Positions 1-60,987 of a stretch of 60,987 nt of DNA are shown one piece after another. Source of the stretch: an uncultured Anaerolineae bacterium (lineage in GTDB: Bacteria; Chloroflexota; Anaerolineae; CAYYKQ01); the NCBI GenBank assembly GCA_964440965.1, contig CAYYKQ010000001.1, positions 1 through 60,987 on the forward strand, read 5' to 3'. Both the position numbers and the translations under genes were made by a program. Numbering within the stretch: position 1 is the stretch's first letter; each line of letters opens with the position of its first letter. The notes beneath the pieces are model-generated. The model was given only the letters and a program-made list of their open reading frames with translations, ran no database searches and had not been told where the DNA came from.

Positions 1-44
1 AGGATCTGCTTCAAAAGCACGATTATTTTCATAGCGAGCTCCTT

Positions 45-86
45 TCTGGAAGCTGGTTGCTAGTTGCTGGAAGCTGGTTGCTGGAC
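45..86. repeat. Left arm of the inverted repeat bracketing the four-helix-bundle gene; two 21-nt tandem units
   Basis: ctggaagctggttgctagttg / ctggaagctggttgctggact. The word gctggttgct is the reverse complement of agcaaccagc in the right arm at 488-529. Confidence 0.7.
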
Positions 87-470
87 TTATCTGTAAGGTT
101 CCTCGTGGCTTTCGATGATCGTTTGAAGAAATCTATTAAGCTTCTTGCCAAGGATGGTATATTTCGCCGTCAAATGGTCATACGGGGCTTTTGGCAGAGA
201 GCCGGTGTGGTTGAGGATATCAAGGTGGACCCGAGTCTCGTCGCATGAAGCCAAGGCGTAGACAACGAAGCGGATATACTCGTTTTTATACCGGCGTCGG
301 CCAAACCCTTCAGCGATGTTAGCCGGGATGGATTTGGCCGCCCGCCGCAGTTGGCTACCCTCTTCGTACAGCTCATATTTAGGAAGCTTAAGGGAGACTT
401 GGTGGACTTCGATGGCTAAATCGAAAGCCAACTGATACACCTCCAGGTCATGGTAACTCCGGATTGCCAT
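87..470 (-). CDS. Four-helix-bundle protein (23S rRNA intervening-sequence protein / Avd-like family)
   Basis: MAIRSYHDLEVYQLAFDLAIEVH...IPANIAEGFGRRRYKNEYIRFVVYALASCDETRVHL is typical of this family. I start at the internal ATG at 470, preceded by the SD ggagggg. The 19 extra N-terminal codons of the tracked ORF only translate the flanking repeat. Confidence 0.8.
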   Translation of the reverse strand: MAIRSYHDLEVYQLAFDLAIEVHQVSLKLPKYELYEEGSQLRRAAKSIPANIAEGFGRRRYKNEYIRFVVYALASCDETRVHLDILNHTGSLPKAPYDHLTAKYTILGKKLNRFLQTIIESHEEPYR

Positions 471-487
471 GCCCCCTCCTCTCCAGT

Positions 488-529
488 AACCAGCAACAAG
501 CAACCAGCAACAAGCAACCAATGACAAGC
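488..529. repeat. Right arm of the inverted repeat; three tandem 14-nt units
   Basis: aaccagcaacaagc x2 followed by aaccaatgacaagc. Complementary to the words in 45-86. Confidence 0.7.
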
Positions 530-1695
530 TATGCCCTTATCCTCACCCCCAGGGGCCGGAAGATGCGGCTGGCTATGACGATGCGCTGGATCTCGTTGGT
601 GCCCTCGAATATCTCGGTGATGCGTTGGTCGCGGAAGGCTCGTTCGATCCAGAAATCGCGACTGCAGCCCATCCCTCCATGGATCTGGAGGGCTTTATCG
701 ACGCAGCGATGGAGCACCTCGGAGCCGTAGACCTTGCACATGGCAGCCTCTTTGGTGAAAGGCTGGCCAGTGTCCACCATCCAGGCAGTGCGATAGACCA
801 GCGAACGCAGGGCCTCGATCTCGGTGGCCATGTCAGCAATCATCCACTGGATGGATTGCTTGTGGGCGATGGGGACCCCGAATTGCTCTCGCGCCTTGGC
901 CCACTTGATGCTGGCCTCTAAAACCGCCTCCGCTCCACCTAAGCAGGCGGCTCCCAAGCTGAGGCGCCCCACATCCAGGGTCTTCATGAAGGTGATGAAG
1001 CCGGCCCCGAACTCCCCTAACACATTCTCCTTGGGCACACGGCAGTCTTCAAAGATTATCTCTGAGGTCTGAGTGCCACGGAGGCCCATCTTCCTTTCTG
1101 TCCTCCCCACCCGGATGCCCGGAAAGTCCTTCTCCACGATGAAGGCCGTTATCCCACCCCGAACTCCCAACGAGGGGTCGGTGACCGCCATGACGCTGAG
1201 GATGTCAGCGTGGCCGCCGTTGGTATTAAAGGTTTTGGTGCCGTTGAGGATAAAGTAATCGCCGTCGCGCACAGCCCTGGTCTTGATGGCTGCTGCATCG
1301 GAGCCGGCATCGGCCTCCGTAAGGACGAAGGCCCCGATCTTCTCCCCTCGGGCCAATGGCACAAGATACTTTTGCTTCTGCTCCTCTGTGCCGTCGAGGT
1401 AGATGGCCATGGCCCCGATGCCGGTATGGGCACCGATGACGGTAGCTGTCGAAGGGCAAACCTTGTTCAACTCCTCCATAAGGATGCAGTAGCCGATCTC
1501 TCCCAGCCCGCAGCCGCCGTACTTCTGGGGGAAGGGGACGCCCAACAGGCCGAGTTTGGCCGCCTTCTTAAGCGTCTCGAAGGGCACCCTCTCCTGTTCA
1601 TCTATCTCTTTGGCCAGAGGGCGCACTTCGTTCTCAGCGAATTCGCGCACCATCCTACGGAACAGCTGGTATTCTTTGGGAAAAGAAAAGTCCAT
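529..1695 (-). CDS. Acyl-CoA dehydrogenase
   Basis: 388 aa with the full ACAD architecture: LTEADAGSDAAA, TFNTNGG and QIHGGMGCSRDFWIERAFRDQRITEIFEGTNEIQR at the C-terminus. Confidence 0.92.
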   Translation of the reverse strand: MDFSFPKEYQLFRRMVREFAENEVRPLAKEIDEQERVPFETLKKAAKLGLLGVPFPQKYGGCGLGEIGYCILMEELNKVCPSTATVIGAHTGIGAMAIYLDGTEEQKQKYLVPLARGEKIGAFVLTEADAGSDAAAIKTRAVRDGDYFILNGTKTFNTNGGHADILSVMAVTDPSLGVRGGITAFIVEKDFPGIRVGRTERKMGLRGTQTSEIIFEDCRVPKENVLGEFGAGFITFMKTLDVGRLSLGAACLGGAEAVLEASIKWAKAREQFGVPIAHKQSIQWMIADMATEIEALRSLVYRTAWMVDTGQPFTKEAAMCKVYGSEVLHRCVDKALQIHGGMGCSRDFWIERAFRDQRITEIFEGTNEIQRIVIASRIFRPLGVRIRA

Positions 1696-1707
1696 GGCAC
1701 CCTCCTT

Positions 1708-1785
1708 GGCGTCTTAGCGCCATAGCGTCGTAGCGTCTCAGCGTCCTTCCGCTAAGACGCTCTGCCGCTGCGACGCTGGGACGCT
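1708..1785. repeat. Intercistronic word-repeat hairpin (AGCGTC x4 then GACGCT x3)
   Basis: gcgtcttagc pairs with gctaagacgc. agcgtc words at 1724, 1732 and 1740 face gacgct words at 1772 and 1780. The element lies between the stop of one ACAD gene and the SD of the next. Confidence 0.7.
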
Positions 1786-1788
1786 AAT

Positions 1789-2952
1789 CTATGGCTTGAT
1801 TTTAATCCCCTTCTCCCTCAAGATGTGGGAGGCGATGATGAAGCGCTGTATCTCGCTCGTCCCTCCCATGATTTGGAGGGCGCGGAAGTCGCGATACATG
1901 CGCTCAATGGGGTAATCCTTCATGTAGCCGTAACCGCCGTGCACCTGGATCATCCGATTGGCCGCTCGCATGGCTATCTGGGACCCGAGGAGTTTAGCGA
2001 TGGCCGCTTCCTGAGTGTAGGGCTCCCCCCGATCGGCCAGCCAGGCGGTGCGATAGACGAGGTAGCGCAGCGCTTCGATCTCCGCGGTGGTGTCGGCGAT
2101 GAAATTCTGAATAGCCTGCTTGAAGGCGATGGGGCCGCCGAATTGCTCGCGTTCGGCGGAGAAGCGCACCCCCTCCCTCAGCGCCGCCTGAGCCCCGCCC
2201 AGACAGATGGCGGACAGGCTCAGGCGAGCGAAGTTCAAAGCCTTCAGGGCGATCCTGAACCCCTTCCCCTCCTGGCCCAATAGGTTGGTCGCCGGCACCC
2301 GACAATCGTCGAAGTAAAGGGCGTTGCAGGTAAGCCCCCTTATGCCTAATGTCCTCTCTCGATATCCCACTTTAAAGCCAGGCATCCCCTTTTCCACAAT
2401 GAAGGCGCTGATGCCCTTAGCTCCCGCCTCGGGTTCGGTCTTGGCGAAGACGAGAAAGACGTCGGCGATGCCTCCATTGGCAACCCAGATTTTGCTGCCA
2501 TTGAGCACGAATTCCTCACCCCTCCTGGCCGCCATGGTCTCCAGCGCTGCCGCATCGGAGCCGGCCGCAGGTTCGGTAAGGGCGAAGGCGCCGATCTTCT
2601 CACCCCTAGCCATCGGCCTCAGGTATTTTCCCTTCTGCTCCTCGCTGCCATTGTCCAGGATGGTCTTCGCTGCCAAGCTATTGTGCAGGCCGATGGTTAT
2701 GGCCGTAGAGGTGCAAGCCTTGGCCAGCTCCTCCAGCAGGATGCAATAGCTGATCGTATCCAGCCCCGCTCCGTCGTACTCCTCCGGGATGATGGCACCC
2801 AGGAAGCCCTGTTGGGCTGCCTTCTTGAGGAGCTCCAGCGGAGGCTTCTCCTCGCGGTCTATCTCCTCAGCCAAGGGGGCGACCTCGTTCTCGCAGAACT
2901 CACGGATCATCCTCTGGAATATCCGTTGCTCCTCGGTTAATGAAAAGTCCAC
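1789..2952 (-). CDS. Acyl-CoA dehydrogenase (paralogue)
   Basis: 387 aa: LTEPAAGSDAAA, WVANGG, QVHGGYGYMKDYPIERMYRDFRALQIMGGTSEIQR. Confidence 0.92.
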   Translation of the reverse strand: MDFSLTEEQRIFQRMIREFCENEVAPLAEEIDREEKPPLELLKKAAQQGFLGAIIPEEYDGAGLDTISYCILLEELAKACTSTAITIGLHNSLAAKTILDNGSEEQKGKYLRPMARGEKIGAFALTEPAAGSDAAALETMAARRGEEFVLNGSKIWVANGGIADVFLVFAKTEPEAGAKGISAFIVEKGMPGFKVGYRERTLGIRGLTCNALYFDDCRVPATNLLGQEGKGFRIALKALNFARLSLSAICLGGAQAALREGVRFSAEREQFGGPIAFKQAIQNFIADTTAEIEALRYLVYRTAWLADRGEPYTQEAAIAKLLGSQIAMRAANRMIQVHGGYGYMKDYPIERMYRDFRALQIMGGTSEIQRFIIASHILREKGIKIKP

Positions 2953-2972
2953 GGCTTCCCCCCTTATAGGAG

Positions 2973-3037
2973 GGTAGATTGGTAAACCGGTAGCTGGTAG
3001 ATTGGCCTCAATCCGCCAGCTCCCAGCTTACCAATCT
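2973..3037. repeat. Intercistronic word-repeat hairpin (ggtagattgg / ccaatct words)
   Basis: ggtagattgg occurs twice and ggtagctgg once on the left. ccagc x2 and taccaatct on the right are their complements. Confidence 0.65.
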
Positions 3038-3050
3038 CCCATTTCACCAT

Positions 3051-3839
3051 TTACCGATCCTTAAACACCGGCTTGCGCTTCTCCAAGAAGGCCTTGAGCC
3101 CCTCTTCCATGTCTTCGCTGCCCTGTAAGGAGAGGAATTGCTCGGTTTCAACCTTCAGCCCACCCTGAAGGTCCTTCTCCAGGCCCTCGTTCACGGCGTT
3201 GATGATGGCTGCAGTGGGCAAGGCGCTCTTGGAGATGATGCGCTTGGCCAAGCCCTTCGCCTCCCTGATCACCCGGCCGGTGGGCACCACTTTGTTCACC
3301 AAGCCGATGCGGTAGGCCTCTTGGGCGGTGATGTGGTCACCGGTGAGGAGCATCTCCAGGGCCTTGCCCTTCCCCACCAGGCGCGGCAGGCGTTGGGTGC
3401 CACCCCAGCCGGGCATGATCCCCAGGTTGATCTCCGGCTGGCCGAGTCGTACTCCGTCCTCGGCGATGCGGATGTGGCAGGCCATGGCCAACTCGGTTCC
3501 TCCTCCCAGGCAGAATCGGCCGTTGATGGCGGCGATGACCGGCTTCCTCGAGGCCTCAATCTTGTTGAAGAGCTCCTTCCCTCGCTCGATAAAGGCCCTG
3601 GCCTCTTCAGGCTTATCCTTGACGGCGTAGATCTCGTTAATATCCGCCCCGGCGATGAAGAATTGGCCTGCTCCGGTGATGATGATGGCCTTCACCTCGT
3701 CGTTGGCCGTCACCTCGTCGAAGGCGGAGTCGAGCTCCTCGACCACCTGCCGGTTGAAGGCGTTGGCCGGCGGATGGTCAATGGTCAAAGTCGCTATCCG
3801 ATCTTCGACTGAGACCTTAACGTATTGATACTCTGCCAT
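3051..3839 (-). CDS. Enoyl-CoA hydratase (crotonase family)
   Basis: 262 aa: ITGAGQFFIAGADINE, AAINGRFCLGGGTELAMACHIRIA, and a C-terminal EGLKAFLEKRKPVFK. Confidence 0.9.
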   Translation of the reverse strand: MAEYQYVKVSVEDRIATLTIDHPPANAFNRQVVEELDSAFDEVTANDEVKAIIITGAGQFFIAGADINEIYAVKDKPEEARAFIERGKELFNKIEASRKPVIAAINGRFCLGGGTELAMACHIRIAEDGVRLGQPEINLGIMPGWGGTQRLPRLVGKGKALEMLLTGDHITAQEAYRIGLVNKVVPTGRVIREAKGLAKRIISKSALPTAAIINAVNEGLEKDLQGGLKVETEQFLSLQGSEDMEEGLKAFLEKRKPVFKDR

Positions 3840-3863
3840 TTTTGTGACTCCTTTCCACCAAAT

Positions 3864-3923
3864 GCTAAAAGCTGAATGCTGAAAGCTATCCTCCGGCCTC
3901 CAGTTTTTAGCTTTCAGCTTTTA
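3864..3923. repeat. Intercistronic word-repeat hairpin (gctaaaagctgaa / ttcagcttttag words)
   Basis: gctaaaagctgaatgctgaaagcta faces tagctttcagcttttag. Two alternative pairing registers are possible. Confidence 0.65.
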
Positions 3924-5162
3924 GGTTGTCCACTCCATGAACCCGCGCCCCGTCTTCTTGCCCAGCTCGCCGGCTTTCACTTTCCTATAGAGGAGGTCCA
4001 CAGGGTGGAAGCGAGGCCCATACTTCTTCTCCAGCTCCTCCAGTTTTTTGACCACGACGTCCAGGCCCACCTCGTCGGCGTACTCTAAGATACCCATGCG
4101 CTTCAAAGTGCCATCCGGCTGGCGCACCTGCATGCCCAGGCCGGCGATGCAGGCCATGTCTATGTCGTTGATGTTAGCGATTTCTTCCTCCACGCAGCGG
4201 GCGGCCTCGTTGATGAAGGGCATCATCAGCCGGTCCACGCTGAACTCGGTGCCAGTGGGCACCTGGCCCGACTCCTGCAGCTCCCTGATCATCTCCTTGA
4301 CCGGCTCGTCGGTCTCCTCGCCATAGCCGTAGAAGCCGGCGCTGGTCTTCTCGCCATAGCGACCGGCCTGGTAGAGTTTTTCGAAGAGGATGGCCGGGGT
4401 CATGCGGTCGCCATACTTGGAGTAGAGGTACTGGCCCACGTCGTAGCAGATGTCAATGCCCAGCATGTCCATCAGGGTGAAGGGGCCCATGGGCCAGCCG
4501 AACTTGGTCATGGCCTCGTCGATCTCGGAGGCCGTGGCCGCTCCCTCCTGCAGGCACATCACCGCCTCGTTGAGGTAGGGCATGAGCAAACGGTTGACCA
4601 GGAAGCCGGGGCACTCCTTGACCACCACCGGGATCTTGCGCAGTTCCTCAGCGAAGCGCACCACGTCGTCAACGGTCTCCTGAGAGGTCTTCTCGCTGGG
4701 GATGACCTCTACCAGCTTCATCACGTGGGCCGGGTTGAAGAAGTGCATGCCGATCACCTTGTGGGGGCGCTTGGTGGCCGAGGCCATCTCGGTGATGGAC
4801 AGCGCCGAGGTGTTGGAGGCGAAGATGGCATCCTCGTGGCAGGCCTCGTCCAGTTCAGCGAAGACCTTCTTCTTGATCTCGATGTTCTCCGGCACAGCCT
4901 CGATGACTATGTCCACGTCGGCGAAATCGTCGTAGGAGAGGGTAGGGGTGATCAGGTCCATCTTCTCCTGCATAGTGCCGGGGCTCATCTTTCCCTTATC
5001 CACTCGGCGCTGGTAGATGGCACGGATCCGTTCCATAGCCCTGTCGAGGATCTTCTGATCGATGTCTTTGATCACCACCGGCAGGCCAGCATAGGAGATG
5101 ACTTGAGCTATCTCGGCGCCCATGGTTCCCGCCCCCACAACTCCTGCTTTAAAAATGTACAT
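3921..5162 (-). CDS. 3-hydroxyacyl-CoA dehydrogenase (long form with an extra C-terminal domain)
   Basis: 413 aa. N-terminal Rossmann motif VVGAGTMGAEIA, then SNTSALSI, HFFNPAHVMKLVE and GFLVNRLL. Confidence 0.9.
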   Translation of the reverse strand: MYIFKAGVVGAGTMGAEIAQVISYAGLPVVIKDIDQKILDRAMERIRAIYQRRVDKGKMSPGTMQEKMDLITPTLSYDDFADVDIVIEAVPENIEIKKKVFAELDEACHEDAIFASNTSALSITEMASATKRPHKVIGMHFFNPAHVMKLVEVIPSEKTSQETVDDVVRFAEELRKIPVVVKECPGFLVNRLLMPYLNEAVMCLQEGAATASEIDEAMTKFGWPMGPFTLMDMLGIDICYDVGQYLYSKYGDRMTPAILFEKLYQAGRYGEKTSAGFYGYGEETDEPVKEMIRELQESGQVPTGTEFSVDRLMMPFINEAARCVEEEIANINDIDMACIAGLGMQVRQPDGTLKRMGILEYADEVGLDVVVKKLEELEKKYGPRFHPVDLLYRKVKAGELGKKTGRGFMEWTT

Positions 5163-5420
5163 GCTTCACCTCCTTTAACTTATCGCTGATAGCATATTGT
5201 TTATCGTTTCCACCGTGGTCGAAGTTGCCGCCACCCTTCGCGCACCGATGACGTTCTTTGCAAAGTTGCTTTCACTAGCCCTATCCTTTCGGTTGCAAAG
5301 GAGACAACAATTTGGGCGAAACCAGCCACGCCGTGTTAGGCGCAATTCGCCGTTGTTTGTAGGTTAGAGCACCGGGGCGAACCGGAGCCCACCCCGGTGC
5401 CTGATTGATCACGCTGACCT

Positions 5421-6632
5421 TCAGTAGTTCTTCAGCACCGTCGGCAGGAAGACTTGATGTAGCTGCATCCACACCTCCCCACCGGTGGCCCAGTTACAGG
5501 TGCCGATGTAGAGACTGTCGTTGAACACCGCTACCGCGTTGTCCCAGTTAGGCAAATAATTGTTGCTGTCGCCCAGGCCATCCGGCGCCACCTGTGCCCA
5601 GTTTGTGCCGTCTGTGGTGCGCCAGACTTCCATCCCCGTAGTGCGGTTGTAGGTGAGGGCGTACAGCGCGTTGTCAAAGACCACCAGCGAGCGGATAGCC
5701 CGGTTCTCGGTATCCCCGAAGCCTTTGGCGATGGGAACCTGCTGCCAGTCAGTGCCGTCACACTGTTGGCAGCGCCAGAGTTCGTGCCCTGGATTGTCGC
5801 TGTCTCTGTAGTTGTAGGTGCCAGCGTACAGGTAGCCGTTGAAGGGTTCCAGAGTGATGCTCCAGTTGTAGGGGTCGCCGAAGCCGCCTGCCACGACTCG
5901 CGTCCACGAGCCGCTGTCGCCGGTGCTGGAACGCCACACCTCAGCGCCTGACCAGTTATCGGTGCCAGCGTACAGGTGGCCATTGAACTCGACCAGCGAT
6001 ACGATCCTATTATTATCCACATCGCCAAATCCACCTGTCACCACCGGAGCCCACGAGCCGCTATCACCGCTACTGCTACGCCACAGTTCACAACCGTTCG
6101 TCCAGTTACAGGTAGTCGCGTAGAGTTGGTTGTTGAACACGGCAAAGTGGAGCACCGTACTATTGTTGGTGTTGGTGAAACCCCCGCTGGCCACCATCTG
6201 CCAATCGCCTGGATTGCCGGTAGCGCTTCGCCACACCTCGCCACCGGTTGTGTCGTTACTGACGCCGGCGTAGAGGTAACCGTTGAACTCAATCAGGTCG
6301 TCAATGCCCACATTGTTGCTGATGCCAAAGCCATTGGTGAATACTGCCGTCCACAGGCTGCCCATGCGCCACAGTTGAGCGCCGGTGTCGGAGTTGAAGG
6401 TGCCGGCGTAGAGTTGGCCATTGAATTCCTCCAGGGCCCCTACGCACCAGTTGTTGGCATCGCCGAAGCCGTCGATATTCACCTGCCGCCACCCCTGCAC
6501 TGGCGAGGCAGGCGGGCTGCCGCGACTGGGATGTGCTCCTGGCTCCGGCCCTTGGGCGGCCAGGGCCAGAGCAAGAGGCAAGGCCAGACCCACGACAATA
6601 ATAACCAATACTGTGAATAATCGCGCTTTCAT
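5421..6632 (-). CDS. Secreted beta-propeller repeat protein (Kelch-like FNGxLYAGT...EVWR repeats)
   Basis: Signal-like N-terminus MKARLFTVLVIIVVGLALPLALALAA. About 7-8 repeats of F(N)GxLYAG(T)xN...G(x)E(V/L)WR. The protein ends in VFLPTVLKNY. Confidence 0.6.
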   Translation of the reverse strand: MKARLFTVLVIIVVGLALPLALALAAQGPEPGAHPSRGSPPASPVQGWRQVNIDGFGDANNWCVGALEEFNGQLYAGTFNSDTGAQLWRMGSLWTAVFTNGFGISNNVGIDDLIEFNGYLYAGVSNDTTGGEVWRSATGNPGDWQMVASGGFTNTNNSTVLHFAVFNNQLYATTCNWTNGCELWRSSSGDSGSWAPVVTGGFGDVDNNRIVSLVEFNGHLYAGTDNWSGAEVWRSSTGDSGSWTRVVAGGFGDPYNWSITLEPFNGYLYAGTYNYRDSDNPGHELWRCQQCDGTDWQQVPIAKGFGDTENRAIRSLVVFDNALYALTYNRTTGMEVWRTTDGTNWAQVAPDGLGDSNNYLPNWDNAVAVFNDSLYIGTCNWATGGEVWMQLHQVFLPTVLKNY

Positions 6633-6696
6633 TGTTCAACTCCTTTCCGCTGTGTTTGTATGCGAATTACGCCTAGCAGCCGGCATATGCAAACTA

Positions 6697-6746
6697 CCAC
6701 GTCTTCAAAGGCATAACTGCCCGAGAGCCGATGCGGATGAAGCAGA
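6697..6746 (-). repeat. Orphan copy of the last 16 codons plus stop of the 7443-7724 gene (direct repeat, left copy)
   Basis: 47 of 50 nt are identical to 7446-7495 by hand alignment. It encodes the same ...RIGSRAVMPLKTW-stop peptide. Confidence 0.8.
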
Positions 6747-6766
6747 ACCACTTGTCAGAGCGCCTA

Positions 6767-7132
6767 TCAAAGGCTGCTCTGCCAACCTTCCACGATGCGA
6801 ACAGTTGATTCTGTTACAACGGTGAAGCGGTCAACAAGCCGATCAGCATACGACGCAAGCAGACGTTCTATCGCCGCAATCTTATTAGCCGCTCGCTCGT
6901 CTTCCAGACGCAGGAGAATCACACCCTTGTGCGGTTTCTTCAACCGAAAAATGAGTTCACCAAAATCCTTGTCATTCGTGACTAAGACGCGATTCTCAGC
7001 GTAGGCCTTTTGGAGAACCCAATCGTCAGTCGCCCCCCGAGCTTCCTCATACACTGAGAATACATCGTGGTGCCGTTGACGTAACCATCGGGCCACTGCC
7101 GGACCAGTGCATTCGTCCACCAGGAACCGCAT
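6767..7132 (-). CDS. DUF5615-family PIN-like (Mut7-C-like) putative toxin
   Basis: MRFLVDECTGPAVARWL...NRVLVTNDKDFGELIF. The start abuts the stop of the upstream DUF433 gene. Confidence 0.7.
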   Translation of the reverse strand: MRFLVDECTGPAVARWLRQRHHDVFSVYEEARGATDDWVLQKAYAENRVLVTNDKDFGELIFRLKKPHKGVILLRLEDERAANKIAAIERLLASYADRLVDRFTVVTESTVRIVEGWQSSL

Positions 7133-7381
7133 CTAAGCGGCCTCCATCTGCAGAGGCATAAAGGTAGTGCTTTCCAGCGATTCGGCGGCAAATGCCAGGC
7201 AGGCCAGAATATCCTCCTTGGTCAATCCCTCGTATTCCTCAAGGATCTCTTCTATGGTCGCACCCTGTGCTAAAAGCCCCAGAATATACTGGACGGTGAG
7301 CCGTGTCCCTTTGATAACCGGCTTGCCGGCCATAACTTTGGGATTCAACGTGATGCGCTCGAGCAAATCGCTCCTTTTCAT
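7133..7381 (-). CDS. DUF433-family putative antitoxin
   Basis: AGKPVIKGTRLTVQYILGLLAQGATIEEILEEY is the characteristic DUF433 core. Confidence 0.75.
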   Translation of the reverse strand: MKRSDLLERITLNPKVMAGKPVIKGTRLTVQYILGLLAQGATIEEILEEYEGLTKEDILACLAFAAESLESTTFMPLQMEAA

Positions 7382-7442
7382 CTCCTTACCTCCCCCTTCA
7401 AGCCCCCCACAGGTTCCGCAACCTGCGGGAGACTAATGCCGA

Positions 7443-7724
7443 TCACCACGTCTTCAAGGGCATAACCGCCCGAGAGCCGATGCGGACGAAGCAGAGGAGC
7501 TTATTGGGATACTTGGCGAAGGCCTTCTCGTCGGCCTCGCCCAGGGTCCTGCCCAGGAAGTAGTCGCCGCTCTCCGGGTCAATGGCCACGATCTCGCCCT
7601 CGTGCTCAGGCTCAAGCTCGTCACGGATGCGCAGGTAAATCTCCTTGCTCCTGGCAAGGAAATCGTCCATGTCAACGCCGAAATCGCGCTCGTTGAAATT
7701 CTCCCAGTGGAGTTCGTCGGTCAT
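7443..7724 (-). CDS. Hypothetical small acidic protein
   Basis: 93-aa ORF co-oriented with the operon. No family recognised. Its 3' end is duplicated at 6697-6746. Confidence 0.45.
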   Translation of the reverse strand: MTDELHWENFNERDFGVDMDDFLARSKEIYLRIRDELEPEHEGEIVAIDPESGDYFLGRTLGEADEKAFAKYPNKLLCFVRIGSRAVMPLKTW

Positions 7725-7761
7725 GCTCGGAACCTCCTTCAGTTTCGTAGATTCATAGGTC

Positions 7762-7812
7762 CGTAAATTCAGAGATTCGGAACGAATTTACGAATATACG
7801 AATTCCGAATCT
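7762..7812. repeat. Intercistronic word-repeat structure (cgaat words; interleaved complementary pairs)
   Basis: cgtaaattc (7762) pairs with gaatttacg (7784). agattcggaa (7773) pairs with ttccgaatct (7803). The two pairings interleave, giving a pseudoknot or alternative structures. Confidence 0.6.
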
Positions 7813-9010
7813 ACTTCCTCTCGATGATTATCGCCCCGCCCTGCCCTCCACCGACGCAGGCGGTGGCCAGGCCCAGGCTTAGATCGCGCTTAATCATCTC
7901 GTAGAGCAGGGTGACCACGATGCGGGTGCCGGTGCAGCCCACGGGGTGCCCCAGGGCGACAGCTCCCCCGTTGACGTTGACGATGTCCCAGTCCCAGCCG
8001 TACCTCTCCAGTTCCCTCCCCACGGCCAGGGCCTGGGCGGCGAAGGCCTCGTTGAGCTCGATGAGCTCGATGTCCTTGAGCGTGAGCCCTGCTTTCTCCA
8101 GCGCTTTGGGGACGGCCTTGGTGGGGCCGATGCCCATGATCTCCGGCGGCACGGCGGCATAGGCATAGCTGCGGATGTAGCACATGGGCTCGTAGCCCAG
8201 CGCCTTGGCCTTCTCCTCGCTCATCACCAGCACCGCCGCCGCCCCATCCGAGATGTGGCAGGCGTTAGCCGCAGTGACGGTGCCATCCTTTTTGAAGACC
8301 GGGGGATAGAGAGCCGCCTTCTGGACGGTGAGGCCGGGGTTGATGCACTCATCCTCGGTGATGATGTCCGGAGGGACTTCTCGGCCAGCCACCTTCTTGG
8401 GCACGGTCACGGGCACGATCTCGTCCTTGAACTTCCCCATCCTCGTGGCCCTGAAGGCCTTGCGGTTGCTCCACACGGCGAACTCATCCTGCTCCTCGCG
8501 GCTGATGCCGTACATCGCGGCCAGGTTCTCCGCTGTGCGGCCCATAATCTGCCCACAGATGGGGTCGGTGAGCCCCTCCCAGAGGGTGTCAATGAACTGG
8601 GTGGGGCGGAGCTTGAGACCCCAGCGGGCCCCGCGCACGGAGTAGGGGGCAGTGGACATGCTCTCCGTCCCGCCGCAGATGAAGATGTCGCCGTCCCCGG
8701 CCTGGATGGCCTGGTAGGCGCAGGTGATAGCTTGTATGCTGGCCACGCAGTTCCTCTGCACGGTGTATCCGGGCACATGGTCAGGGATGCCGGCCATGAG
8801 CGCCGCCACGCGAGCGATGTTGGGCGCATCGGAGTACTGGCCGATGCAGCCGAGGATGACGTCGTCCACGAGGTTGGGGTCGAGTTGGGTGCGCTTGATC
8901 AGCTCCTCAATGACCACGGCGGCCAACTTCTGGGCGGGGATGTCGCGGAAGGCCCCGCCATGCCTCCCGATAGCGGTGCGGCAACCTTCGACGATGACCA
9001 CTTCTTTCAT
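7811..9010 (-). CDS. Acetyl-CoA C-acetyltransferase / 3-ketoacyl-CoA thiolase
   Basis: 399 aa: VQRNCVASIQAI (active-site Cys), NEAFAAQ, NVNGGAVALGHPVGCTGTR, CVGGGQG. Confidence 0.93.
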   Translation of the reverse strand: MKEVVIVEGCRTAIGRHGGAFRDIPAQKLAAVVIEELIKRTQLDPNLVDDVILGCIGQYSDAPNIARVAALMAGIPDHVPGYTVQRNCVASIQAITCAYQAIQAGDGDIFICGGTESMSTAPYSVRGARWGLKLRPTQFIDTLWEGLTDPICGQIMGRTAENLAAMYGISREEQDEFAVWSNRKAFRATRMGKFKDEIVPVTVPKKVAGREVPPDIITEDECINPGLTVQKAALYPPVFKKDGTVTAANACHISDGAAAVLVMSEEKAKALGYEPMCYIRSYAYAAVPPEIMGIGPTKAVPKALEKAGLTLKDIELIELNEAFAAQALAVGRELERYGWDWDIVNVNGGAVALGHPVGCTGTRIVVTLLYEMIKRDLSLGLATACVGGGQGGAIIIERK

Positions 9011-9027
9011 CTTGCTTGGCTCCTTTC

Positions 9028-9083
9028 AATGACCAATGAACCAATGACCAAGGGGATTTGCTCATTGGGATTTGGTTATTGAG
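9028..9083. repeat. Word-repeat hairpin (ccaatga words / tcattgg, ttggttattg)
   Basis: caatgaccaatgaaccaatgaccaa faces ctcattgggatttggttattgag. The right arm runs into the 3' end of the TetR gene. Confidence 0.55.
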
Positions 9084-9718
9084 CTTTGGGATTTGATCCC
9101 CTGCAGGAACAGGTCTAAGGTGGCTTCGAACATCGAATCGAGGTCAGTGGAGAGCATCTGGCGGCGGAGGGGATGGGCCATCAACACCAGCACCCCGTTA
9201 AGGGCTGCCCATAGCATGCCCGCTGTTCGCCATGGATCATCCACTTTAAACGACCCATCTTCCACCCCCTCCTGAACGGCCCTGGCTACCAGTTCCAGGC
9301 CCTTCATGCTTCGGTCGAAGATCTCCTGGAAGAGCCTCGCCGGCACTCGCTCCTGGAAACGGCCCCTGTCGAAGGCCATCAACAGTCGAAAGTAGTCGGG
9401 GTAAAGCCGAGAGAAATCGAGATAAGCCTTGGCCAGCCGACGGATGCGCTCCTTGGGGGATAACTTATCCTCAGGGGCATAGGCGGCTTCGAGCCGGTTG
9501 AGCAGAATGGAGAGGCCCTCTAAAAGCAAATGAGCAAGGATTTCCTCCTTGCTCTGAAAATACAGGTATAGGGTTCCCTTGGCCACCTCGGCTCGCGCCG
9601 CCACATCGTCCATCGTCGCCCGATGGACGCCCTTCTGGAAAAAGACTTCCTTGGCAGCCCGCAGGATCTCCCGCTGCTTCTCGGCCCTCTCGCTGGCGCT
9701 AAGCTGCAACCTGCCCAC
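9062..9718 (-). CDS. TetR/AcrR-family transcriptional regulator
   Basis: N-terminal HTH ILRAAKEVFFQKGVHRATMDDVAARAEVAKGTLYLYFQSKEE. It sits at the head of the beta-oxidation operon. Confidence 0.88.
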   Translation of the reverse strand: MGRLQLSASERAEKQREILRAAKEVFFQKGVHRATMDDVAARAEVAKGTLYLYFQSKEEILAHLLLEGLSILLNRLEAAYAPEDKLSPKERIRRLAKAYLDFSRLYPDYFRLLMAFDRGRFQERVPARLFQEIFDRSMKGLELVARAVQEGVEDGSFKVDDPWRTAGMLWAALNGVLVLMAHPLRRQMLSTDLDSMFEATLDLFLQGIKSQSSITKSQ

Positions 9719-9841
9719 CCCAGCCTCCCAAATTTACTGACCCTGAGTCATTATATCCGAAAAAGAGGCCGGTGTCAAATCTCCCGCTCGCTGGCGGCTA
9801 CGAAAGCGGAGAGGAGCCCCCTCGACCTCAACAGCGTTAGG

Positions 9842-11389
9842 TCATGAGCCCCAGCGTACCCGTACCTTTACCTCGGCAGCCTCTTCTATCTCCACGACCA
9901 CCGCGGCGTAGGGCTGGTGCTCTCTACGGTAGGGATAGGGGGCTCCATTGACCGTCACCTGCACCGGATCGGCGGGGAAATAGTCACGAAGCCGAACTTC
10001 CAGATGGGGGAAGGAAGGGGAAGCTTCCAACGAGAGAGCCTGGCGGCGCAGGTCCGGCGCGCTGGAGAGGGCCACCGTCGCTTCCTCGCCGAGGTAATGC
10101 TGAAAGTGGGCGGAGAGGTCCCGCCCGGCCAGGGTGGGGCAGAACAGAGGCTCGATAACGGCGCGATGCCGCGCCAAATCGTAGTCCAGCCCGATTATGG
10201 CCTTGCCCAGCAGGGCCGAGTAGACGCCGTTGGTCCAGCCGAAGCCCTTCTGATTGGGGTAGATGCTGACCGCATCGGGGCTGCATTCCACCACATTGTA
10301 CTTCTCCCACATACTCCCCGTCCGGGCGAAGACATCGGCGCATAGCCTCAACCATTTGAGGGCGATGCGAGCTGCCTCCTCGAAATAGCCATAGCGCTTA
10401 AGGCCCATCACCGTTATCCAGTGCAGAGGAGGCCAGCCGTTGGGGTGGTCCCACTGGAACGGTCCGACGAATTCCGCACCCCGTCCCGCGGCATGGGAAT
10501 GCTGCACCTTCACCGTGCAGGCCAGGCCGCCTGGGTGCTCGAAGAGGGTCAATTTATCCACCATCCTGGCGGCTTCCTCTGGGGTGGCCAAGCCCACAAA
10601 CAGGGGATGGAACGTCGCCAGCGAAGGCCTATCGTCCATCAAGCGACCCTCGGCGAAGTCATAATCGAAGAAGAGCCCCTGCCTCGGATCATAAAGGTAG
10701 CGAACGATGCGCTCCCTGCGCTCCTCGGCCTTAGCCCTCCAGCGTTTCGCCTCCTCTCGATCGCCTAATATCTCGGCGAAATCTGCGAAATCGCGCTCAT
10801 ACTGGTAGAGGTTACAGTTGAGGTCCACCGCTGCCAAATATCGGCATCGACCCGCCCAGCGAGAGCTGAAATCCCAACCCGATTCGTATTGAGCTCGCCT
10901 CTCGTCATGGGGTGCCCCTGGATCGGCGTAATGGGCCAAGCCGATGGGCGTATTGTGCCTGCTAAGCCAGACCTCCTCGTACTCCCTCTTGGCCAAGGCG
11001 AAGGCACTCCCCAGCCAGTCAAGGTCGAATTCCCCCTTAAGGACCTCTCTGATCATCAGGGTTAGATAAGGTGGCTGGGAGCGGGTGAGTGAACCGGGGT
11101 GGGAGTAGTTGAGGACCAGACCGAACTCCCTCAACTCGTAGAGGAAGTCCTCGACTATGCCCCGTATCAACTCCCGTTGGCCGTCCACCGCCAGCCCTAC
11201 GATGGTGAAGTAGCTGTCCCAGTAGAAGAGGTAGGGGAACAGGCCGACACTGGGCATCACATAGGGGTAAGGCAGTGGGATGCGCTCCTCCTCGCCGGGT
11301 TTATCCTGGCGGATAAGCGATGGCCAGAGGGAAGCGATATGGCTGTGGGCCTCTGAGATCCGCTCATCGAGGCCATGGAAGGAGGCCAT
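9842..11389 (-). CDS. Alpha,alpha-trehalase (GH37-like)
   Basis: FYWDSYF, YESGWDFSSRW, QWDHPNGWPPLH and GFGWTNGV match the GH37 trehalase signature regions as I recall them. Confidence 0.78.
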   Translation of the reverse strand: MASFHGLDERISEAHSHIASLWPSLIRQDKPGEEERIPLPYPYVMPSVGLFPYLFYWDSYFTIVGLAVDGQRELIRGIVEDFLYELREFGLVLNYSHPGSLTRSQPPYLTLMIREVLKGEFDLDWLGSAFALAKREYEEVWLSRHNTPIGLAHYADPGAPHDERRAQYESGWDFSSRWAGRCRYLAAVDLNCNLYQYERDFADFAEILGDREEAKRWRAKAEERRERIVRYLYDPRQGLFFDYDFAEGRLMDDRPSLATFHPLFVGLATPEEAARMVDKLTLFEHPGGLACTVKVQHSHAAGRGAEFVGPFQWDHPNGWPPLHWITVMGLKRYGYFEEAARIALKWLRLCADVFARTGSMWEKYNVVECSPDAVSIYPNQKGFGWTNGVYSALLGKAIIGLDYDLARHRAVIEPLFCPTLAGRDLSAHFQHYLGEEATVALSSAPDLRRQALSLEASPSFPHLEVRLRDYFPADPVQVTVNGAPYPYRREHQPYAAVVVEIEEAAEVKVRVRWGS

Positions 11390-11404
11390 ATGGTCGCTCC
11401 TTTT

Positions 11405-13183
11405 TCATTTCGATTGGCTCAAGGCGGCTTCTTTGAATCTCCTAACCTCTTTCAGCATCTCCTCAGCGCTCCGACGGGTCAGCTCGGTGTCCGCTCCCAG
11501 CATCTGGGCAAGCTCTATAAGCCGCTCCTCCTCCGCCAGCCCCCGTGCGCTGGTCAGAGTGCGCCCTCCCACCACCGCCTTGCTCACCTTGAAGTGGAGA
11601 TCGCCATAGCTGGCCAACTGCGGGAGATGGGTGACGCAGAGGACTTGGTGGCCTATGCCATTCATACCCCTCCCCAAGGTGAGGGTCCAAAGCTTCCTGC
11701 CCACCACCCCTCCCGTTCGCCCGCCGATCCCCGAATCTATCTCGTCGAAGATGAGGACGGGGATCTCATCGGCTTCGGAGAGGACGGTCTTGAGGGCCAG
11801 CATCAGGCGCGAGGCCTCTCCTCCCGAGGCGATCTGGGCCAAAGGCTTGAACGGCTCTCCAACGTTAGGGGCGATGAGGAACTCCACCTTGTCTATCCCC
11901 GTGGCGTCGAAAGCATAGCGTTCATCGCCCACCCAGACGCCATCTTTCGCCCGGGTTTGCTCGATGGATACGGCGAAGCGGGCCCTCTCCATATTGAGGT
12001 CGGCGAGCTCCGCCTCCACCGCCTCGGCCAGCCTCTCGCTGACCCGGCGCCGCTCGCTGGAGAGCCGAGCGGCCAATTCGCCTATCTCGTGGAGGAGTTC
12101 GTCCTCGCGGGCCTTCAATTCCTCAATCCGCTCTTCGCTGTGGGAAATGGCGCTCAATTCCTCCTCCGCAGCCTTGCCGAAGGCGAGGATCTCAGCGATG
12201 GAGTCTCCATACTTGCGCTTCAAGTTGTAGATCAGACTCAACCTCTCCTCGACTTCCTGCAGGCGGTGGGGATTATATTCGATCCGATCCCGATAGGTCC
12301 GCAGGGTGCGGGCTAGCTCCTCCATCTGATAGTAAACCTCCTCGGCCATCCGGTGCCCTTCCCTCAGGGCGGAGTCGATCCTCTCCAGCTCCGCCAACTG
12401 GTGAACCACCTGTCCCAAGAGGTCGATGGCCGAGGGCTGCCCTTCCTGGCCCTCGTAAAGGGCTTGATAGGCCTCATCGGCCAGCTCCGTTAGGCGTTCG
12501 GCATTAGCCAGCCTGGTGCGTTCCGCCTTTAATTCCTCCTCCTCACCTATGCGGAGTTTGGCGGCGGTTATCTCCTCCACTTGATGGCGCAGCAGATCCA
12601 CGCGGCGGGCCAACTCCTTCTCATCCCGTCGCAGCCTCTCCAGCTCTTGTCTGACCTCCCGCAGGGCCTTGACCTTAGCCCCCACCCTCTCCCGTAGGGG
12701 CCAGAGGCCCCCATAGCGATCCAGGAAATCCAAATGCTCCTTCACTCTGAGCAGGGAGAGATGCCCGCTCTGACCGTGGATATCCACCAGACGCCGGCCG
12801 ATCTCCTCCAAAAACTTCAGCGTGACGGCTCGGCCGTTCACCCGACAGATGCTGCGTCCTTCCCTCCTTATCTCCCGGCTCAGGATGAGGGTCTTTTCAT
12901 CCTCGCCTTCCAGCCCGTCCCTGCGGAGAAGGGGAAGGATATCCCTCTGAGCGGCCTCATTCAGGATGAATATCCCCTCCACTAGCGCCTCATTTGTGCC
13001 CGAGCGGATGACATCGGCGCGGGCTCGTCCTCCTAAAAGCAGGTTCACGGCGTCGATGATGATGGACTTGCCCGCCCCGGTCTCGCCGGTGAGGACATTA
13101 AAGCCGGGGTGGAAACTCAGGTGCAATTCACCGATAATGGCAAAGTTCCTGATGTAGAGCTCCGCTAACATACCCTGCCCCAC
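11405..13183 (-). CDS. recN: DNA repair protein RecN
   Basis: 592 aa. N-terminal LTGETGAGKSIIIDA, long coiled coil, C-terminal ASGGEASRLMLALK...LIFDEIDSGIGG. Confidence 0.93.
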   Translation of the reverse strand: MGQGMLAELYIRNFAIIGELHLSFHPGFNVLTGETGAGKSIIIDAVNLLLGGRARADVIRSGTNEALVEGIFILNEAAQRDILPLLRRDGLEGEDEKTLILSREIRREGRSICRVNGRAVTLKFLEEIGRRLVDIHGQSGHLSLLRVKEHLDFLDRYGGLWPLRERVGAKVKALREVRQELERLRRDEKELARRVDLLRHQVEEITAAKLRIGEEEELKAERTRLANAERLTELADEAYQALYEGQEGQPSAIDLLGQVVHQLAELERIDSALREGHRMAEEVYYQMEELARTLRTYRDRIEYNPHRLQEVEERLSLIYNLKRKYGDSIAEILAFGKAAEEELSAISHSEERIEELKAREDELLHEIGELAARLSSERRRVSERLAEAVEAELADLNMERARFAVSIEQTRAKDGVWVGDERYAFDATGIDKVEFLIAPNVGEPFKPLAQIASGGEASRLMLALKTVLSEADEIPVLIFDEIDSGIGGRTGGVVGRKLWTLTLGRGMNGIGHQVLCVTHLPQLASYGDLHFKVSKAVVGGRTLTSARGLAEEERLIELAQMLGADTELTRRSAEEMLKEVRRFKEAALSQSK

Positions 13184-13206
13184 GAACCATCCCTTAGCCT
13201 TTTAAC

Positions 13207-14040
13207 CTATTTCAACCGCTTCATCAGGCTGCGATAAAAGTAGGATCTATCTCGCACCCGAACGAAATAGCAAGTATGAGGGCTGGCCTTAACCACCACC
13301 TCGTCGGTATCCTCCAGCTCCACGTGGAATTGTCCGTCCACGGTGAGTACGGCCTGGTGGTCAGTGGAGACCTTAACTCTGACCGTGGCCCCCTGGGGGA
13401 GGACGATGGCTCGATCAAGGCTCAGATGGGGGGCGATGGGGATGAGCAGGATGTTCCTCAGCTGCGGTGGGAGGATCGGCCCTCCCACAGCTAGGGCGTA
13501 GGCGGTGGAGCCGGTGGGGGTGGAGACGATGAGTCCGTCGGCTGTGTAGGTGGTGAGGTACCCTCCGTCGATGTAGGTGGCCAAATGCACCACCCTGGCC
13601 AGCGAATGACGGCCAATCACCACGTCGTTAAGGGCTTCACTGGTCCATGGCTTAGTCTCATGCTCCCCACCACGCCAAAGCTCGGCGTGGAGCATCATCC
13701 GCTCCTCGAGCCAATACTCCCCCCTTAAGACGGGGGAGAGCTTCTCCTCCCACCTCCTGGCCTCCGCCTCGGCTAAGAAACCCAAGCGGCCTAAGTTCAG
13801 TCCCAGGATAGGCACTTTGTGTTGGGCAGCCATCCGCGCCGCCCGAAGGATGGTGCCATCGCCGCCTAAGGTCACCAGGAGATCGAACTCGGCCACATGC
13901 TGCCTGACTTCCTCCTCGTCCCAAGCTGAGCCCGCCCAGGCTTGGATCCCCCTGGCTTCCAACCAATCGGCTATCTCCTGAGCTAAAATTTGTGACTCCG
14001 GTATTTTGGGATGGTGCAACAAGCCGATCGCCTTCACCAA
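13207..14040 (-). CDS. nadK: NAD(+) kinase
   Basis: VTLGGDGTILRAAR, NLGRLGFL and TPTGSTAYALAVGGPIL. Confidence 0.9.
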   Translation of the reverse strand: MVKAIGLLHHPKIPESQILAQEIADWLEARGIQAWAGSAWDEEEVRQHVAEFDLLVTLGGDGTILRAARMAAQHKVPILGLNLGRLGFLAEAEARRWEEKLSPVLRGEYWLEERMMLHAELWRGGEHETKPWTSEALNDVVIGRHSLARVVHLATYIDGGYLTTYTADGLIVSTPTGSTAYALAVGGPILPPQLRNILLIPIAPHLSLDRAIVLPQGATVRVKVSTDHQAVLTVDGQFHVELEDTDEVVVKASPHTCYFVRVRDRSYFYRSLMKRLK

Positions 14041-15323
14041 TCACGCCCCCGCTCAACTAAATTCAGCCGTTCCCTTAGCCAAGCGATCACCTCCCCCATA
14101 GCTACTGGGCGCTGTTCGCCTCTGAGCATGTCCCTGACGACCACTTGGCCGGCCTCCAACTCCTGCTGGCCGATGATGAGGGTATAAACCACCTCCCGGC
14201 GATCAGCCTCCCTCATCTGAGCCTTGAGGCTGCGATCGCCGAAGGCACAGGTCACGCCGATGCCCGCCTCTCTCAGGCTGGTCAGGAGCTTAAACGCGGT
14301 CTTCTTTGCCTCTTGGCCAAGGTAGATCAGCGAGACCTGGGGGGCTGGCAGGGATGGCACCTCGATGCCCTGGGCCTTCATGGCCAGTATGGTGCGATCC
14401 AACCCGACAGCAAAGCCCACCCCCGGCGTGGGATTACCCCCTAGCTCCTCGGCCAGGCCGTCGTAGCGTCCTCCACCGCAGAGCGCCGATTGAGCCCCGA
14501 TGCCCCCCACCCAGACCTCAAAGACGGTCTTAGTGTAATAGTCCAGGCCCCTCACCAGACGGGGATTGAGCGTGTATGGCCATCCCAGGAGATCCAGGTA
14601 ACGCCTCAGGGCCTCGAAGTGCTCTCTGCACTCCTGGCAGAGGTAATCGAGGATAGGAGGGGCCCCGGCGATGATGGACTGACAACGCTCATTCTTGCAA
14701 TCCAGCACCCTCAACGGATTGCGCTTTAGGCGCCGCCGGCAATCATCGCAGATCTCATCCAGGTGCTGCTCGTAATATCCGAGCAAAACCCTCAGGTAGT
14801 TAGGGCGGCATTTGGGGCAGCCGATGCTGTTGATCTGGAAGGAGAGCCCCTTGAAGCCGAGCTCAGTATAGAACTGTCTGGCCAACGACATCACTTCCAC
14901 ATCCAAGGCCGGATCTTGCACGCCGATGGCCTCGGCGTTAAACTGGTAGAATTGGCGATAACGCCCCGCCTGAGGGCGGTCGTAACGGAAGGCAGGGCCG
15001 ATGGAGTAGAGTTTAACCGGCTGGGGTAAGACATGCATGCCATGCTCAAGGTAAGCGCGCACTACCCCCGCCGTGAACTCCGGTCGCAAGGTGATGGACT
15101 CTCCTCCCTTATCCTCGAAGGAGTACATCTCCTTTTCGACGATGTCTGTGGCCTTGCCGACCCCTCGTTCGAAGAGGGAGGTCTCCTCGAAGATAGGGAT
15201 ATCGATCTTCTGATAGCCGTAGAGCTGGCAGATGCGATGGATGCTCTCCTCGACGAATCGCCAATAAGGCTGCTCCTCCGGCAAAATATCGCGTGTGCCC
15301 CTAGGCGCCTTGTACAAACCCAC
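14034..15323 (-). CDS. hisS: Histidine--tRNA ligase
   Basis: PRGTRDILPEE, LRPEFTAGVVRAY, FRYDRPQAGRYRQFYQ and GGGRYDGL. Its 3' end overlaps the nadK start by 7 nt. Confidence 0.94.
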   Translation of the reverse strand: MGLYKAPRGTRDILPEEQPYWRFVEESIHRICQLYGYQKIDIPIFEETSLFERGVGKATDIVEKEMYSFEDKGGESITLRPEFTAGVVRAYLEHGMHVLPQPVKLYSIGPAFRYDRPQAGRYRQFYQFNAEAIGVQDPALDVEVMSLARQFYTELGFKGLSFQINSIGCPKCRPNYLRVLLGYYEQHLDEICDDCRRRLKRNPLRVLDCKNERCQSIIAGAPPILDYLCQECREHFEALRRYLDLLGWPYTLNPRLVRGLDYYTKTVFEVWVGGIGAQSALCGGGRYDGLAEELGGNPTPGVGFAVGLDRTILAMKAQGIEVPSLPAPQVSLIYLGQEAKKTAFKLLTSLREAGIGVTCAFGDRSLKAQMREADRREVVYTLIIGQQELEAGQVVVRDMLRGEQRPVAMGEVIAWLRERLNLVERGRDW

Positions 15324-15396
15324 GAACCTCCTCAGGATGCCGGCCTTGCTCGCCTATGCACAGGATATCGTATTTGTACCCGATTGTGAGCTACCT

Positions 15397-15425
15397 TATT
15401 ATAGTCCATTTCACCTTCATTGTCC
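15397..15425 (-). promoter_or_regulatory. Sigma-70-type promoter for hisS-nadK-recN
   Basis: On the minus strand: TGGACA, 17 nt, TATAAT, about 70 nt upstream of the hisS ATG. Confidence 0.5.
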
Positions 15426-15444
15426 ACCTCGCCGGCTCAAGCTG

Positions 15445-15483
15445 CAAAATCGAACGGGGGTTAGAGCAGCCTCCTAACCCCCG
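15445..15483 (-). terminator. Rho-independent terminator after the metallopeptidase gene
   Basis: Minus strand reads cgggggttag-(9 nt)-ctaacccccg followed by gttcgatttt. Confidence 0.6.
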
Positions 15484-15520
15484 CCCTTCTCACCCGCCTC
15501 TATTCCAATGGTCTGCCCCC

Positions 15521-17533
15521 TCAGGGCATCCTGTCAATGGCTCCTCTGTGGGGTAGCGGCTCCACGGAATACTCATAGCTGGCCAGCTCCGTGGTCAGGG
15601 GGGCCAGTCCGCTTACCACCAGGATGGCCCTCTTCACCTCCTCGCCCAAACCCCTGACGACCAAGCGGCCCTCCTGGGCCTCGTTCAGCTCCATCCGCCG
15701 CACCTTCGTCTCCGCTCCCAGCTCGATGAGCTGTACCAGGAAGCGTTGGGGGACAGAGTTGTCGGTGCGAATGAAGCCTTCAGCCACCCATCCGCCATCG
15801 TCCTCGGCATCGTAGGTATAGCCCAGCTCAGGGATGGATATATCGTCCACGCAGAAGCCCACGTGGTTCACGGCATCGTCGGTGAGGTATTCGAAGCGGA
15901 GGAGGAGCTCGCCGCCCACATAGGGGGTCAAATCGACGGTCTCCTTGACCCAGACGGGCCCCGATTCCTCCTTCCTCGCCCCCTCTCCCGATTTTCCCGT
16001 ATACGCATGTCCGAAGCTGTTTCCATAAGGATTAGCATCGGTGGTGTACTTGCCCTTCAGGATCTTCCATGTCCTCCCGCCGTCGGTGGAAACCTCGATG
16101 TAGGCGTAGTCCCAATTCTCCTCGATGTCGTACCAGAGCCAGACCTCGAGGGTGGCTCGCTTCAGCCCTCGCAGGTCGAAAGCCCTGGTGAGGCGAGAGT
16201 CACCGCCGTCGCCACGTCCGCTCCACCACTGGTAGCGTCCGCTGTGAGGTTCGTTGGGGATGAGTTTCACTTGAGTGGAGCCAGCAAATTCGACAGCTAA
16301 GTCAACGGATCGCCTATTCGATGGGCAAAGGAGCTCGATGTAGTCGGTTCCGTACTGATGGACGGTGGTAGAACGACGGACAGGGTAACGATCGTGGATC
16401 TGATCGAGCTTAGGGGTGGCTACATCCAGCCTACGATAACCATAGCGGCCATCCGCCAGCTGAGGGTCATCTAAATAGTTTGCCACCACCCAATCGGCGA
16501 AGACATCCTCGAAGGTGAGTCCCCGTTCGGCCAGGACCGCGTTGAAGCCGGCGATGCCATTGGCTTGGTTGGCTACCACCTTGCGGGTTAACCCCTCGCC
16601 GAAGCGCTCTAAGAAGTAAGACATGAAAAGATAGCTGGCTCCGTAGTTAGGGATGGCCTCCTCAGGCTCCGGCCAGGAGGTGAGCTGGGTATCCGGAGAA
16701 CGGCTGAAGGCGTAGCTGGACCCGCCTACTGGATAGCCGTTGACCTGAGTTGCCAGCCCCGAAAGGCCCTCGTTGACCCAGGTGTCCTCGTTTCTATCAA
16801 CCCTCCAGTGGATCATGTGCTGGAACTCGTGGGCCAGGACCCCCTCGTATTCGTCCGTGCCCGGCTGGAGGGAATCCAGGTTGATATAGACTATCTCCCG
16901 TTCGTTGGAATAGGGGTTGATCAGATGGGAGTATTCATCGGCGCTGGAGTAATAGCCGCCCAAGCCGGGGACGTGTCCGTTGAAGACATGGATGCGGGGG
17001 TCGTTGTCCACACCTGGGGTCCACTCCTCTCCGAAAAAGCGATGGTTAGTGGGGTAAATACGGTTCTCGAAGCGCTCGGCCGACCTCTTTAAGGCATTCT
17101 CATCGACCTTGTAGCCTTCCTCAACCCACATGTAGAGGTGAGGGGTGATATAGCGCAGAGTGGCCGTGGCCGTGAAATGGGTCTTGCTGATCTCATTCCA
17201 GACCCAGAAGGTCTCCTTATCGCCGAGTTTATATCGAGGTGGAGTGGGGTTGACCACGACGGGGATGGGCTCCTCGGGATGTTTGAGGCGAGTGGCGACG
17301 TCCAAGAGGTCACGCTCCGGCATTTCCATCTCGGCCAGGGGCTTTGGCGATGGAGGATGCAGGGCGGTAGAGGTCAACGGAGGGGTGCGCACGGGGGTGA
17401 AAGTGGGGACGAGGGTGGGAGTGGAGGTGGGCACAGCGATCGCCTTAAGGGCCTGGGGGGCCTTGCAGCCCAAGATCAGGCCGAAGCCGATGATCGAGAT
17501 AAGGATAGCGAATCTAAGCCAACGACTACTCAA
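15521..17533 (-). CDS. Lipoprotein gluzincin-type metallopeptidase with a C-terminal jelly-roll (MAM/InhA-like) domain
   Basis: Lipobox LILGC at residues 20-24. Zinc motif VLAHEFQHMIH...WVNEG. C-terminal WWSGRGDGGDSRLTRAFDL...YIEVSTDGGRTW. Confidence 0.7.
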   Translation of the reverse strand: MSSRWLRFAILISIIGFGLILGCKAPQALKAIAVPTSTPTLVPTFTPVRTPPLTSTALHPPSPKPLAEMEMPERDLLDVATRLKHPEEPIPVVVNPTPPRYKLGDKETFWVWNEISKTHFTATATLRYITPHLYMWVEEGYKVDENALKRSAERFENRIYPTNHRFFGEEWTPGVDNDPRIHVFNGHVPGLGGYYSSADEYSHLINPYSNEREIVYINLDSLQPGTDEYEGVLAHEFQHMIHWRVDRNEDTWVNEGLSGLATQVNGYPVGGSSYAFSRSPDTQLTSWPEPEEAIPNYGASYLFMSYFLERFGEGLTRKVVANQANGIAGFNAVLAERGLTFEDVFADWVVANYLDDPQLADGRYGYRRLDVATPKLDQIHDRYPVRRSTTVHQYGTDYIELLCPSNRRSVDLAVEFAGSTQVKLIPNEPHSGRYQWWSGRGDGGDSRLTRAFDLRGLKRATLEVWLWYDIEENWDYAYIEVSTDGGRTWKILKGKYTTDANPYGNSFGHAYTGKSGEGARKEESGPVWVKETVDLTPYVGGELLLRFEYLTDDAVNHVGFCVDDISIPELGYTYDAEDDGGWVAEGFIRTDNSVPQRFLVQLIELGAETKVRRMELNEAQEGRLVVRGLGEEVKRAILVVSGLAPLTTELASYEYSVEPLPHRGAIDRMP

Positions 17534-18284
17534 ATCTTCTCCCCCTCTTCCGCCAGCGGTAACCCAGTAAGCCCGCAGCGCAGGCGACCAATCCTAAGTC
17601 CACGAACTGACTCACCCTCCAAGGGCCCACATAGAAGGCCTCGTCGCCGCGGGTGAAATCTAAAAGGAATTGGCCGCCGAAACCGAGGAGGATGTACACC
17701 GAGAAGCTGAACCCGCGGAAAGGCCAATGTCCGCGCTGAAGCCACAGAATGGCGAAGATGATTAAGCTCAGGGCAATTCCCATCACCTGGGTAGGAAAGC
17801 GAGGGGCGCTGATCCCATAGATATCGGGCAAATCTAAGCAGATGGGGCCCATGTCCATCCGGCCGTAAACACAGCCGTGAGCCAGGCAAGCCAACCAGCC
17901 GAAAGCTTGTCCCAAGGCCAGGCCGGGCGCAGCAGCATCGGCAAAGAGCCAGAAAGATGAGCCCTTGTAGGCAGCGTAGATGGCCAGCGCTGCCATTCCC
18001 AGGGGGAAAGCTCCCCAAAACGCCAGACCGCCCCGCCAAAAGAGGAGAGCCTCCCATGGCTTCTCGACGAAGTAGGTGTGGTTCTGAACTACATAGCCCA
18101 GCCTGCCGCCGATCGTTCCCCCCACCAAGGAGAGGAGGATGGCGTCGATGGCCAGCCATGGCGAACCCAGCATCCTTCTGCACTCCCAACAGACGAGGCC
18201 CGATCCGCAGATCAAGCCGAGGGTCAGGAGGACAGTGTAGGAGTAAATGGCCCTATGGCCAATGTGGAAGAGGATGGGATGCAT
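17526..18284 (-). CDS. lgt: Prolipoprotein diacylglyceryl transferase
   Basis: Polytopic 252-aa protein: MHPILFHIGHRAIYSYTVLLTLGL..., GGRLGYV, RFPTQV. Its 3' end overlaps the lipoprotein gene by 8 nt. Confidence 0.75.
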   Translation of the reverse strand: MHPILFHIGHRAIYSYTVLLTLGLICGSGLVCWECRRMLGSPWLAIDAILLSLVGGTIGGRLGYVVQNHTYFVEKPWEALLFWRGGLAFWGAFPLGMAALAIYAAYKGSSFWLFADAAAPGLALGQAFGWLACLAHGCVYGRMDMGPICLDLPDIYGISAPRFPTQVMGIALSLIIFAILWLQRGHWPFRGFSFSVYILLGFGGQFLLDFTRGDEAFYVGPWRVSQFVDLGLVACAAGLLGYRWRKRGRRFE

Positions 18285-18344
18285 CAGAGCCTCCGCGCAG
18301 TCGAACCGATTTAATCATACCACAAGAGGGGCGATTAGTAAAGT

Positions 18345-18374
18345 TTGCCCAGAACATCCCTTTTCTGCTATAAT
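18345..18374 (+). promoter_or_regulatory. Sigma-70 promoter with extended -10
   Basis: TTGCCC, 18 nt, then TGcTATAAT. It lies upstream of the IMPase-family gene. Confidence 0.5.
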
Positions 18375-18403
18375 TTACCTGGCGTCCATGCATGGAGGTG
18401 AAG

Positions 18404-19171
18404 ATGATCGATATCGCTATCGAGGCGGCTCGCGAGGCCGCCTACATCCTAATGGAAAAACTAAATGAGCCGAGGGAGATTAGGGTCAAAGGGGATAGAG
18501 ACATCGTCACTGATGCCGACCTGGCGGCGCAGAAGGCCATCCTGCAGATCATCAAGGCCCACTACCCTGACCACGACATCCTATCGGAGGAATTGGCCCA
18601 TAAGCCCGAGAGGCACTCCGATTACTGCTGGATCATAGACCCCTTGGATGGCACCACCAATTACTCCCGCCGTTATCCCTCTTTCTCCGTCTCCATTGCT
18701 GTCAGCTTCAAAGGGGAGGTCATCTTAGGCGTGGTGTACGATCCCTTCCGTGATCAGCTTTTCCGCGCCCAGCGCGGCGAGGGCGCCCATCTGAACGGGG
18801 AAAGGATCAGAGTGAGCGGGAGGGAAAGCTGCAGTGAGGCTTTGATCGGCTTGGACTGGGCTCGTCGGCCGAAGGAGCGAGCCGAAGTCGTCAGATTGGT
18901 GGAAGCGATCGCTCCGTTGGTCAGGACCCTGCGCACTCCCGGCTCGGCCATCCTGGGGTTATGCTATGTGGCCAGCGGCTGGCTCGATGGTTACCTCAAC
19001 ATCACCCTGAAGCCCTGGGATGGGGCGGCGAGCTCCCTCATCATCCGAGAAGCCGGGGGGAAAGTCACCGATCTGGCCGGCCGGCCCTGGCATCTCGATT
19101 CCCCCCAATGCCTGGCCAGCAATGGCCTCATCCACCAGGAGCTATTGCGTATGCTCGAGAGCGTTCGTTGA
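18404..19171 (+). CDS. Inositol monophosphatase family protein (SuhB-like)
   Basis: ILSEE, WIIDPLDGTTNY and WDGAASSLIIREAGG. I start at the second ATG (18404), which has the SD ggaggtg. The tracked ORF starts at 18392. Confidence 0.88.
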   Translation: MIDIAIEAAREAAYILMEKLNEPREIRVKGDRDIVTDADLAAQKAILQIIKAHYPDHDILSEELAHKPERHSDYCWIIDPLDGTTNYSRRYPSFSVSIAVSFKGEVILGVVYDPFRDQLFRAQRGEGAHLNGERIRVSGRESCSEALIGLDWARRPKERAEVVRLVEAIAPLVRTLRTPGSAILGLCYVASGWLDGYLNITLKPWDGAASSLIIREAGGKVTDLAGRPWHLDSPQCLASNGLIHQELLRMLESVR

Positions 19172-19247
19172 CGAGAGAGCTCATTTCGCATCGTTATAAC
19201 AGGGGGCCTCGGCGAATTCAGGTCAGGATAAAGAATGGAGTGCAGTT

Positions 19248-19610
19248 GTGGGACAAAGGGAGGTTACTATGGCCTCTGAAACTGAGATGAGGAGGAGAAA
19301 GCAACTGGCTGCGGAGATGATCCTCCAAAGCGAGGGTTTGACCGATGAATTGGAGGACGAAGAGGCTGAGGCCCTCCTGGACTGGGGACTGGAGAGGGCT
19401 GAGGCCTTCGCTAACACCACTGAGGGGCTGAGCGAAAAGGAGGCCCGTTCAGCCATCGAGGCGGGCGTCGGATGGGTGAGGAGGGTGATGAAGGCCATCA
19501 ACAAGCTGATAGGGGCAAGGTACGAGATGGCCGACGATGAAATGCTCGAGGAGCTGCTACACCTCATCTCAGTGATCGAGGAAAAGCCCGCCCTGAGGAA
19601 GAAAACTTAG
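19248..19610 (+). CDS. Hypothetical acidic protein
   Basis: 120-aa ORF with coding-like composition and no recognisable family. The start is uncertain. Confidence 0.35.
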   Translation: MGQREVTMASETEMRRRKQLAAEMILQSEGLTDELEDEEAEALLDWGLERAEAFANTTEGLSEKEARSAIEAGVGWVRRVMKAINKLIGARYEMADDEMLEELLHLISVIEEKPALRKKT

Positions 19611-19743
19611 GCCCAAGGAAGGTTGATGACGAGGATGCTCCGATCATCCATGGCTTGGCAGGGGGCCCCTTACCGGAGGGGCTTGGGGGATGGCCGGTTG
19701 AGGCCGATATCTCGTATCTTATGGTTATTATGCAACAACTCTA

Positions 19744-21633
19744 GTGATCAGGTTGGCCTCCCTTGCAGGGAGAGCTAGCAGCGTTTCCTCCTTCAGCGAA
19801 ATGGCAGGCGGAGAGAGGGGAGTTTCTCATCCTCAAAGTTTGCTATCGGCGAGGATGCAACTCGGTTTGGCCCTCGCCTTTTTGTTAGTGGTACTTATCC
19901 TGGCCTCGGCTTCCACCGTGGCTTTCTACGAGTATTTGTTCCAAGGGCGCATTTACCCGGGCGTGAACGCCCTGGGATTCGAACTGGGAGGGCTGAGACC
20001 TGAGGACACGGAGAGGCTCCTGCCGCAGGAGATCGAACCCTACCTGAAGGAGCCCCTGATCCTGCGCCATGAGGATCGAACCTGGTTCGTCACCCCGAAG
20101 GAATTAGGGGCGAGGTTTGACACCCGGGCTATGGCCACTGCGGCTTACCAGGTGGGTCGAGGGGAATCCCTTCTGGACAATCTGAGCGATCAGCTCCACG
20201 CCCTCCGCTTCGGCCGCTCCATCGAAAGGATCATCGCCTTCGATGAAGATGTGGCTCTGAGCTACCTTAGCCAGTTGGCCTCTCAAGTCGACAGTCCCGC
20301 CCGCGATGCGGGCCTCATTCTGCGCGATTCGGAGGTGGAAGCCACCCCCAGCCGGGTCGGATGGAAATTGGAGATAGCCGCGACGTGGGAGCGCATCCGT
20401 CCCCTCATCGCCACCTTCAGGGGAGGCGAGGTGGAGCTGGTGGTAAGGGAGATCCCACCCCTCATCCCTGATGTCAGTGAAGCCAAAGCCCGCCTGGAGA
20501 GGATGATTGGATCGCCCCTGATCCTGACCTACCTCGATGCTGAAGGTTCGTCACAGCCCGCCGTTAAGCGCCGCTGGATCCTCAGCCCAACGGACATCGT
20601 GGATATGCTCACCTTCCGCCAAGTGCAATGCGATGGTCAGATAAAGGTGGAGGTGGGGCTCGATCGGAGCAAGCTGGAGGCCCTGATGCAGCAGATCGCC
20701 CACGAAATCGAACGGCCCCCTGTGCGTGCCCGCTTCGAGTTCGACGAGGCCACCGGGAAGCTCAAGCCGATCGTCCACAGCCGCTGGGGAAGAGCGCTGG
20801 ATGTGGAGGCAGCGGTGCGCCTCATCGAGGACAAAGCGGCAGCCGAGGGGCGGGAGATCTCCCTCCCTGTCCTCCCCATCAAACCGCTGGTGGCCGAGGA
20901 GGATGCCGATAAGCTGGGCATCAAAGAGCTGGTCAGTGAGGGGACCACCTCCTTCACCAACTGGCCCAAGGAGCGGGCACATAACATCCGCCTGGCAGCC
21001 TCCAAATTCCACGGATTGGTGATCCCTCCCGGCGAGGTCTTCTCCTTTAATGAGAATCTGGGCGAGGTGAGCAAGGAAGCAGGTTATGAGGAGTGGTATA
21101 CCATCTTCCCCGAGGAGACCAGGATGGCTGTGGGAGGGGGGATCTGCCAGGTGGCCACCACCTGCTTCCGAGCTGCCTTCTGGGGCGGCTACCCTATCCT
21201 CGAGCGCCATCCCCATGCCTATCGGGTTTACCGGTATGAACCACCCCTGGGCCTGGACGCTACCGTTTTCCAACCCAGGATCGACCTCAAATTCGTTAAC
21301 GATACCCCCTACCACATCCTCATTGAGGCTGGAGTGGAGAAGGACACCCTTGTCTTCCGCTTCTACAGCACATCCATCGGCCGCAAGGTGGAGATGGAGG
21401 GGCCCATCGTGGAGAACGAAGTGCCCCATGGACCTCCCATCTATGAGGAGGACCCCACTCTGCCCAAGGGGACGATTAAGCAGGTGGAACGAGCGCGCAA
21501 CGGGATGGATGTGACCATCTATAGGGTCATCAAGCAAGGTGGGAAGGTGGTTAAGAGGGAGAAGTTCTTCAGCCGGTACAAGCCCTGGCGGGCCAGGTAC
21601 TTAGTGGGCACTGGGGAAGCCGTCCAGGAATAA
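19744..21633 (+). CDS. VanW-family protein with N-terminal membrane anchor
   Basis: FSFNENLGEVSKEAGYEE, GGGICQVATTCFRAAFWGGYPILERHPHAYRV and a G5-like C-terminus. The start is uncertain: GTG 19744, ATG 19801 or ATG 19855 just before the TM helix. Confidence 0.8.
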   Translation: MIRLASLAGRASSVSSFSEMAGGERGVSHPQSLLSARMQLGLALAFLLVVLILASASTVAFYEYLFQGRIYPGVNALGFELGGLRPEDTERLLPQEIEPYLKEPLILRHEDRTWFVTPKELGARFDTRAMATAAYQVGRGESLLDNLSDQLHALRFGRSIERIIAFDEDVALSYLSQLASQVDSPARDAGLILRDSEVEATPSRVGWKLEIAATWERIRPLIATFRGGEVELVVREIPPLIPDVSEAKARLERMIGSPLILTYLDAEGSSQPAVKRRWILSPTDIVDMLTFRQVQCDGQIKVEVGLDRSKLEALMQQIAHEIERPPVRARFEFDEATGKLKPIVHSRWGRALDVEAAVRLIEDKAAAEGREISLPVLPIKPLVAEEDADKLGIKELVSEGTTSFTNWPKERAHNIRLAASKFHGLVIPPGEVFSFNENLGEVSKEAGYEEWYTIFPEETRMAVGGGICQVATTCFRAAFWGGYPILERHPHAYRVYRYEPPLGLDATVFQPRIDLKFVNDTPYHILIEAGVEKDTLVFRFYSTSIGRKVEMEGPIVENEVPHGPPIYEEDPTLPKGTIKQVERARNGMDVTIYRVIKQGGKVVKREKFFSRYKPWRARYLVGTGEAVQE

Positions 21634-21672
21634 CCCATTTCCCTGCGCATCCCAAAACCCTTGGGAAGGCGT

Positions 21673-21714
21673 AAAAGGCCATTCGCTTGGTCAACTGCCG
21701 GGCGAATGGCCTTT
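21673..21714. terminator. Bidirectional terminator hairpin between convergent genes
   Basis: Perfect 13-bp stem aaaggccattcgc / gcgaatggccttt, flanked by an A-run on one side and a T-run on the other. Confidence 0.65.
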
Positions 21715-21747
21715 CATTTCACAGACTTTCAGTCAGCGCACTTGCCC

Positions 21748-24700
21748 CTATGAAGACCCCGGCCGATTCGACAATGGATACCAGATGCCCGGCTGGCTCA
21801 ATCGAATTTTGGCGGGTTCCATGCTCTGATTCGCCCCTAGGGTTCGGGAAGGCGGTCTCAGAGAGCCGCCCTTGCCTGCGCTTGCGCCCGTCCTCTTGCG
21901 CAGCAGGACATTGTCTACATAGCTCCCTTCGTAAGTAATGCTGGAGTCGCTGCCGAATACAAGGGCTATCCAGACCTGCTCCTCGCCCAGCAGGCTGCCC
22001 AACTCGGGCACATCGCTCAGGTCCAGCAACTCACCCGTCGTCCAACTTGACCAATCGCCAGTGACGAGTGTGCCATGGTAGTTTTCCCCATCGATGGAAG
22101 CGCCCCAGAAGAAGAGGTCGTATCCGTACTCGGTTTTGCTCCACCAATCGAAGGTCAACTCGGCCGCTGTGGCATCGGCCAGGCTGAAGGGGCCATGGAT
22201 CATCCAAGCGAACACATCGTTTGGATAGTCGCTGCCGCAATTCAGGGTGGTGTCACCTGCGCCGACACACCATGCGCTGTAGGAGCCCCCGTTGTTCCGG
22301 CAGTCTCGCTTGCCCCAGTAATAGTGACCGCTGTCCGGGTCGTTATCGCGGACCTCCCAGGTGCCATCCGGGAAGCTTCCCTCGAAATCCTCGGCCATGA
22401 TGTTTATCCAGCCCGTTGGAGGAGTTGGCGTTGCCGTCGGTGTGGCTGTTGGCGTAGGTGTCTGTGTTGGCGTGGCTGTAAGCGTGGGTGTTGGGGTAGG
22501 AGTCATTGGCGTTCCCGTGGGCGTCGGGGTAGGAGCGCCAGGGCTGTAGTTCTTTAGGATGATAGGCAGGTAGATTTTGAAGCCGGGCGGCGTGGGGGTG
22601 AGGGTTGGCGATGGCGTGGCCGTTGGGGTGGCTGTTGGCGTAGGTGTCTGTGTTGGCGTAAGGGTGGGAGTGCTGGTCGGTGTAGGGGTAGGGGGCTGGG
22701 TCTCAGTGACATCACCAGAAATAACCAGGGCATAAGGCTGAGGCCCTTGCGGCACATTGTATCCCTCAACCTTTATCGTGTAGTTGCCAGGAGATGGGGT
22801 GTCTATGTCTACTCCCACCACGTTATTCACCCTGTCCGCGGAAGTGCTGTAATCAGGTGAGACTACGACAGCTCGGATAGCCCAATTTCCATTGGGTATT
22901 GAACCATACGGCAAAGTATTCCATGAGGTTCCATCATATAGGTAACTGCGCCCAGCGGGAGAGGTACAGTCAATATATAGCCAGGGGTTAGTACTTAACG
23001 TTCCGGTAAAGTGCAGTTCAATGTAAAAATCGCCTTCAGTTATAGTCACCCCAGAGATATCAACGGTAAACCATCCGCTGGTGACAGGGGTAACGTCGGT
23101 GCTAAATAGTTTGGTGCCTGGTAAGCCGCCGGCTCCATCGTCATCCCATACGTTACAAGTGAACCGAGGCGAAGGTACATCTTTCAAAGACAACAAAAAA
23201 CGCGCTTTGTCTAAAGTCACCGGATAGGAGATAGGTGTAAATCTGACTGCAAATCCACGGTTAGCGCGTGCCATCCGACAACGGCCTTCATGAGTGCGAT
23301 CGTCATAGCTGAGGAGCTGGCTAACTCCCCGCTGGCTGGCATGGTTAGGATAGTATGCCGTCCCCGACGGATCGGTGACGGTGAGATCGAGGTCGTTGAC
23401 CAGGCCCCCGGCGGCCACAGCACTGCCAGGCCAGTCGCTCCACACCAGCGTCACCCTCAACGGCACCACTGAGCTATTAACGGTATAATTGTAGGTCTTG
23501 CTTCCACCTGTGTGAAGCCCTGAGGTCTCGTCAAAATAGTAAATCCTTTTCGGAGCCGCGGGGAAAAGAGAGTTCTCGAGATCCACCCTGCCCCAGCCCT
23601 CGACGTTATTGGGCGGCGGCGGAGGCGGGATCTCCCGGTAAGCCCCTGTTCCATACTGGCCAGGAGTAATGTCGCGCGCCCCATTGATGAGCATTGCCTT
23701 GATCAGGGCAGCGCTGGGGGTGATACCCTCAATATCGGTGTAGAACTGCCTCACCAGGGTGGCAGCGCCGGCCACAAGGGGGGTGGACATGCTAGTGCCG
23801 CCCATGTACATGTAGTAGCTGTTAATCGGCCCCCAGCCGTTTCCACTGATCATTGACGATCTCGTAGATGCAACGAACGTTCCAGGAGCCACAAGATCCG
23901 GTTTGAATCTCCCGTCAAGGCAAGGGCCGCGGCTGCTGAAGGCCACCATCCCGTTGGGATTGTCGGCTATTCGGTCATCCTTGATGGGGTTGGCCGGGAA
24001 GTCGTCGGGCCAACCTTGGCCCCAGGTAACAGTGAAATCCGGCCTATCGTTCTCTGTACCTCCGACGGTGATGCAATTCTTGGCCGTTCCCGGCTCGCCC
24101 ATTGAGACCAGATCTACAACACCATCTGCATCGCTGTCAACACCCTCATTGCCAGCTGCGAAGAGGATGGTGAAGTCTTTGTGGTCCCAGATAAACTCGT
24201 CGACATCCTCTGAACCCGAGCTATACACGCCCTTCTCAGCACCACCCCAGCTATTGGTGTGGATGCTTGCCCCAGCGGTGCGCGCCTGGTCGAAAAGGAT
24301 GTTCAGATCGGTGGGGATGCCCGAGAGTGCCTCAGTGGCGTTATCCTCTACCGCTTGAAAGACAAGGCTGGCTTCGGGTGCCATTCCCGCATAGCAATTA
24401 CTGGGATAGGTGTGAGTTGAAGGGGTGCTACCTGACCTGCTTCCATTTCCTAAAACTGATCCGGCCACGTGAGTGCCGTGACCGCTATTGACATCGTCCG
24501 CTCCATCGCCTACCAAGTCGTAGATGGCGATGACCCTCGATCCTCCGCTCCCATCTTCGAAGTCATCGTGGAGGCTAGCAGGATCGGTGGAGCCCCGATC
24601 CAAACCTGTATCGCACACAGCGACAATCTGCCCCGCGCCATAAAGCCTATGGGTGTTCCAGACGTCCCGCACATTCATGATGTCTGCCGCTTTGTTGTTA

Positions 24701-25404
24701 AGCAATTCCCATTTGGGCTCAAGCTCCACCCACTTCACGCCTGTGATATTGGCTATGGCCCCAATTTGTGTAGAATCTATCTCAACCTTGATCTTCCCCT
24801 TCCACCTGGTCTCTGTGACATCCAGGATCGTCCCGCCCAATTCTTTCAGCCGATTCGAGATCGCAGTGAGGTCCTCCCCCTTAAAGACCACAACGATCAG
24901 GGTGACCGATTCAGGGCCCTCAGCCAGGGCATAGGTGCTCATCAGTTGCGGCTCTATCCTGTACCCTGGCTGATAGATCCCCACCCAGCGGACCTCTTCC
25001 ATGGCCTCGACAGCGGCCTTTGTGGCTGCGTTCATCTTCACTATGAAAGCGAAATCCGGTATGTAGTCGAAGATCTTTGCGCCAGCGTCCGTTATGGCAT
25101 CCTTCCAAGCCTGCACTATCGGACCTTTGAATTGCAGGATGTAGTACCCTTCCTCACCAGCAGGATAACTTTCCAGCTTAAGATCGCTGGGAAGAGAGAT
25201 AGGGATTGGTTCAGCTAAAGGATCGAATGTCCCGCTGGCTAGGCGGATATATGGACCTTGGCTAACCGTGCCAGTAGGCGCGGGCAATGAGCCGAAAGCG
25301 GAGGCCCCCTCGCCCGCATTCAGCACTGTCAGCAAGATCACACCGATCAGAATCGCTGTGCCTAGAGCCCCAATGAGTTTATTTCTCATCTTTTTGCTTT
25401 CCAT
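21748..25404 (-). CDS. Secreted subtilisin-like (S8) serine protease with PT-rich linkers and an appended C-terminal domain
   Basis: Catalytic triad contexts VAVCDTGLD, GHGTHVAGS and GGTSMSTP. Signal/TM segment LIGALGTAILIGVILLTVL. Strong SD aaggagg 5 nt before the ATG. Confidence 0.88.
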   Translation of the reverse strand: MESKKMRNKLIGALGTAILIGVILLTVLNAGEGASAFGSLPAPTGTVSQGPYIRLASGTFDPLAEPIPISLPSDLKLESYPAGEEGYYILQFKGPIVQAWKDAITDAGAKIFDYIPDFAFIVKMNAATKAAVEAMEEVRWVGIYQPGYRIEPQLMSTYALAEGPESVTLIVVVFKGEDLTAISNRLKELGGTILDVTETRWKGKIKVEIDSTQIGAIANITGVKWVELEPKWELLNNKAADIMNVRDVWNTHRLYGAGQIVAVCDTGLDRGSTDPASLHDDFEDGSGGSRVIAIYDLVGDGADDVNSGHGTHVAGSVLGNGSRSGSTPSTHTYPSNCYAGMAPEASLVFQAVEDNATEALSGIPTDLNILFDQARTAGASIHTNSWGGAEKGVYSSGSEDVDEFIWDHKDFTILFAAGNEGVDSDADGVVDLVSMGEPGTAKNCITVGGTENDRPDFTVTWGQGWPDDFPANPIKDDRIADNPNGMVAFSSRGPCLDGRFKPDLVAPGTFVASTRSSMISGNGWGPINSYYMYMGGTSMSTPLVAGAATLVRQFYTDIEGITPSAALIKAMLINGARDITPGQYGTGAYREIPPPPPPNNVEGWGRVDLENSLFPAAPKRIYYFDETSGLHTGGSKTYNYTVNSSVVPLRVTLVWSDWPGSAVAAGGLVNDLDLTVTDPSGTAYYPNHASQRGVSQLLSYDDRTHEGRCRMARANRGFAVRFTPISYPVTLDKARFLLSLKDVPSPRFTCNVWDDDGAGGLPGTKLFSTDVTPVTSGWFTVDISGVTITEGDFYIELHFTGTLSTNPWLYIDCTSPAGRSYLYDGTSWNTLPYGSIPNGNWAIRAVVVSPDYSTSADRVNNVVGVDIDTPSPGNYTIKVEGYNVPQGPQPYALVISGDVTETQPPTPTPTSTPTLTPTQTPTPTATPTATPSPTLTPTPPGFKIYLPIILKNYSPGAPTPTPTGTPMTPTPTPTLTATPTQTPTPTATPTATPTPPTGWINIMAEDFEGSFPDGTWEVRDNDPDSGHYYWGKRDCRNNGGSYSAWCVGAGDTTLNCGSDYPNDVFAWMIHGPFSLADATAAELTFDWWSKTEYGYDLFFWGASIDGENYHGTLVTGDWSSWTTGELLDLSDVPELGSLLGEEQVWIALVFGSDSSITYEGSYVDNVLLRKRTGASAGKGGSLRPPSRTLGANQSMEPAKIRLSQPGIWYPLSNRPGSS

Positions 25405-25428
25405 TTTTGCCTCCTTCGATTGATAACA

Positions 25429-25472
25429 AAGCGCTAGCTCCCAGGTGCAAAGACGACTGGGAGCTAGCGCTT
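25429..25472 (-). other. Perfect 16-bp-stem hairpin immediately upstream of the protease SD
   Basis: aagcgctagctcccag-(12 nt)-ctgggagctagcgctt. It is related in sequence to the terminator stem at 25589-25633. Confidence 0.6.
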
Positions 25473-25580
25473 ATGATACACCTTGCTCTAACAGAGAAAA
25501 CTTACCAGATCAATGGCCTATAGACAGAAGACAATGAATCCCCATCGTCTAGCCCTTTCGGCTTTGCCGTGTCCCAACCG

Positions 25581-25633
25581 AAAAAGCAAAGCGCCAGCTT
25601 CGGGTAAAGGATCCCCTCCCATAGCTGGCGCTT
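25581..25633 (-). terminator. Rho-independent terminator of the tRNA pair
   Basis: Minus strand reads aagcgccagct-(23 nt)-agctggcgctt followed by tgcttttt. Confidence 0.6.
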
Positions 25634-25785
25634 CATTCGCTCATTTCACGCCTCCTTGCATGCTAAAACCCAATCTCCGGCAGGCGCTATGTAGACTTAA
25701 TTCTTAGTTACATTATACCACAAAGCGCTGAAAAATGTCAAACTAGCTGAGTGGACGCCGCACCCGGCTTATAGTGAGCCATAGA

Positions 25786-25857
25786 TGGCGGCAACAGGAC
25801 TTGAACCTATGACCAAGGGCTTATGAGTCCCCTGCTCTACCGCTGAGCTATGCCGCC
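25786..25857 (-). tRNA. tRNA-Met: tRNA with CAT anticodon, elongator-Met type (tRNA-Ile2/lysidine not excluded)
   Basis: Hand-folded cloverleaf: acceptor GGCGGCA/TGCCGCC, D-stem GCTC/GAGC, anticodon loop CTCATAA, T-loop TTCAAGT. No encoded CCA. Confidence 0.85.
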
Positions 25858-25943
25858 GTTTGGCTGATAGCCGATGGCAGAGATAACCTGTCCCTTTTTT
25901 AAGCGCGCCATAAGCTATCTGCCATTCGCTATCTACTAATAAG

Positions 25944-26015
25944 TAGCGGGGGCGGGACTCGAACCCACGACCTCCGGGTTATGAGCCCGACGAGCTTCCA
26001 CTGCTCCACCCCGCG
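25944..26015 (-). tRNA. tRNA-fMet: Initiator tRNA-fMet (CAT)
   Basis: CGCGGGGTGGAGCAG...TCGGGCTCATAACCCGG... has three G:C pairs closing the anticodon stem and an unpaired C1 opposite position 72. It closely resembles E. coli tRNA-fMet. No encoded CCA. Confidence 0.88.
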
Positions 26016-26025
26016 TCATTAAATA

Positions 26026-26922
26026 TTATACGAGACTATCGCATAACCTTCTAACAGGGGCCAAGAGGCGTGATGGCGAGTGCATAAGGTCGGATCTTCC
26101 CACGGTGACGGCTGTCCAAGCGACGATGAGCACAGCGATGTAGACGAATAACGTATGCCGCCAGACTTTAGCTAATCCCATCACTTGGAAGTCGTTTAAT
26201 CCATAGTATCGTTTTCAGCAGGGCAAAGAAGCGCTCAATATAGCCCCTTTTGCCCCGTGTTTTCCCCATCACTTGACCCATCCCAGTGTAACCAGGAACT
26301 TCTTCCCCGCCCTTCGGGGGTTGAAATCGATAATGGGCTGGCCCTGTAGAATAAAGTATTCACATGGTGAAATAGGCGGAATCGGCCCGAACGACCCTTA
26401 CTGGCAGATGGAAAAGCCATTGGACCAAGGCCAATAGTGGCACCGCCAAAGGGGCATCGTTACGATTGGCCGGGGTCACCAGGAACATCGAATCGCGGCA
26501 GATGACCATATGGATCTTGTAGCCGAACTCTTGGCATAACTCCAGGCGGCTTCCATGTCCTTTTGGGAGAAGGACAAAACCGTTGTTGAGTCGATGACCA
26601 GGTCACTCCCCAGGATGATACTTTGGATCAGCTGCCAAACCAAAGCATACTTTATGTCATCGCACTTGCTCCTTTCTCCAGCTTTGCCTTGGCCAGTAAA
26701 TCGCTTGGCAAAAGCCTGCCGACTGATGCATTTCCCGCTTGGCTCTGGGTTCAGACATGATGGCCCGATGCTCACCTTTGGCCTCGAACCTCGATCTCGC
26801 ATGTGAATTCCTTTGTCATGCTCTGCCCAGTCGGGTGAGAGGGGTCCATCTCCGGCGGTATGAAGCCTGTGCGTGAGGGTGGCGGCTCCAGCGGTGGACG
26901 CGTCGGCGTTCCTTCGGTGCAA
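26026..26922 (-). pseudogene. Decayed DDE (IS4-like) transposase with at least two frameshifts
   Basis: Three different minus frames each carry a transposase fragment. These are DLVIDSTTVLSF, then GYKIHMVICRDSMFLVTPANRNDAPLAV...VRADSAYF, then GYIERFFALLK / RYYGLNDFQVMGLAKVWRHTLFVYIAVLIV. The remnant ends 11 nt from tRNA-fMet. Confidence 0.7.
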
Positions 26923-26929
26923 GTTTTTC

Positions 26930-27300
26930 TGGCATCTCCTCCCACGCCCGGCGATAGCCCAAATTCAACTTGGTCCTGCCCTCAGGAACGGCCTTAAGGC
27001 GCCAGAACTGCTTCCCACCACCTCTACACGAGATGGGTCAGAGGGAATAAAGCCTTGGTCAAGCAGCTCCAGCACACTTCTGTCCTGCTCCGCCATCTCC
27101 CACGTGTAGCCGGTAGATGGGTTGGAGAGAAAGCCCAGGCGCAGGATGCCGCCGACGTTAACTACTACCTTTTTACCATTGTCCTCCGGCCCAATGATCA
27201 CCTCCACATCGGAGAGGTTCCCTTTGCCTGAGTGCACCCAGCGGTCGCCAAGAGCATAGCTGCAGAGGCAGGGCATACTGGATCCGCCGGGTTTGCCCAC
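26930..27300 (-). pseudogene. Chagasin-family (I42) peptidase inhibitor, frameshifted
   Basis: LRLGFLSNPSTGYTWEM is the I42 hallmark. The expected C-terminal part GGKQFWRLKAVPEGRTKLNLGYRRAWEE is in another frame, with the shift near 27008-27022. Confidence 0.6.
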
Positions 27301-27366
27301 GATCAGGCGGAGGCAAGCCTTCCCTAAGGCTCATCCTCTGAGGAATATGGTCAAGATTGTGGTCAC

Positions 27367-27618
27367 CTACATCGAGAACAGGATCCCTATGATCCACCAA
27401 AGCCTCCCCCTCAGTTCCTCGATCTCACTTCTAAGATCCCTGATTTCGGCGCGATTCTCAGAGACATCGTTCCTGAGGTCATCGATCCACTTATCTGTGA
27501 TATCTATGGATCTCCTGAGCTCCTGGAGTATCCCTTTGATCTTCGATAGCCTTTCCCTAATCCCCTCTGGTACTTCCTCCTGCCCTTTCACCTCGGCCAT
27601 GGAGGTTTCTTTTCTCAC
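27367..27618 (-). CDS. Hypothetical coiled-coil protein with C-terminal membrane anchor
   Basis: 83-aa ORF. It is a charged helix ending in LWWIIGILFSM and is the last gene of the lipid operon. Confidence 0.4.
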   Translation of the reverse strand: MRKETSMAEVKGQEEVPEGIRERLSKIKGILQELRRSIDITDKWIDDLRNDVSENRAEIRDLRSEIEELRGRLWWIIGILFSM

Positions 27619-27641
27619 TTTAACACATCTTTTCTAAAAGA

Positions 27642-28697
27642 TTAAGCTTCCAATATCCGCAGCACCCGCTCTTGGATGTCGGGGTTGCGTCGCAGATTGC
27701 CATGGTAGCTGGGCGGGAGGTAGTCGGCTATCTCCAGGGCCTGGGCCTCGGCTAAAGGGACAGCCCTTTCCACATCCAGCCTTAGCTGGCGCTCATACAC
27801 GAAAGGGTAACGGCCAGGCTCGGCGCCAGGGATGGTGGAGGCACTCTCCACAGGCACGATGAGGTCTCCTAAGGAGACCTCATCCCTGTAGGCCGTCAGC
27901 CCCCACAGCCTTAGAACGATAGCGAAGCGGATGTCCCCGTAGAGACAATGGTACTCCACCTCCGTGGGGGTGTTCTCCGGCCGGTTGAGCTCGGCCAGGA
28001 AATCGCTCCCCTCGGCCACCTGGTTCAATGCTGGACTCTCCAGCAGCGAGAGGCGCTCCATCCTCTCCTTAGGGGATAGCTCCCTCGAGGCGGCTATCCG
28101 TCCGTAGAACTCCTCCTGGGCTTTGGCCTGCATCTCCTGGAATCCTGACTCTAATATCCGCACGGCGCTTGCCATCTTCAGAGGGGCGAAGGGGATGCCC
28201 TCGAGCCACTCGATGATCTTCCAGAGGAACGAATCCCTCGGGATGAGGTTGAAAAGCCTCAGGATCCCCAGCCCAAGGTTCGGCGAACCCAATTCGATCA
28301 GCTTCCCCACTCTCAGGCCGTATTGGGCATCCCACAATCCCGCTTTCTGCTGTTTCAGATAATAGCGAGCTACGATCCCTCCTATGCTGTGGGCTACGAT
28401 GTCCACCTTCTCCGGCCCGCCCTTAGCCAGGCTCTTCTCGCTCAGACGGACGATCTGACTTTCCAGATCGCAGGCGGCATGGGAAGGGTACCTGCTGAGA
28501 CGATGGGCGATCTGGGTGATGTCGCCCCGATTGTTGTACCTCCCCTCCTCGTCGTATCCGTAATGGAAGAGGTGGATCAGGTCGGGGTCGAAGTTCCCTT
28601 CCCGCACCAGGAAATCCACGAACCCGTCTTCCACCCAGTTTTGAGGGCTCCCATTGAAGCCGTGGATAAGCATCACAGGATGCAGGACCACGGTCAT
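27642..28697 (-). CDS. Alpha/beta hydrolase (lipase/esterase-like)
   Basis: PVMLIHGFNGSP and nucleophile elbow VAHSIGG. I start at the ATG forming an ATGA overlap with the upstream stop. The tracked ORF extends to 28736. Confidence 0.7.
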   Translation of the reverse strand: MTVVLHPVMLIHGFNGSPQNWVEDGFVDFLVREGNFDPDLIHLFHYGYDEEGRYNNRGDITQIAHRLSRYPSHAACDLESQIVRLSEKSLAKGGPEKVDIVAHSIGGIVARYYLKQQKAGLWDAQYGLRVGKLIELGSPNLGLGILRLFNLIPRDSFLWKIIEWLEGIPFAPLKMASAVRILESGFQEMQAKAQEEFYGRIAASRELSPKERMERLSLLESPALNQVAEGSDFLAELNRPENTPTEVEYHCLYGDIRFAIVLRLWGLTAYRDEVSLGDLIVPVESASTIPGAEPGRYPFVYERQLRLDVERAVPLAEAQALEIADYLPPSYHGNLRRNPDIQERVLRILEA

Positions 28698-29437
28698 CCT
28701 CCAGGCAGAGGGATGAGATCGAGCTGCGGATTCCACATCCTCTCCGGAAGAAGGGAGGCGATACCCCTCATCACCACTTGGGCCAAAGAGGAGTTGAGCT
28801 CAGAGGCCAATCGGTTGATCTCCTCCTTAGTGAGGAGGGGGCCGAAGTGAACGGCAAACTCCCTGCCGATGTTGATCCCCCTGGTGTATCTCCCCTTAGG
28901 TTCGATTCCAATGAGAAATAGCTTGGTGTTGAAGCCCTTCCTCCCAGCGAGCTTCAGGAGGAATTCCACCCCTTTCTGCGGTTGCTGGAGGCGGCCATCC
29001 TCGCTCCGATGGCCCTCCGGGGCAAACAGGATCACCCCGCCGGGCATCGCTAACACCTGATGCGAGGCCTTAACGAATCGGCGATCCAGGGAGAAGATAT
29101 GTTCTGGAGGGTAGAGGTCCCTCTCATAGTGCTGGACTACAGGGAGGATCTGGAGGCCTATGATGGGGGCGAGGCGCATCATCAGGGCGGAAGGGGGGTC
29201 CCTCTTCAGATCCCAATGCCACCTGGAGACAGGGACGATCATCCTCCTGATCCACTTGCCCACTCGGGAGAGGAAGGGGGTGAGGAGGATGGGCAGATCG
29301 TCGTCACAGATATGATTCCAGCAGACGATGGCGGAACCCGTTTCCAGGTGTTCCCTCAGACCTTCGAGGTTTTCCTCCCCGCTGGTTTCGATCCTGTAAA
29401 GCTTTCCGCAGAGGCGACAAAAGAGCTCCCTTCTCAT
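28694..29437 (-). CDS. PlsC-family lysophospholipid acyltransferase
   Basis: NHxxxxD motif as NHICDDD, and FPEGTRS-like motif as FAPEGHRSEDG. Confidence 0.7.
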   Translation of the reverse strand: MRRELFCRLCGKLYRIETSGEENLEGLREHLETGSAIVCWNHICDDDLPILLTPFLSRVGKWIRRMIVPVSRWHWDLKRDPPSALMMRLAPIIGLQILPVVQHYERDLYPPEHIFSLDRRFVKASHQVLAMPGGVILFAPEGHRSEDGRLQQPQKGVEFLLKLAGRKGFNTKLFLIGIEPKGRYTRGINIGREFAVHFGPLLTKEEINRLASELNSSLAQVVMRGIASLLPERMWNPQLDLIPLPGG

Positions 29438-29462
29438 CCCTTCCTCCTTTGCATCCCTAACT

Positions 29463-30374
29463 TTAAACCCCTGCTTTCATGAAGAGCCAGGGGGCCAGGA
29501 AGGCGATGGCCAAGCCCACCAGGCTGTAACGAAGCGTCCTCAGGGCGATGGCCAGGGGATATGCCACTCCGGTTGGGAGCAGCGCCTTCAGCCCAAGGTA
29601 GAAAGTGGCTGCCACCGCCATGCCCAGGACGAACCTGAGTGCCCGCCTCCCCCAGGAACCGTCAACGGTGAACCCGACGTACTTCTCCTCCAGGGTGAAG
29701 CCGACGCTCATCCCCAGGATGGCCCCCATGGTAGTGGCTGCCCTCTTGGCTGGATAGGCCCCTCCGGTGTCCGCTGGATGAAGGAAGAGCAGGGCTAAGG
29801 GGACGATCACCGAGAGGGCCAGCTTGGCTGCCAGCGGAAGGCCGGCCAGCCTCCGCCCTAAAGTCGCGGCCGGTCGGCCGTAGAGGGCCAGGAGGACGAC
29901 GCCCGCCAGCAGGCCACCCACCAGATCCTGAGGGTAGTGTACGCCAAGGTAGAGACGAGAGAAGGCGATGAGGAGGATCAGGACGGCGGCCAGTGCGGTG
30001 AAAGCTCGACGGCGAAATCGAGCGGCAAGGTATCCCCAGTTAGCCACCGCATCCTGGGCATGGCCGCTGGGAAAGGAGGGATCATTCGCTGTCCAGAGGT
30101 GGACGATGCGAGGATCCGAGGGGCGAGGGATGCGGAAGATGAGCTTGAGGACGGAGTTGAGGTAGACGGATGAGAGGGAAACGTAAGCCAGGCCGATCCC
30201 AATGCCCTTGTCCACGCACCAGTAGATGAGGGGCAGGAAAAGGAGGTAGAACTCCTCCTCACCCAGCAAAGTCACACCTCGGAAGAAGAGGTCCAGGAAG
30301 CCGTTGCGGAAGGATTGAGCCCAGATGATGGCCTCCGTCCCCCAGGGGATGAGCGACATCAGAAATTGACCCAT
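29463..30374 (-). CDS. PAP2-family membrane phosphatase
   Basis: All three PAP2 motifs are present: KLIFRIPRP, PSGHAQ and SRLYLGVHYPQD. Polytopic membrane protein. Confidence 0.82.
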   Translation of the reverse strand: MGQFLMSLIPWGTEAIIWAQSFRNGFLDLFFRGVTLLGEEEFYLLFLPLIYWCVDKGIGIGLAYVSLSSVYLNSVLKLIFRIPRPSDPRIVHLWTANDPSFPSGHAQDAVANWGYLAARFRRRAFTALAAVLILLIAFSRLYLGVHYPQDLVGGLLAGVVLLALYGRPAATLGRRLAGLPLAAKLALSVIVPLALLFLHPADTGGAYPAKRAATTMGAILGMSVGFTLEEKYVGFTVDGSWGRRALRFVLGMAVAATFYLGLKALLPTGVAYPLAIALRTLRYSLVGLAIAFLAPWLFMKAGV

Positions 30375-30395
30375 GTGAAATCCCCTTCTGTTGTC

Positions 30396-33380
30396 CTAAA
30401 GTGTGTTCAGAGGGTCGACGTCCACCTGCCATCCCAGAGGAAGGACCATATCCCTAAGGAGAACCTGGGGCTCTGGAGCGCGGATCACGATCTGCCAGCG
30501 ATACCTGCCCCGAACCTTAGAGAAGAAGCAGGGCACAGGACCTATCAGGTCAACACCTGGCAGGCCCAATCTGGCGATTTTGTTGGCCAGGATGCGATAC
30601 ACCCTCTCGGCCTCCTCTTGGCAGCGCTCTCGATTGGAATGGTAATAGACCAGTTTAGCCAGCCGCTTGAAGGGAGGATAGCCATGCTGACGCCTGAACT
30701 CCAGCTCCCTCTCGTAGAAGCCTTGGTAGTCGTGCTGACTGGCCATGCGGATGGAGTAATGCTCGGGGGTATAGGTCTGGATGATGACCTTGCCCCCCAA
30801 GATACTGCGTCCAGCCCTCCCCGCCACCTGGGTCAGAAGCTGGAACGTCCTCTCTGCGGCCCGGAAATCGGGAAGGTGAAGGGCGGTGTCGGCGCTGACC
30901 ACGCCCACCAGGGTGACTAAAGGCAGGTCCAAGCCTTTAGCAATCATCTGGGTGCCGATCAGGACATCGGCCTCATGGTTGACGAAGTCGGCCAGCAACT
31001 CCTCGTGGGAGAGCTTGCCCCCTGTGGTATCCCTGTCCCAGCGCAAGGTGCGGATATGGGGGAAGGACCTTCGCACCGCCGCCTCCACCCTCTGGGTGCC
31101 CAATCCGAAGTACCTTATGCGAGAGCTGCCACAGTTAGGGCAGACCTCGGGCGTGGGGTAGTGCCGGTTGCAGTGGTGGCAGATCAGCTCCTCTTCCGTA
31201 GCATGGTAGGTCAGGGGCACCTCACAGCGGGGGCATTTGAGGACATATCCACAATCGCGGCACATGACGAAGGTGGCTGCCCCCCTCCGATTGAGGAAGA
31301 GGATGACCTGCTGGTTCCTGTCTAAGGTCTCCTTCATGGCCTTTTGGAGGGCCCTGCTGAAGATACTGCGGTTGCCAGCCTTGAGCTCCTGGCGCATGTC
31401 CACCACCTGAACGGGGGGAAGTTCCAGATAGAGGGCATCCTTGTATCCCTCGCCCACCTCCTTGTAGCGCGTTGCCCGCACCTCGTACCTCTCTCTCTGC
31501 TCCTCGATCTTCCTCCTGTGGCCCATGATGCGTTTGGGCAAACGTAGGAGCTTGTACTCCCCCCTCTGGGCGCGATAATAGGAGACCAGGTCGGGGGTGG
31601 CGCTTCCCAGGATGACCACCGAACCGGAGAGCTCGGCCAGCTTAATGGCCACATCGCGGGCGTGGTAGCGCGGCGTCTTCTCCTGCTTATAGGAGTCGGA
31701 ATGCTCCTCATCGACCACGATCAGGCCCAGACGGGGGAGGGGGGCGAAGATGGCGGAGCGTGGGCCGATGACCACATCCGCCAAGCCATCTCTGATGCGA
31801 CGCCATTCATCGTAGCGCTCCCCTGGGGAGAGCTTGCTGTGCAGAACCGCCAGCCGAGCTGGAAATCGGGCGGCGAAGCGGCGGATGGTCTGGGGGGTAA
31901 GGGAGATCTCGGGCACCAGGACGATGGCCTGGCGGCCGAGGGCTAAGACCTCCTCCAGGGCCTGGAGATAGATCTCCGTCTTGCCGCTCCCCGTCACCCC
32001 GTGCAGGAGGGCAACAAAGGGCCGGCCCTTGCCCCTCGCTGTCCGCTGATTTATCATCTCTTTGACCTCTTCCCAAACGGCCTCCTGGTCGGGGGTGAGT
32101 TTCGGAGGAGAGGCCAACACGAATTCCCTCCCCACCAGTGGCCCACGCCATACCTCCATCTCCTCGATGCGCACCAGGTTCCGCTCGGCTAATCTGCGAA
32201 GGTGGTGGAGGGAACAACCCGTCTCGGCGTACACCTCGCTCAGGGGAGCCAACCCCCCTCGCACCCTGAGGAAGTCCAGCACCTTTATGTAGTATCCCAG
32301 CCGGCGAAGCTCGATCAGTTTGTCCTTTAGCGGGTGTGAGAGGCGCAGGATGACCATCCGCTCCTGCTCAATGCGCTGCACGTAGCCCTTCCTCTCCAAT
32401 TCCTTTAACACCGAAGGGGGGCAATCTATTCGGGATACCTCAACCGGGGCCGGTTGAAGGCGTAGGTAGGAGAGCACCTCCGCCTGCTTAGGGGCATTCC
32501 TCAGGTCCTGGGCGATGGCCCGATCCAAGGCCGATGGGGGAATGAGGGGAGCTACTAGTCGGCGTCGCTCGGTGATCTCCACCAAGCCCTTCTCAGCCAG
32601 GGCATAGACCGGGCTCTCAGAGCAACCGGCGCGGGCGAGCACCTCGCTCAGGGTAAGGAGGGGGGGATCGCTGGCCGCCAGGGCCTCCAAAACCTTGGCC
32701 TGCTTGGACGGATAGCCCAGATCGGGCAGCTCCTCGGCTATCTCGTCCTCCTTGGCGATCAAACGCAAAAAGCGCTCCCTCCTGGGTTTCACCTCCGGCT
32801 CGGACAACCCCCAGCGCTTGGTCACGATCCCCCTGCGCTCCAACCCGTCGATCAGGGAGCGTGGTTCGGGGATGCCCAGATCTCGACTGAGGCTCTCCAG
32901 TTCCACTTCGCCCCGGCGGCGCAGGAATTCCACCACGGCGCGCTCCTCCTCGCTCAGGTCGCTGGGGAAGCCCTCCTCTTTCAATTGCACCAGAAGCTTA
33001 GAGCGGCGGGCCAATCCGGGCGGGAGCATCAGGCGAAGGCAATCTCTGAGAGGGGCCAGGTAATAGCTGCTGATCCAGCGGGCCAGTTCGATCTGAACCG
33101 GTGTGAGGACTGGCTTGGGCTCCAGCACCTCCTCGATGTCCCTGGTCTCAGCCACAGGGGAGGTGTCGCTCAGGCCCACCACGATGCCCTGCAGGCTGCG
33201 GGGGCCGAAAGGCACCTTGACCAGTTGACCCACAGCCACGCTGTCCATCAGGTGAGGCGGAATGGAGTAATGAAAGGTCACTGCCAAGGGATTGTAGCCC
33301 TCTTCGCCCTCAGGCTGCTCCTCTTCGGGGAATATCTGCTTGTAGATGGGCACGTCAACCACTACCTCTGCGTACTTCAT
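30396..33380 (-). CDS. priA: Primosomal protein N' (PriA helicase), long form
   Basis: GVTGSGKTE, VVDEEH, and the Cys-rich zinc insert CRDCGYVLKCPRCEVPLTYH...CHHCN...CPNCGS. Extended N-terminal region at 994 aa. Confidence 0.92.
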   Translation of the reverse strand: MKYAEVVVDVPIYKQIFPEEEQPEGEEGYNPLAVTFHYSIPPHLMDSVAVGQLVKVPFGPRSLQGIVVGLSDTSPVAETRDIEEVLEPKPVLTPVQIELARWISSYYLAPLRDCLRLMLPPGLARRSKLLVQLKEEGFPSDLSEEERAVVEFLRRRGEVELESLSRDLGIPEPRSLIDGLERRGIVTKRWGLSEPEVKPRRERFLRLIAKEDEIAEELPDLGYPSKQAKVLEALAASDPPLLTLSEVLARAGCSESPVYALAEKGLVEITERRRLVAPLIPPSALDRAIAQDLRNAPKQAEVLSYLRLQPAPVEVSRIDCPPSVLKELERKGYVQRIEQERMVILRLSHPLKDKLIELRRLGYYIKVLDFLRVRGGLAPLSEVYAETGCSLHHLRRLAERNLVRIEEMEVWRGPLVGREFVLASPPKLTPDQEAVWEEVKEMINQRTARGKGRPFVALLHGVTGSGKTEIYLQALEEVLALGRQAIVLVPEISLTPQTIRRFAARFPARLAVLHSKLSPGERYDEWRRIRDGLADVVIGPRSAIFAPLPRLGLIVVDEEHSDSYKQEKTPRYHARDVAIKLAELSGSVVILGSATPDLVSYYRAQRGEYKLLRLPKRIMGHRRKIEEQRERYEVRATRYKEVGEGYKDALYLELPPVQVVDMRQELKAGNRSIFSRALQKAMKETLDRNQQVILFLNRRGAATFVMCRDCGYVLKCPRCEVPLTYHATEEELICHHCNRHYPTPEVCPNCGSSRIRYFGLGTQRVEAAVRRSFPHIRTLRWDRDTTGGKLSHEELLADFVNHEADVLIGTQMIAKGLDLPLVTLVGVVSADTALHLPDFRAAERTFQLLTQVAGRAGRSILGGKVIIQTYTPEHYSIRMASQHDYQGFYERELEFRRQHGYPPFKRLAKLVYYHSNRERCQEEAERVYRILANKIARLGLPGVDLIGPVPCFFSKVRGRYRWQIVIRAPEPQVLLRDMVLPLGWQVDVDPLNTL

Positions 33381-33424
33381 CTTGCCACCATAGCAGCTCT
33401 AAGGTTTATGCCCTCGCCGCCCAA

Positions 33425-34258
33425 TCACCCCGATCTGTAGATGGCCGCTGCCATGTAGCCCACCACGCTGGAGAGGTCGCCTGTCACATCGCCGGAGTTA
33501 GCGTATTTGAGGACCTTGGCTTTATCAGCTCCTAATGCCCGAGCAGCCAGCATCACTGCCACCACGGGGCCACCTCCACAGGCCTCGCACTTGCCAGCCC
33601 TCATGTCCCTCATCAGCCCTTCCGGGTCATACCTTTCGACGTCCTCCAGAACGACCTTGTCCATCCGCACAGCTGTGCTGTAGGGATAGAAGTGGGATAG
33701 GTCGGTGCTGGCCACGATAAGGGCTTCCTTCCCCTTCAATGCCTCCGTCAGGGCCTTGCCCAAGGTCTGACAGGAGGACATGGACTGATCGCCCATCATG
33801 ATAGGAATGAGCTTAAAGCCACCCAGCATCCTCTGCAGGAAGGGGAGTTGGATCTCCAAGGAGTGTTCGTTGTCCCTCTCTAAGCGGTTCAGCCCTATCG
33901 CCTCGTCTATGGCGTCCACCAGTTCGCCGTCGACCTCCACCAGGCCGAGGGGAGTTTCGTAGTAAGCCTTATCGGTGACTGCGAAGCGCCCTACGTACAT
34001 GCGGTGGACGGGGGAGATGACGGCCACTCTCTCGAAGCTCAGCCCCTCCAGCTGCTTGTAGGCATAGGCTGCCACCTGTCCCGAATAGATGTAGCCTGCA
34101 TGGGGGGCGATGAGCCCCATAAGTTTTCCCTCCAGCTCCTCCCTCTCGGCCCTGGCCAGGAAGCCATCCAGCATCTGCTCCAGCTCGTCCTTTGTGCCTG
34201 GGTACCAGCTGCCGGCGATGACCGAGCGGCGGATCTCGCTCGCCTTCACCTCTTCCAT
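33425..34258 (-). CDS. AmmeMemoRadiSam system protein B (Memo-like)
   Basis: AGSWYPG, IAPHAGYIYSG, DLSHFY and CGGGPV. Confidence 0.85.
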   Translation of the reverse strand: MEEVKASEIRRSVIAGSWYPGTKDELEQMLDGFLARAEREELEGKLMGLIAPHAGYIYSGQVAAYAYKQLEGLSFERVAVISPVHRMYVGRFAVTDKAYYETPLGLVEVDGELVDAIDEAIGLNRLERDNEHSLEIQLPFLQRMLGGFKLIPIMMGDQSMSSCQTLGKALTEALKGKEALIVASTDLSHFYPYSTAVRMDKVVLEDVERYDPEGLMRDMRAGKCEACGGGPVVAVMLAARALGADKAKVLKYANSGDVTGDLSSVVGYMAAAIYRSG

Positions 34259-34396
34259 CGAAGCCTCCTCGGTTTACTAAAACGACGCCAAACTGTGGTC
34301 ATACGACCGCCTTACCGATCGAACCCGAGGGTTTTCGAAGCAACCACTCCACTTTGGATTATATCACGAAAAGCCCTCCCTGACCAACGGGTGGAT

Positions 34397-34425
34397 TTGA
34401 CAGCCTCGCTTAAGCATTGCATAAT
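34397..34425 (+). promoter_or_regulatory. Near-consensus sigma-70 promoter for nfo
   Basis: TTGACA, 17 nt, CATAAT, about 20 nt upstream of the nfo ATG. SD ggagggg lies in between. Confidence 0.55.
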
Positions 34426-34444
34426 GGGTTCGGAGGGGAGCATC

Positions 34445-35278
34445 ATGCCTCTGGGCGCTCAGGTATCCATCGCAGGAGGGGTGGACAAAGCCGTTTTACG
34501 GGGGTGGGAGCTGGGCTGCGAGACCATCCAGATCTTCACTAAAAATTCCCGGCAGTGGCATACCAGACCTCTGAGCGAGGGGGAGATCAAGCGCTTCCAG
34601 CTCAATCTGAGGAAGACGGGCATCGCCCCCGTCGTCGCCCACGATTCCTACCTCATCAATTTGAGCTCGCCTGAGGAGGACCTCTGGCGGAGGTCGGTGG
34701 AGGCGTTCATCGAGGAGATGGCCCGCTGTGAGGCCCTGGGCATCCCCTACCTGGTAGCCCATCCTGGCTCTCACAAAGGGGCAGGGGAAGAGGAGGGGCT
34801 GCGGAGGATAGCCGAGGCCCTGGAAGAGATACGTGCCCGCACCGAGGGCTTCCGGGTCCAGGTGCTCCTGGAGAACACCGCCGGCCAGGGGACGAGCTTA
34901 GGTTACCGCTTCGAGCACTTGGCCAGGCTGGTGGAGGATGACCGGAGCTTAGGGATCTGCTTCGACACCTGCCATGCCTTTGCCGCAGGGTATGAACTGC
35001 GCACGAAGGAAGGGTATGAGAGGACGTTGCGGGAGCTCGATGAATTGATCGGCCTCCATCGTCTGAAGGTATTGCACCTTAACGATTCCAGGGGGGGATT
35101 GGGAAGCCGCATCGACAGGCACGAGCACATCGGCCTGGGGTGCCTGGGTTTGGAGCCCTTTAGGATGCTCGTGAATGATGAGCGGTTCCGCTCCCTACCC
35201 ATGATCCTGGAGACGCCGAAGGGGCATGGAATGGACATCAGAAACCTGACCGTCCTGCGGAGCCTGATTAAGGCATGA
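34445..35278 (+). CDS. nfo: Deoxyribonuclease IV (endonuclease IV)
   Basis: MPLGAQVSIAGG, AHDSYLINL, HPGSH, LENTAGQG, CFDTCHAFAAGY and HLNDS. The tracked ORF's long N-terminal extension is antisense to the Memo-like gene and is discarded. Confidence 0.92.
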   Translation: MPLGAQVSIAGGVDKAVLRGWELGCETIQIFTKNSRQWHTRPLSEGEIKRFQLNLRKTGIAPVVAHDSYLINLSSPEEDLWRRSVEAFIEEMARCEALGIPYLVAHPGSHKGAGEEEGLRRIAEALEEIRARTEGFRVQVLLENTAGQGTSLGYRFEHLARLVEDDRSLGICFDTCHAFAAGYELRTKEGYERTLRELDELIGLHRLKVLHLNDSRGGLGSRIDRHEHIGLGCLGLEPFRMLVNDERFRSLPMILETPKGHGMDIRNLTVLRSLIKA

Positions 35279-35533
35279 AGCTTAGGCTAAGGAGGCCAGC
35301 CGGATAAAAAGCCGTTCGCCTGGCCAAGCCAATCGGGCGGATGGCTCTTCCTGTGCACGGCCTTGTCCATGCCCTTCTCCCCCGCGGATTGCCCGCTTTA
35401 GGCACCCTTGGCAATTCTATACTATTCTCTCAGGCAGGTTTATCAAATTTCATCGGGGAATCAGAGCGGTTTTCAAAAGTTCGGGTTTTATGGTATAATA
35501 GCTTATGATCCTTTCAGCTTGGAAGATTGGCCT

Positions 35534-36271
35534 ATGCCTTTTCCCTCGATCGCCCGCTACTACATCTGGATACAGGGTGCTTGCTTAGCAGCCCTTCTGA
35601 TCGCCATCTTGGCCACCATCAAAGCTTATGTGGCATCGAAGAGGGCCGTTTACTTCTTTTCACGGGAGGCAGCAGCTATCAAGGCCGGCCGTTTTGCGCT
35701 GGTAACGCTCCTCCTGGTGGCGGTCAACGTGGGCATGGCCCTGCAGTTGCCCAGAGAGGCCCCTCGCCCTATGGCTACCCCCACTCTTACCTTAACCCCT
35801 ACTTTCACCCCCTCCCCCACCTTCACCCCCAGGCCGACAGTTACTCCAACCTTTACACTTACTCCCACGTCCACTCCCACCCCTACGCCTCAGCTCCCCA
35901 CTTCGGCCCGCACTCCTATCCCGGGGGCCTTGCCCCCTGGGCCCAGTGCCTCCTTCGACGGGATAATCCTGGCTAAAGGGGTGACCGAAGATAACCTCCC
36001 TGTGGAGCCATGCACGGTGTTCCCCGAGGGGACGAAGAGAGTTTACGCCTTCTTCAAGTACTCAGGGATGGCCAAGGGGGTGGTCTGGACGCAAGCCTGG
36101 TATAAAGAGGGAGAGGAAATCTGGAGCCATACGAAGAAGTGGCGGCTCAGGGAGAAGGGCCTCGCCTGGATTTTCCTGGAGTCCTCGAAGGGCCTTGCGG
36201 CCGGGGAGTATGAGGTGAGACTCTACATCGGCGATAAACTGCAGCAGAAGGCGACCTTTACTGTGCGCTGA
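35534..36271 (+). CDS. Membrane-anchored protein with PT-rich linker and C-terminal globular domain
   Basis: Two TM helices, then TPTLTLTPTFTPSPTFTPRPTVTPTFTLTPTSTPTPTP, then a roughly 110-aa domain. I chose the ATG start before the first TM helix. Confidence 0.5.
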   Translation: MPFPSIARYYIWIQGACLAALLIAILATIKAYVASKRAVYFFSREAAAIKAGRFALVTLLLVAVNVGMALQLPREAPRPMATPTLTLTPTFTPSPTFTPRPTVTPTFTLTPTSTPTPTPQLPTSARTPIPGALPPGPSASFDGIILAKGVTEDNLPVEPCTVFPEGTKRVYAFFKYSGMAKGVVWTQAWYKEGEEIWSHTKKWRLREKGLAWIFLESSKGLAAGEYEVRLYIGDKLQQKATFTVR

Positions 36272-36284
36272 GGGAGGCGATGGC

Positions 36285-37391
36285 TTGCGGGCAGCGCTGG
36301 TGCACGATTGGCTCAACCAAAGGGGGGGAGCGGAGGAGGTCTTAGAGACATTAGTGGAGATGTACCCTGATGCGCCCATCTACACCTCCATCTACCGGCC
36401 GGAGCTTATGCCCAAGGGGTACCGAGATTGGGATATCCGCACCTCCTTCATGGACAGAGTTCCCCTCATCAAAAGCCACCATCGTCTCTTCTTCTTCCTC
36501 TATCCCCTGGCCTTCGAGGGCTTCGAGCTGGCCGATTGCGAGCTGGTGATCTCCAACAAAAGCGCCTTCTGCCACGGAGTCATCACCCCTCCCGAAGCCC
36601 TGCACATCTGCTACTGCCTGACCACCACCCGCTTCCTCTGGGATTATCACGTTTACATCAAGCGCGAGCGGATAGGGAGGATCGCCCGCCTGGCCCTGCC
36701 GCCCTTGGTGAGCCTCCTCAGGCTGTGGGATTATGTCGCTGCCCAGAGGGTGGACCATTTTGTGGCCATCTCGGAGACGGTGCGCCGCCGCATCGCCAAG
36801 TTCTACGGCCGAGACTCGGTGGTCATCCATCCCCCGGTGGATACATCCAGGTACGAACCGGCCTCGAGCCACGACGACTACTTCCTCATCGTCTCCAGGC
36901 TGATCCCCTACAAGCGCATCGATATAGCCGTCAGGGCCTTCAATCGGCTGGGGCTGCCCCTGGTGATAGTCGGCGATGGGAGGGATCGAAGCTCCTTAGA
37001 GGCCATGGCCAAGCCCAACATCCGCTTCCTGGGCCGGTTGCCGGAGGAGGAGGTGAGGGAGGTCATGGCCCGCTGCAGGGCCTTCATCTTCCCTGGGCGG
37101 GAGGACTTCGGGATCGCTCCGGTGGAGGCCCAGGCGGCCGGCAGGCCGGTGATAGCTTACGCCGCCGGAGGGGCCTTGGACACCGTCGTGGAGGGGGTGA
37201 CGGGGGCCTTCTTCCACGAGCAAACACCTGAGGCCCTGGCCAGGGTGGTCGAGGAGTTCGACGACACCTGCTATGATCCCCTCGCCATTCGCCGAAATGC
37301 GGAGAGGTTTGACAAAGAGGTGTTCAAACGGCGGTTCAGGCGGTTCGTCGAGGAAAAGCTGGCTGAGCATCGCAGGCGAATCCGCCGTTAA
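36285..37391 (+). CDS. Glycosyltransferase family 4
   Basis: ALVHDWL and the E-x7-E region EDFGIAPVEAQAAGRPVIA. TTG start with SD gggagg. Confidence 0.85.
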   Translation: MRAALVHDWLNQRGGAEEVLETLVEMYPDAPIYTSIYRPELMPKGYRDWDIRTSFMDRVPLIKSHHRLFFFLYPLAFEGFELADCELVISNKSAFCHGVITPPEALHICYCLTTTRFLWDYHVYIKRERIGRIARLALPPLVSLLRLWDYVAAQRVDHFVAISETVRRRIAKFYGRDSVVIHPPVDTSRYEPASSHDDYFLIVSRLIPYKRIDIAVRAFNRLGLPLVIVGDGRDRSSLEAMAKPNIRFLGRLPEEEVREVMARCRAFIFPGREDFGIAPVEAQAAGRPVIAYAAGGALDTVVEGVTGAFFHEQTPEALARVVEEFDDTCYDPLAIRRNAERFDKEVFKRRFRRFVEEKLAEHRRRIRR

Positions 37392-37400
37392 AGGGGCCTT

Positions 37401-38078
37401 ATGGAGCTTCGTCAGTATTGGAGGATTATTCGTAGAAAGCTTTGGATCATCGTCCTCTTGGAGGCCATCGTCCTTGGGGCGAGCCTGGCCTTCCATCCCC
37501 GTCACCCTGCCCTGTTCCAGGCCTCCATGCGCTTCAACGTGAGCATTGAGCCGGAGGCCGAGGGCAACTACTACTCCTACGACCGTTACTACGCTTGGCT
37601 GACCTCCGAATACCTCATTGATGACCTCACCGAGGTAGTGAAGAGCGAGGCCTTCGCCGATGCAGTCAGCCAGGAGCTGGGCGACATCAAGCTTAGGGCA
37701 GGGGTCATCGCGGCCGAGAGGAAACACCGCATCATGACCGTGCGCATCGTCTGGGGGGATGAGGAGGAGCTGAGGAGGATCGCCGAGGCGACGGTTAAAG
37801 TGATCCAGGAGAGGAGCGGCGATTTCTTCGGCCAGTTAGGCAATAAAGGGGCAGACATCCGACTCATCGATCCCCCCTCTATCGCCCCGGCGCCTAAGAG
37901 CCTGAGGGAGAGGTTAGACCTGCCCATCCGCCTCCTCCTGGCCTTCCTGGCCGGGGTGGCCTTAGCTTTCCTCCTGGACTACCTGGACGACACCGTGCGC
38001 GACAGAGCCGATCTGGAGGCCATGGGGATAGAGGTCCTGGGGGAGATCCCCTCGGCCAGGAGAAGGTGGTTCGGATGA
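37401..38078 (+). CDS. Wzz/YveK-like polysaccharide chain-length determinant (PCP), copy 1
   Basis: MELRQYWRIIRRKLWIIVLL (N-terminal TM), a periplasmic-type middle region, and a C-terminal TM LLLAFLAGVALAFLLDYLDD. Confidence 0.7.
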   Translation: MELRQYWRIIRRKLWIIVLLEAIVLGASLAFHPRHPALFQASMRFNVSIEPEAEGNYYSYDRYYAWLTSEYLIDDLTEVVKSEAFADAVSQELGDIKLRAGVIAAERKHRIMTVRIVWGDEEELRRIAEATVKVIQERSGDFFGQLGNKGADIRLIDPPSIAPAPKSLRERLDLPIRLLLAFLAGVALAFLLDYLDDTVRDRADLEAMGIEVLGEIPSARRRWFG

Positions 38079-38143
38079 GGGCTGCTTTGCCCAAAGGCGA
38101 GGGATATGGTAGAATGGAATTGATTTAACCAGGGGGCGATCGA

Positions 38144-40684
38144 ATGGAACTCCGTCCACCATGCAGCAGAGGGATAGGAGCGGGGTGCCTTGCTCCGTTC
38201 GTTCTCATCGTAACCCTGACGCTGATGTCGAGCGTCTCAAACGCTCTGCCCGGACGCCCGGGGTCGTGTGCGATCCGAGATCCGGCGAGCGACCAGCGGA
38301 ACATCCGATTGCTCAGCCAAATCGGGGGCACGCTTAACGACGTCGTGATCCAGGGAGATTACGTCTATCTGGCCATAGGCCCACGGGTGGTTGTCTTGGA
38401 CGTGTCCGATCCAGCTCACCCGGCCGTCGTCGGACGGACGGATGCGCTGCGCGGCAATGTGAGCGCTATTGCCATCCAAAATAGCTACGCCTATGTTACC
38501 GCTGGAAATGCACTGTACATCTTCAGCATAACGGTCCTCACCTGCCCCCTCAGAGTTATCCTGACCCAATCCGGCGTTTTTGAGTTCGTCGCATATGACG
38601 GACCTGCTTTTCACGCCATGGATGTAGCGGTGGAGGGCGATCACGCCTACGTCATCTTTGCCCGTGGCACCATTTTTGAGGGTGAGAGCTACCTGAAGGT
38701 TATAGATATCAGCACCCCGGACGCCCCTACCGAGGTCGGTGAACTTTATAGACGCCACCTTGCCCAGGCTGTGGCTGCGGCGGGCGATTACGTTTACGTG
38801 GCCTTTTGGGGCGCCCTGACCGCCATCGACGTCTCCAACCCCGAATTCCCTTCCGAGGTGGGCTCCTGTTCAGAGGTGGATAGCGGCCAAGATTTGGTCG
38901 TAGTCGGCAACTACGCTTACGTGGCCAACTGGGCTGTCGATGAGTTTCGCATCGTCAACGTCGGTGATCCTGCCAATCCACAGCAGGTGGGCTCCTACCA
39001 CACCAGGGGAACCGCTTACGGGTTAGCAGTGGCCTATCCTTATGCCTACGTCACCGATACGGAAGGTGGACTGCGCATCCTGGATATCGCTGATCCCTCC
39101 AATCCCACCGAGGTGGGATTCTACGACTTGTCCGATGACCCGCATGGTGAACACCTGGCGGCCTTCGATGTAGCTGTTGCAGGGGACACAGCTTATGTGG
39201 TGATAGATAGAAATAGCCTGCATATCGTGGATATCACCTACCATGCTAATCCGAGCAAAATCGCCTCTTACGAAAGTCCCGTCGCCGACCCCACCAGCGT
39301 CAGGGTAGTCGGCAGCTATGCCTATGTTACTGACTACAACCGCGGACTGTATATCCTGAATGTTGCCAACCCAAGCGACCCGCAGGTGGTCGGGCTGTGG
39401 GACAAGAACGACCCCTGGATGTGGCCGATAGATGTGGATGTGGCGGGAGATTACGCCTATGTGCTCGACGATTCTGAATTGCACATCATCGATGTCTCCA
39501 ATCCGGCATCCCCCTTTGAAGTGGGCAGCTATGAGGACCCGTCGGGTGGGTTCACCCATATCGCTGTGGCGGGGAATTACGCCTATGTGACGGCGGAGTG
39601 GAAGGGGTTATTGGTGTTTGATGTCTCCAACCCGGCCGTTCCAACGCTGGTCACCAGCTCGCCCTATAACTTTGACGGCCATCCCTTTGGGCTGTCGCGT
39701 CCCACTGTGCTGGGGACCAGCCTCTACACCACCTGTGGCTATGATTTTTGCGTCGTCAATGTCGCCGACCCCGCTAATCCAGAGCTGGTGAGCTGCAAGG
39801 ACATCCCAGGATACGCCCAGGATGCAGTGGTCGCCAGCTATCCCTTCTCCGATTTCTATGCCTACGTAGCCGAATCTCCCATCTCGCAGGGTTATCAGTA
39901 CCAGTATGGTGGGCTGCGCATTCTATCTCTGACGGACCTATCCGAAGTGGGCTATTATCCCACGCCCAGGTCCCCATATAGCGACCGCGCGCCAGCTCTA
40001 GTGGCGGTAGCAGGTTATGAAGCCTATATGGTGGAAGAGGAGTGGAGTGAGAGAACCATGTGGGAGTGGGAATATACCCTACGGTTGGTGGACCTTCATG
40101 ATTTGTCTAACCCCACCGGGGCGGGCTTCTTCGAGCTGCCTGGGAGAGTGGACAATCTGGCGGTGGCCGGCAGTTACGCGTACGTTCCTGTGCGGGACAG
40201 CGGGCTGATGGTCTTCCGCTATGTCCCCAGCATATCAGCGTCCATTCCCCCTTCTGGTGGCAACCTGGCATCGAATTTTGATAACACCAGTTACACCTTT
40301 GCAGCGGGCACTTTCACCCACACGACGACGGTCACGCACGCCTACCTGCTTGCCGAGGATACACCCTCCACAGGCAACCTGGTGGGGATTCAGCATGCCT
40401 ACCAGGTCTCAGCAGTGGATGACGTGACCGGCCAGCCAGTGGAACCTAACCTACCTTACACCATCACCATCCAATACACCGATGCCGAGAAGGGCCCAGC
40501 CATCGAGGAGACGCTGGCGTTATACCGCTGGGACGGCTTGCAGTGGGTGGAAGAGCCCACCAGCCGGGTGGATACGGTCAACAACACCGTCACCGCCGCC
40601 CCCAATCGCTTCTCCACCTGGGCGGTGTTGGGCGAAACCCATCGGGTGTTCCTGCCGATGGTGCTTAAGGACTGCTCACCATAA
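38144..40684 (+). CDS. LVIVD-repeat beta-propeller surface protein
   Basis: More than 10 repeats of the type GNYAYVA...GLRILDIADPSNPTEVG. Signal-like N-terminus. C-terminus RVFLPMVLKDCSP. Confidence 0.75.
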   Translation: MELRPPCSRGIGAGCLAPFVLIVTLTLMSSVSNALPGRPGSCAIRDPASDQRNIRLLSQIGGTLNDVVIQGDYVYLAIGPRVVVLDVSDPAHPAVVGRTDALRGNVSAIAIQNSYAYVTAGNALYIFSITVLTCPLRVILTQSGVFEFVAYDGPAFHAMDVAVEGDHAYVIFARGTIFEGESYLKVIDISTPDAPTEVGELYRRHLAQAVAAAGDYVYVAFWGALTAIDVSNPEFPSEVGSCSEVDSGQDLVVVGNYAYVANWAVDEFRIVNVGDPANPQQVGSYHTRGTAYGLAVAYPYAYVTDTEGGLRILDIADPSNPTEVGFYDLSDDPHGEHLAAFDVAVAGDTAYVVIDRNSLHIVDITYHANPSKIASYESPVADPTSVRVVGSYAYVTDYNRGLYILNVANPSDPQVVGLWDKNDPWMWPIDVDVAGDYAYVLDDSELHIIDVSNPASPFEVGSYEDPSGGFTHIAVAGNYAYVTAEWKGLLVFDVSNPAVPTLVTSSPYNFDGHPFGLSRPTVLGTSLYTTCGYDFCVVNVADPANPELVSCKDIPGYAQDAVVASYPFSDFYAYVAESPISQGYQYQYGGLRILSLTDLSEVGYYPTPRSPYSDRAPALVAVAGYEAYMVEEEWSERTMWEWEYTLRLVDLHDLSNPTGAGFFELPGRVDNLAVAGSYAYVPVRDSGLMVFRYVPSISASIPPSGGNLASNFDNTSYTFAAGTFTHTTTVTHAYLLAEDTPSTGNLVGIQHAYQVSAVDDVTGQPVEPNLPYTITIQYTDAEKGPAIEETLALYRWDGLQWVEEPTSRVDTVNNTVTAAPNRFSTWAVLGETHRVFLPMVLKDCSP

Positions 40685-40769
40685 ACTCCAAGGCCGTGCT
40701 ACCATATCGGGCGTGAGAGAGGGCAGATGCTTAGGGAAAACAAGGGAGTCGAAGATCGAGGAGGAGGAT

Positions 40770-41570
40770 ATGAGGCTAAGGGATTATCTTAAACTGGCAC
40801 GTAAGAGGGGCTGGATCATCGTCTTAGTGGCTTTAGTGGCCGCTGTAAGCGCCTATGGCTTCAGCAAAGTGCAGATACCGGTGTATCAGGCGAGGATCAG
40901 GTTGAGCGTCAACCCTGCGAGGGCTGATTGGGGGCTCAGCAACACTGTCAAGGACCTGCTTCGCAACTATGCGGTGAACATCCGCACCCACAAAATGGCC
41001 CAGGAGGTCATAGACCGGGCTCAATTGGACATGACCACCGATGACCTCCTCAGGAAGCTCTTCGTCAGCTCCGAGCCTTCCACCTTCACCCTTCAGATCG
41101 TGGCCAGGGATAGGGATCCGGTGGTAGCCAAGCAGATCGCGCAGACCATGGCCGAGGTCTTCGTTGAGGACAGGGACAGTTGGAATCAGAAGCAGGACAA
41201 GCGGGACCGCATCGAGGTGAAGATCCTGGACGACGTTCGCTATGCCGAGATATTCTCGCCTAAGACGAAGGTAAACACGCTGGCCGGGGCCCTCTTCGGC
41301 GCCTTGCTGGGCGGGCTGATCGTCTTCTTCCTGGAATGGCTGGAATCGGACATTGTGCGCACTGTAGAGGATGTGGAGCGCCTTATCGGCGTGACGGTGT
41401 TGGGCACCATCCCGGCCATGTCTGAGGCCAACCCCTTAGGGACGGTCAAGGGGAGGCGCCGCTGGTCGCTCCTCTTCCATAGCGGTCCCAGCCTGGGCAC
41501 CATCCTGGTGTTCATCGCGGGCCTCCTGGTCGGGGCGGGGATAGCGAGCCTGGCCCTTAGGTTGCTGTAA
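40770..41570 (+). CDS. Wzz/YveK-like chain-length determinant (PCP), copy 2
   Basis: MRLRDYLKLARKRGWIIVLVALVAAV and a C-terminal TM. SD gaggagga precedes the ATG at 40770. The tracked extension overlaps the LVIVD gene. Confidence 0.72.
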   Translation: MRLRDYLKLARKRGWIIVLVALVAAVSAYGFSKVQIPVYQARIRLSVNPARADWGLSNTVKDLLRNYAVNIRTHKMAQEVIDRAQLDMTTDDLLRKLFVSSEPSTFTLQIVARDRDPVVAKQIAQTMAEVFVEDRDSWNQKQDKRDRIEVKILDDVRYAEIFSPKTKVNTLAGALFGALLGGLIVFFLEWLESDIVRTVEDVERLIGVTVLGTIPAMSEANPLGTVKGRRRWSLLFHSGPSLGTILVFIAGLLVGAGIASLALRLL

Positions 41571-41580
41571 GGAGGTGGAC

Positions 41581-42249
41581 ATGCCTGAACCTCTGATCAC
41601 CATAACCGACCCCCTTTCGCCCATCAGCGAAGCCTTTCGCACCCTACGCACCAACCTGGAGTTCTCCAGCTTAGACAAACCCATCAGGACCATGCTGGTC
41701 ACCTCGGCTGGCCCTGAGGAGGGCAAATCCACCACCTTAGCCAATCTGGCCGTCACCATAGCCCAGGGTGGGAAGAAGGTCATTCTGGTGGACTGCGATC
41801 TCAGGCGCCCTGTCCTGCATCAGATATTCGGAGTGAGCAACGGGGTAGGACTGACCACCATGATGGTCGATGAGGAGGCCATGAAGAATCCCCCCCTGCA
41901 GGAGACCGACCTCCCTAACCTGTGGCTCCTGCCGAGCGGTCCCCTCCCACCCAATCCCTCGGAGCTCCTGGGCTCGCACCGCATGGAGGAGATCATCGAG
42001 GTGCTGCTCGCGCGCTCAGACATGGTCCTCTTCGATGCCCCGCCCGTTATAGCTGTGACCGATGCCGCTGTGCTGGCCTCCAAAGTGGACGGGGTGCTGC
42101 TGGTCATCAAGGCTGGAGGGACAAGGCGGGACCATGTCCAACGCGCCAAGGACCGCTTGGAGAAGGTCAATGCTCGCCTGGTGGGAGCGGTCCTCAACAA
42201 CGTCCCCTTAGAGGTCGGCTTGCATCGCTATTATTCCAAACGGGCTTAG
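41581..42249 (+). CDS. BY-kinase (CpsD/CapB-family tyrosine-protein kinase)
   Basis: Walker A SAGPEEGKST, Walker A' ILVDCDLRRP, Walker B MVLFDAPP. A start at GTG 41575 is also possible. Confidence 0.85.
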   Translation: MPEPLITITDPLSPISEAFRTLRTNLEFSSLDKPIRTMLVTSAGPEEGKSTTLANLAVTIAQGGKKVILVDCDLRRPVLHQIFGVSNGVGLTTMMVDEEAMKNPPLQETDLPNLWLLPSGPLPPNPSELLGSHRMEEIIEVLLARSDMVLFDAPPVIAVTDAAVLASKVDGVLLVIKAGGTRRDHVQRAKDRLEKVNARLVGAVLNNVPLEVGLHRYYSKRA

Positions 42250-42271
42250 TTAGGAGAGTACAGGAGGTTTC

Positions 42272-42364
42272 ATGGGTTCCGTTAAGAAGTGGCGCAAGAA
42301 GAAGATGGCCAAACACCAGCATAAGAAGCGGTTGAAGAGGGACCGGCAGAAGAAGAAAAAGTAG
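42272..42364 (+). CDS. 30-aa lysine/arginine-rich small protein, bS22-like (AURKAIP1/COX24-type)
   Basis: MGSVKKWRKKKMAKHQHKKRLKRDRQKKKK. SD caggagg lies 6 nt upstream. It is too short for the ORF track and resembles actinobacterial bS22 (MGSVIKKRRKRM.KKKHRKLL...). Confidence 0.55.
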   Translation: MGSVKKWRKKKMAKHQHKKRLKRDRQKKKK

Positions 42365-42578
42365 TATGGATTACAAATCGAGGCCCACTGAGGTGGGGAA
42401 ATCGATCTCGGCGTTCCCGGCGATGTGGCCAAGGGAGCGCGCGTTGTTCATGTCCAGCGGAGGACGGCTAAAGCGGCATGATCCACTCCGGGGCAGGCCG
42501 AAGGGCAGTGCAAGCTGACACAGCGGCTTATCCCGGCGCTGCCAACGGTTCATCGATCGGAGCTAAGGAGGATAGGCT

Positions 42579-43655
42579 ATGAAAGCGTTGATTTTAAGCG
42601 GTGGCAAAGGGACCCGCCTTCGGCCCCTCACTTTCACCAGCGCCAAGCAGTTAGTGCCGGTGGCCAATCGCCCTGTACTATTTCGAGTGATCGATACCTT
42701 AGTCGAGGCGGGGATCACGGACATCGGGATCACAGTCAGCCAGGAAGCCCATGCCAGCGATGTGCAGGCAGCTGTGGGCGATGGTTCTCAATGGGGGATC
42801 AAGGTCACCTACATTCCCCAGCCGCCCTTGGGGTTAGCTCATGCGGTTAAAACCGCCCGAGAGCAGGGCTATCTGAAGGAGAACGACAGGTTTATCATGT
42901 TCCTGGGCGATAACCTCATCCAGGGGGGCATCGTCCCTTTGGTCGAGAGATTTAAGGAGAGCGATTGGAACGCCCAGATCGTCCTCAAGGAGGTGGACAA
43001 CCCCCACCAGTTCGGGGTAGCGGAGCTGAGGGATGGGCGGGTGGTGAGGTTGGTGGAGAAGCCCAAGGAACCGCCCAGTAATCTGGCCTTAGTAGGCATC
43101 TACATGTTCGACCACCATATCTTCGAGGCGGTCAATGCCATCAAGCCTTCCTGGCGGGGGGAGCTGGAGATAACCGACGCCATTCAATATCTGATCGACA
43201 AGGGCTACAAGGTCTACCCCTACATCCATAAGGGCTGGTGGATAGATACCGGGAAGATGGAGGACATGCTGGAGGCCAACAGGCTCATCTTAGAGACCAT
43301 CGAACCCAGGGTGGAGGGCACCGTCGATGCTGAATCCAAGCTCAACGGCAGGGTGATCATTGAGAAGGGCGCGGAGGTCATAGGGAGCACCGTGCGTGGC
43401 CCAGCCATCATCGGCGAGAGGACGCGGGTGGTCAACGCCTACATCGGCCCTTACACCTCCATCTACCACGATTGCCTGATCGCCGACTGCGAGATCGAAC
43501 ACTCCATCCTCATGGAGAACTGCAAGGTGATGGATATCCCCTACCGCATCGAGGAGAGCCTGATAGGACGCAACGTGGAGATCATCCGCTCCCCCATCAA
43601 GCCCAGAGCCTACAAGATGATGCTGGGGGATCACAGCAAGGTGGGGATACTTTAG
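42579..43655 (+). CDS. Sugar-1-phosphate nucleotidyltransferase, long form with LbH C-terminus (glucose-1-P thymidylyltransferase-like)
   Basis: LILSGGKGTRLRPLT, LGDN and EKP, followed by hexapeptide-repeat-like C-terminal third. Confidence 0.86.
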   Translation: MKALILSGGKGTRLRPLTFTSAKQLVPVANRPVLFRVIDTLVEAGITDIGITVSQEAHASDVQAAVGDGSQWGIKVTYIPQPPLGLAHAVKTAREQGYLKENDRFIMFLGDNLIQGGIVPLVERFKESDWNAQIVLKEVDNPHQFGVAELRDGRVVRLVEKPKEPPSNLALVGIYMFDHHIFEAVNAIKPSWRGELEITDAIQYLIDKGYKVYPYIHKGWWIDTGKMEDMLEANRLILETIEPRVEGTVDAESKLNGRVIIEKGAEVIGSTVRGPAIIGERTRVVNAYIGPYTSIYHDCLIADCEIEHSILMENCKVMDIPYRIEESLIGRNVEIIRSPIKPRAYKMMLGDHSKVGIL

Positions 43656-43741
43656 GCAATGGGCTCGCCGCCCTCCTTTGGATTTCGGAAATCTCCAAAA
43701 TCTAAAGGGAACCGACGGATAGACTCAGGGGCTGTGACTGA

Positions 43742-43780
43742 GCGAGGGATCGGCCTCCGTCAGGGGTCTCGATCCCTCGC
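43742..43780 (+). other. Perfect 11-bp-stem hairpin between the nucleotidyltransferase gene and the giant gene
   Basis: gcgagggatcg-(17 nt)-cgatccctcgc. This argues that 43659-43793 is leader rather than coding sequence. Confidence 0.55.
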
Positions 43781-43793
43781 AGGGTACGATCGA

Positions 43794-46700
43794 ATGAAAA
43801 GCTGTGGAATCGATCTGAAGCAATGGGTTCCCCTGCTGATCCTGGGACTATTGGTTACTGCGGCGCTGCTTCCGGCCTTCGCCATGGATGGCGACCGCCC
43901 CACGGTGGTGAGCAGTTGGCTCACCATCACACCCTCAATTGACGGTGTGATTGCAGGTGGGGAATGGGAGGACGCCACATTTGTTGACATCAGCTCAGGC
44001 GGCAGGGAGGCCTACGCCTACTTTAAGAACGATGGAGATTGGCTCTACGTGGCCATTGATGCCGTGTTTGATGAGGCGTACGAGGGCGATCCTTACTCCT
44101 GGTGGGACGAGGTGAGGATCACCTTCGACGCGGGCAACGATGGCAATCTGCTGTCCGACTGGCTCGTCAAGTTTGGAGCCCCGGCGGCGAAGGGAGTGGC
44201 GGAGCTATTGTCACCATGGGGCATCTGTCATCACATGGTGGTGGAGAGCGGGTTAGGCGCCGTCAACGATGCGGCCGGGAATGTCCAATATGAACTGAAG
44301 ATACCCCTCCATGTGGATGAGCCTGGCCTAGAAGGCCCTCTGGTGGGCAACCCAGGGGAGTCGGCCGGCATGGTAATTGATGTGGCAGATCACTGTGCAT
44401 TTGGCGGGTGCCAGAATCGGCTGTTGTATCCTGCTGATGCACAGATACCGATGTACTACGAATTCGACTGCATAGATGGCCCGGATCCCATCGTCCAGAC
44501 CTGGGCTGTTTTGCAGGTAGGTTCGCCTGAATGTTGCCCATGCGAATTAACCACTCGGGACATAACCGCGGAATTAGGATACCCTAACCCTGCCCGCCAC
44601 ACAGACATCATTGTAAAATTCTCTGCTGCATGCAGCGATACCGTCTGCGGGTTGGTTGCTGGATGCTCGTATCCCTGGGTGCACATCAAAGGGTGTGGAA
44701 TACATGGTATTGACTATTACGTGCTGGCACACAATCCGGACCCATACTATGAATTATCGGGCTATGTTGGGGACTATGTCAGGCTGACCGGCGTTGTCAT
44801 CGAGGGCTATGGCATTCTGGGTGACCCTTTTATCAGCGGGTATGACTCCATTGAGCGGATCTCCAACTGTTCCGATTGCGAACGCGAGTATTGCGATCCA
44901 GCATCCTTTACCGTCTTGCTGCATGAGCCGCCTGATACCACAACAGACATAACGAGCGATTTCTACCGGTATACCAAAGGCATCTATAGAGCGACTGTGC
45001 TAGCTGGAGAGCCCGGAACAAAAACAATAGAGGTGAGCGCACCAGACTGCCCGGCAATTGAAAGGGAATTGCACCTGGTTGGCGGCACCGTCTGCGGACA
45101 GGTTGACTGGGGAATCGAGTGGGCATCCATCCAAGGCTGCGACGATGTTGTGTATTATGTAAGTACCGATGGATATGGACTGCACGATAGGCTCGAAGAT
45201 TACGATGGCGAGTGGGTATTACTAAGTTCAGTCGTCTTCGAGGGCTATGTTGATGCCAATACTCCCCTCATTTCTAATTGCGACGACATCCTAGAAATCT
45301 CTGATTGTTCAGAGTGTTACAGCGATAAATTCATTGATGATTGCACAGAGATAGACTCTCCAGGGTACTATAAACTAACCTATGACATACACGAGAGCGC
45401 AGCCCAGGAATGCATAAAGATAACAGCCAGCGATGTGACCTTTGATGGCAATGGCCACTACATAAGCGCTGCTGAGATCATAGATGGGCTTGAGGACAGG
45501 TGTGCTATCTGCGTCGGTGGCTCGGGCACACTGAGCAATGTTATCGTTAAAAACGTCAGTATTCCGGGAGATTGGGATATCGGCATACGCTTTTCCGGGG
45601 TCGAAAATGGCAGAATAGAGGGTAACAGCCTTTGGAGGAACAAGGACTACGGAATCCTCCTCATCAATTCCAGCGGCATCGCCGTCGTGAACAATGACCT
45701 TGGTTACAACCTGGACGGGATCTTCCTCATGGACTCCGATGGCAACACGATCACCGACAACACCGCTCAGGGCCACTACAGCGGGATTGGACTGGTCCGA
45801 TCGAGCGGCAACGAACTCTTAAACAACACCGCTTCGATGAATTACCTGGGGGTAGACCTCTATCAGGAGTCTAACAACAACCTGATTTTAAGCAACACCG
45901 TAGAACTTAACCTCAACCAGGGTTTATATATCGGCAGCGATTGTACAGGCAACACGATAAGCCAGAATTTTGTCTGCTCCAACGATCAGTCAAGCCAGGG
46001 CTACGCTGATATTCATGCTGAGGTTCTGGATGTAAATTCTGGCACCGAAAACACCTGTGATAACACCTATAACTGGGATGACATCGGCACTACCGGATGC
46101 ACACATTGGTGTGATGACTGGGACAAGGACGGGATAAGTGACAGTGAGGACAACTGCCCGTATGATCCTAATCCGGATCAAAGCGATATGGATGGAGATG
46201 GGATAGGTGATGTCTGTGACTCCGATAAGGACGGCGATGGGGTTCCCAACGAGGACGATAATTGCCCTGAGGTTCCCAATCCAGGTCAAGGTGATATGGA
46301 CGGAGATGGAGTAGGGGATGTCTGCGACCCCGATAAGGATGGTGACGGGGTCCCTAACGAGGATGACAATTGCCCTGAGGTTAGCAATCCGGATCAGAGC
46401 GATCAAGACGGAGATGGGATAGGGGATGCCTGCGAACTTGAGCTGATAGGTCTGGAGGTAACCCAAGGCATCCAGAACCTAAGAAACAGCGTTACGCTGA
46501 TCGAAGGCAAACCCACTTATGTGCGTGCTTACGTCCGGAGCAATTCGGGCACGGTGCAGTATGTGACAGCCCATCTGATCGGCAGGCGCAACGGCGCTCC
46601 ACTTCCGGGCTCACCACTGAGCCCCGACAATATTGGGATGAGCGTTCATGTAAAACAAAACCCCAAGCGCGCCCAACTGAACGACAGTTTCTATTTCCGG

Positions 46701-49481
46701 CTGCCCGACGGGTGGATAAGTGGAACGATCGAGTTAGAGTTCGAGGGTATCAGCCATGACTTCGACTGCAGGGAGCCGGCCGAACAGGGCGGAACTGCCA
46801 ATGACTGCAAGGTTGAGGTGACGTTCACCCAGTCCCCTGAGCTTCAGATCAAGTTTCTTCTGTATTCATGGATTGACCTTGATCTCAATAAACACTATCC
46901 TAACAGCAATGATCTGGCTGAATTAGCCAAGGAAATCATGTCCATCTTCCCCATTCCCAAACTAGATTTCGAGATAGGCGTTGGAAGCACTTGGATTGGT
47001 ACCGGTCCACCAAGCACAGACTCTGACTTTAAGCAGATAAACCTGAGCACAAGTACGATACGCGCGACCGACGGTTGTTTCACAACATGGCCTGTGAACT
47101 GTAAACGGTACTATCTGACTGTGCTGGTTGACCCGCCAAAAGAAGGCACTATGGGAACAGCTACAATTGGTTCCGAGGTAGCTGTGGCCTATGTGGATGT
47201 TAACCGCACACCATCTCACGAACTCGGTCACTGTGCCGGTCGCAAACATACGAAGTGTAAAGGTGATGAAGACGATCCGGACGACAACTATCCGTATTAT
47301 CCGGGCGGTAGAATCAACCCCCCGTCTCGTTGGTTTTATTCACAATGGGATGAAGAAACCTTCTTTGGCTTCGATATCTACACAAAGGCAATCTATCACG
47401 AAACTACCGGCGATTTGATGAGCTACTGTGACCCTAGATGGCCTTCGGACTACACGTACGAGGGTATTCGCGAGCATCTGGCGGATCATTTCGGAGCGGC
47501 CTCTCTTTCCTCTCCCTCGTTGGTCCTGATGGCTGAGGAACCCGCCATTCTGGTCAGCGGTGTCGTCACCCCCGCCACAAGCAGTGGCAGGATAGCGTCG
47601 GTGCTTAATATCGAGTCCCCGGCTCCTGTCCCCGCTCCAGAGCCTGGCCCGTACGTGATCCGCTTTGAAGATGGTCTGGGGAATGAGCTGGCCTCGTACA
47701 GCTTTGAGCCTGACTTTATGGTGGCGTTTTGCAGACAGTGTGCCGATGACAGCGAGAACCGGATTGGGACCTTCGTATTGCTCCTGCCATGGGACTCGCG
47801 TACCGCCCGCATTGTGTTGTTACATAACGGGCAAGAATTGGATTCCCGCCTTGCATCGGCTCACGCGCCTACGGTGACGGTGCTGTACCCCAATGGTGGA
47901 GAGTTCCTGAGCGGCTCCACCGCAACACTCGGTTGGACTGCCCATGATCCGGACGGCGAGCCGCTGGAGTATCTGGTCCAGTACAGCACCGATGGCGGAG
48001 CAAGCTGGCAGACCCTGGTGACGAATTGGACTTCGACCACCTATGAGCTTAACTTGGGCATGATAGCCGGTACCGACCAGGGATTGCTGCGCGTATTGGC
48101 CAGCGATGGATTCCACACCGCCCAGGACCAGTCTGATGGAACGTTCAGCGTTGCCAAGCATCCCCCTCAGGCAAACATCTGGTCTCCAGAAGACAACACG
48201 CTGTACGTAGGCAATCAAACCATTACCTTGGAAGGCTATGCATATGACAATGAAGACGGGTTGCTAAGCGATGTGGCACTGAGTTGGAGTTCCAACCTAG
48301 ATGGCATTCTGGGCACAGGAAGCTCTCTAGCAGTCGTCGCCTCTACGCTAACGGAAGGCATCCACATCATCACTCTCATGGCACAAGATAGCGATGGACA
48401 AGTTGGTACAGACACTGTCACTGTCCAAGTCTACAGAGAAAGGCCCACATTGCCCCCCAACCTAGCAGTCGCGCCTATGACATTACTCTTCACCGCTGTG
48501 GAAGGCGGCGGACAAACTGCCGAGCAGGTTATCTCGATTCGAAACAGCGGTGACGGCCAACTGATGTGGTCGGCGGTCGTTGATCGGTCCTGGATTCTGG
48601 CAAGCCCCTTGGAAGGCACCGCTCCAAGCGAAATCTCTGTCGCCGTAGACCCAACAGGCCTGCCAGCCGGGGAATATACCGGTAAAATCACTATCACAGC
48701 TCCAGGAGCCGCCAACAGTCCGCAAACTGTTCGGATTGCACTATACGTTCAAAAACAGTACACCATCTACCTCCCCCTCATCCTGAAAAACTACCGCCCC
48801 GGCCCCCAGCCACCTATCACTCCCACACCCACCCCGACGCCTCCGACCAGGTCTTTTCCCGCTCCTGCAGGCACGCAACCAAACGGCTTGGCATGGGATG
48901 GGAGCCATCTGTGGATGTCCTCCTACATGGCGAACGGGGGGATATACATGTTGGAGCCATCGGACGGTTCGGTATTGAAGATGTGCACGCCCCCAACGGC
49001 TCAATATGGAGGGTACGGTGGCCTGGCATTCGATGGAACCTACCTCTGGCAGGCCGATTCCTACGGCGGAGGGATCTACAAGCTGAACACTGCTGACTGC
49101 TCCGTGGTCTCCACCATTCCAAGCCCCGACATGTACCTTAATGACCTGGCATGGGATGGCAATTATCTCTGGGTGTGCGGATATACGTCGGGAAAGCTGT
49201 ATAAACTGGAACCCAGCGACGGCTCAATAGTGGCCGAATTCGACATCCAAGGGGAAGGCCTCACATACGATGGGACTTATCTGTGGCTGTCCCAGGGCAG
49301 CAGGATCCTCAAAATCAACCCCTTAAATGGACGGGTGATCTCCTCTATGCAGACCCCATTTTCGCGCCCTGAGAGCCTGGCATGGGATGGCGAATACCTA
49401 TGGGTTGCCTCCTTTGATGAGGCGATGATTTATCGCATCGACGTCGGGACCTTGACGTCCTCGCCCGCTTTAGAGCGCTAA
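43794..49481 (+). CDS. Giant mosaic secreted/surface protein
   Basis: - Signal: [30 protein letters not shown].
- Internally duplicated Cys-rich module.
- PbH1-type beta-helix repeats (about 45.45-46.0 kb).
- Three TSP3-type units [34 protein letters not shown] (46.12-46.44 kb).
- Zincin motif [12 protein letters not shown] (47217).
- BNR motif STDGGASW.
- [10 protein letters not shown] followed by a PT linker.
- LAWDGxYLW propeller, glutaminyl-cyclase-like.
- An alternative start at 43659 is possible. Confidence 0.8.
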
Positions 49482-49563
49482 GTTAACGGCGAAGTTACCG
49501 CCGAGAATCCTGAAGGCTACCCTCGCTCCATTGAGCTGGGGGAATCGGTCAGAGGAAAAGGCC

Positions 49564-50964
49564 ATGAAAACGACCCTGATCTATGCCGGCATCGCCGGCT
49601 ACGGCTTTAAAAGCCTGGGAAAGGGGATGGAGGCGGGGTGGATAAGCCACGGCCTAGCCCATCTCTCCAGCGCCGCCAAGGCCCGAGGCTTTGAGGTCGA
49701 CCTCATCGATCTGAGGGGGCTGGAGAGCTGGGAACACTTCCGCCAGGTGCTCGCTGAGCGCGACCCCCACGTGGTGGGCCTCACCATGATGAGCGTGGAC
49801 TACAGCCCCGTCATGAAGTGCGTGGACATCGTTAAGGAGCTCAACCCCCGCATCCTCACCGTCGTCGGTGGGCCGCACCCCACCCTGATGGTGGATGAGG
49901 TGGCCCAAAACCCCAACATCGATTACATCGTCACCGGCGAGGGGGAGATAACCTTCCCAAAGCTGCTTGAGGCTATCGAGCGGGGTGATCCTCCTAAGGA
50001 GAAGGTGCTCGTCGGTGAGAGGCCCGTCCTGGACGAGCTTCCCTTTCCCGACCGCGACCTCTTCCTGGAGGAGTGGCGCAAGTGGGGTTACGATCTGGAC
50101 TCGCCAGAGGTGCCTTTCGTTCCCGAACTCCCGCCCCCCTTCCTGACCATTATCGCCGCCAGAGGCTGCAAGTACAACTGCAGATTCTGCCAGCCAGCCG
50201 AGCGCATCCTCTTCGGCCGGAAGGTGCGCTCCCGCAGCCCCGGCAACGTCATCGAGGAGTTGAAATTGCTGCGCGACAAATACCATTTCGCCAGCTTCAT
50301 GTTCCACGACGATTGCCTCACCGAGGACAGGAAATGGGTGAAGGAATTCTGTCGGCTCTATAAGGAGGAGGGCTTCACCCAACCCTTCGCCTGCCAATCG
50401 CGAGCGGATATCATCGTCCGCCATGAGGATATGGTGGAGCTCATGGCCGACACCGGATGCAAGCTCTATTTCATCGGCTTCGAATCGGGCAACGACAGGG
50501 TGCTGAGGTTCTTACGCAAAGGAACCACGCGGGAGATAAACCTGAAAGCTGCCCGAATCTGCAAAAAGTATGGCATCTCCATCTGGGCCAATTATATGCT
50601 GGGCATTCCCACCGAGACGAAAGAGGAGGTGATGGATACCATCTCCATGCTCAAGGAGATAGACCCCGACTACTACAGCCCGGCCTTCTACACCCCCCAT
50701 CCGGGAAGCGACCTTTACGAGTATTGCATGGAACACGACCTCTCGCTCATCAAGGATCACGCCAGCTATCGGCGCAACCCTACGGAGCCGAAGATCAAGG
50801 GAGTGGACTATGAGTTTCTGATGTGGGCGCTCGAGGAGTCGCGGCGCCGCAAGCCTTGGAACGCCTTCAAGCGCTGGACGCGCCGCAACTGGGAGCGCTA
50901 CGCCAACCCACGGAAAGCCTGGCGGAAGGCGAAGAGGTTAGCAGGTTTTGGAGTGCAAAAATAG
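49564..50964 (+). CDS. B12-binding-domain radical SAM protein
   Basis: N-terminal B12-binding-like Rossmann region, and the CxxxCxxC cluster RGCKYNCRFCQ. ATG 49564 is preferred over the tracked TTG 49531. Confidence 0.85.
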   Translation: MKTTLIYAGIAGYGFKSLGKGMEAGWISHGLAHLSSAAKARGFEVDLIDLRGLESWEHFRQVLAERDPHVVGLTMMSVDYSPVMKCVDIVKELNPRILTVVGGPHPTLMVDEVAQNPNIDYIVTGEGEITFPKLLEAIERGDPPKEKVLVGERPVLDELPFPDRDLFLEEWRKWGYDLDSPEVPFVPELPPPFLTIIAARGCKYNCRFCQPAERILFGRKVRSRSPGNVIEELKLLRDKYHFASFMFHDDCLTEDRKWVKEFCRLYKEEGFTQPFACQSRADIIVRHEDMVELMADTGCKLYFIGFESGNDRVLRFLRKGTTREINLKAARICKKYGISIWANYMLGIPTETKEEVMDTISMLKEIDPDYYSPAFYTPHPGSDLYEYCMEHDLSLIKDHASYRRNPTEPKIKGVDYEFLMWALEESRRRKPWNAFKRWTRRNWERYANPRKAWRKAKRLAGFGVQK

Positions 50965-50992
50965 GCGCACTCCAAAAGCGGAGGAATCCCTA

Positions 50993-53900
50993 ATGAACAT
51001 CTCTAAGATCTGCCGTCTCTCGGAAGAGGTGAAGACTGGAGAGCTTTTGGAGGCAGTCTTCATTGATCAGGCCATCAAAAACCCCGATTCCAAAGAGGCG
51101 GATAGGGAATTCGTCTTGCAGGCTACCTATCCTACTTATCCTTTACGGGCTTTGGTGGAGCATATAGCCCAGAAGCTGAGCGGGATACACCCTAAAGGCG
51201 CGGTGGTTGTTCGCGGCGACTACGGAAGCGGCAAATCTCACGCCCTTTTGGCCCTTTATCACCTGGCCTCAGCAGGAGAAGAAGCGGGGAGATGGCTGGA
51301 GCGGTGGAAAATCAGCGCCCGCTTCCCTCACACCAAAGCAGCCCTAGTGCAATTGGTCGCCGAGCAGCCGGAGACGCTTTGGGAACTCCTCTTCGAGCGG
51401 GCTGGCAGGCCGGAGCTGAACCAGGAGGTGCGCAGCTATCCCACCAGGGAGCAATGGGCCGCCCTCGCCTCCGAGGCCCCCGCGCTGCTCATCATTGACG
51501 AGCTGGAGCTCTGGTTCGGCCAGTTGGCCAACGGCCTCCCGAAGGAGCGCACTAAGGCCGCCTTGCAAAACCTCCTGGAGGCCGCGAACCTGCCCGATGT
51601 CCCGCTTGCGGTGGCCATCTCCGTCTACGGGCGCGACCTTGCCCTTATGGGCATCATTAACCGAACCCAGCCTCCATCGTGGGATGTGGGGACGGCGGAG
51701 GATCGCGACAAAATCGTGCGCCATCGCCTGGTGGAGGCCATAGACGAAGGGAAAGCCAATGCAGTTATCGCCCGTTATACCAAAGCCTACCAGGAAGCCC
51801 AATCCGAACTGCCCCTCATCTCCTCCCGCCTGGCCGACCTCCAAAGGGAAATGCTGGAGACCTATCCCTTCCATCCATCCTTCCTTAGGCAGGCTTTCCA
51901 GGTCTACGCGGCAGCGCCCCACCATGAGAGCACCAGGGGAATCATCTTCCTGGGAGCCACTTTGCTCCGTCGCTACGCCCGCCAACGGGATCTGCTCCTC
52001 ACCGGCGATCTGGACATAACGGACGAAAGCGTGGCCAGCGACCTGCGCAAGCTGGACCCGGACCTGGTAGCCAATGCTCACGAAGATCTGGCTCGGAGGT
52101 GCCAGGGCCTTGACCACGCCAGCGGGATCGTTGGCACCATCCTCCTGCACTCTTTCTCCCCCTACGAGGCCGCCGGTGCTACCAGGGAGGATGTGTTGGT
52201 GGGCAACTTCCGCCCCACCCTCAACATCACTGACCTTCAGAGCCAGATTGACGCCGTCTTCCAGGAAGCCTGGTTCATTGATGAGATAGAGGAGAGGTTC
52301 GTCGTCACCAAAGAGGTGGTCCTGCTCAAGAGGATCGAGCAGCAGGCCCGCGCCCTCCTGGAGACCCCAGAGGGCAGGCAGCGGGCCGCCGAGCGCATCA
52401 TGGAGACCCTGCGGGAATTCATGGCCCCGGAAATGGTCTTTCTGTATCCTGAGGACCCCTTACCCGAGGCCCTGGCGGGGAAGGGCTTGAGGTATGTGGT
52501 CTCTTTGAAACCCCTCTCGGAGGAAGATGCCCTGGAGATGCTTCAGGGGCGAGGAAACACCGTTATCTTGATCGCTCCTAAACTCTCGGTGCGAGGCCGC
52601 CTCACCCATGATAGGGAGATGCTCCTTCGGGCTGCGCGGGTGCTGGTGTGCGAGGATCTGCTGGGACGGGGCACCAAGCGCCAAAGCGATGTGCGCCGAC
52701 ACAAGGGGCGCTTCGAGCGCGAATTTAAACAGGCGCTCAGGGAAAGCTACGGGCGCTGGATGCGCATCAGCCGCACCAACGAGCTGGGCGAGGAGCCCGA
52801 GTACGTAGTGCGAGCCATAGGATGTGCCCTTGCCCCTGATGCCATCAAAGGGGCCATCCTCCGGGAAAACGATGTGGAGGTAGTCAAGGGCGGGATAGGG
52901 AAGGTGCTGCGCTACTACGGACGGAGCGCGCCTAAGGGGTCCGAACAAGCCGGGCCAACCTTCGGTCAACTGCGGGAGGAGCTTCGCCGCCACACGGGGT
53001 TACCTATCCTCTTGCAGCCGGAGGACCAATTGGCCGAGGCTCTCCGAAGTATGATACGAGACGAGCATCCCGGCACCGGCGCCATTGTCTCAGTGGGACG
53101 TGCCCTCTATGGCTACGATGCCCGCCCCTTGCCTTCCCTGACCGACGACTCCCGGGTGTGGTTACGAGCCTATGCTCCTGAACCCCCTGCTCCTCAGGAT
53201 GTGAAGCACGCTGTACGACAAGCCTTGGCGGAGTCGGCAACAGAGGGCAGGGCGGTGCAGAGCATTAAGGGCGAGGTGACCTACCATCTAGGGGTCTCCT
53301 CCCGAGATGTCCTGCGAGCCCTGGCGGAGTTGGTCAACGAAATGAATGCGGTGTTGGAGCAGGGCGAGAAGCGCTTCCCGGATGACGGGCACCTATCCAG
53401 CGAGGCTATCGCCGACAATGCCGAGGTCTGGCTCTCCCCTTACGCTCCGCCCGATGACCGGCAGGCACGCGAACGCATCGTGCACCTGGTCACGGCAGCG
53501 GAGCCGGACGGCATCACTTTGGGCGAACTCAAGACCCACCTGAGCCTGGAGGGAATCGAAGAGGCGGCGATCGAACGAGGGGTAAAGCAGCTCCTTCTGC
53601 GCCGTGAAGTGGCGGCTCTGATGGGGGAGCCCGAGGCCCCCACTCTCATCCACGACCCATCATTGCTCACCGACGAGGTGCTTATCAGGCTCCCTGTAGT
53701 GGGGCCACCCCCGCCCCTGCCACCGGAATGGGAACCTTTCTCCCTTTCCCTCGGCCCTTACCGGCTGCTCGACCAATTCCTGCGCGACCTGGAGGCCCGG
53801 TTGCCTGAAGAGGTTCGCATCCGGTCTGCGACCTTCCAAGTTGTCCCCACTGAGGATACGCCAGATCCCATCTTCGGCCGGGACGAAGAACTGGCAGAGT

Positions 53901-54067
53901 TAGCGGAAGTAACGACGCAGCACCAGCTAATTTGCACCCTTGCGCACCCCTCCAGCAAGGCGACTTTCCTCAGCGTCAGCCGGCGGTTAGTGGAGCGCCT
54001 GGAACAGGTGGGTAAAGTGTTATTAAGCGTCGAAGTGTCTGGCGAGGTGCCAAGACATGGCCGTTGA
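50993..54067 (+). CDS. DUF499 / BrxC(PglY)-like P-loop ATPase
   Basis: Walker A VVVRGDYGSGKSHALLALYHL and Walker B ALLIIDELELW, followed by a long helical C-terminal region. SD ggagga precedes ATG 50993. The stop overlaps the next start by 11 nt. Confidence 0.7.
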   Translation: MNISKICRLSEEVKTGELLEAVFIDQAIKNPDSKEADREFVLQATYPTYPLRALVEHIAQKLSGIHPKGAVVVRGDYGSGKSHALLALYHLASAGEEAGRWLERWKISARFPHTKAALVQLVAEQPETLWELLFERAGRPELNQEVRSYPTREQWAALASEAPALLIIDELELWFGQLANGLPKERTKAALQNLLEAANLPDVPLAVAISVYGRDLALMGIINRTQPPSWDVGTAEDRDKIVRHRLVEAIDEGKANAVIARYTKAYQEAQSELPLISSRLADLQREMLETYPFHPSFLRQAFQVYAAAPHHESTRGIIFLGATLLRRYARQRDLLLTGDLDITDESVASDLRKLDPDLVANAHEDLARRCQGLDHASGIVGTILLHSFSPYEAAGATREDVLVGNFRPTLNITDLQSQIDAVFQEAWFIDEIEERFVVTKEVVLLKRIEQQARALLETPEGRQRAAERIMETLREFMAPEMVFLYPEDPLPEALAGKGLRYVVSLKPLSEEDALEMLQGRGNTVILIAPKLSVRGRLTHDREMLLRAARVLVCEDLLGRGTKRQSDVRRHKGRFEREFKQALRESYGRWMRISRTNELGEEPEYVVRAIGCALAPDAIKGAILRENDVEVVKGGIGKVLRYYGRSAPKGSEQAGPTFGQLREELRRHTGLPILLQPEDQLAEALRSMIRDEHPGTGAIVSVGRALYGYDARPLPSLTDDSRVWLRAYAPEPPAPQDVKHAVRQALAESATEGRAVQSIKGEVTYHLGVSSRDVLRALAELVNEMNAVLEQGEKRFPDDGHLSSEAIADNAEVWLSPYAPPDDRQARERIVHLVTAAEPDGITLGELKTHLSLEGIEEAAIERGVKQLLLRREVAALMGEPEAPTLIHDPSLLTDEVLIRLPVVGPPPPLPPEWEPFSLSLGPYRLLDQFLRDLEARLPEEVRIRSATFQVVPTEDTPDPIFGRDEELAELAEVTTQHQLICTLAHPSSKATFLSVSRRLVERLEQVGKVLLSVEVSGEVPRHGR

Positions 54068-55031
54068 CGAGCATTTCATCCAAGAGCTCATCGAAGGAGA
54101 GGATCCGCTCGCCGTCATCTGGCAACAGATGCGGCGAATTTACGCCGTCGAGGATTTCCCCCCTGACCTGAGGGCCTTCATGGACGAGAGGGAGGAGCAG
54201 CTCAACGGGCTGGAACAGGCCGTGTACGATGGCTTCTTCGAGGCCTACGACCAGCTATTGGAAGCTGCCCAGGCCCAGGATGCAGGCTATGTGCTCTCCC
54301 TTTTCGATCGCTGCCCCTTGGTGGTCATCGCCGATTCGCTGAGTGTGCGGGAGGCGGCGCTCCTAGAGAGGCGCTGGGCTGGCGGGGGGTGGGAGGCACA
54401 GATGGAGGGGTTCGCCGTCGTCCCCTTCCCTCCCACAACCGAGAGCCTGAGCCGCCTGCTTCTGGGCACCCAGGGCCCAGCGCTGGGGCGCAACAGACCG
54501 GGATTCGATTACTGCTACGTGGCCGGGCCAGAGCACATCCCCCACATGCCTTCGGCAGGCCCGCTTCTCGTCTGGATGCGCCTGCCGGATACGGCGCTGG
54601 AGGAGGTGACCCTGGCCCAGACCCATACCGTTGCCGATGCCTTTGACCTGACCGTCGAGACCTTGGAGCGCGTGCTGGCGGCTGGGCGGGAGGAAGCCTT
54701 GCTCACCAGCGACCACGGCTACCTTTACGCCCGCTCCCCGGCCCACTACTGGCGGATGCCCCTAAAAGTCGAAGAAGTAGCCCGTTCCACCTTTCCCCGG
54801 GCTAGCCGCTTTCAGGAGGCCGGACACGAACGAGCGCGAGGGCTGAGAAATCACGAGTCGCCCCGGAGGGAACAGCGCTTCTTCGCCTTCACACGGACCC
54901 ACGTGGCCGTGCGGGGCCGCTACTGGTGGGGCACGGCCAGCCCCAACGAAAGATGCACCGCCCACGGAGGGCTGTCCTTCGTGGAGTGTTTGGTGCCGAT
55001 TTTGAGGCTGAGTAGGAGAACCTCCGGATGA
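54057..55031 (+). CDS. Short PglZ-like alkaline-phosphatase-superfamily protein (324 aa)
   Basis: The motif order is that of the PglZ domain: VVIADSLSVRE, then LLTSDHGYLY, then AHGGLSFVECLVPIL. Both ends overlap the neighbouring genes. Confidence 0.55.
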   Translation: MAVDEHFIQELIEGEDPLAVIWQQMRRIYAVEDFPPDLRAFMDEREEQLNGLEQAVYDGFFEAYDQLLEAAQAQDAGYVLSLFDRCPLVVIADSLSVREAALLERRWAGGGWEAQMEGFAVVPFPPTTESLSRLLLGTQGPALGRNRPGFDYCYVAGPEHIPHMPSAGPLLVWMRLPDTALEEVTLAQTHTVADAFDLTVETLERVLAAGREEALLTSDHGYLYARSPAHYWRMPLKVEEVARSTFPRASRFQEAGHERARGLRNHESPRREQRFFAFTRTHVAVRGRYWWGTASPNERCTAHGGLSFVECLVPILRLSRRTSG

Positions 55032-56653
55032 TTGCCGAGGAACTTTTTGAGCTGATTGCCCAAGGCGAGGGCCAGCGGCTTGAATTCAAACGGGGCATCC
55101 CCTCGATCAAGAATTTAGCCTCCACGGTCATTTGCTTCGCCAACGCGGAAGGCGGAAAGATTCTCCTAGGCGTGGATAAGCAGGGGCAAATCGTAGGCTG
55201 TTCTCAATACAACATCCCCGATCTAGTCTCTGGCGTCTATCGAAGCACTGAGCCTCCTATCACCATTGAAATCGAAGAAGTCGCCACCCCTCAAGGGATG
55301 GTCTTAGCAATCCATGTGCCCCGCAGCCCGTTAATTCATGCCACCACTGGAGGCGTCTATCGGAAACGCGTGGGACGTGAGTGTCTACCCCTTTCCCCTC
55401 AGGAGGTCATCGCTCAGCAAGCCGAGCGAGCTACCCTTGACTACAGTGCCCGCTCCCTGGATCAAGCAAGTTATCCCGAGAATGTTGAAACAAGAGCGCT
55501 GGAAGCGATCCGGACGGAAATCGGGCGGCGTAATCCAGCTCTGGCAGCCTATTCGGATTTGGAGCTTCTTCGGAATTTAGGATTGATAAGGAACAACTCT
55601 CTCACCGTCGCCGCCTTGCTGCTCCTGGGGAAATCAGACAGCATTCGCCAGTATCTCCCTCAAGCAGAGGTGTCCTACCTGCGTCAGAAGGGGGAGACAG
55701 AAATCAGCCTTTCCGAGCATTTATACTTACCCCTACCTCTCCTGCTCCAAAGGTTGGAGGAACTCATCGAAGCTGCCAATGAGATGCGCTCCATTCAGTA
55801 CGGCCTTTTGCGCATTGACATCCCCGATTTTCCCAAGCGGGTTTATCGGGAGGCGATTCTTAATGCTGTGAGTCATCGTAATTATGCCCTGCCCGGCAAT
55901 GTGGTCATCCGTCACTTCCCCGACCGTTTAGAGGTGAGTAGCCCTGGGGGATTTCCAACAGGGGTTTCGGTAGCGAATATCCTGCGCCAAATCGTCCCTC
56001 GCAATCGGCTCTTGGCCGATGCCCTGCATCGGATAGGATATGTAGAAAGAGCGGGCATCGGGGTGGATATGATGTTCGAGGAATTGTTGCGCCTGGGTAA
56101 GGAACCCCCGGAGTTCGATGCCCAAGCTCATAGCGTGCGAGTGATTATCCGCAATGCCTCCTTCGATGAGCGATTTGTTAGCTTCGTGGAGGACACCTTG
56201 CGCAGCGGCAAATCCCTTCCCCTTGACTACCTGCTTGTGCTCGCTCATCTGAAGCGCCATCTGGAACTCGACCGCTCAACGGCTGTGGCACTCTTACAGC
56301 GCAGCGACCGGGAGGCAAGCGAAATCCTATCAAGCATGGTGAGGGAGGGCTTCTTGGAGAAACGAGGTGTCAAAAAAGGAGCCGTCTATCACCTTACGAC
56401 AAAAGTCGCCGAAAAATTGGGTCTGCCAAGCAAGAAGGAGCTGATCGAAGCGATCCGCCACGAAGAGATGGTGCTGAGGTATGTGAGGGAAAAAGGCAGC
56501 ATCGGCAATGCGGAATGCCGAGAACTGTGCGGACTCGCCTTAAAACAAGCCTCATACTTGCTGTCCCGAATGGCTAAGTCAGGAAAGCTAATGCCAGTTG
56601 GCGAAAAACGGTGGCGACGCTATGTTCTGCCCACGTCAAAACAGCACGATTAG
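55028..56653 (+). CDS. Schlafen/AlbA_2-domain protein with HATPase_c_4-like and C-terminal winged-helix regions (COG2865-type)
   Basis: N-terminus EGQRLEFKRGIPSIKNLASTVICFANAEGGKILLGVDKQGQIVG. Middle REAILNAVSHRNY...PRNRLLADALHRIGYVERAGIGV. ATGA overlap with the upstream stop. Confidence 0.72.
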   Translation: MIAEELFELIAQGEGQRLEFKRGIPSIKNLASTVICFANAEGGKILLGVDKQGQIVGCSQYNIPDLVSGVYRSTEPPITIEIEEVATPQGMVLAIHVPRSPLIHATTGGVYRKRVGRECLPLSPQEVIAQQAERATLDYSARSLDQASYPENVETRALEAIRTEIGRRNPALAAYSDLELLRNLGLIRNNSLTVAALLLLGKSDSIRQYLPQAEVSYLRQKGETEISLSEHLYLPLPLLLQRLEELIEAANEMRSIQYGLLRIDIPDFPKRVYREAILNAVSHRNYALPGNVVIRHFPDRLEVSSPGGFPTGVSVANILRQIVPRNRLLADALHRIGYVERAGIGVDMMFEELLRLGKEPPEFDAQAHSVRVIIRNASFDERFVSFVEDTLRSGKSLPLDYLLVLAHLKRHLELDRSTAVALLQRSDREASEILSSMVREGFLEKRGVKKGAVYHLTTKVAEKLGLPSKKELIEAIRHEEMVLRYVREKGSIGNAECRELCGLALKQASYLLSRMAKSGKLMPVGEKRWRRYVLPTSKQHD

Positions 56654-56659
56654 CGCAAG

Positions 56660-56722
56660 CTATTGCAAAGTGGGAATAGACTATTGCAAAGTGGGAATAG
56701 GCTATTGCGAAATTGAAATGAC
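56660..56722 (+). promoter_or_regulatory. Three tandem 21-bp repeats immediately upstream of the methyltransferase gene
   Basis: ctattgcaaagtgggaataga / ctattgcaaagtgggaatagg / ctattgcgaaattgaaatgac. Each unit contains a -35-like ttgcaa or ttgcga. Confidence 0.75.
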
Positions 56723-56751
56723 TTTTGGCTCATAAATCGAGAGGTATCATT

Positions 56752-59343
56752 GTGATCTATTATATCGAGCACGATTTCCCCATCGAAAAGCTCAACCCCC
56801 TGGCCCAGCGGGAGGCCAACGCCAAGCGACCCATCGCCATGCTCCACAAGTGGTGGGCCAGGCGGCTGGGCTGCGTCTTCCGTACCATCATCCTGGCCAG
56901 TCTCATCCCCGCCCAGGAATGGAAACGGCTGGACGAGGAGGTGCGCAGGGCGGGCCTCGATGCCTGGACGGCCCTCTATTACCGGGAACACCCCAAGGCC
57001 AAGGCCCTCATCGAGCGTTACCTTAAGGACAAAATCGTCCTCGACCCCTTCATGGGCGGGGGAACCACCATCGTGGAGGCGCTCCGCTTAGGATGCAAGG
57101 TCATCGGGGTGGACGTGAACCCCGTGGCCTGGTTCATCACCAAGAAGTCCATCGAGCCAGTGGACTTGGACAAACTGGACGCCGCCTTCGAGCGCCTGAG
57201 GGAGGAGGTGGCTCCCGAAATCCTTCACTTCTACCGCACCCGCTGTCCCCATGGCGACCACGAGGCCGATGTGATGTACGTCTTCTGGGTGAAGCAGGTG
57301 CGCTGCACAAGCTGCGGGCGGAAGACGAGGCTCTTCAACTCCTTCCGCCTGGCGACGAGGAAGGGCAAAGATGTAGTCTTCTGCCCCCGCTGCTACTGGG
57401 TGGGCGAGGTGGAAGAGGGGACGCCGCGCGTGGTCTGCCCCGACTGCGGGCACGAGTTCGCGCCCCGTAAGGGCTACTCCGGGCGGGGGAAATTCCGCTG
57501 CGAGCACTGCGGCCACATGGACAGGCTGGTGGACTGGGTGCGGCGCACGGGCCAGGCTCCCGAATACGAGATGTTCGCCATCGAGTATTGGTGCCCCACC
57601 TGCAAGGTGCGGGGCTACAAAGGCGCCGACGAGTTTGACCGGGACCTCTACCGCCAGGCCTGCCTGGAGTTCGAGCGGGAGAAGGCCAAGCTGCCCCTGC
57701 CGGAAGGCGAAATCCCCGCCGAAGGGCGCAGCGACCCCCGCCCCATCAGCTTCGGCATGCGCCACTGGACAGACCTCTTCAACCCCCGCCAGCTTCTGTG
57801 TCTGGGGAGGCTTCTAGCGGCCATTTTGGAGATAGAGGACAAAGCCGTACGGGAGCTGATGGTGGTGACGCTGTCGGATGCAGCTGATACTAACAATACG
57901 CTTTGCACTTATTTGGCACCCCGTTCGGAAGTAGAGCGAATGTTTGGGCGACATGCCTACTGGCCCTCTGACCAATTTGTAGAGAACAACGTTTGGGGTA
58001 CCAAGTTTGGCCGAGGCACATTTTCGGCAGTTTTTAACAAAACTCGCCGTGCTCTAACTTGGGCACTCCACCCCAGCGAAAGGGCTTATAACAGTCGTGA
58101 CAGAGTACCTACTGATGACACCGCTTGCGCTTGGGTTAGCAACAATATTGATGAAGTCACCAACGGCTCAGAACGGGCTTTTCTTTCTGCTCGCAGTGCC
58201 GAGGACCTCTCTTACATCCTATCCAAATCCGTAGATGCGGTTATCACCGACCCACCGTATTACTCAAATGTTCAATACGCGGAACTCTCAGACTTCTTCT
58301 ATGTCTGGCTACGGGCTGCGCTTGCCGGCACGTACTCAGAATTCAATGCGCCCATTGTCCCTAAAGAAACGGAAATCGTGGTCAATGTTAAGGCAGGCAA
58401 GACAGATGAGCATTTCCGTCAAGGATTGCTACGCTGCTTCAAAGAGTGTCATCGTGTGCTCAAAGATGAAGGATTAATGGCTTTCACCTTCCATCACGAG
58501 AAGGCCAAGGCCTGGGGTGCTGTTTTGGAGGCCGTGCTAGAAGCCGGTTTTGACATAGAGGCAGTATGGACTTACCACTCGGAAAAAACCGGCGGAGCAC
58601 ATGGAGCTGGCATTCGCTTCGACACCATCATCGTCTGCCGGAAGCGGCTGGAGGAGGCGGAGCCGGCGGCGTGGGGGGAGCTGAGGGACAAGATCGTGCT
58701 GGCCGTGAGGGAGGAGCTGAGGCGGCTGCTGGAGAACGGAGCGGCACTATCCACCGAGGACGTCTTCGTCATCACCATGGGCAAGGCCCTCTCCATCTAC
58801 TCCCGCCACTGGCCCAAGGTGCTCCACGACGGCCAGGAGGTCAGGCTCACCCAGGCCATCGAGGACATCGAGTCCCTGGTGGACGAGCAAATTGACGCCT
58901 ACTTCGGCATGGTCACCCCTCCCTGGCTGGACGTGCTATCCCGGGTCTACCTCCAGCACCTGGCCCGCAGGAAGGCGGTGACCAAGGACACACTGGTCAA
59001 AGCCTGCCGCACCAGGGGGTTGGACTTCGCCGAGCTGGAGGGGGCAAACTACATCAAAAGGGCGAAGAAGGCCGGCCTCTACGAGGTCCTCTCCCCCCAG
59101 AAGCGCCTGAGGTGGCTGGAGGAGAGGCTGGAGGAGGGCGAGGACCTCTCGCCCATAGACCGCGCCCATTACCTCTACGCCCTCTACAATGCACGTAGGC
59201 CCCTGCGGGGCGAAATTCCCAGGGTTTACACCAGGGGGCTGGAGGAGGTCTGCGATGCCCTGTATCGCATCACAAGGGATAGGGCCTACGAGGTCATCGG
59301 CGGGCAGATAAAGCGAGTGAAGGAGCAGATGGCGTTGATGTAA
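56752..59343 (+). CDS. DUF1156 zinc-ribbon N6-adenine DNA methyltransferase (COG1743-type, PglXI-like)
   Basis: N-terminus FPIEKLNPLAQREANAKRPIAMLHKWWARRLG. Motif I LDPFMGGGTT. Five CxxC pairs. Motif IV AVITDPPYYSNVQY. GTG 56752 has the SD gagagg. The tracked start TTG 56725 is an alternative. Confidence 0.8.
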   Translation: MIYYIEHDFPIEKLNPLAQREANAKRPIAMLHKWWARRLGCVFRTIILASLIPAQEWKRLDEEVRRAGLDAWTALYYREHPKAKALIERYLKDKIVLDPFMGGGTTIVEALRLGCKVIGVDVNPVAWFITKKSIEPVDLDKLDAAFERLREEVAPEILHFYRTRCPHGDHEADVMYVFWVKQVRCTSCGRKTRLFNSFRLATRKGKDVVFCPRCYWVGEVEEGTPRVVCPDCGHEFAPRKGYSGRGKFRCEHCGHMDRLVDWVRRTGQAPEYEMFAIEYWCPTCKVRGYKGADEFDRDLYRQACLEFEREKAKLPLPEGEIPAEGRSDPRPISFGMRHWTDLFNPRQLLCLGRLLAAILEIEDKAVRELMVVTLSDAADTNNTLCTYLAPRSEVERMFGRHAYWPSDQFVENNVWGTKFGRGTFSAVFNKTRRALTWALHPSERAYNSRDRVPTDDTACAWVSNNIDEVTNGSERAFLSARSAEDLSYILSKSVDAVITDPPYYSNVQYAELSDFFYVWLRAALAGTYSEFNAPIVPKETEIVVNVKAGKTDEHFRQGLLRCFKECHRVLKDEGLMAFTFHHEKAKAWGAVLEAVLEAGFDIEAVWTYHSEKTGGAHGAGIRFDTIIVCRKRLEEAEPAAWGELRDKIVLAVREELRRLLENGAALSTEDVFVITMGKALSIYSRHWPKVLHDGQEVRLTQAIEDIESLVDEQIDAYFGMVTPPWLDVLSRVYLQHLARRKAVTKDTLVKACRTRGLDFAELEGANYIKRAKKAGLYEVLSPQKRLRWLEERLEEGEDLSPIDRAHYLYALYNARRPLRGEIPRVYTRGLEEVCDALYRITRDRAYEVIGGQIKRVKEQMALM

Positions 59344-59425
59344 TTTTTGAGTGCACAAGCTCTGCAAAAAGCTTGAAAGATTTAACGCTCGCTACCGAAG
59401 TGGGCGGCAATAGGAGGTAAGGTAT

Positions 59426-59656
59426 ATGGCCTTGGAAATTGCTCCCAGAATTGTGGTTGACCCGACCGTCCGTTTTGGCAAACCGGTCATCAAAGGCACG
59501 CGGGTGCCCGTGGATTTGATCGTGGCAAAGCTGGCCGGGGGGATGAAGATTGAAGAGGTGGCCAAGGAATACGATATCACGGCAGAGGACATATATGCTG
59601 CCCTCGCTTATGCGGCTAAACTAATAGCCAGCGAAGAGATAAGGGCGGTGGTATGA
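59426..59656 (+). CDS. DUF433-family putative antitoxin (second copy)
   Basis: FGKPVIKGTRVPVDLIVAKLAGGMKIEEVAKEY. Overlaps the toxin start by 4 nt. Confidence 0.75.
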   Translation: MALEIAPRIVVDPTVRFGKPVIKGTRVPVDLIVAKLAGGMKIEEVAKEYDITAEDIYAALAYAAKLIASEEIRAVV

Positions 59657-60018
59657 AATGGCGATTCCTGGTTGATGAAGATATGCCCCGCTCTACAGCG
59701 GCAATGCTCCGCGAGGCAGGACACTATGCGGAGGACGTCAGAGATGTTGGGCTTCGCGGTTGTAGCGACCAGGAGGTCTTTGATTACGCCCAATCCCAGG
59801 GAGCTATCTTAGTAACCGCTGATAAAGGCTTTGCTAACGTGCTACGATTCCCTCTTGGAAGCCATTCCGGCATTATCGTAGTCCGAGTGCCTGGTGTATT
59901 GCCAACGAAAGCGGTAAATGGAGAGCTACTGCGGGTTTTAACCGAATTAGAAGGGCAGAAGTTAGAAGGCGCGCTGATCATCGTAGAAGTAGGCCGCATC
60001 CGCATCAGGCGTCCATAG
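59653..60018 (+). CDS. DUF5615-family PIN-like putative toxin (second copy)
   Basis: MKWRFLVDEDMPRSTAAMLREAGH...ILVTADKGFANVL. Confidence 0.7.
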   Translation: MKWRFLVDEDMPRSTAAMLREAGHYAEDVRDVGLRGCSDQEVFDYAQSQGAILVTADKGFANVLRFPLGSHSGIIVVRVPGVLPTKAVNGELLRVLTELEGQKLEGALIIVEVGRIRIRRP

Positions 60019-60137
60019 TTGTTTTAGAGGGTGTCTGAAGAAGCCAAAGCCTACTGCCTCTCCCAAGTTCGTGAGGAGGCTGAGGGAAGCGCGGGATTTT
60101 AGGGCGGTTGGAGAAACAAGGGGTGCTGATGTGACAA

Positions 60138-60170
60138 AGACCTCCGAGGTTTCCGAAACCTCGGAAGTCT
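60138..60170 (+). other. 15-bp-stem hairpin (one mismatch) directly upstream of the SD of the 60182 ORF
   Basis: agacctccgaggttt-ccg-aaacctcggaagtct. Its right-arm 12-mer recurs at 60604-60615. Confidence 0.6.
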
Positions 60171-60181
60171 GAGGAGGTCAA

Positions 60182-60598
60182 ATGGCCTTAGCGCCCGGCT
60201 TCTACATCATTGAGAAGAGCCAACTGGGGAAGGACATCCCCAGGCCTAAGGAGACGATGAGCATCATCGCCTTCCTGAGAGCAGTGCGGAGAAGGGAAGA
60301 GCTTCCCAAAGAGGTCTGCGTCATCGGGCTGGAGAGGCTCCTCTACCGCGCCGCCGACAGGCGCAAGGCCGCCAGGGTCATCCAGCAAGCCCTTTACAAC
60401 CCTCAGGCCGTGCACCACCTGCGACGCCAGGCGCTGGTGGTGGTCTTGCCCCTCGAATACCTGGACCTCTCTCTTCATTGGAAAGCGGGCATCAGGCGAG
60501 GCAGAATAGCAGAGGAAGTCTTCGCCGTGGAGTGGGTCTTCCCCCGCGCGGACATCAGAGCCGTGGGGGAAACGGACGTGTGCTACAGCATGTTCTAA
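60182..60598 (+). CDS. Hypothetical protein (138 aa)
   Basis: SD gaggagg precedes the ATG. No family recognised. A comparably long antisense ORF exists, so coding status is uncertain. Confidence 0.35.
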   Translation: MALAPGFYIIEKSQLGKDIPRPKETMSIIAFLRAVRRREELPKEVCVIGLERLLYRAADRRKAARVIQQALYNPQAVHHLRRQALVVVLPLEYLDLSLHWKAGIRRGRIAEEVFAVEWVFPRADIRAVGETDVCYSMF

Positions 60599-60637
60599 CC
60601 GAGACCTCGGAGGTCCGAACAAGGGGAGGAGCTACTT

Positions 60638-60760
60638 ATGCGCAACATCTTGGTCACCGGCGGGGCCGGGTTCATTGGCCCCAACTTTTGCGACGCCGAG
60701 GCGGTGGAGCGCACGACCCGGGAGCACAGGATAGGCGCCATTTTAGACTCCGAAGTATGA
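60638..60760 (+). pseudogene. Truncated N-terminus of an NAD-dependent sugar epimerase/dehydratase (RmlB-like)
   Basis: MRNILVTGGAGFIGPNF is the canonical Rossmann start with SD ggggagga. The sequence then becomes unrelated and stops after 40 codons. Confidence 0.5.
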
Positions 60761-60987
60761 GATCTCCCGATCTCGCCTAACCCTACACGGATTTCTCACA
60801 GATAGAAGGTGTGGAGACGGATATGCCGATGCCTATCCTGCGAGACAAAGGCAGCCGAGGACGATGAGGTTTCTTTCGATTTCGCGTTCGACCTTAATGG
60901 ATAGCCACAGGAGCATCAAGGTGAGGGCCAAACCCTGGCATGGCTGGTTGGGTTTGGGCCTCGTCGCTATCTTCTGGCCACTGAGCT

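What the first reader, a model, noticed from the sequence alone, without database searches (positions are those of the whole stretch)
5424..5453. Shared [VI][FY]LPx[IV]LK[ND][YC] motif at or near the C-terminus of four unrelated secreted proteins: possible sorting or processing signal
Four proteins with signal-like N-termini and unrelated domains carry the same 10-residue hydrophobic motif:
- Propeller protein: VFLPTVLKNY-stop (5424-5453, minus strand).
- LVIVD protein: VFLPMVLKDCSP-stop (40646-40675).
- S8 protease: IYLPIILKNY (22546-22575, minus strand).
- Giant protein: [10 protein letters not shown] (48765-48794).

In two cases the motif is the extreme C-terminus. It is not LPXTG plus TM plus basic tail, PEP-CTERM, GlyGly-CTERM or a T9SS C-terminal domain. 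Conservation of a short motif across otherwise unrelated exoproteins is how sorting signals have usually been recognised. I cannot name this one.
Basis: partly seen in the sequence, partly recalled or inferred. Interest (0 to 1): 0.6.

Follow-up and report, generated by a model that had tools for sequence, protein, structure and literature searches.

The report
YLP-box tag on exported proteins
The shared ten-residue motif is real, but it is the "YLP-box", a short tag on exported proteins of Chloroflexota that NCBI curators already list as a putative sorting motif; comparisons here show it takes the place of lipid and other surface anchors, although what reads it is still unknown.

Summary
All four motif copies are in the sequence exactly as described. 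They are far from chance. The 1.78-Mb genome holds 26 copies, against about 1.6 expected. Nearly all sit on proteins with export signals, and most lie 2-15 residues from the stop codon.

The motif is not unnamed. The tails score above cut-off on NCBIfam NF050076 (sort_motif_YLP) and NF053834 (ultrashort_CTERM), the "YLP-box putative sorting motif". No paper in the library mentions it. In public genomes it is essentially confined to Chloroflexota.

- **It replaces known anchors.** Homologues of the LVIVD protein carry PGF-CTERM, a T9SS domain, dockerin, CWB2 or a membrane helix where Chloroflexota copies carry the box.
- **It excludes the lipid anchor.** Among solute-binding proteins, lipobox and YLP-box never co-occur (p about 3e-10).
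- **It tolerates position.** It also occurs after the signal peptide and between linkers.
- **It is exposed.** AlphaFold2 predicts a free tail.
- **Known enzymes do not track it.** Exosortase and PorU-like C25 peptidases are rejected. Sortase is uninformative.

My reading is a position-tolerant, probably non-covalent surface-retention tag. The mechanism is untested. This is a rediscovery of a catalogued motif.

The parts
5424..5453 (-). YLP-box VFLPTVLKNY, extreme C-terminus of the propeller protein. The extended box is HQ-VFLPTVLKNY, up to 5459.
   Evidence: translation. It is followed directly by the stop at 5421-5423. It fits the genome-wide consensus. This copy did not itself register on the NCBIfam models (protein 1).
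5421..6632 (-). Gene for a 403-aa exported beta-propeller protein (signal peptide, DUF6242/ELWxxDGT-like blades) that carries the box.
40646..40675 (+). YLP-box VFLPMVLKDC, followed by SP and the stop, at the C-terminus of the LVIVD protein.
   Evidence: It scores 15.8-16.1 bits on NF050076 (cut-off 15) and 13.5-13.7 bits on NF053834 (cut-off 10). AlphaFold2 predicts residues 831-846 as an unstructured tail with pLDDT falling from 69 to 53.
38144..40684 (+). Gene for the 846-aa LVIVD-repeat, choice-of-anchor B protein.
   Evidence: LVIVD scores 270 bits and TIGR04312 scores 100.5 bits.
40241..40645 (+). A beta-sandwich domain of about 135 aa immediately before the box (...NRFSTWAVLGE). It travels with the box as a cassette and is also found at the end of solute-binding proteins.
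   Evidence: strands 706-830, pLDDT above 90. The same ...[23 protein letters not shown] ending occurs on SBP_bac_5 homologues and LVIVD homologues. There is no Pfam hit and no PDB sequence relative.
22546..22575 (-). Internal YLP-box IYLPIILKNY of the S8 protease. It is flanked on both sides by Pro/Thr linkers and followed by a C-terminal domain of about 190 aa.
21748..25404 (-). Gene for the 1218-aa exported subtilase (Peptidase_S8).
48765..48794 (+). Internal YLP-box [10 protein letters not shown] of the giant protein. It is followed by a Pro-rich linker and a DUF6923 propeller-like domain.
   Evidence: It scores 15.1 bits on NF050076 and 14.9 bits on NF053834.
43659..49481 (+). Gene for the mosaic surface protein of about 1900 aa (beta-helix, TSP3, BACON, DUF6923). 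The likely true start is near 43794, just before the signal peptide.

Best explanation
The motif is the YLP-box of Chloroflexota. Its extended form is aromatic-basic-[VI]-[YF]-L-P-[LI]-[VI]-[LM]-[KR]-N-aromatic. It is a short exposed peptide on Sec- or Tat-exported proteins.

I read it as a cell-surface retention tag. After the signal peptide is cut, the box keeps the protein at the cell envelope. It does the job that a lipid anchor, a membrane helix, a dockerin, PGF-CTERM or a T9SS domain does in homologous proteins.

The box also works just after the signal peptide and between two linkers. It has no invariant nucleophilic side chain and no membrane-spanning segment. The most likely mechanism is therefore non-covalent tethering. 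Either it docks as a short linear motif into a still unidentified envelope receptor (about 30%), or it wedges into the outer face of the cytoplasmic membrane (about 20%).

Shown: the motif's reality, its family membership, its restriction to Chloroflexota, its restriction to exported proteins, its interchange with other anchors, and its exposed state in a model. Inferred: retention as the function, and the non-covalent mechanism.
For: 1. **Identity.** The tails score above the curated cut-offs of NF050076 and NF053834. Of the 27 tails from this genome, 17 match NF050076 and 13 match NF053834.
2. **Lineage.** A back-translated VYLPLVLRN pattern scanned over GTDB species genomes returned 75 Chloroflexota among the 80 loci listed.
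3. **Anchor swap at the C-terminus.** Of 119 LVIVD homologues, 39 (strict regex) to 64 (loose regex) end in the box. The named box-bearing records are Anaerolineae or Chloroflexota. Others end in PGF-CTERM, a T9SS C-terminal domain, dockerin, CWB2 or a membrane helix plus basic tail. The protein itself is a 'choice-of-anchor B' member.
4. **Anchor swap in solute-binding proteins (SBPs), which must stay near the membrane permease.**
   - In this genome, 5 SBPs have a lipobox and no box, 2 have an N-terminal membrane helix and no box, and 4 have a box and no lipobox.
   - Of 119 closest homologues of the boxed SBP_bac_5, 69 (strict) to 103 (loose) end in the box, and none has a canonical lipobox.
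   - In four box-rich relatives, about 26 of 30 SBP_bac_5 proteins are lipoproteins, 3 are helix-anchored and none has the box.
   - Fisher p = 3e-10 with the strict counts.
5. **Position tolerance.**
   - In this genome, 4 copies follow the signal peptide and 4 are internal.
   - 16 of 122 copies in other genomes are internal.
   - A GH5-like family carries a box variant (…LP[LI]V.NN[YC]) after the signal peptide in dozens of members, where other members have a dockerin.
6. **Exposure.** In AlphaFold2 with a 53-sequence alignment, the fold is confident up to residue 830. The box has pLDDT 69 falling to 53 and no secondary structure.
7. **No dedicated enzyme found.**
   - Exosortase is absent from this genome and from most box-rich relatives.
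   - C25/PorU-like peptidase is absent from this genome, G007, G012 and G017, and abundant in box-poor G006, G013 and G020.
   - No recurrent neighbour gene appears in 120 loci.
8. **Physical plausibility of membrane binding.**
   - The flanks are enriched in aromatic residues (52%) and basic residues (38%).
   - The core equals the start of the membrane-active peptide crabrolin, FLPLILRKIVTAL (PMC10572522).
   - The Wimley-White interfacial energy of the 12-mers is -1.2 kcal/mol. Random 12-mers give +2.6, crabrolin -1.4 and temporin A -2.5.
Against: - The invariant L-P pair, the position-specific preferences and the restriction to one phylum point to a specific reader, and I did not find one.
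- About 80% of copies are C-terminal. The distance to the end is sharply peaked, with a mode of two residues after the basic residue. That is what a C-terminal recognition or processing signal would look like.
- The interfacial energy of about -1.2 kcal/mol is too weak to hold a large protein without folding or avidity. About 9% of random 12-mers are as hydrophobic.
- Sortase is present in every box-rich genome but one. This genome has one sortase and I found no LPXTG-type substrate for it. A sortase with altered specificity is therefore not excluded.
- The solute-binding-protein statistics count related sequences and are not phylogenetically independent.
- There is no experimental datum on any YLP-box protein in the searched literature.
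Confidence: 0.5

Rival explanations
1. The box is a covalent sorting signal. An unidentified transpeptidase, possibly a sortase with altered specificity that reads L-P-x-[VI], cuts within or just after the box. It then links the protein to peptidoglycan, a glycan or a lipid. This would be an ultrashort analogue of LPXTG, PEP-CTERM or PGF-CTERM.
For: - NCBI curators name the models 'ultrashort_CTERM' and 'sorting motif'.
- About 80% of copies are C-terminal, with a sharply peaked distance to the end.
- The box replaces PGF-CTERM and T9SS domains in homologues.
- L-P is also the invariant core of LPXTG.
- Sortase is present in all box-rich genomes but one.
- This genome has a sortase and no LPXTG substrate was found.
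- Box genes are enriched in glycan-synthesis loci: 7 of 20 GT4 genes lie next to box genes, p = 2e-4.
Against: - There is no membrane-spanning segment or basic tail to hold the precursor at a membrane enzyme.
- N-terminal copies occur in a whole GH5-like family, and there are internal copies. With these, transpeptidation at the box would anchor only a short peptide or cut the protein in two.
- Sortase is equally present in box-poor genomes (family f22) and missing from box-rich G032.
- Exosortase and C25 peptidases do not co-vary with the box.
- No enzyme gene recurs next to box genes.
- Wall-linked solute-binding proteins would be an odd design.
Confidence: 0.2
2. The box is a proteolytic maturation or release site. 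A protease cuts at the box to trim tails, split multidomain precursors at internal boxes, or free proteins from N-terminal pro-segments.
For: - Internal boxes sit exactly at module boundaries between linkers.
- N-terminal boxes lie between the signal peptide and the catalytic domain, like a pro-peptide junction.
- Many carriers are hydrolases and proteases.
Against: - Most copies are 0-4 residues from the natural end, where cutting would achieve nothing.
- Strict exclusion with the lipobox in solute-binding proteins points to retention, not release.
- Replacement by anchors (dockerin, PGF-CTERM, CWB2, membrane helix) in homologues also argues for retention.
Confidence: 0.1
3. The box is an export-related or quality-control element. 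It could be a binding site for an extracytoplasmic chaperone or a PDZ-type tail-recognising protease, and not a localisation signal.
For: - It is an exposed hydrophobic tail with an aromatic residue at or near the C-terminus, as in tails read by PDZ domains.
- It is found only on exported proteins.
Against: - It does not explain the mutual exclusion with lipid and helix anchors, nor the swap with dockerin, PGF-CTERM or T9SS domains.
- PDZ-type recognition cannot read N-terminal or internal copies.
Confidence: 0.07
4. The motif is a chance or compositional coincidence, or a DNA-level repeat such as a recombination site or terminator that happens to be translated.
For: The motif is short and made of hydrophobic residues that are common in a 58% GC genome.
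Against: - There are 22 observed copies against 1.6 expected.
- The reversed-pattern DNA control gives about 0 hits per genome, against 17 real hits.
- Synonymous sites vary freely.
- The motif is conserved across orthologues at 30-80% identity.
Confidence: 0.01

Closest known systems
NCBIfam NF050076 'sort_motif_YLP' and NF053834 'ultrashort_CTERM' (YLP-box putative sorting motif-containing protein)
   Same: It is the same motif. Of the 27 tails in this genome, 17 match NF050076 and 13 match NF053834. Those shown individually score above the curated cut-offs. The lineage (Chloroflexota) and the carriers (exported proteins) also match.
   Different: Nothing differs in kind. This lineage favours K-N-Y after the hydrophobic core, where many genomes end in R. 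The models and their names imply a C-terminal signal, but about 20-30% of copies here are N-terminal or internal. The propeller copy at 5424-5453 is too divergent to register on the models.
Sortase / LPXTG cell-wall sorting signal
   Same: There is a short motif with an invariant Leu-Pro on exported surface proteins. Sortase genes are present in the same genomes.
   Different: There is no Thr-Gly, no membrane helix and no basic tail. The box also occurs at N-terminal and internal positions. Sortase presence does not track box abundance.
PGF-CTERM/archaeosortase, PEP-CTERM/exosortase and the T9SS C-terminal domain
   Same: The box occupies the same place in homologous 'choice-of-anchor' proteins. 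It can travel with a preceding beta-sandwich, as PGF-CTERM does with its pre-PGF domain.
   Different: Those signals have a membrane helix or a folded domain of 70-100 residues, are strictly C-terminal, and have dedicated enzymes. Exosortase/archaeosortase and PorU-like C25 genes do not co-vary with the box and are absent from this genome.
Bacterial lipoprotein anchor (lipobox, Lgt/Lsp pathway)
   Same: It is functionally interchangeable with the box in solute-binding proteins of the same genomes, often with a Pro/Thr linker between anchor and domain. Lgt is encoded in the window.
   Different: The lipobox is N-terminal, needs a Cys and gives a covalent lipid. The box has no Cys, is mostly C-terminal, and never co-occurs with a canonical lipobox.
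Non-covalent anchors: dockerin-cohesin, SLH, CWB2; amphipathic C-terminal membrane anchors such as that of E. coli PBP5 (from general knowledge)
   Same: These are modules that work at either end of a protein without cleavage. Dockerin and CWB2 replace the box in homologues.
   Different: Those are folded domains of 40-70 residues, or helices of about 18 residues, with known partners. The box has 10-12 residues and no known partner.
Membrane-active FLP peptides: crabrolin (FLPLILRKIVTAL-NH2) and temporin A (FLPLIGRVLSGIL-NH2)
   Same: The first 7-8 residues equal the box core [FY]LP[LI][IV]L[RK], with comparable interfacial hydrophobicity (PMC10572522).
   Different: They are unrelated free animal peptides that act as lytic helices. 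This is a physical analogy only, with no homology and no test.

Membership tests
YLP-box (NCBIfam NF050076 / NF053834) | Score at or above the curated cut-off (15 and 10 bits) on the 10-11-position models | tested here: met
   Two of the four window copies (LVIVD and giant) pass both models. Of the 27 genome copies, 17 match NF050076 and 13 match NF053834. The propeller and S8 copies fit the consensus by eye but did not register.
YLP-box (NCBIfam NF050076 / NF053834) | Carried by exported (signal-peptide) proteins of unrelated families | tested here: met
   (17 of 20 against a 23% background, p = 5e-9).
YLP-box (NCBIfam NF050076 / NF053834) | Restricted to Chloroflexota | tested here: met
   75 of the 80 listed loci are Chloroflexota. 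Searches show a patchy distribution within the class and phylum.
YLP-box (NCBIfam NF050076 / NF053834) | Located at the extreme C-terminus ('ultrashort CTERM') | tested here: inconclusive
   This holds for 2 of 4 window copies, about 19 of 26 genome copies, and 102 of 122 copies in other genomes. Conserved N-terminal and internal copies also exist.
Sortase substrate (LPXTG-type) | LPXTG-like pentapeptide followed by a membrane helix and a basic tail at the C-terminus | tested here: not met
   Only 0-15 residues follow the box, and there is no helix. Searches found no such signal anywhere in the genome.
Sortase substrate (LPXTG-type) | Sortase presence tracks substrate presence | tested here: inconclusive
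   Sortase is present in 20 of 21 relatives and 106 of 151 genomes in the phylum sample, including box-poor ones. It is missing in box-rich G032. This genome has one sortase.
PEP-CTERM / PGF-CTERM (exosortase or archaeosortase) | Exosortase or archaeosortase gene in the same genome | tested here: not met
   PF09721 is absent from this genome and from box-rich G008, G010, G018 and G019. The control genome (M. jannaschii) was detected.
T9SS C-terminal domain | Folded C-terminal domain of 70-100 residues, plus a PorU-type C25 peptidase | tested here: not met
   The tail has 10-12 residues. PF01364 is absent from this genome, G007, G012 and G017, and abundant in box-poor genomes.
Bacterial lipoprotein | Lipobox with invariant Cys at the end of the signal peptide | tested here: not met
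   Box-bearing solute-binding proteins have no lipobox, and lipobox paralogues have no box.

The most novel reading that the evidence does not exclude
The YLP-box is a new class of bacterial surface-retention signal. It is a 10-12-residue peptide that works at either end or in the middle of a protein, needs no processing enzyme, and tethers exported proteins by docking to a phylum-specific envelope receptor or by wedging into the membrane outer leaflet. In Chloroflexota it routinely replaces lipoprotein anchoring, even for ABC-importer binding proteins.
Probability: 0.35. Interest if true: 0.65.

Novelty: already known. Interest (0 to 1): 0.33.

Why it matters
Chloroflexota are abundant in soils, sediments, hot springs and wastewater sludge, and their cell-envelope biology is poorly known. 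Ten to forty-five exported proteins per genome carry this tag, including hydrolases, proteases, adhesin-like giants and nutrient-binding proteins. Knowing how it works would show how this phylum builds its cell surface.

The motif itself is already catalogued, so the finding as given is a rediscovery. The useful additions are testable constraints:
- The tag is interchangeable with lipid, helix, dockerin, PGF-CTERM and T9SS anchors.
- It excludes the lipobox in solute-binding proteins.
- It tolerates N-terminal and internal positions.
- It is not tied to exosortase or PorU-type enzymes.

If it is a machinery-free tether, it could also be a very small display tag for protein engineering.

Tried and rejected
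1. **DNA-level repeat.** Rejected, because synonymous codons vary freely.
2. **Chance.** Rejected by shuffles and reversed-pattern controls.
Rejected, because it is absent from this and most box-rich genomes.
   - It looked promising in the phylum sample, where all box-rich genomes except this one have it.
   - It failed within the class. It is absent from G000, G007, G012 and G017 and abundant in box-poor G006, G013 and G020.
   - The phylum-level correlation is probably shared ancestry, or C25 proteins being carriers of the box.
5. **Sortase.** Neither supported nor excluded.
6. **Conserved neighbour gene.**
   - Clustering ORFs around 120 box loci from other genomes gave only other surface proteins, an FHA-ABC transporter, a TolB-like protein and regulators.
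   - In this genome only GT4 and GT2 glycosyltransferases are enriched nearby. This rests on about four loci and was not reproduced in the 120 loci.
7. **A lipobox-versus-box swap in the GH5-like paralogue pair on contig C16.** Weakened, because some homologues have a Cys-containing signal peptide and a box together.
8. **Solved structures.** There is no PDB relative of the pre-box domain.
9. **Literature.** No paper mentions the motif or the NCBIfam models.
10. **Blind phylogenetic profiling of all proteins.** This could not be run with the tools at hand.
Full report
**Observation**

- VFLPTVLKNY-stop is at 5424-5453 on the minus strand.
- VFLPMVLKDCSP-stop is at 40646-40681.
- IYLPIILKNY is at 22546-22575 on the minus strand.
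- [10 protein letters not shown] is at 48765-48794.

The carriers are a 403-aa propeller protein, an 846-aa LVIVD/choice-of-anchor B protein, a 1218-aa subtilase and a mosaic surface protein of about 1900 aa. All four have N-terminal export signals and unrelated domains. One correction is needed. In the subtilase and the giant protein the motif is internal, 267 and 230 residues from the end. It sits between Pro/Thr-rich linkers and is followed by a further domain.

**Not chance, and not a DNA feature**

The window lies in a 1.78-Mb, 146-contig, 91%-complete genome.
- The regex [VILMAC][FYW]LPx[VILMA][VILMA][KR] occurs 26 times in ORFs of at least 100 aa.
- In a crude non-overlapping gene set it occurs 22 times, against 1.6 expected from within-protein shuffles (maximum 5 in 100).
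- About 19 copies lie 2-15 residues from the stop. Four lie shortly after a signal peptide and four are internal.
- Of carriers with complete 5' ends, 17 of 20 have an N-terminal hydrophobic segment, against 23% of all genes (p = 5e-9). The three misses are start-codon or gap artefacts.
- Codons for the invariant Leu and Pro use all synonymous forms, so selection acts on the peptide.
- A back-translated DNA pattern gives 14-17 hits in this genome and none for the reversed control pattern.

**What it is called**

When the tails alone are scanned, they score above the curated cut-offs of NF050076 (sort_motif_YLP, 11 positions, cut-off 15 bits) and NF053834 (ultrashort_CTERM, 10 positions, cut-off 10 bits). 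Both are described as "YLP-box putative sorting motif-containing protein". Full-length scans miss these hits.

The motif is therefore catalogued. No paper in the searchable library mentions it or the models. This scan has met it in at least 68 other genomes, always ending with "mechanism unknown".

**Distribution**

Of the 80 loci listed, 75 are Chloroflexota: Anaerolineae, Thermoflexia, Caldilineales and Chloroflexia. The five or so others are within the number expected by chance.

Inside the phylum the box is patchy. Counts per genome range from background to 44. This genome is the densest at about 9.5 per Mb. Whole families of the same class have none. The closest named homologues are from Anaerolineae.

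In the 120 loci from other genomes, 102 of 122 copies lie within 13 residues of the stop. The sharp mode is two residues after the basic residue. Sixteen copies are internal. The unbiased flanks extend the motif to twelve residues: aromatic (52%), basic (38%), [VI], [YF], L, P, [LI], [VI], [LM], [KR], N, aromatic, and then the end or a Pro-rich linker.

**Evidence on function: anchor swaps**

*LVIVD homologues.* Of 119 homologues of the LVIVD protein, 39 (strict regex) to 64 (loose regex) end in the box. The named box-bearing records are Anaerolineae or Chloroflexota. Others end in one of the following:
- PGF-CTERM (methanogens);
- a T9SS C-terminal domain;
- a dockerin;
- a CWB2 wall-binding domain;
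- a membrane helix with a basic tail.

The protein is itself a member of a "choice-of-anchor" family.

*Solute-binding proteins of ABC importers.* These must stay near the membrane permease.
- In this genome, five have a canonical lipobox followed by a Pro/Thr linker and no box. Two have an N-terminal membrane helix and no box. Four (SBP_bac_5 twice, SBP_bac_1, Peripla_BP_6) have a cleavable-looking signal peptide without Cys and end in the box.
- Of the 119 closest database homologues of the boxed SBP_bac_5, 69 (strict) to 103 (loose) end in the box, and none has a canonical lipobox.
- In four box-rich relatives, about 26 of the 30 best SBP_bac_5 genes are lipoproteins, three are helix-anchored, and none has the box. 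This includes the nearest relatives of the boxed protein.
- Lipobox and box never co-occur (Fisher p = 3e-10 with strict counts). The sequences are related, so this is not an independent sample.

*A travelling cassette.* Many boxed binding proteins carry, between the binding fold and the box, the same beta-sandwich of about 130 residues that ends the LVIVD protein (…[23 protein letters not shown]). Domain plus box therefore travels as a cassette.

**Evidence on mechanism**

*Position tolerance.* A GH5-like family represented on contig C16 carries a box variant (…[YF]LP[LI]V.NN[YC]) 10-30 residues after the signal-peptide cleavage site in dozens of members. It sits directly before the catalytic barrel or before a long Pro/Thr linker. 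Other members have a dockerin at that place. Two polytopic GT-C-type membrane proteins also carry the box on their extracytoplasmic C-terminal parts. The known transpeptidase signals (sortase, exosortase, archaeosortase, rhombosortase, T9SS) are strictly C-terminal.

*No conserved nucleophile.* The aromatic position accepts Y, F and W. The basic position accepts K and R.

*Structure prediction.* AlphaFold2 with a 53-sequence alignment gives a confident fold (mean pLDDT 89). The last strand ends at residue 830. The box at 831-846 is an unstructured tail with pLDDT falling from 69 to 53. The box is free to bind something else.

*Candidate readers.*
- Exosortase is absent from this genome and from most box-rich relatives.
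- C25/PorU-like peptidases correlate with the box across the phylum sample. Within the class, however, they are absent from four box-bearing genomes including this one, and abundant in box-poor ones.
- Sortase is nearly universal in both box-rich and box-poor genomes. This genome has one truncated sortase gene and no recognisable LPXTG-type substrate. That remains a loose end.
- No gene recurs next to box genes in 120 foreign loci.

*Direct membrane binding.* This is physically conceivable but weakly supported. The box core equals the start of the lytic peptide crabrolin (FLPLILRKIVTAL-NH2, PMC10572522). It also resembles temporins. The 12-mers have a mean Wimley-White interfacial energy of -1.2 kcal/mol. 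Random 12-mers give +2.6, crabrolin -1.4 and temporin A -2.5. That energy alone would not hold a large protein.

**Reading**

The best-supported statement is functional. The YLP-box is a surface-retention tag that substitutes for lipid, helix, dockerin, PGF-CTERM and T9SS anchors.

The mechanism is most likely non-covalent: docking to an unidentified envelope receptor, or insertion at the membrane interface. The reasons are that the tag works at either end and in the middle, is exposed, lacks a nucleophile and a helix, and has no tracking enzyme among those tested.

A covalent pathway with an unknown enzyme, or a sortase with altered specificity, remains a serious rival. The C-terminal bias, the peaked distance to the end and the invariant Leu-Pro all fit it. 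A role as a cleavage site fits the internal copies but not the terminal majority, nor the exclusion with lipid anchors.

**Verdict**

The interpretation as a sorting-type signal is broadly right, but the motif is already catalogued by NCBI and has been rediscovered many times in this scan. The mechanism stays open. The comparisons made here narrow it and give concrete experiments.

Noticed in passing
window 40241-40645; also homologues P0198-P0313: A beta-sandwich of about 130 aa (…GPAIE.TL.LY.WDG..W..EP.S.VD...N.[14 protein letters not shown]) precedes the box on both LVIVD proteins and SBP_bac_5 binding proteins. It has no Pfam or PDB relative. It looks like a 'pre-YLP' stalk domain, analogous to the pre-PGF domain of archaea.
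   Followed up: partly
window 35408-43655: The LVIVD and giant box genes flank an exopolysaccharide-type gene set: a GT4 glycosyltransferase (36285-37391), a Wzz chain-length determinant (about 40.7-41.6 kb), a ParA/BY-kinase-like ATPase (41575-42249) and a sugar nucleotidyltransferase (42579-43655). Genome-wide, GT4 genes (7 of 20, p = 2e-4) and GT2 genes (5 of 13) are enriched next to box genes. This rests on about four loci.
   Followed up: partly
genome contig C2:12376-14019 and C2:15025-18828: Two polytopic GT-C/PMT_2-like membrane proteins (8 and 11 predicted helices) carry a YLP-box. One has it at the extreme C-terminus. The other has it between the membrane domain and a glycoside-hydrolase-like domain.
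   Followed up: partly
genome contig C16:9261-11180 and homologues P0130-P0192: A GH5-like family has an N-terminal box variant ending in N-N-[YC] instead of [KR]-N-Y. The public gene call for this protein (P0126, 460 aa) starts after the Pro/Thr linker. It therefore misses the signal peptide and the box.
   Followed up: partly
genome contig C98:1-465: The single sortase gene of the genome is cut by a contig end. No LPXTG-type substrate was found in the assembly.
   Followed up: partly
genome contig C80:3173-7962: Three adjacent exported proteins end in a membrane helix plus an Arg cluster. One has it after a GEVED…NAVTLTRLEA segment. This is a different, helix-type C-terminal anchor that coexists with the YLP-box.
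   Followed up: no
window 15521-18284: An InhA-like MAM protease (670 aa) is a lipoprotein (lipobox LILGC) without a box. It lies next to the Lgt gene. This is another case of one anchor per protein.
   Followed up: no
relatives and phylum sample: Peptidase_C25 (gingipain/PorU-like) genes are common in Chloroflexota, with up to 8 per genome, although none of the 14 control genomes has one. Their role in a phylum without a known T9SS is unclear.
   Followed up: no
window 21748-21900 (C-terminal 50 residues of the S8 protease): The subtilase ends in a low-complexity basic, Pro- and Ser-rich tail (…RKRTGASAGKGGSLRPPSRTLGANQ…NRPGSS) that looks unlike the rest of the protein. It may be read-through or a frame problem.
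   Followed up: no

Follow-up and report, generated by a model that had tools for sequence, protein, structure and literature searches.

A helicase-less BREX-related candidate phage-defence operon in an uncultured Anaerolineae bacterium

The genes between positions 50993 and 60598 of a 60,987-nucleotide contig from an uncultured Anaerolineae bacterium (the whole analysed stretch, hereafter the window) form a genuine BREX-related candidate phage-defence operon, which represents a deep branch without the usual helicase. We judge with a probability of roughly three in four that the locus belongs to the DUF499-centred 'Type-3 BREX-Related' family as a member without helicase, with a BREX-like mechanism carried by four genes. 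The Type-3 BREX-Related (BR) system was described computationally in January 2026 (Rakesh & Krishnan, NAR 2026, PMC12839542), and a further paper (PMC13326643) restates its combination of a DUF499 ATPase, a DUF1156 methyltransferase, a standalone PglZ and an iSTAND protein. The gene set of the window matches this system minus the Swi2/Snf2 helicase, and consistent helicase absence is the only trait that sets the lineage apart from the published kind. An earlier note on this DNA had suggested a minimal or new BREX-related architecture; the relation to BREX stood, but the kind itself was not new, being already published as Type-3 BR (PMC12839542).

The features found from 49531 to 60760 are listed in Table 1. 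Public gene calls gave identical 1024-, 324- and 863-aa products. These lengths, the 541-aa length read from the sequence, all motifs, both gene overlaps (11 nt and the 4-nt ATGA) and the five CxxC pairs were present as the earlier note had described them, and the truncated housekeeping gene that it placed at 60638 was a 40-codon epimerase fragment. Its four-gene composition, drawn from 50993 to 59343, had to be revised: the true fourth core gene, encoding an iSTAND-like protein, was overlooked beyond the toxin-antitoxin (TA) pair, which does not follow the system but sits inside it.

Table 1. Features in and around the candidate defence operon of the window
Feature	Positions	Strand	Remarks
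B12-binding radical SAM enzyme	49531..50964	+	Pfam and NCBIfam matches; 28-nt gap upstream of ATPase gene
DUF499-type AAA+/STAND ATPase	50993..54067	+	1024 aa; ATG at 50993 after GGAGG
Standalone PglZ	54057..55031	+	324 aa; start overlaps ATPase stop by 11 nt
Schlafen/AlbA_2 + HATPase_c_4 + C-terminal wHTH-like protein	55028..56653	+	541 aa; overlaps PglZ stop by 4 nt (ATGA)
21-nt tandem repeat (CTATTGCAAAGTGGGAATAGA)	56660..56708		2.3 copies plus degenerate third copy; within 98-nt gap before methyltransferase gene
DUF1156 N6-adenine DNA methyltransferase, PglXI/BrxXI-like	56752..59343	+	863 aa; GTG start
DUF433 antitoxin and DUF5615/PIN-like toxin	59426..60018	+	76 aa and 121 aa; between methyltransferase and iSTAND genes
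iSTAND-like small protein	60182..60598	+	138 aa; tagged PF26277/DUF8076
Truncated NAD-dependent epimerase/dehydratase N-terminus	60638..60760	+	40 codons (MRNILVTGGAGFIG...), read from sequence

Comparison of about 100 related loci identified a conserved core made of the DUF499-type ATPase, a standalone PglZ of ~320 aa, the DUF1156 N6-methyltransferase and a protein of ~138 aa. The trio of ATPase, PglZ and methyltransferase was found together in 43 loci, with identity down to ~23%; of the four genes whose co-conservation the earlier note had proposed to survey, these three were conserved together and the Schlafen gene was not (4 loci). The ATPase and PglZ genes are translationally coupled, and their overlap is kept across related loci. 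The dN/dS values of the four core genes ranged from 0.10 to 0.23 (0.14-0.23 for PglZ and 0.10-0.16 for the iSTAND gene), indicating purifying selection, and the reading of the locus as a decaying remnant was ruled out because of these values.

The ATPase contains a Walker A motif GSGKSH (within GDYGSGKSH at residue 75) and a Walker B motif IIDELE (within LLIIDELE at 165), and residues G75-H83 and D169/E170 were invariant among 15 diverse homologues. Among PADLOC profiles it matched HmaC (6.5e-18) and DUF499 (4.8e-16). The match to NCBIfam DUF499_antiphage was 6.5e-27, yet reached 94 bits against a cut-off of 1200, and that to Pfam DUF499 reached 21.8 bits, under the 23-bit cut-off. Since every score stayed below the curated family cut-offs, the protein was classed as a divergent DUF499 member. 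It was 24-26% identical (E 1e-29 to 2e-54) to RefSeq entries named 'DUF499 domain-containing protein' from haloarchaeal plasmids, and was also homologous to the ATPases of the helicase-bearing loci, referred to below as group C. No significant relative, BrxC included, was detected in PDB with the single sequence or a 15-member profile, and no PADLOC BrxC match was found at E<=0.01. The ATPase is predicted to be a BrxC-like scaffold or sensor.

The PglZ protein consists of an N-terminal helical region of ~85 aa followed by a core of the alkaline-phosphatase/NPP type, with the motifs ADSLSVRE at 92, TSDHGY at 217 and HGGLSFVECLVPIL at 303. Ninety clusters belong to its family, with lengths of 300-340 aa and a PF08665 tag on many of them. 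Residues D93, S96, R98, E99, T128, D178, D219, H220 and H303 were invariant, and the catalytic residues are intact. The Pfam search with the window PglZ gave no match. The family profile matched BREX PglZ 9zn5_B (5e-6), 9nv3_C and PorX, and Foldseek with the AF2 model (pLDDT 92.7) gave PorX (7e-10) and BREX PglZ 9zn5_B (2.6e-7) at the top, followed by NPP enzymes. Profile and structure tests agree that the 324-aa protein is an alkaline-phosphatase enzyme of the PglZ branch, and the PglZ and DUF499 assignments proposed in the earlier note were both upheld by profile searches. PglZ is predicted to act as a metal-dependent phosphodiesterase/nuclease effector.

The methyltransferase carries LHKWWARRLG at 31, motif I (DPFMGGGTT) at 98 and motif IV (TDPPYY) at 499, and nested between motifs I and IV is a target-recognition insert with five CxxC pairs (185, 211, 229, 250, 281). 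The Pfam matches were N6_N4_Mtase (8.6e-17) and DUF1156 (37.9 bits, over the 24-bit cut-off), those in PADLOC were HmaB (7e-47), DUF1156_MTase (2e-33) and PglXI (1e-30), and NCBIfam DUF1156_antiphage scored 158 bits against a cut-off of 1000. All three collections support the DUF1156/PglXI-like identity given in the earlier note. The 21-nt tandem repeat upstream of this gene may be an operator; it was not recognisable in L005, the closest relative, whose gap is partly hidden by an N-run.

The 138-aa protein is, as judged from profile homology, the BrxB/BrxF-like fourth core component, homologous to the published 'iSTAND' component. It was 69% identical (1e-59) to the small gene after the methyltransferase in two related loci (L020, L022), and its family HMM found the gene in 51 loci in addition to the window. 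By hhalign, this family matched the small gene of group C with 96.7% probability (E 4e-10), and one member of the group-C family was 58% identical (2e-47) to Representative_2 of the published Type-3 BR iSTAND. The window protein belongs to a divergent subfamily, c2/DUF8076, and the two published representative iSTAND sequences are not c2-like. Pfam and PADLOC searches with the 138-aa protein gave nothing, and DUF3780 was not found in Pfam. The AF2 model had a pLDDT of 92.4, and Foldseek with this model gave weak KaiC/RecA P-loop matches; because these were sub-significant, the assignment rests on sequence-profile homology.

No Swi2/Snf2 helicase was detected in the 61-kb contig by tblastn with 13 such helicases, and neither helicase nor Lon was found among the contig genes, in agreement with the earlier note. 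Helicase was likewise absent from the 34 trio-bearing loci of the clan of the window, of which ten rows (seven distinct loci) had at least 3 kb on both sides. The ATPase tree places the helicase-bearing loci together in one clan of their own, group C, and only this clan carries the helicase. A replacement helicase in the helicase-less loci was also considered and rejected, the large neighbours being Hsp70, a Piwi-like protein, a surface protein, a recombinase and GmrSD.

Two gene cassettes interrupt the core in the window. The Schlafen protein matched Pfam SLFN_AlbA_2 (2.9e-20) and HATPase_c_4 (1.3e-18), and in PDB it matched 3lmm (2.6e-28) and, weakly, SLFN14. Its gene was regarded as a system component in the earlier note, yet just four loci out of about 100 contained it, namely the window, L005, L070 and L078, and in each it lay directly 3' of PglZ. 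Its GC content was 0.54 against 0.59-0.63 for the flanks, and its dS relative to L005 was 1.93, against ~0.33 for the neighbouring core genes. Proteins of this type are a common auxiliary effector of BREX/BR loci, listed for at least 1017 taxa (PMC12839542). The Schlafen gene is thus an accessory 'backup' effector cassette outside the core, and its product is a swappable secondary effector with probable RNase activity. The TA pair (Pfam DUF433, 9e-24; DUF5615, 5.4e-24) is a mobile cassette lodged within the operon: the methyltransferase and iSTAND genes are adjacent in relatives, without the pair between them, and in L005 the same pair (97%/85% identity) sits between the ATPase and PglZ genes instead. 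The radical SAM gene adjoins the system in L005, lies 7 kb off in L048 and is absent elsewhere; because its synteny is limited to the closest relative, this gene was excluded from the operon. The epimerase fragment is the downstream boundary of the island.

Type 3 BREX, as reportedly set out by Goldfarb et al. 2015, consists of BrxF, BrxC, PglXI, BrxHII, PglZ and BrxA. The window resembles it in having a PglXI-like methyltransferase, an AAA+ ATPase, PglZ and a BrxF-like iSTAND protein, together with a methylation-based logic of self and non-self. In contrast, the Type 3 BREX PglZ is ~650-900 aa long, with an N-terminal inactive Swi2/Snf2 domain and C-terminal Ig-like domains, whereas the PglZ of the window is a bare catalytic domain, and the PADLOC and PDB PglZ matches align only to the C-terminal catalytic part of 750-880-aa proteins. 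The window ATPase is of the DUF499 type, not the BrxC/DUF6079 type, and BrxA and BrxHII are missing. None of BrxA, BrxL, BrxHI/HII, PglW and BrxP was found among the ORFs of 49.5-61 kb or among recurrent neighbours. The locus cannot be placed in any of the six classical BREX types, and on this point the earlier note was right: the PglZ is bare, and neither a BrxC-type ATPase nor type-specific partners accompany it.

With respect to the B:C:Z:X core of Type I BREX, whose PglZ binds BrxB and has nuclease activity (PMC12205998), all four window proteins are only remotely related or, for the methyltransferase, of a different subfamily, and BrxA and BrxL are lacking. The best PADLOC matches for the ATPase (HmaC) and the methyltransferase (HmaB) point to Hma / Type-1 and Type-2 BR systems, composed of HmaA helicase-nuclease, HmaB methylase and HmaC DUF499 ATPase. 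Unlike these, the window has no helicase-nuclease and no DUF3780, a Type-2 feature, and PglZ stands in for the PD-(D/E)XK or HKD nuclease as presumed effector. The closest correspondence is with Type-3 BR (PMC12839542). Both have the DUF499 ATPase, the DUF1156 N6-methyltransferase with a nested, Zn-finger-bearing TRD, a standalone and catalytically intact PglZ, a small inactive-STAND protein and closely packed ATPase and PglZ genes, and accessories of the Schlafen type have been described for the family. The published Type-3 BR set counts 569 taxa, and a separate iSTAND gene is present in 82% of the published taxa (PMC12839542). The differences are the defining Swi2/Snf2 (BrxHII-like) helicase without nuclease fusion, missing from the window and its whole clan, the divergent iSTAND subfamily (c2/DUF8076), and the ATPase length, ~1020 aa in the window against ~880 aa in Type-3 BR. 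The MANTIS system (10.64898/2026.09.23.753747) is apparently not PglZ-based, with one mention of PglZ by term count.

The system is rare, being found in 12 of 185,579 species genomes, and nearly all carriers are uncultured; cultivated ones include Halobacterium salinarum KBTZ03, on a plasmid, and Ca. Fervidibacter sacchari PD1. Among complete genomes, NZ_CP130454 and the H. salinarum KBTZ03 replicons contain the module. A published alignment that names Fervidibacter and Anaerolineae belongs to a different 'capture' system. The clan of the window extends over Chloroflexota, Armatimonadota, Poribacteria, Methylomirabilota (NC10) and haloarchaeal plasmids, and the same four-gene order occurs on plasmids of Halobacterium salinarum and Haloplanus rallus. 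Neighbours in defence islands elsewhere include a prophage integrase, GmrSD, a Piwi-like protein, IS200, a serine recombinase and TA pairs, and several related loci are flanked by housekeeping genes. One copy of the module was found on an IMG/VR contig, and the search of the phage collection gave no match.

In BREX, BrxB binds PglZ, whose metal-dependent nuclease activity contributes to defence and not to methylation (PMC12205998). BrxB, BrxC and PglZ assemble into a core complex. Methylation and restriction both depend on B, C, X and Z, whereas methylation can do without BrxL, whose importance for restriction varies (PMC13326643). If the system works as Type I BREX does, the methyltransferase of the window would mark a host-specific motif, probably aided by its three partners. 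The ATPase, iSTAND and PglZ would likely form a complex of the B:C:Z type, whose ATP-regulated DNA binding would sense unmodified invading DNA, and the metal-dependent PglZ phosphodiesterase would then likely serve as the nuclease effector, giving a likely role of the locus in phage defence. We tentatively propose, with somewhat less than even confidence, that the helicase-less clan is a 'B:C:Z:X' system that is minimal by nature and sufficient by itself, combining self-methylation with PglZ-dependent restriction without translocase, BrxA or BrxL.

An unlikely but the most serious alternative is that the clan is Type-3 BR having lost its helicase, and serves either as a methylation (epigenetic) module only or in restriction through effectors that are unlinked or accessory (Schlafen, GmrSD or pAgo-like proteins, for example). 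The published family has the helicase (PMC12839542), B, C, X and Z of Type I BREX suffice for methylation with the translocase BrxL dispensable (PMC13326643), and helicase-less loci are often accompanied by varied accessory nucleases (the Schlafen gene, GmrSD, the Piwi-like protein). However, such a nuclease is absent in most helicase-less loci, and the clan is old and broad, covering Bacteria and Archaea. A module for methylation only is difficult to reconcile with the defensive role of the BREX PglZ nuclease (PMC12205998), since the catalytic residues are invariant clan-wide with dN/dS ~0.2, and even for restriction the importance of BrxL varies (PMC13326643).

It is improbable that the module has no part in defence and serves epigenetic regulation, repair, or plasmid/chromosome maintenance, with PglZ as a phosphatase rather than a nuclease. 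PglZ domains are also used in signalling, PorX being the best structural match, and the housekeeping flanks of several loci would agree with such a role, but the distribution is patchy and rare, the module sits on plasmids and beside prophage, integrase, IS and TA genes as well as on the IMG/VR contig, and its components are common to BREX and Hma, both defence systems. We give very little weight to the model of the earlier note, a new BREX type whose integral subunits would include the Schlafen/AlbA_2 protein as the fourth. The ATGA overlap with the PglZ stop codon resembles that of a coupled operon gene, and the same position recurs in three other loci, yet over 90% of related loci lack the gene, among them close relatives with 65-70% identity, its GC content and dS differ from those of its neighbours, its protein type is scattered as an auxiliary effector over BREX/BR taxa (PMC12839542), and the universal fourth component is iSTAND instead.

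The Type-3 BR criteria present in the window are thus the DUF499 ATPase, the DUF1156 methyltransferase with nested TRD, the standalone PglZ and iSTAND, and the one missing is the Swi2/Snf2 helicase. How BREX stops phage is still debated, and recent work favours the BrxB:BrxC:PglZ core with PglZ as nuclease. By retaining nothing beyond counterparts of B, C, Z and X, and a PglZ trimmed to the catalytic domain, this conserved lineage represents a minimal form of that core found in nature, and the locus also illustrates that such operons have fixed 'slots' into which TA and Schlafen cassettes settle. If the minimal system is indeed self-sufficient, helicase and BrxL would count as add-on modules in BREX-like systems, and the clan would offer the smallest tractable model for PglZ-based immunity. 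Defence by this locus alone would separate the essential chemistry from the accessory translocases.

Genomes, metagenomes, plasmids and one viral contig yielded 99 related loci in total. By tblastn with the window proteins as queries, the trio of ATPase, short PglZ and DUF1156 methyltransferase (MTase) was found to co-occur in 43 loci, at identities down to about 23%. The ATPase and PglZ genes overlap or abut in nearly all loci, and the MTase gene is located either upstream or downstream of this pair. Clustering of all neighbouring ORFs identified a fourth gene, which recurs next to the MTase or ATPase gene and encodes a BrxB/BrxF-like iSTAND (inactive STAND) protein of about 125-190 aa. Its window copy is 69% identical to those of two related loci (L020 and L022), and the family HMM detected it in 51 loci plus the window, indicating that the four-gene set proposed in the earlier note had left out a core gene.

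Gene layout of the window locus
Feature	Position	Strand	Remarks
ATPase, 1024 aa	50993-54067	+	ATG start with GGAGG upstream; GDYGSGKSH, LLIIDELE
PglZ, 324 aa	54057-55031	+	ADSLSVRE, TSDHGY, HGGLSFVECLVPIL
AlbA_2 (Schlafen-type) protein, 541 aa	55028-56653	+	
DUF1156 MTase, 863 aa	56752-59343	+	GTG start; LHKWWARRLG, DPFMGGGTT, TDPPYY, five CxxC pairs
DUF433/DUF5615 (PIN-like) TA pair	59426-60018	+	Pfam; downstream of MTase
Small iSTAND gene	60182-60598	+	neighbour-ORF clustering, homology to L020/L022
Epimerase fragment, 40 codons	from 60638	+	read from sequence

The genes that were listed at the outset, with their lengths, motifs and overlaps (11 nt for ATPase/PglZ; 4 nt, ATGA, for PglZ/AlbA_2), were all reproduced by the ORF map and translations, and public gene calls gave the same products. 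The TA pair, supposed to trail the system, is wedged between the MTase and iSTAND genes. As these two genes are adjacent in close relatives, the system, as judged from gene order, spans 50993-60598 with the TA pair inside as an insertion. On the same strand upstream are located the genes for a 1940-aa secreted/surface protein (43659-49481; beta-helix/NosD, thrombospondin type 3 repeats, BACON, Ig-like) and, before the ATPase gene, a B12-binding radical SAM enzyme (49531-50964), neither of which showed linkage to the system elsewhere. In one related locus, L048 (9889-11146), the system is degraded: the ATPase and PglZ survive only as C-terminal pieces and the iSTAND as a fragment, accompanied by a DUF433 gene, with a radical SAM homologue at a distance of 7 kb. 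The gap at 56654-56751, just 5' of the MTase start, contains a possible operator, a 21-nt tandem repeat, CTATTGCAAAGTGGGAATAGA (56660-56708), with 2.3 copies at 96% match and a third copy that is degenerate. In L005, the closest relative of the window, it was unrecognisable in the corresponding gap, which is partly hidden by an N-run.

The 324-aa protein gave no Pfam match, and PADLOC assigned it to PglZ at 3.9e-5. Its family, made up of proteins of 300-340 aa, comprises 90 clusters by word-indexed search and 422 representative clusters by exhaustive search, the best 150 of 422 being all of 365 aa or less. Alignment of 34 members identified D93, S96, R98, E99, T128, D178, D219, H220 and H303 as invariant. 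From their spacing and the HMM alignment to BREX PglZ, this pattern is consistent with the bimetal site of NPP/alkaline-phosphatase enzymes, in which T128 would probably serve as nucleophile. The family profile matched the solved BREX PglZ chains 9zn5_B (5e-6) and 9nv3_C, and also PorX; an AlphaFold model (pLDDT 92.7) gave PorX (7e-10) and 9zn5_B (2.6e-7) as best PDB matches, with NPP enzymes ranking below. The profile and structural matches together make the PglZ assignment, as originally proposed, sound.

The ATPase scored under the cut-off of Pfam DUF499 (21.8 bits) and had no sequence relatives in the PDB, even by family-profile search. Its description as DUF499-like was borne out by PADLOC (HmaC 6.5e-18, DUF499 4.8e-16) and by homology to RefSeq entries named 'DUF499 domain-containing protein'; Walker A and B are invariant in 15 homologues from Bacteria and Archaea. 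For the MTase, PADLOC gave HmaB (7e-47), DUF1156_MTase (2e-33) and PglXI (1e-30). Matches to the NCBIfam 'anti-phage-associated DUF499/DUF1156' models were also obtained, at scores far under the equivalog cut-offs. In the complete chromosome of cultivated Ca. Fervidibacter sacchari PD1 (NZ_CP130454; locus L014, 1233-3943), the MTase is split into two consecutive ORFs of 445 and 447 aa in different frames, and likewise in L022 and L073; possible explanations are a frameshift, phase variation or pseudogene status.

The Schlafen gene, taken at first for a system component, is not part of the core: among the related loci it was found by tblastn in the window, L005, L070 and L078 alone, each time directly 3' of PglZ. 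Its GC content (0.54 versus 0.59-0.63 in neighbours) and its dS against L005 (1.93, about sixfold that of neighbouring core genes, about 0.33) suggest an accessory cassette swapped by recombination. The protein is of the same type as the Schlafen-RNase proteins with minimal histidine kinase and wHTH, which have been listed as auxiliary effectors of BREX/BR systems in 1017 or more taxa (PMC12839542). In L005 (85-90% identity to the window), the TA pair is located between the ATPase and PglZ genes (9226-9776); the two pairs share 97% and 85% aa identity despite the different slots, and dS is far higher for the PIN gene (1.53) than for the antitoxin (0.16). The PglZ-MTase gap looks like an accessory slot. 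It holds an RHH antitoxin and PIN toxin (VapBC-like) in seven group-C loci (L074, L075, L077, L080, L084, L086, L090); the Schlafen gene occupies it in other loci, as do unknown genes or, in L020 and L021, an IS200 transposase. In a Fervidibacter-like subgroup (L014, 4492-6411; also L011, L038, L039, L065), an OLD/ABC-type ATPase (PADLOC HEC-01A, 1.6e-45) and a HEC-01B-like DUF4276 protein lie between the MTase and iSTAND genes. Directly 3' of group-B modules, we observed a Piwi-domain (pAgo-like) protein (L053, 13028-15292) and GmrSD type IV restriction enzymes (L002, 13877-15583; L045, 7355-9025); the L002 module adjoins prophage integrase and capsid genes. A 'PD-(D/E)XK nuclease family protein' lies a few kb 3' of the module on two haloarchaeal plasmids (L098, 13288-18675, followed by a UvrD-helicase protein; L099, 17900-18864); its presence there may be coincidental or may reflect a linked partner system.

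The loci fall into three groups: A, including the window (ATPase about 1010-1045 aa), B, of Dehalococcoidia (about 860 aa), and C (about 880 aa, with a larger MTase). In group C, the small gene (family c4) is followed by a Swi2/Snf2 helicase of about 945 aa (Pfam; PADLOC BrxHI/II 2e-104, HmaA 5e-97), present in 9/9 loci with the full trio; the sole relative from IMG/VR belongs to this group, and its system is complete. The helicase was found in 0/34 group-A/B trio loci, ten entries of which, representing seven distinct loci, are flanked by 3 kb or more of sequence on each side. Its absence from the window, as first noted, was confirmed: the group-C helicases had no match in the 60,987-bp contig, all of which the window covers. 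A replacement helicase was rejected, as the large neighbours of helicase-less loci encode Hsp70, Piwi-like, surface protein, serine recombinase and GmrSD instead. The helicase-less order DUF499-PglZ-MTase-small gene was also found on Halobacterium salinarum pKBTZ03_58 and Haloplanus rallus pMBLA003601, the small genes of which match the HMM of the window's family (c2, DUF8076) at 3e-19 and 8e-8. A neighbour-joining analysis of 47 ATPases placed the helicase-bearing loci together in a single clan, with A, B and the haloarchaea in the complementary one. A decaying remnant is argued against by dN/dS against orthologues of 62-94% identity (ATPase, 0.12-0.17; PglZ, 0.14-0.23; MTase, 0.08-0.21; iSTAND, 0.10-0.16) and by the catalytic motifs, all of which are intact.

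DUF499-centred 'BREX-Related' (BR) systems were defined by Rakesh & Krishnan (NAR 2026, PMC12839542). Their Type-3 combines the DUF499 ATPase with an N6-MTase of the DUF1156 type, which in a subset bears two zinc fingers (4C). The other components are a Swi2/Snf2 helicase without nuclease, an active PglZ encoded on its own (569 taxa) and, in 82% of taxa, iSTAND. Since the published iSTAND Representative_2 is 58% identical (2e-47) to one c4 member, and the c2 and c4 families align at 96.7% probability (E 4e-10), group C is, by sequence likeness, the published Type-3 BR system. Representative_1, of the proteobacterial branch including Escherichia coli EFN9589256.1 (PMC12839542, Supplementary Data S3), is unlike both families, and neither published representative is c2-like. 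The window has four of the five published genes, but the helicase is absent from its contig and clan. Thus, the earlier reading stands as to a BREX-related system with a genuine PglZ, a DUF499-like ATPase and no helicase, but not as to a Schlafen core, a complete gene list or a new kind of architecture, the last having been published in January 2026. In the literature searched, we found no Type-3 BR experiments, mention of DUF8076 or description of a helicase-less form. The part that is still distinctive is the helicase-less clan itself, which is deep, spans Bacteria and Archaea and evolves under purifying selection; within the Type-3 BR kind, it is distinguished by the missing helicase.

The core complex of Type I BREX is BrxB:BrxC:PglZ (PMC13326643). 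As the four core genes of the window are counterparts of exactly the B:C:Z:X set, we propose a Type I BREX-like mechanism, in which the MTase would mark host DNA, a predicted ATPase:iSTAND:PglZ complex would sense unmodified DNA, and PglZ would cut it, with the Schlafen protein as a putative, optional second-line effector. The finding would gain interest if the four genes alone suffice for PglZ-dependent restriction.

Follow-up and report, generated by a model that had tools for sequence, protein, structure and literature searches.

The window, meaning the whole stretch of 60,987 nucleotides that was analysed, carries the following run of genes, centred on a short PglZ gene:

50948 to 54067, forward strand: DUF499-type (BrxC-like / HmaC-like) AAA+ ATPase, 1039 aa from TTG 50948
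54057 to 55031, forward strand: stand-alone PglZ (the short PglZ), ATG start, 324 aa
55028 to 56653, forward strand: Schlafen/AlbA_2 and HATPase_c_4 protein with a C-terminal wHTH-like region, 541 aa, an accessory insertion in the operon
56725 to 59343, forward strand: DUF1156-type N6-adenine DNA methyltransferase (HmaB-like / PglXI-like), 872 aa
59426 to 60018, forward strand: toxin-antitoxin-like inserted pair, DUF433 at 59426-59656 and DUF5615/PIN-like at 59653-60018
60182 to 60598, forward strand: DUF8076 protein, 138 aa, the fourth conserved component (precomputed PF26277)

The initial annotation had described the second of these genes as a 324-aa stand-alone PglZ-like ORF with IADSLSV, DHG and HGG motifs, and the translation bears this out: VVIADSLSVRE occupies residues 89-99, TSDHGYLY residues 217-224 and AHGGLSFVECLVP residues 302-314. 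It had also taken the protein to consist of the core only, which did not hold, as the compact alkaline-phosphatase/NPP-type alpha/beta core (residues 88-320) is preceded by an N-terminal helical region (residues 1-85) that is conserved in the family. Both gene ends overlap their neighbours, an observation rightly used to argue against truncation: at the 5' end, where a GAGG Shine-Dalgarno-like element precedes the ATG, there is an 11-base overlap with the upstream ATPase ORF (stop at 54067), and at the 3' end start and stop codons overlap as ATGA, the downstream ORF running from 55028. Relatives are equally short; public ones include the locus tags E3J21_19765, ACUVXG_13150, EYP85_07625, J7M22_12665 and G4O03_00480. 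Homologues form 90 clusters at 90% identity, with lengths of 220-346 aa and mostly about 320, and an exhaustive profile search of clusters at 50% identity found 408 matches at E<=1e-3 and 143 at E<=1e-10. The 150 best of these matches are all at most 362 aa long, and in the full-length members among the best the alignment spans residues ~1 to ~320; the possibility raised earlier, that homologous loci would show the ORF as a piece of a longer gene, found no example among these 150. Measured against L006, its closest relative, the dN/dS of the gene is 0.23. All this marks the short PglZ as a genuine, conserved, full-length compact enzyme and no fragment.

Profiles were needed to place the protein in a family. 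A Pfam scan of the short PglZ gave no match at E<=0.1, PF08665 (Pfam PglZ) included, NCBIfam returned nothing usable for the single protein, and a phmmer search of PDB sequences with the single protein gave chance matches only. Among relatives, PF08665 matches 21 of 42 at E<=0.01 (best 9.7e-5), and the six matching relatives that were checked singly all score below the gathering cut-off of 25 bits (best 24.6). Searched against PDB sequences, family profile A3 matched the BREX PglZ chains 9nv3_C (8.7e-13) and 9zn5_B (2.7e-11) as well as PorX (6.3e-10), with no other phosphatases among its matches, and a narrower family profile reached 1.7e-5. PADLOC PglZ models match the window protein at E 3.9e-5 and its relatives down to 3e-12; no other PADLOC family matches the window protein or its relatives, distant members included. 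The AlphaFold (AF2) model of the short PglZ (pLDDT 93.6, pTM 0.92) was compared with PglZ structures by Foldseek, a check that the initial annotation had proposed: in the PDB, ranks 1-17 are PorX PglZ domains (E 6e-10 to 5e-8), among them the complex with pGpG, 7pvk, rank 18 is the BREX PglZ 9zn5_B (E 8.4e-8), and NPP/ENPP enzymes come after both, at E >=2e-5. Foldseek probability is 1.0 for the PglZ matches, while TM scores on the query are modest (0.44-0.54) because the alignments extend over extra domains. By profile and predicted fold, the short PglZ thus belongs to the PglZ clade within the alkaline-phosphatase/NPP superfamily; the earlier alternative of an unrelated phosphodiesterase or nuclease has to be given up, PADLOC PglZ being the only defence-library match and PorX and BREX PglZ outranking NPP in fold.

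The predicted active site is distributed over five positions in the gene:

54333 to 54335, forward strand: codon of D93, predicted metal ligand, opening the IADSLSV motif
54438 to 54440, forward strand: codon of T128, predicted catalytic nucleophile, in P125-x-x-T128
54588 to 54602, forward strand: codons of D178-T-A-L-E182, D-x-x-x-(E/H) metal-ligand motif
54711 to 54716, forward strand: codons of D219-H220, DHG motif, predicted metal ligands
54963 to 54965, forward strand: codon of H303, HGG motif, predicted metal ligand

D93 is invariant in 42 + 101 sequences; its counterpart in Acinetobacter PglZ is the Asp of IISDAF, in an alignment segment that lacks significance by itself. Position 128 holds T in 99 of the 101 distant representatives, the other two having S; it aligns with the PSYTT threonines of the solved PglZ 9zn5_B (again in a segment not significant by itself), and the corresponding threonines, T538 of E. 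fergusonii PglZ and T272 of PorX, are both required for activity (PMC12205998). By homology, T128 is therefore the predicted nucleophile of the short PglZ. The IADSLSV motif had been read as a metal/nucleophile region; the metal-binding part of that reading stands, with D93, and the nucleophile part does not, T128 lying in the invariant P-x-x-T; the motif also contains an invariant serine, S96. D178 is likewise invariant and lines up with FVDMMSH in PorX and TIDAMGD in BREX PglZ, E or H occupies position 182 throughout the short PglZ family, and the invariant D219-H220 falls on the DHG motif in PglZ and PorX. H303, aligned with the HGG of PglZ and PorX, is H in 100 of the 101 distant representatives (the remaining one has a gap), and corresponds to H741 of E. 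fergusonii PglZ and H500 of PorX (PMC12205998). Altogether D93, S96, E99, P125, D178, D219, H220 and E310 are invariant in the 101 distant representatives. Such constancy of the catalytic set over more than 100 divergent representatives speaks for selection on catalysis.

The DUF499/DUF1156 setting that had been recognised at the outset was confirmed by Pfam, PADLOC and NCBIfam. In the ATPase, AAA_22, DUF499 and NACHT are matched in Pfam, each under cut-off, PADLOC gives HmaC (6.5e-18) and DUF499 (4.8e-16), NCBIfam gives DUF499_antiphage (6.5e-27, under cut-off), and the translation contains a Walker A motif GDYGSGKS and a Walker B motif LLIIDE. Its homologues align from residue 16 of the 1039-aa ORF, and the true start is probably ATG 50993, giving 1024 aa. 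In every examined locus except L006 and L010 it directly precedes the short PglZ gene; in those two, short insertions lie between them. A B12/radical-SAM gene further upstream (49531-50964) was considered as a part of the system and rejected, being adjacent only in L006; its overlap with the ATPase vanishes once the latter starts at the probable ATG. The methyltransferase shows FMGGGTT, then an insert with CxxC pairs, then DPPY, the insert being a recognition domain with two 4-Cys zinc fingers. It matches N6_N4_Mtase (8.6e-17) and DUF1156 (1.9e-09) in Pfam, HmaB (7.4e-47) and PglX|PglXI (1.1e-30) in PADLOC, and DUF1156_antiphage in NCBIfam (3.6e-46, under cut-off).

Together with the DUF8076 protein, the ATPase, the short PglZ and the methylase make up a conserved four-gene module, whose linkage was found in Anaerolineae, Armatimonadota, Fervidibacter, Poribacteria, Dehalococcoidia and others, and all four genes show purifying selection relative to L006 (dN/dS 0.15-0.23). 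The remaining genes are accessory. The Schlafen-type protein (SLFN_AlbA_2 2.9e-20, HATPase_c_4 1.3e-18 in Pfam) is confined, within the set of related loci examined, to the window and L006, and its architecture is described as a frequent backup effector beside BREX and BREX-related (BR) loci (PMC12839542). The inserted pair (DUF433 9e-24, DUF5615 5.4e-24 in Pfam) has a counterpart in L006, where the DUF433/PIN cassette sits between the ATPase and PglZ genes. Elsewhere the accessory genes are GmrSD (L001), a DCD-domain gene (L026) and AAA_21 + DUF4276 (L015).

The small DUF8076 protein evolves fast. Most related loci have a homologue, beside the methyltransferase or upstream of the ATPase, and in helicase-bearing loci the gene lies between methyltransferase and helicase, the slot expected for an inactive-STAND gene. 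A direct Pfam scan of the protein gave no match, its profile found nothing among PDB sequences, and its sequence has no Walker A motif. Its AF2 model (pLDDT 93.4) retrieved only P-loop folds (KaiC/RecA/AAA) by Foldseek, at a non-significant best E of 0.02-0.03, with no significant match in PDB or BFVD; the BrxB-containing structure 9zn5 was not matched. A separate inactive-STAND (BrxB/BrxF-like) gene is present in 82% of published Type-3 BR taxa (PMC12839542), and the DUF8076 protein may be this iSTAND component of the literature.

Stand-alone PglZ in DUF499/DUF1156 systems has been described under the name "Type-3 BREX-related systems" (Rakesh & Krishnan, NAR, January 2026, PMC12839542), with KAA0250883.1 as a representative and PglZ as the proposed effector. 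The window locus resembles these systems in that its PglZ is a separate gene with no fused domains and with the metal-binding residues kept, and in that its operon has a DUF499 AAA+ ATPase, a DUF1156 N6-MTase and a small extra gene. Distant family members show the exact published order (ATPase-PglZ-MTase-small gene-Snf2 helicase), and the two 4-Cys zinc fingers of the window methyltransferase are a feature that the paper reports for a subset (PMC12839542). The difference is that the window locus is without the BrxHII-like Swi2/Snf2 helicase in the DNA available. From this architecture we infer that the locus is a member of the Type-3 BR set. That PglZ can stand alone beside DUF499 and DUF1156 genes had thus been published earlier, which limits what is new here; the earlier suggestion that the protein would define the minimal PglZ unit was pre-empted by the same work.

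Other known systems are further away. PorX shares a helical element before an NPP-like core with a Thr/His active site, but differs in its N-terminal receiver domain, its two-component signalling role and its oligonucleotide cleavage, and has no methylase/ATPase defence operon. PorX-type PglZ domains cleave oligonucleotides and leave genomic DNA uncleaved. With Hma (Type-1 BR) the likeness lies in the ATPase and methylase, which score best against HmaC and HmaB in PADLOC, whereas the HmaA Snf2 helicase-nuclease is absent from the window and PglZ fills the nuclease slot. BREX type I PglZ from E. fergusonii and Salmonella (PMC12205998) has the same core motifs (Asp, Thr nucleophile, D-x-x-x-D/H/E, DHG, HGG) and also works beside a BrxC-like ATPase and a methylase. 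Canonical PglZ proteins had been described as several hundred residues longer, and indeed the solved chains have 879 aa (9zn5_B) and 887 aa (9nv3_C), so that the window protein is about 550 residues shorter. Missing from it are the N-terminal inactive Swi2/Snf2 P-loop domain (residues 1-96), which binds BrxB, as well as the HTH-like units, the C-terminal beta-sandwich and the greater part of the long helical segment. Even the core is compact: D93 to D219 takes up 126 residues, against about 170 positions in the Pfam PglZ model. As the BrxB-binding domain is absent, any PglZ complex must be built differently. BrxA, BrxL and PglW had no matches among the scanned locus proteins in Pfam, PADLOC or NCBIfam, and the window locus does not qualify as canonical BREX (types 1-6).

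The BrxHII-like helicase is a core part of the published Type-3 BR subtype (PMC12839542), and its absence at the locus, set against that status, may be new. Of the large ORFs in the 61-kb window, those scanned with Pfam include no helicase, and when one was sought just past the window's end, the next gene, following DUF8076, was a remnant of a dTDP-glucose dehydratase that is intact in L006. Nor is there a helicase-sized ORF in the available flanks of six related loci (L004, L005, L006, L001, L026, L028) or within +/-10 kb of L015, which lies in a complete genome. The window and the loci of three further sequence clusters are without a Snf2 helicase in the DNA available; the loci of two more distant clusters (L023 and P0199) have one. 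The lack of a helicase could also mean that the system has decayed or depends on factors in trans, with purifying selection speaking against the first. It is conceivable, and we put it forward tentatively, that the window holds a minimal BREX-related system of four genes that does without a helicase and recurs in several divergent lineages, Chloroflexota, Armatimonadota, Fervidibacterota and Poribacteria included. One carrier, Fervidibacter sacchari PD1, is a cultivated strain with a complete genome, NZ_CP130454, in which the genes lie around 2.38-2.40 Mb; Dehalococcoidia DUEO01000001 is another complete carrier of the PglZ family.

On the evidence of homology, fold, conservation of catalytic residues, gene linkage and purifying selection, we consider it likely that the short PglZ is an active two-metal phosphodiesterase or nuclease and the effector of a methylation-based, BREX-related anti-phage system. 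We infer its substrate, its complex, the order of events and function without a dedicated helicase as follows. The DUF1156 N6-adenine methylase would mark host DNA at the motif that its zinc-finger insert recognises. The DUF499 AAA+ ATPase, whose translation is coupled to that of PglZ and which is probably in a complex with it, would serve as scaffold and as sensor on unmethylated DNA, with the DUF8076 protein as a putative adaptor or sensor comparable to BrxB. The short PglZ would then nick or cleave the invading DNA, with Thr128 as the predicted nucleophile and D93, D178, E182, D219, H220 and H303 as predicted metal ligands.

The same enzyme could instead be a PorX-like signal phosphodiesterase, whose cleavage of cyclic or linear oligonucleotides, be they second messengers or products of infection, would switch the system on or off and leave invader DNA uncut. 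PorX provides the best structural matches, the pGpG complex included, BREX PglZ cleaves cyclic and linear oligonucleotides in vitro (PMC12205998), and the compact core is without the DNA-binding or sensor domains that flank the core of BREX PglZ. We nevertheless regard such a role as unlikely: no cyclase or other gene generating a nucleotide signal is conserved in the module in the loci examined, and sister DUF499 systems fill the PglZ slot with PD-(D/E)XK or HKD DNases (PMC12839542), which suggests a DNase role. Less probable still is a mainly structural or regulatory PglZ, supporting methylation by a complex of methyltransferase and ATPase or acting as a phosphatase on protein or DNA ends, with restriction left to accessory nucleases (the Schlafen-type protein, the PIN toxin, or GmrSD in relatives); accessory effectors do often lie in or beside the module, but they vary by locus while PglZ is constant, and the full catalytic set is invariant.

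We give very little credence to the view that the ORF is a piece of a disrupted long pglZ, or an unrelated phosphatase/NPP that came to lie beside a methylase by chance. The silence of Pfam on the window protein and the lack of anything meaningful in the single-sequence PDB search would fit it. A fragment or a mis-assembly was rejected on the uniform shortness of the relatives, the coupled ends and the absence of any long PglZ among the best 150 matches, and a chance-adjacent housekeeping enzyme on the coupling at both ends, a gene order kept across phyla, and profile and fold matches that put PglZ first.

To our knowledge, the mechanism of BREX anti-phage defence has not been settled so far, and the nuclease activity of PglZ was reportedly demonstrated only in 2025. 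Against this background, a naturally minimal PglZ, with no fused sensor or adaptor domains and apparently no helicase partner, offers a small four-protein system in which to examine PglZ as the putative restriction effector, its control by the BrxC-like ATPase and the part played by the small, possibly BrxB-like protein. If the four-gene system defends autonomously, BREX-type restriction would need no translocase, only a bare PglZ core, a BrxC-like ATPase, a methylase and a small adaptor, and this would be the smallest tractable model of the BREX mechanism. There is also a consequence for annotation: the short PglZ family escapes the Pfam PglZ model at threshold, and those of its public records that we saw are all named "hypothetical protein".

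The short PglZ ORF of the window starts 11 bases before the end of the preceding ORF (54067), with a GAGG element 5' of its ATG, and its 3' end forms an ATGA start/stop overlap with the next ORF, which begins at 55028. Reading the window sequence bore out this ORF, the overlaps at both ends and the motifs quoted in the initial annotation, namely VVIADSLSVRE (residues 89-99), TSDHGYLY (217-224) and AHGGLSFVECLVP (302-314).

Genes around the short PglZ in the window
50948/50993-54067, + strand: DUF499-type AAA+ ATPase, HmaC/BrxC-like; Walker A GDYGSGKS, Walker B IIDE
54057-55031, + strand: short PglZ; ATG start, 324 residues
55028-56653, + strand: Schlafen/AlbA_2 + HATPase_c_4 + wHTH protein
56725-59343, + strand: DUF1156 N6-adenine methylase, HmaB/PglXI-like; FMGGGTT, two 4-Cys zinc fingers, DPPY, in that order
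59426-60018, + strand: DUF433/DUF5615-PIN pair
60182-60598, + strand: DUF8076 protein, 138 aa

Truncation had been judged unlikely, and the existence of a large family of equally short full-length proteins agrees with this. A word-seeded search gave 90 homologue clusters at 90% identity (220-346 aa, mostly near 320), all unnamed or "hypothetical", and a profile search run exhaustively over 1.84 billion representatives gave 408 clusters at 50% identity with E<=1e-3 and 143 with E<=1e-10. The best 150 profile matches are all <=362 aa, with no long PglZ among them, and the full-length homologues in this set align over residues about 1 to 320. The N-terminal 85 residues are thus a family feature rather than a remnant, and the reading of the ORF as a fragment is refuted.

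A Pfam scan of the window protein returned no match, and the matches of its relatives to PF08665 were all sub-threshold, probably because the core is compact: D93 and D219 lie 126 residues apart, a stretch to which the Pfam model allots about 170 positions. Matches in the defence-system model library PADLOC were to PglZ models only (E 3.9e-5 for the window protein, down to 3e-12 for relatives). Against PDB sequences, the family profile found BREX PglZ (9nv3_C, 8.7e-13; 9zn5_B, 2.7e-11), then the PglZ domain of PorX (6e-10), and no phosphatases besides these. The Foldseek comparison proposed in the initial annotation, made with a confident AlphaFold2 model (pLDDT 93.6, pTM 0.92), ranked PorX (down to 5.8e-10) and BREX PglZ (8.4e-8) ahead of NPP/ENPP enzymes and phosphonoacetate hydrolase (2e-5 or weaker). 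Profile, predicted fold and active site thus mark the protein as PglZ-like. The alternative once entertained, a distinct phosphodiesterase or nuclease, is rejected, as both kinds of match point to PglZ first, and an unrelated phosphatase is refuted; together with the fragment reading, we give it practically no weight.

Residues D93, S96, E99, P125, D178, D219, H220 and E310 are invariant in 42 close and 101 distant sequences. Of the distant ones, 99 have T at position 128 and two have S there, and 100 have H at position 303.

Active-site segments of the window PglZ and their counterparts
D93: Asp of IISDAF in solved PglZ (HMM segment, by itself not significant)
P125-x-x-T128: PSYTT in solved PglZ (HMM segment, by itself not significant)
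D178-x-x-x-E182: TIDAMGD in PglZ, FVDMMSH in PorX (significant HMM alignments)
D219-H220-G: DHG of solved PglZ/PorX (significant HMM alignments)
H303-G-G: HGG of solved PglZ/PorX (significant HMM alignments)

In E. fergusonii PglZ, T538 and H741 are required for metal binding and phosphodiesterase/nuclease activity, and their PorX equivalents are T272 and H500 (PMC12205998). By equivalence to T538 and T272, the predicted nucleophile is T128. The IADSLSV region, first read as metal/nucleophile region, does hold the metal-binding Asp (D93), but the nucleophile falls outside it.

Related loci were sampled from Anaerolineae, Armatimonadota, Fervidibacter sacchari PD1 (complete genome), Poribacteria, Dehalococcoidia, NC10 and unbinned metagenomes. 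PglZ directly follows the ATPase gene, mostly overlapping it, except in L006 (the closest relative) and L010, where the pair is kept apart by short insertions. Wherever the contig is long enough, the methylase and DUF8076 genes are found with few exceptions, either 3' of PglZ or 5' of the ATPase. ATPase, PglZ, methylase and DUF8076 genes make up a conserved module of four genes, into which accessory genes have been inserted. All four are under purifying selection (dN/dS 0.15-0.23 against L006; 0.23 for PglZ). The TTG start of the ATPase at 50948 is probably wrong, most homologues aligning from residue 16 (ATG 50993); begun at the ATG, the ORF no longer overlaps the B12/radical-SAM gene on its 5' side (49531-50964). 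That gene adjoins the module only in the closest relative and is probably part of the surrounding sugar/polysaccharide cluster.

DUF499-centred "BREX-Related" (BR) systems were defined by Rakesh & Krishnan (Nucleic Acids Res, 27 Jan 2026; PMC12839542). As described in its main text, the Type-3 BR subtype (569 taxa) comprises a DUF499 ATPase and a DUF1156 MTase, some of these MTases carrying two 4-Cys zinc fingers. Its helicase is BrxHII-like and not fused to a nuclease, PglZ has a gene of its own and is the proposed primary nuclease, and 82% of taxa also encode an inactive-STAND (iSTAND) protein separately. The DUF8076 gene is probably this iSTAND component. Its confident structure model gave only weak fold matches, every one a P-loop fold, and its profile found nothing among PDB sequences. 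The P0199 locus (ATPase-PglZ-MTase-177-aa gene-SNF2 helicase) has exactly the published arrangement, and L023 reads ATPase-PglZ-[TA]-MTase-DUF8076-SNF2 helicase. Since these distant family members occupy the Type-3 BR arrangement, the central idea of the initial annotation, a stand-alone PglZ, is real and correctly interpreted yet not novel, and by itself would not surprise a specialist.

The helicase is another matter. Pfam identified none in the large ORFs scanned from the window (61 kb), and its presence varies at the locus level, which is the scope of this comparison.

Helicase at the locus, by sequence cluster
Cluster 3 (the window's; L004, L005, L006, L009-L011, and L015, complete genome, +/-10 kb): none
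Cluster 17 (L001, GmrSD after DUF8076): none
Cluster 10 (L026, DCD-domain gene after DUF8076): none
Cluster 16 (L028): none
Cluster 1 (P0199): present
Cluster 21 (L023): present

The window and clusters 17, 10 and 16 thus differ from the published subtype, which retains a helicase; the main text of PMC12839542, as distinct from its locus lists, does not mention helicase-less loci. What remains of interest is this apparently helicase-less four-gene form, recurring in several lineages, one with a complete genome, as well as the very compact PglZ core with its conserved helical N-terminus and a short-PglZ family missed by standard annotation. The carrier with the complete genome, F. sacchari PD1, is presumably a cultivated strain.

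This analysis demonstrates homology, fold, conservation of the catalytic residues, linkage of the genes and purifying selection, and from these we consider it probable that a two-metal PglZ phosphodiesterase/nuclease is the effector of a methylation-based, BREX-related defence; its substrate, complex formation and independence from a helicase are what we infer. The methylase would mark self DNA, the ATPase would scaffold or sense unmethylated DNA, and PglZ would nick or cleave the invader. An ATPase-PglZ complex is likely because the genes are translationally coupled, and DUF8076 may act as a BrxB-like adaptor or sensor. BREX PglZ binds BrxB via its N-terminal domain (residues 1-96), which short PglZ lacks; the obvious candidate for an interface is its conserved helical segment, residues 1-85. 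That the protein is instead an oligonucleotide phosphodiesterase of the PorX kind, with signals as its substrate, seems to us unlikely. More improbable still is a mainly structural or regulatory PglZ, with the killing done by accessory nucleases; such genes do lie within the locus, alongside a PglZ whose catalytic residues are conserved.

The defence island is located inside a dTDP-sugar cluster. The DNA after DUF8076 opens a dTDP-glucose-dehydratase-like gene (MRNILVTGGAGFIG...), which is intact in L006 (18121-19146) and preceded there by an aminotransferase gene. In the window, a 40-codon ORF at 60638-60760 (starting MRNILVTGGAGFIGPNF) has the start of a dTDP-glucose 4,6-dehydratase-type gene, diverges from the L006 gene and then stops (window end 60987); this may reflect truncation of the gene, rearrangement or faulty assembly where the contig ends. 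Between thymidylyltransferase and radical-SAM genes, 43659-49481 encodes a protein of 1940 aa, secreted or on the cell surface, with right-handed beta-helix/NosD, thrombospondin type-3 repeats, BACON, Big_7 and DUF6923 repeats; L006 lacks it at this position and has a second thymidylyltransferase copy instead.

Two of the insertions, the Schlafen-type gene and the TA cassette, are specific to lineages. The former, between PglZ and methylase, occurs in the window and L006 only; in L006 (10975-12707) it is broken up into ORFs of 476 and 136 aa, which suggests frameshift or decay there. Proteins combining Schlafen, a minimal histidine kinase and wHTH are described as frequent backup effectors beside BREX and BR loci (PMC12839542). 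The DUF433 + DUF5615/PIN cassette (window 59397-60019, L006 9198-9819; about 85% nucleotide identity) lies in the methylase-DUF8076 gap in the window but in the ATPase-PglZ gap in L006, so it has moved within the operon; L009 and L023 also have embedded DUF433/PIN or PIN pairs of a similar kind. In L013 (Methylomirabilota/NC10, JACQHM010000196), one ORF at 2309-3367 fuses ATPase pieces (residues ~16-113 and ~355-437) to the C-terminal half of short PglZ, a deletion derivative, and the system is thus decaying in that genome. Within 1233-6922 of the L015 locus of F. sacchari PD1 (NZ_CP130454 2381675-2402613), the methylase reads as two ORFs (445 and 447 aa) and an AAA_21/AAA_15 ATPase + DUF4276 pair lies between methylase and DUF8076; a DUF4276 gene also lies 5' of DUF8076 in L012. 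The defence genes that flank the four-gene module vary: it is followed by GmrSD + Hypoth_Ymh in L001 (13877-16494, Dehalococcoides MAG) and by a DCD (Dev_Cell_Death, EVE-like) domain gene in L026 (7942-8811), and it is preceded by a PD-(D/E)XK gene and a Piwi-domain (pAgo) gene at P0199 and by NurA and HerA in L018.
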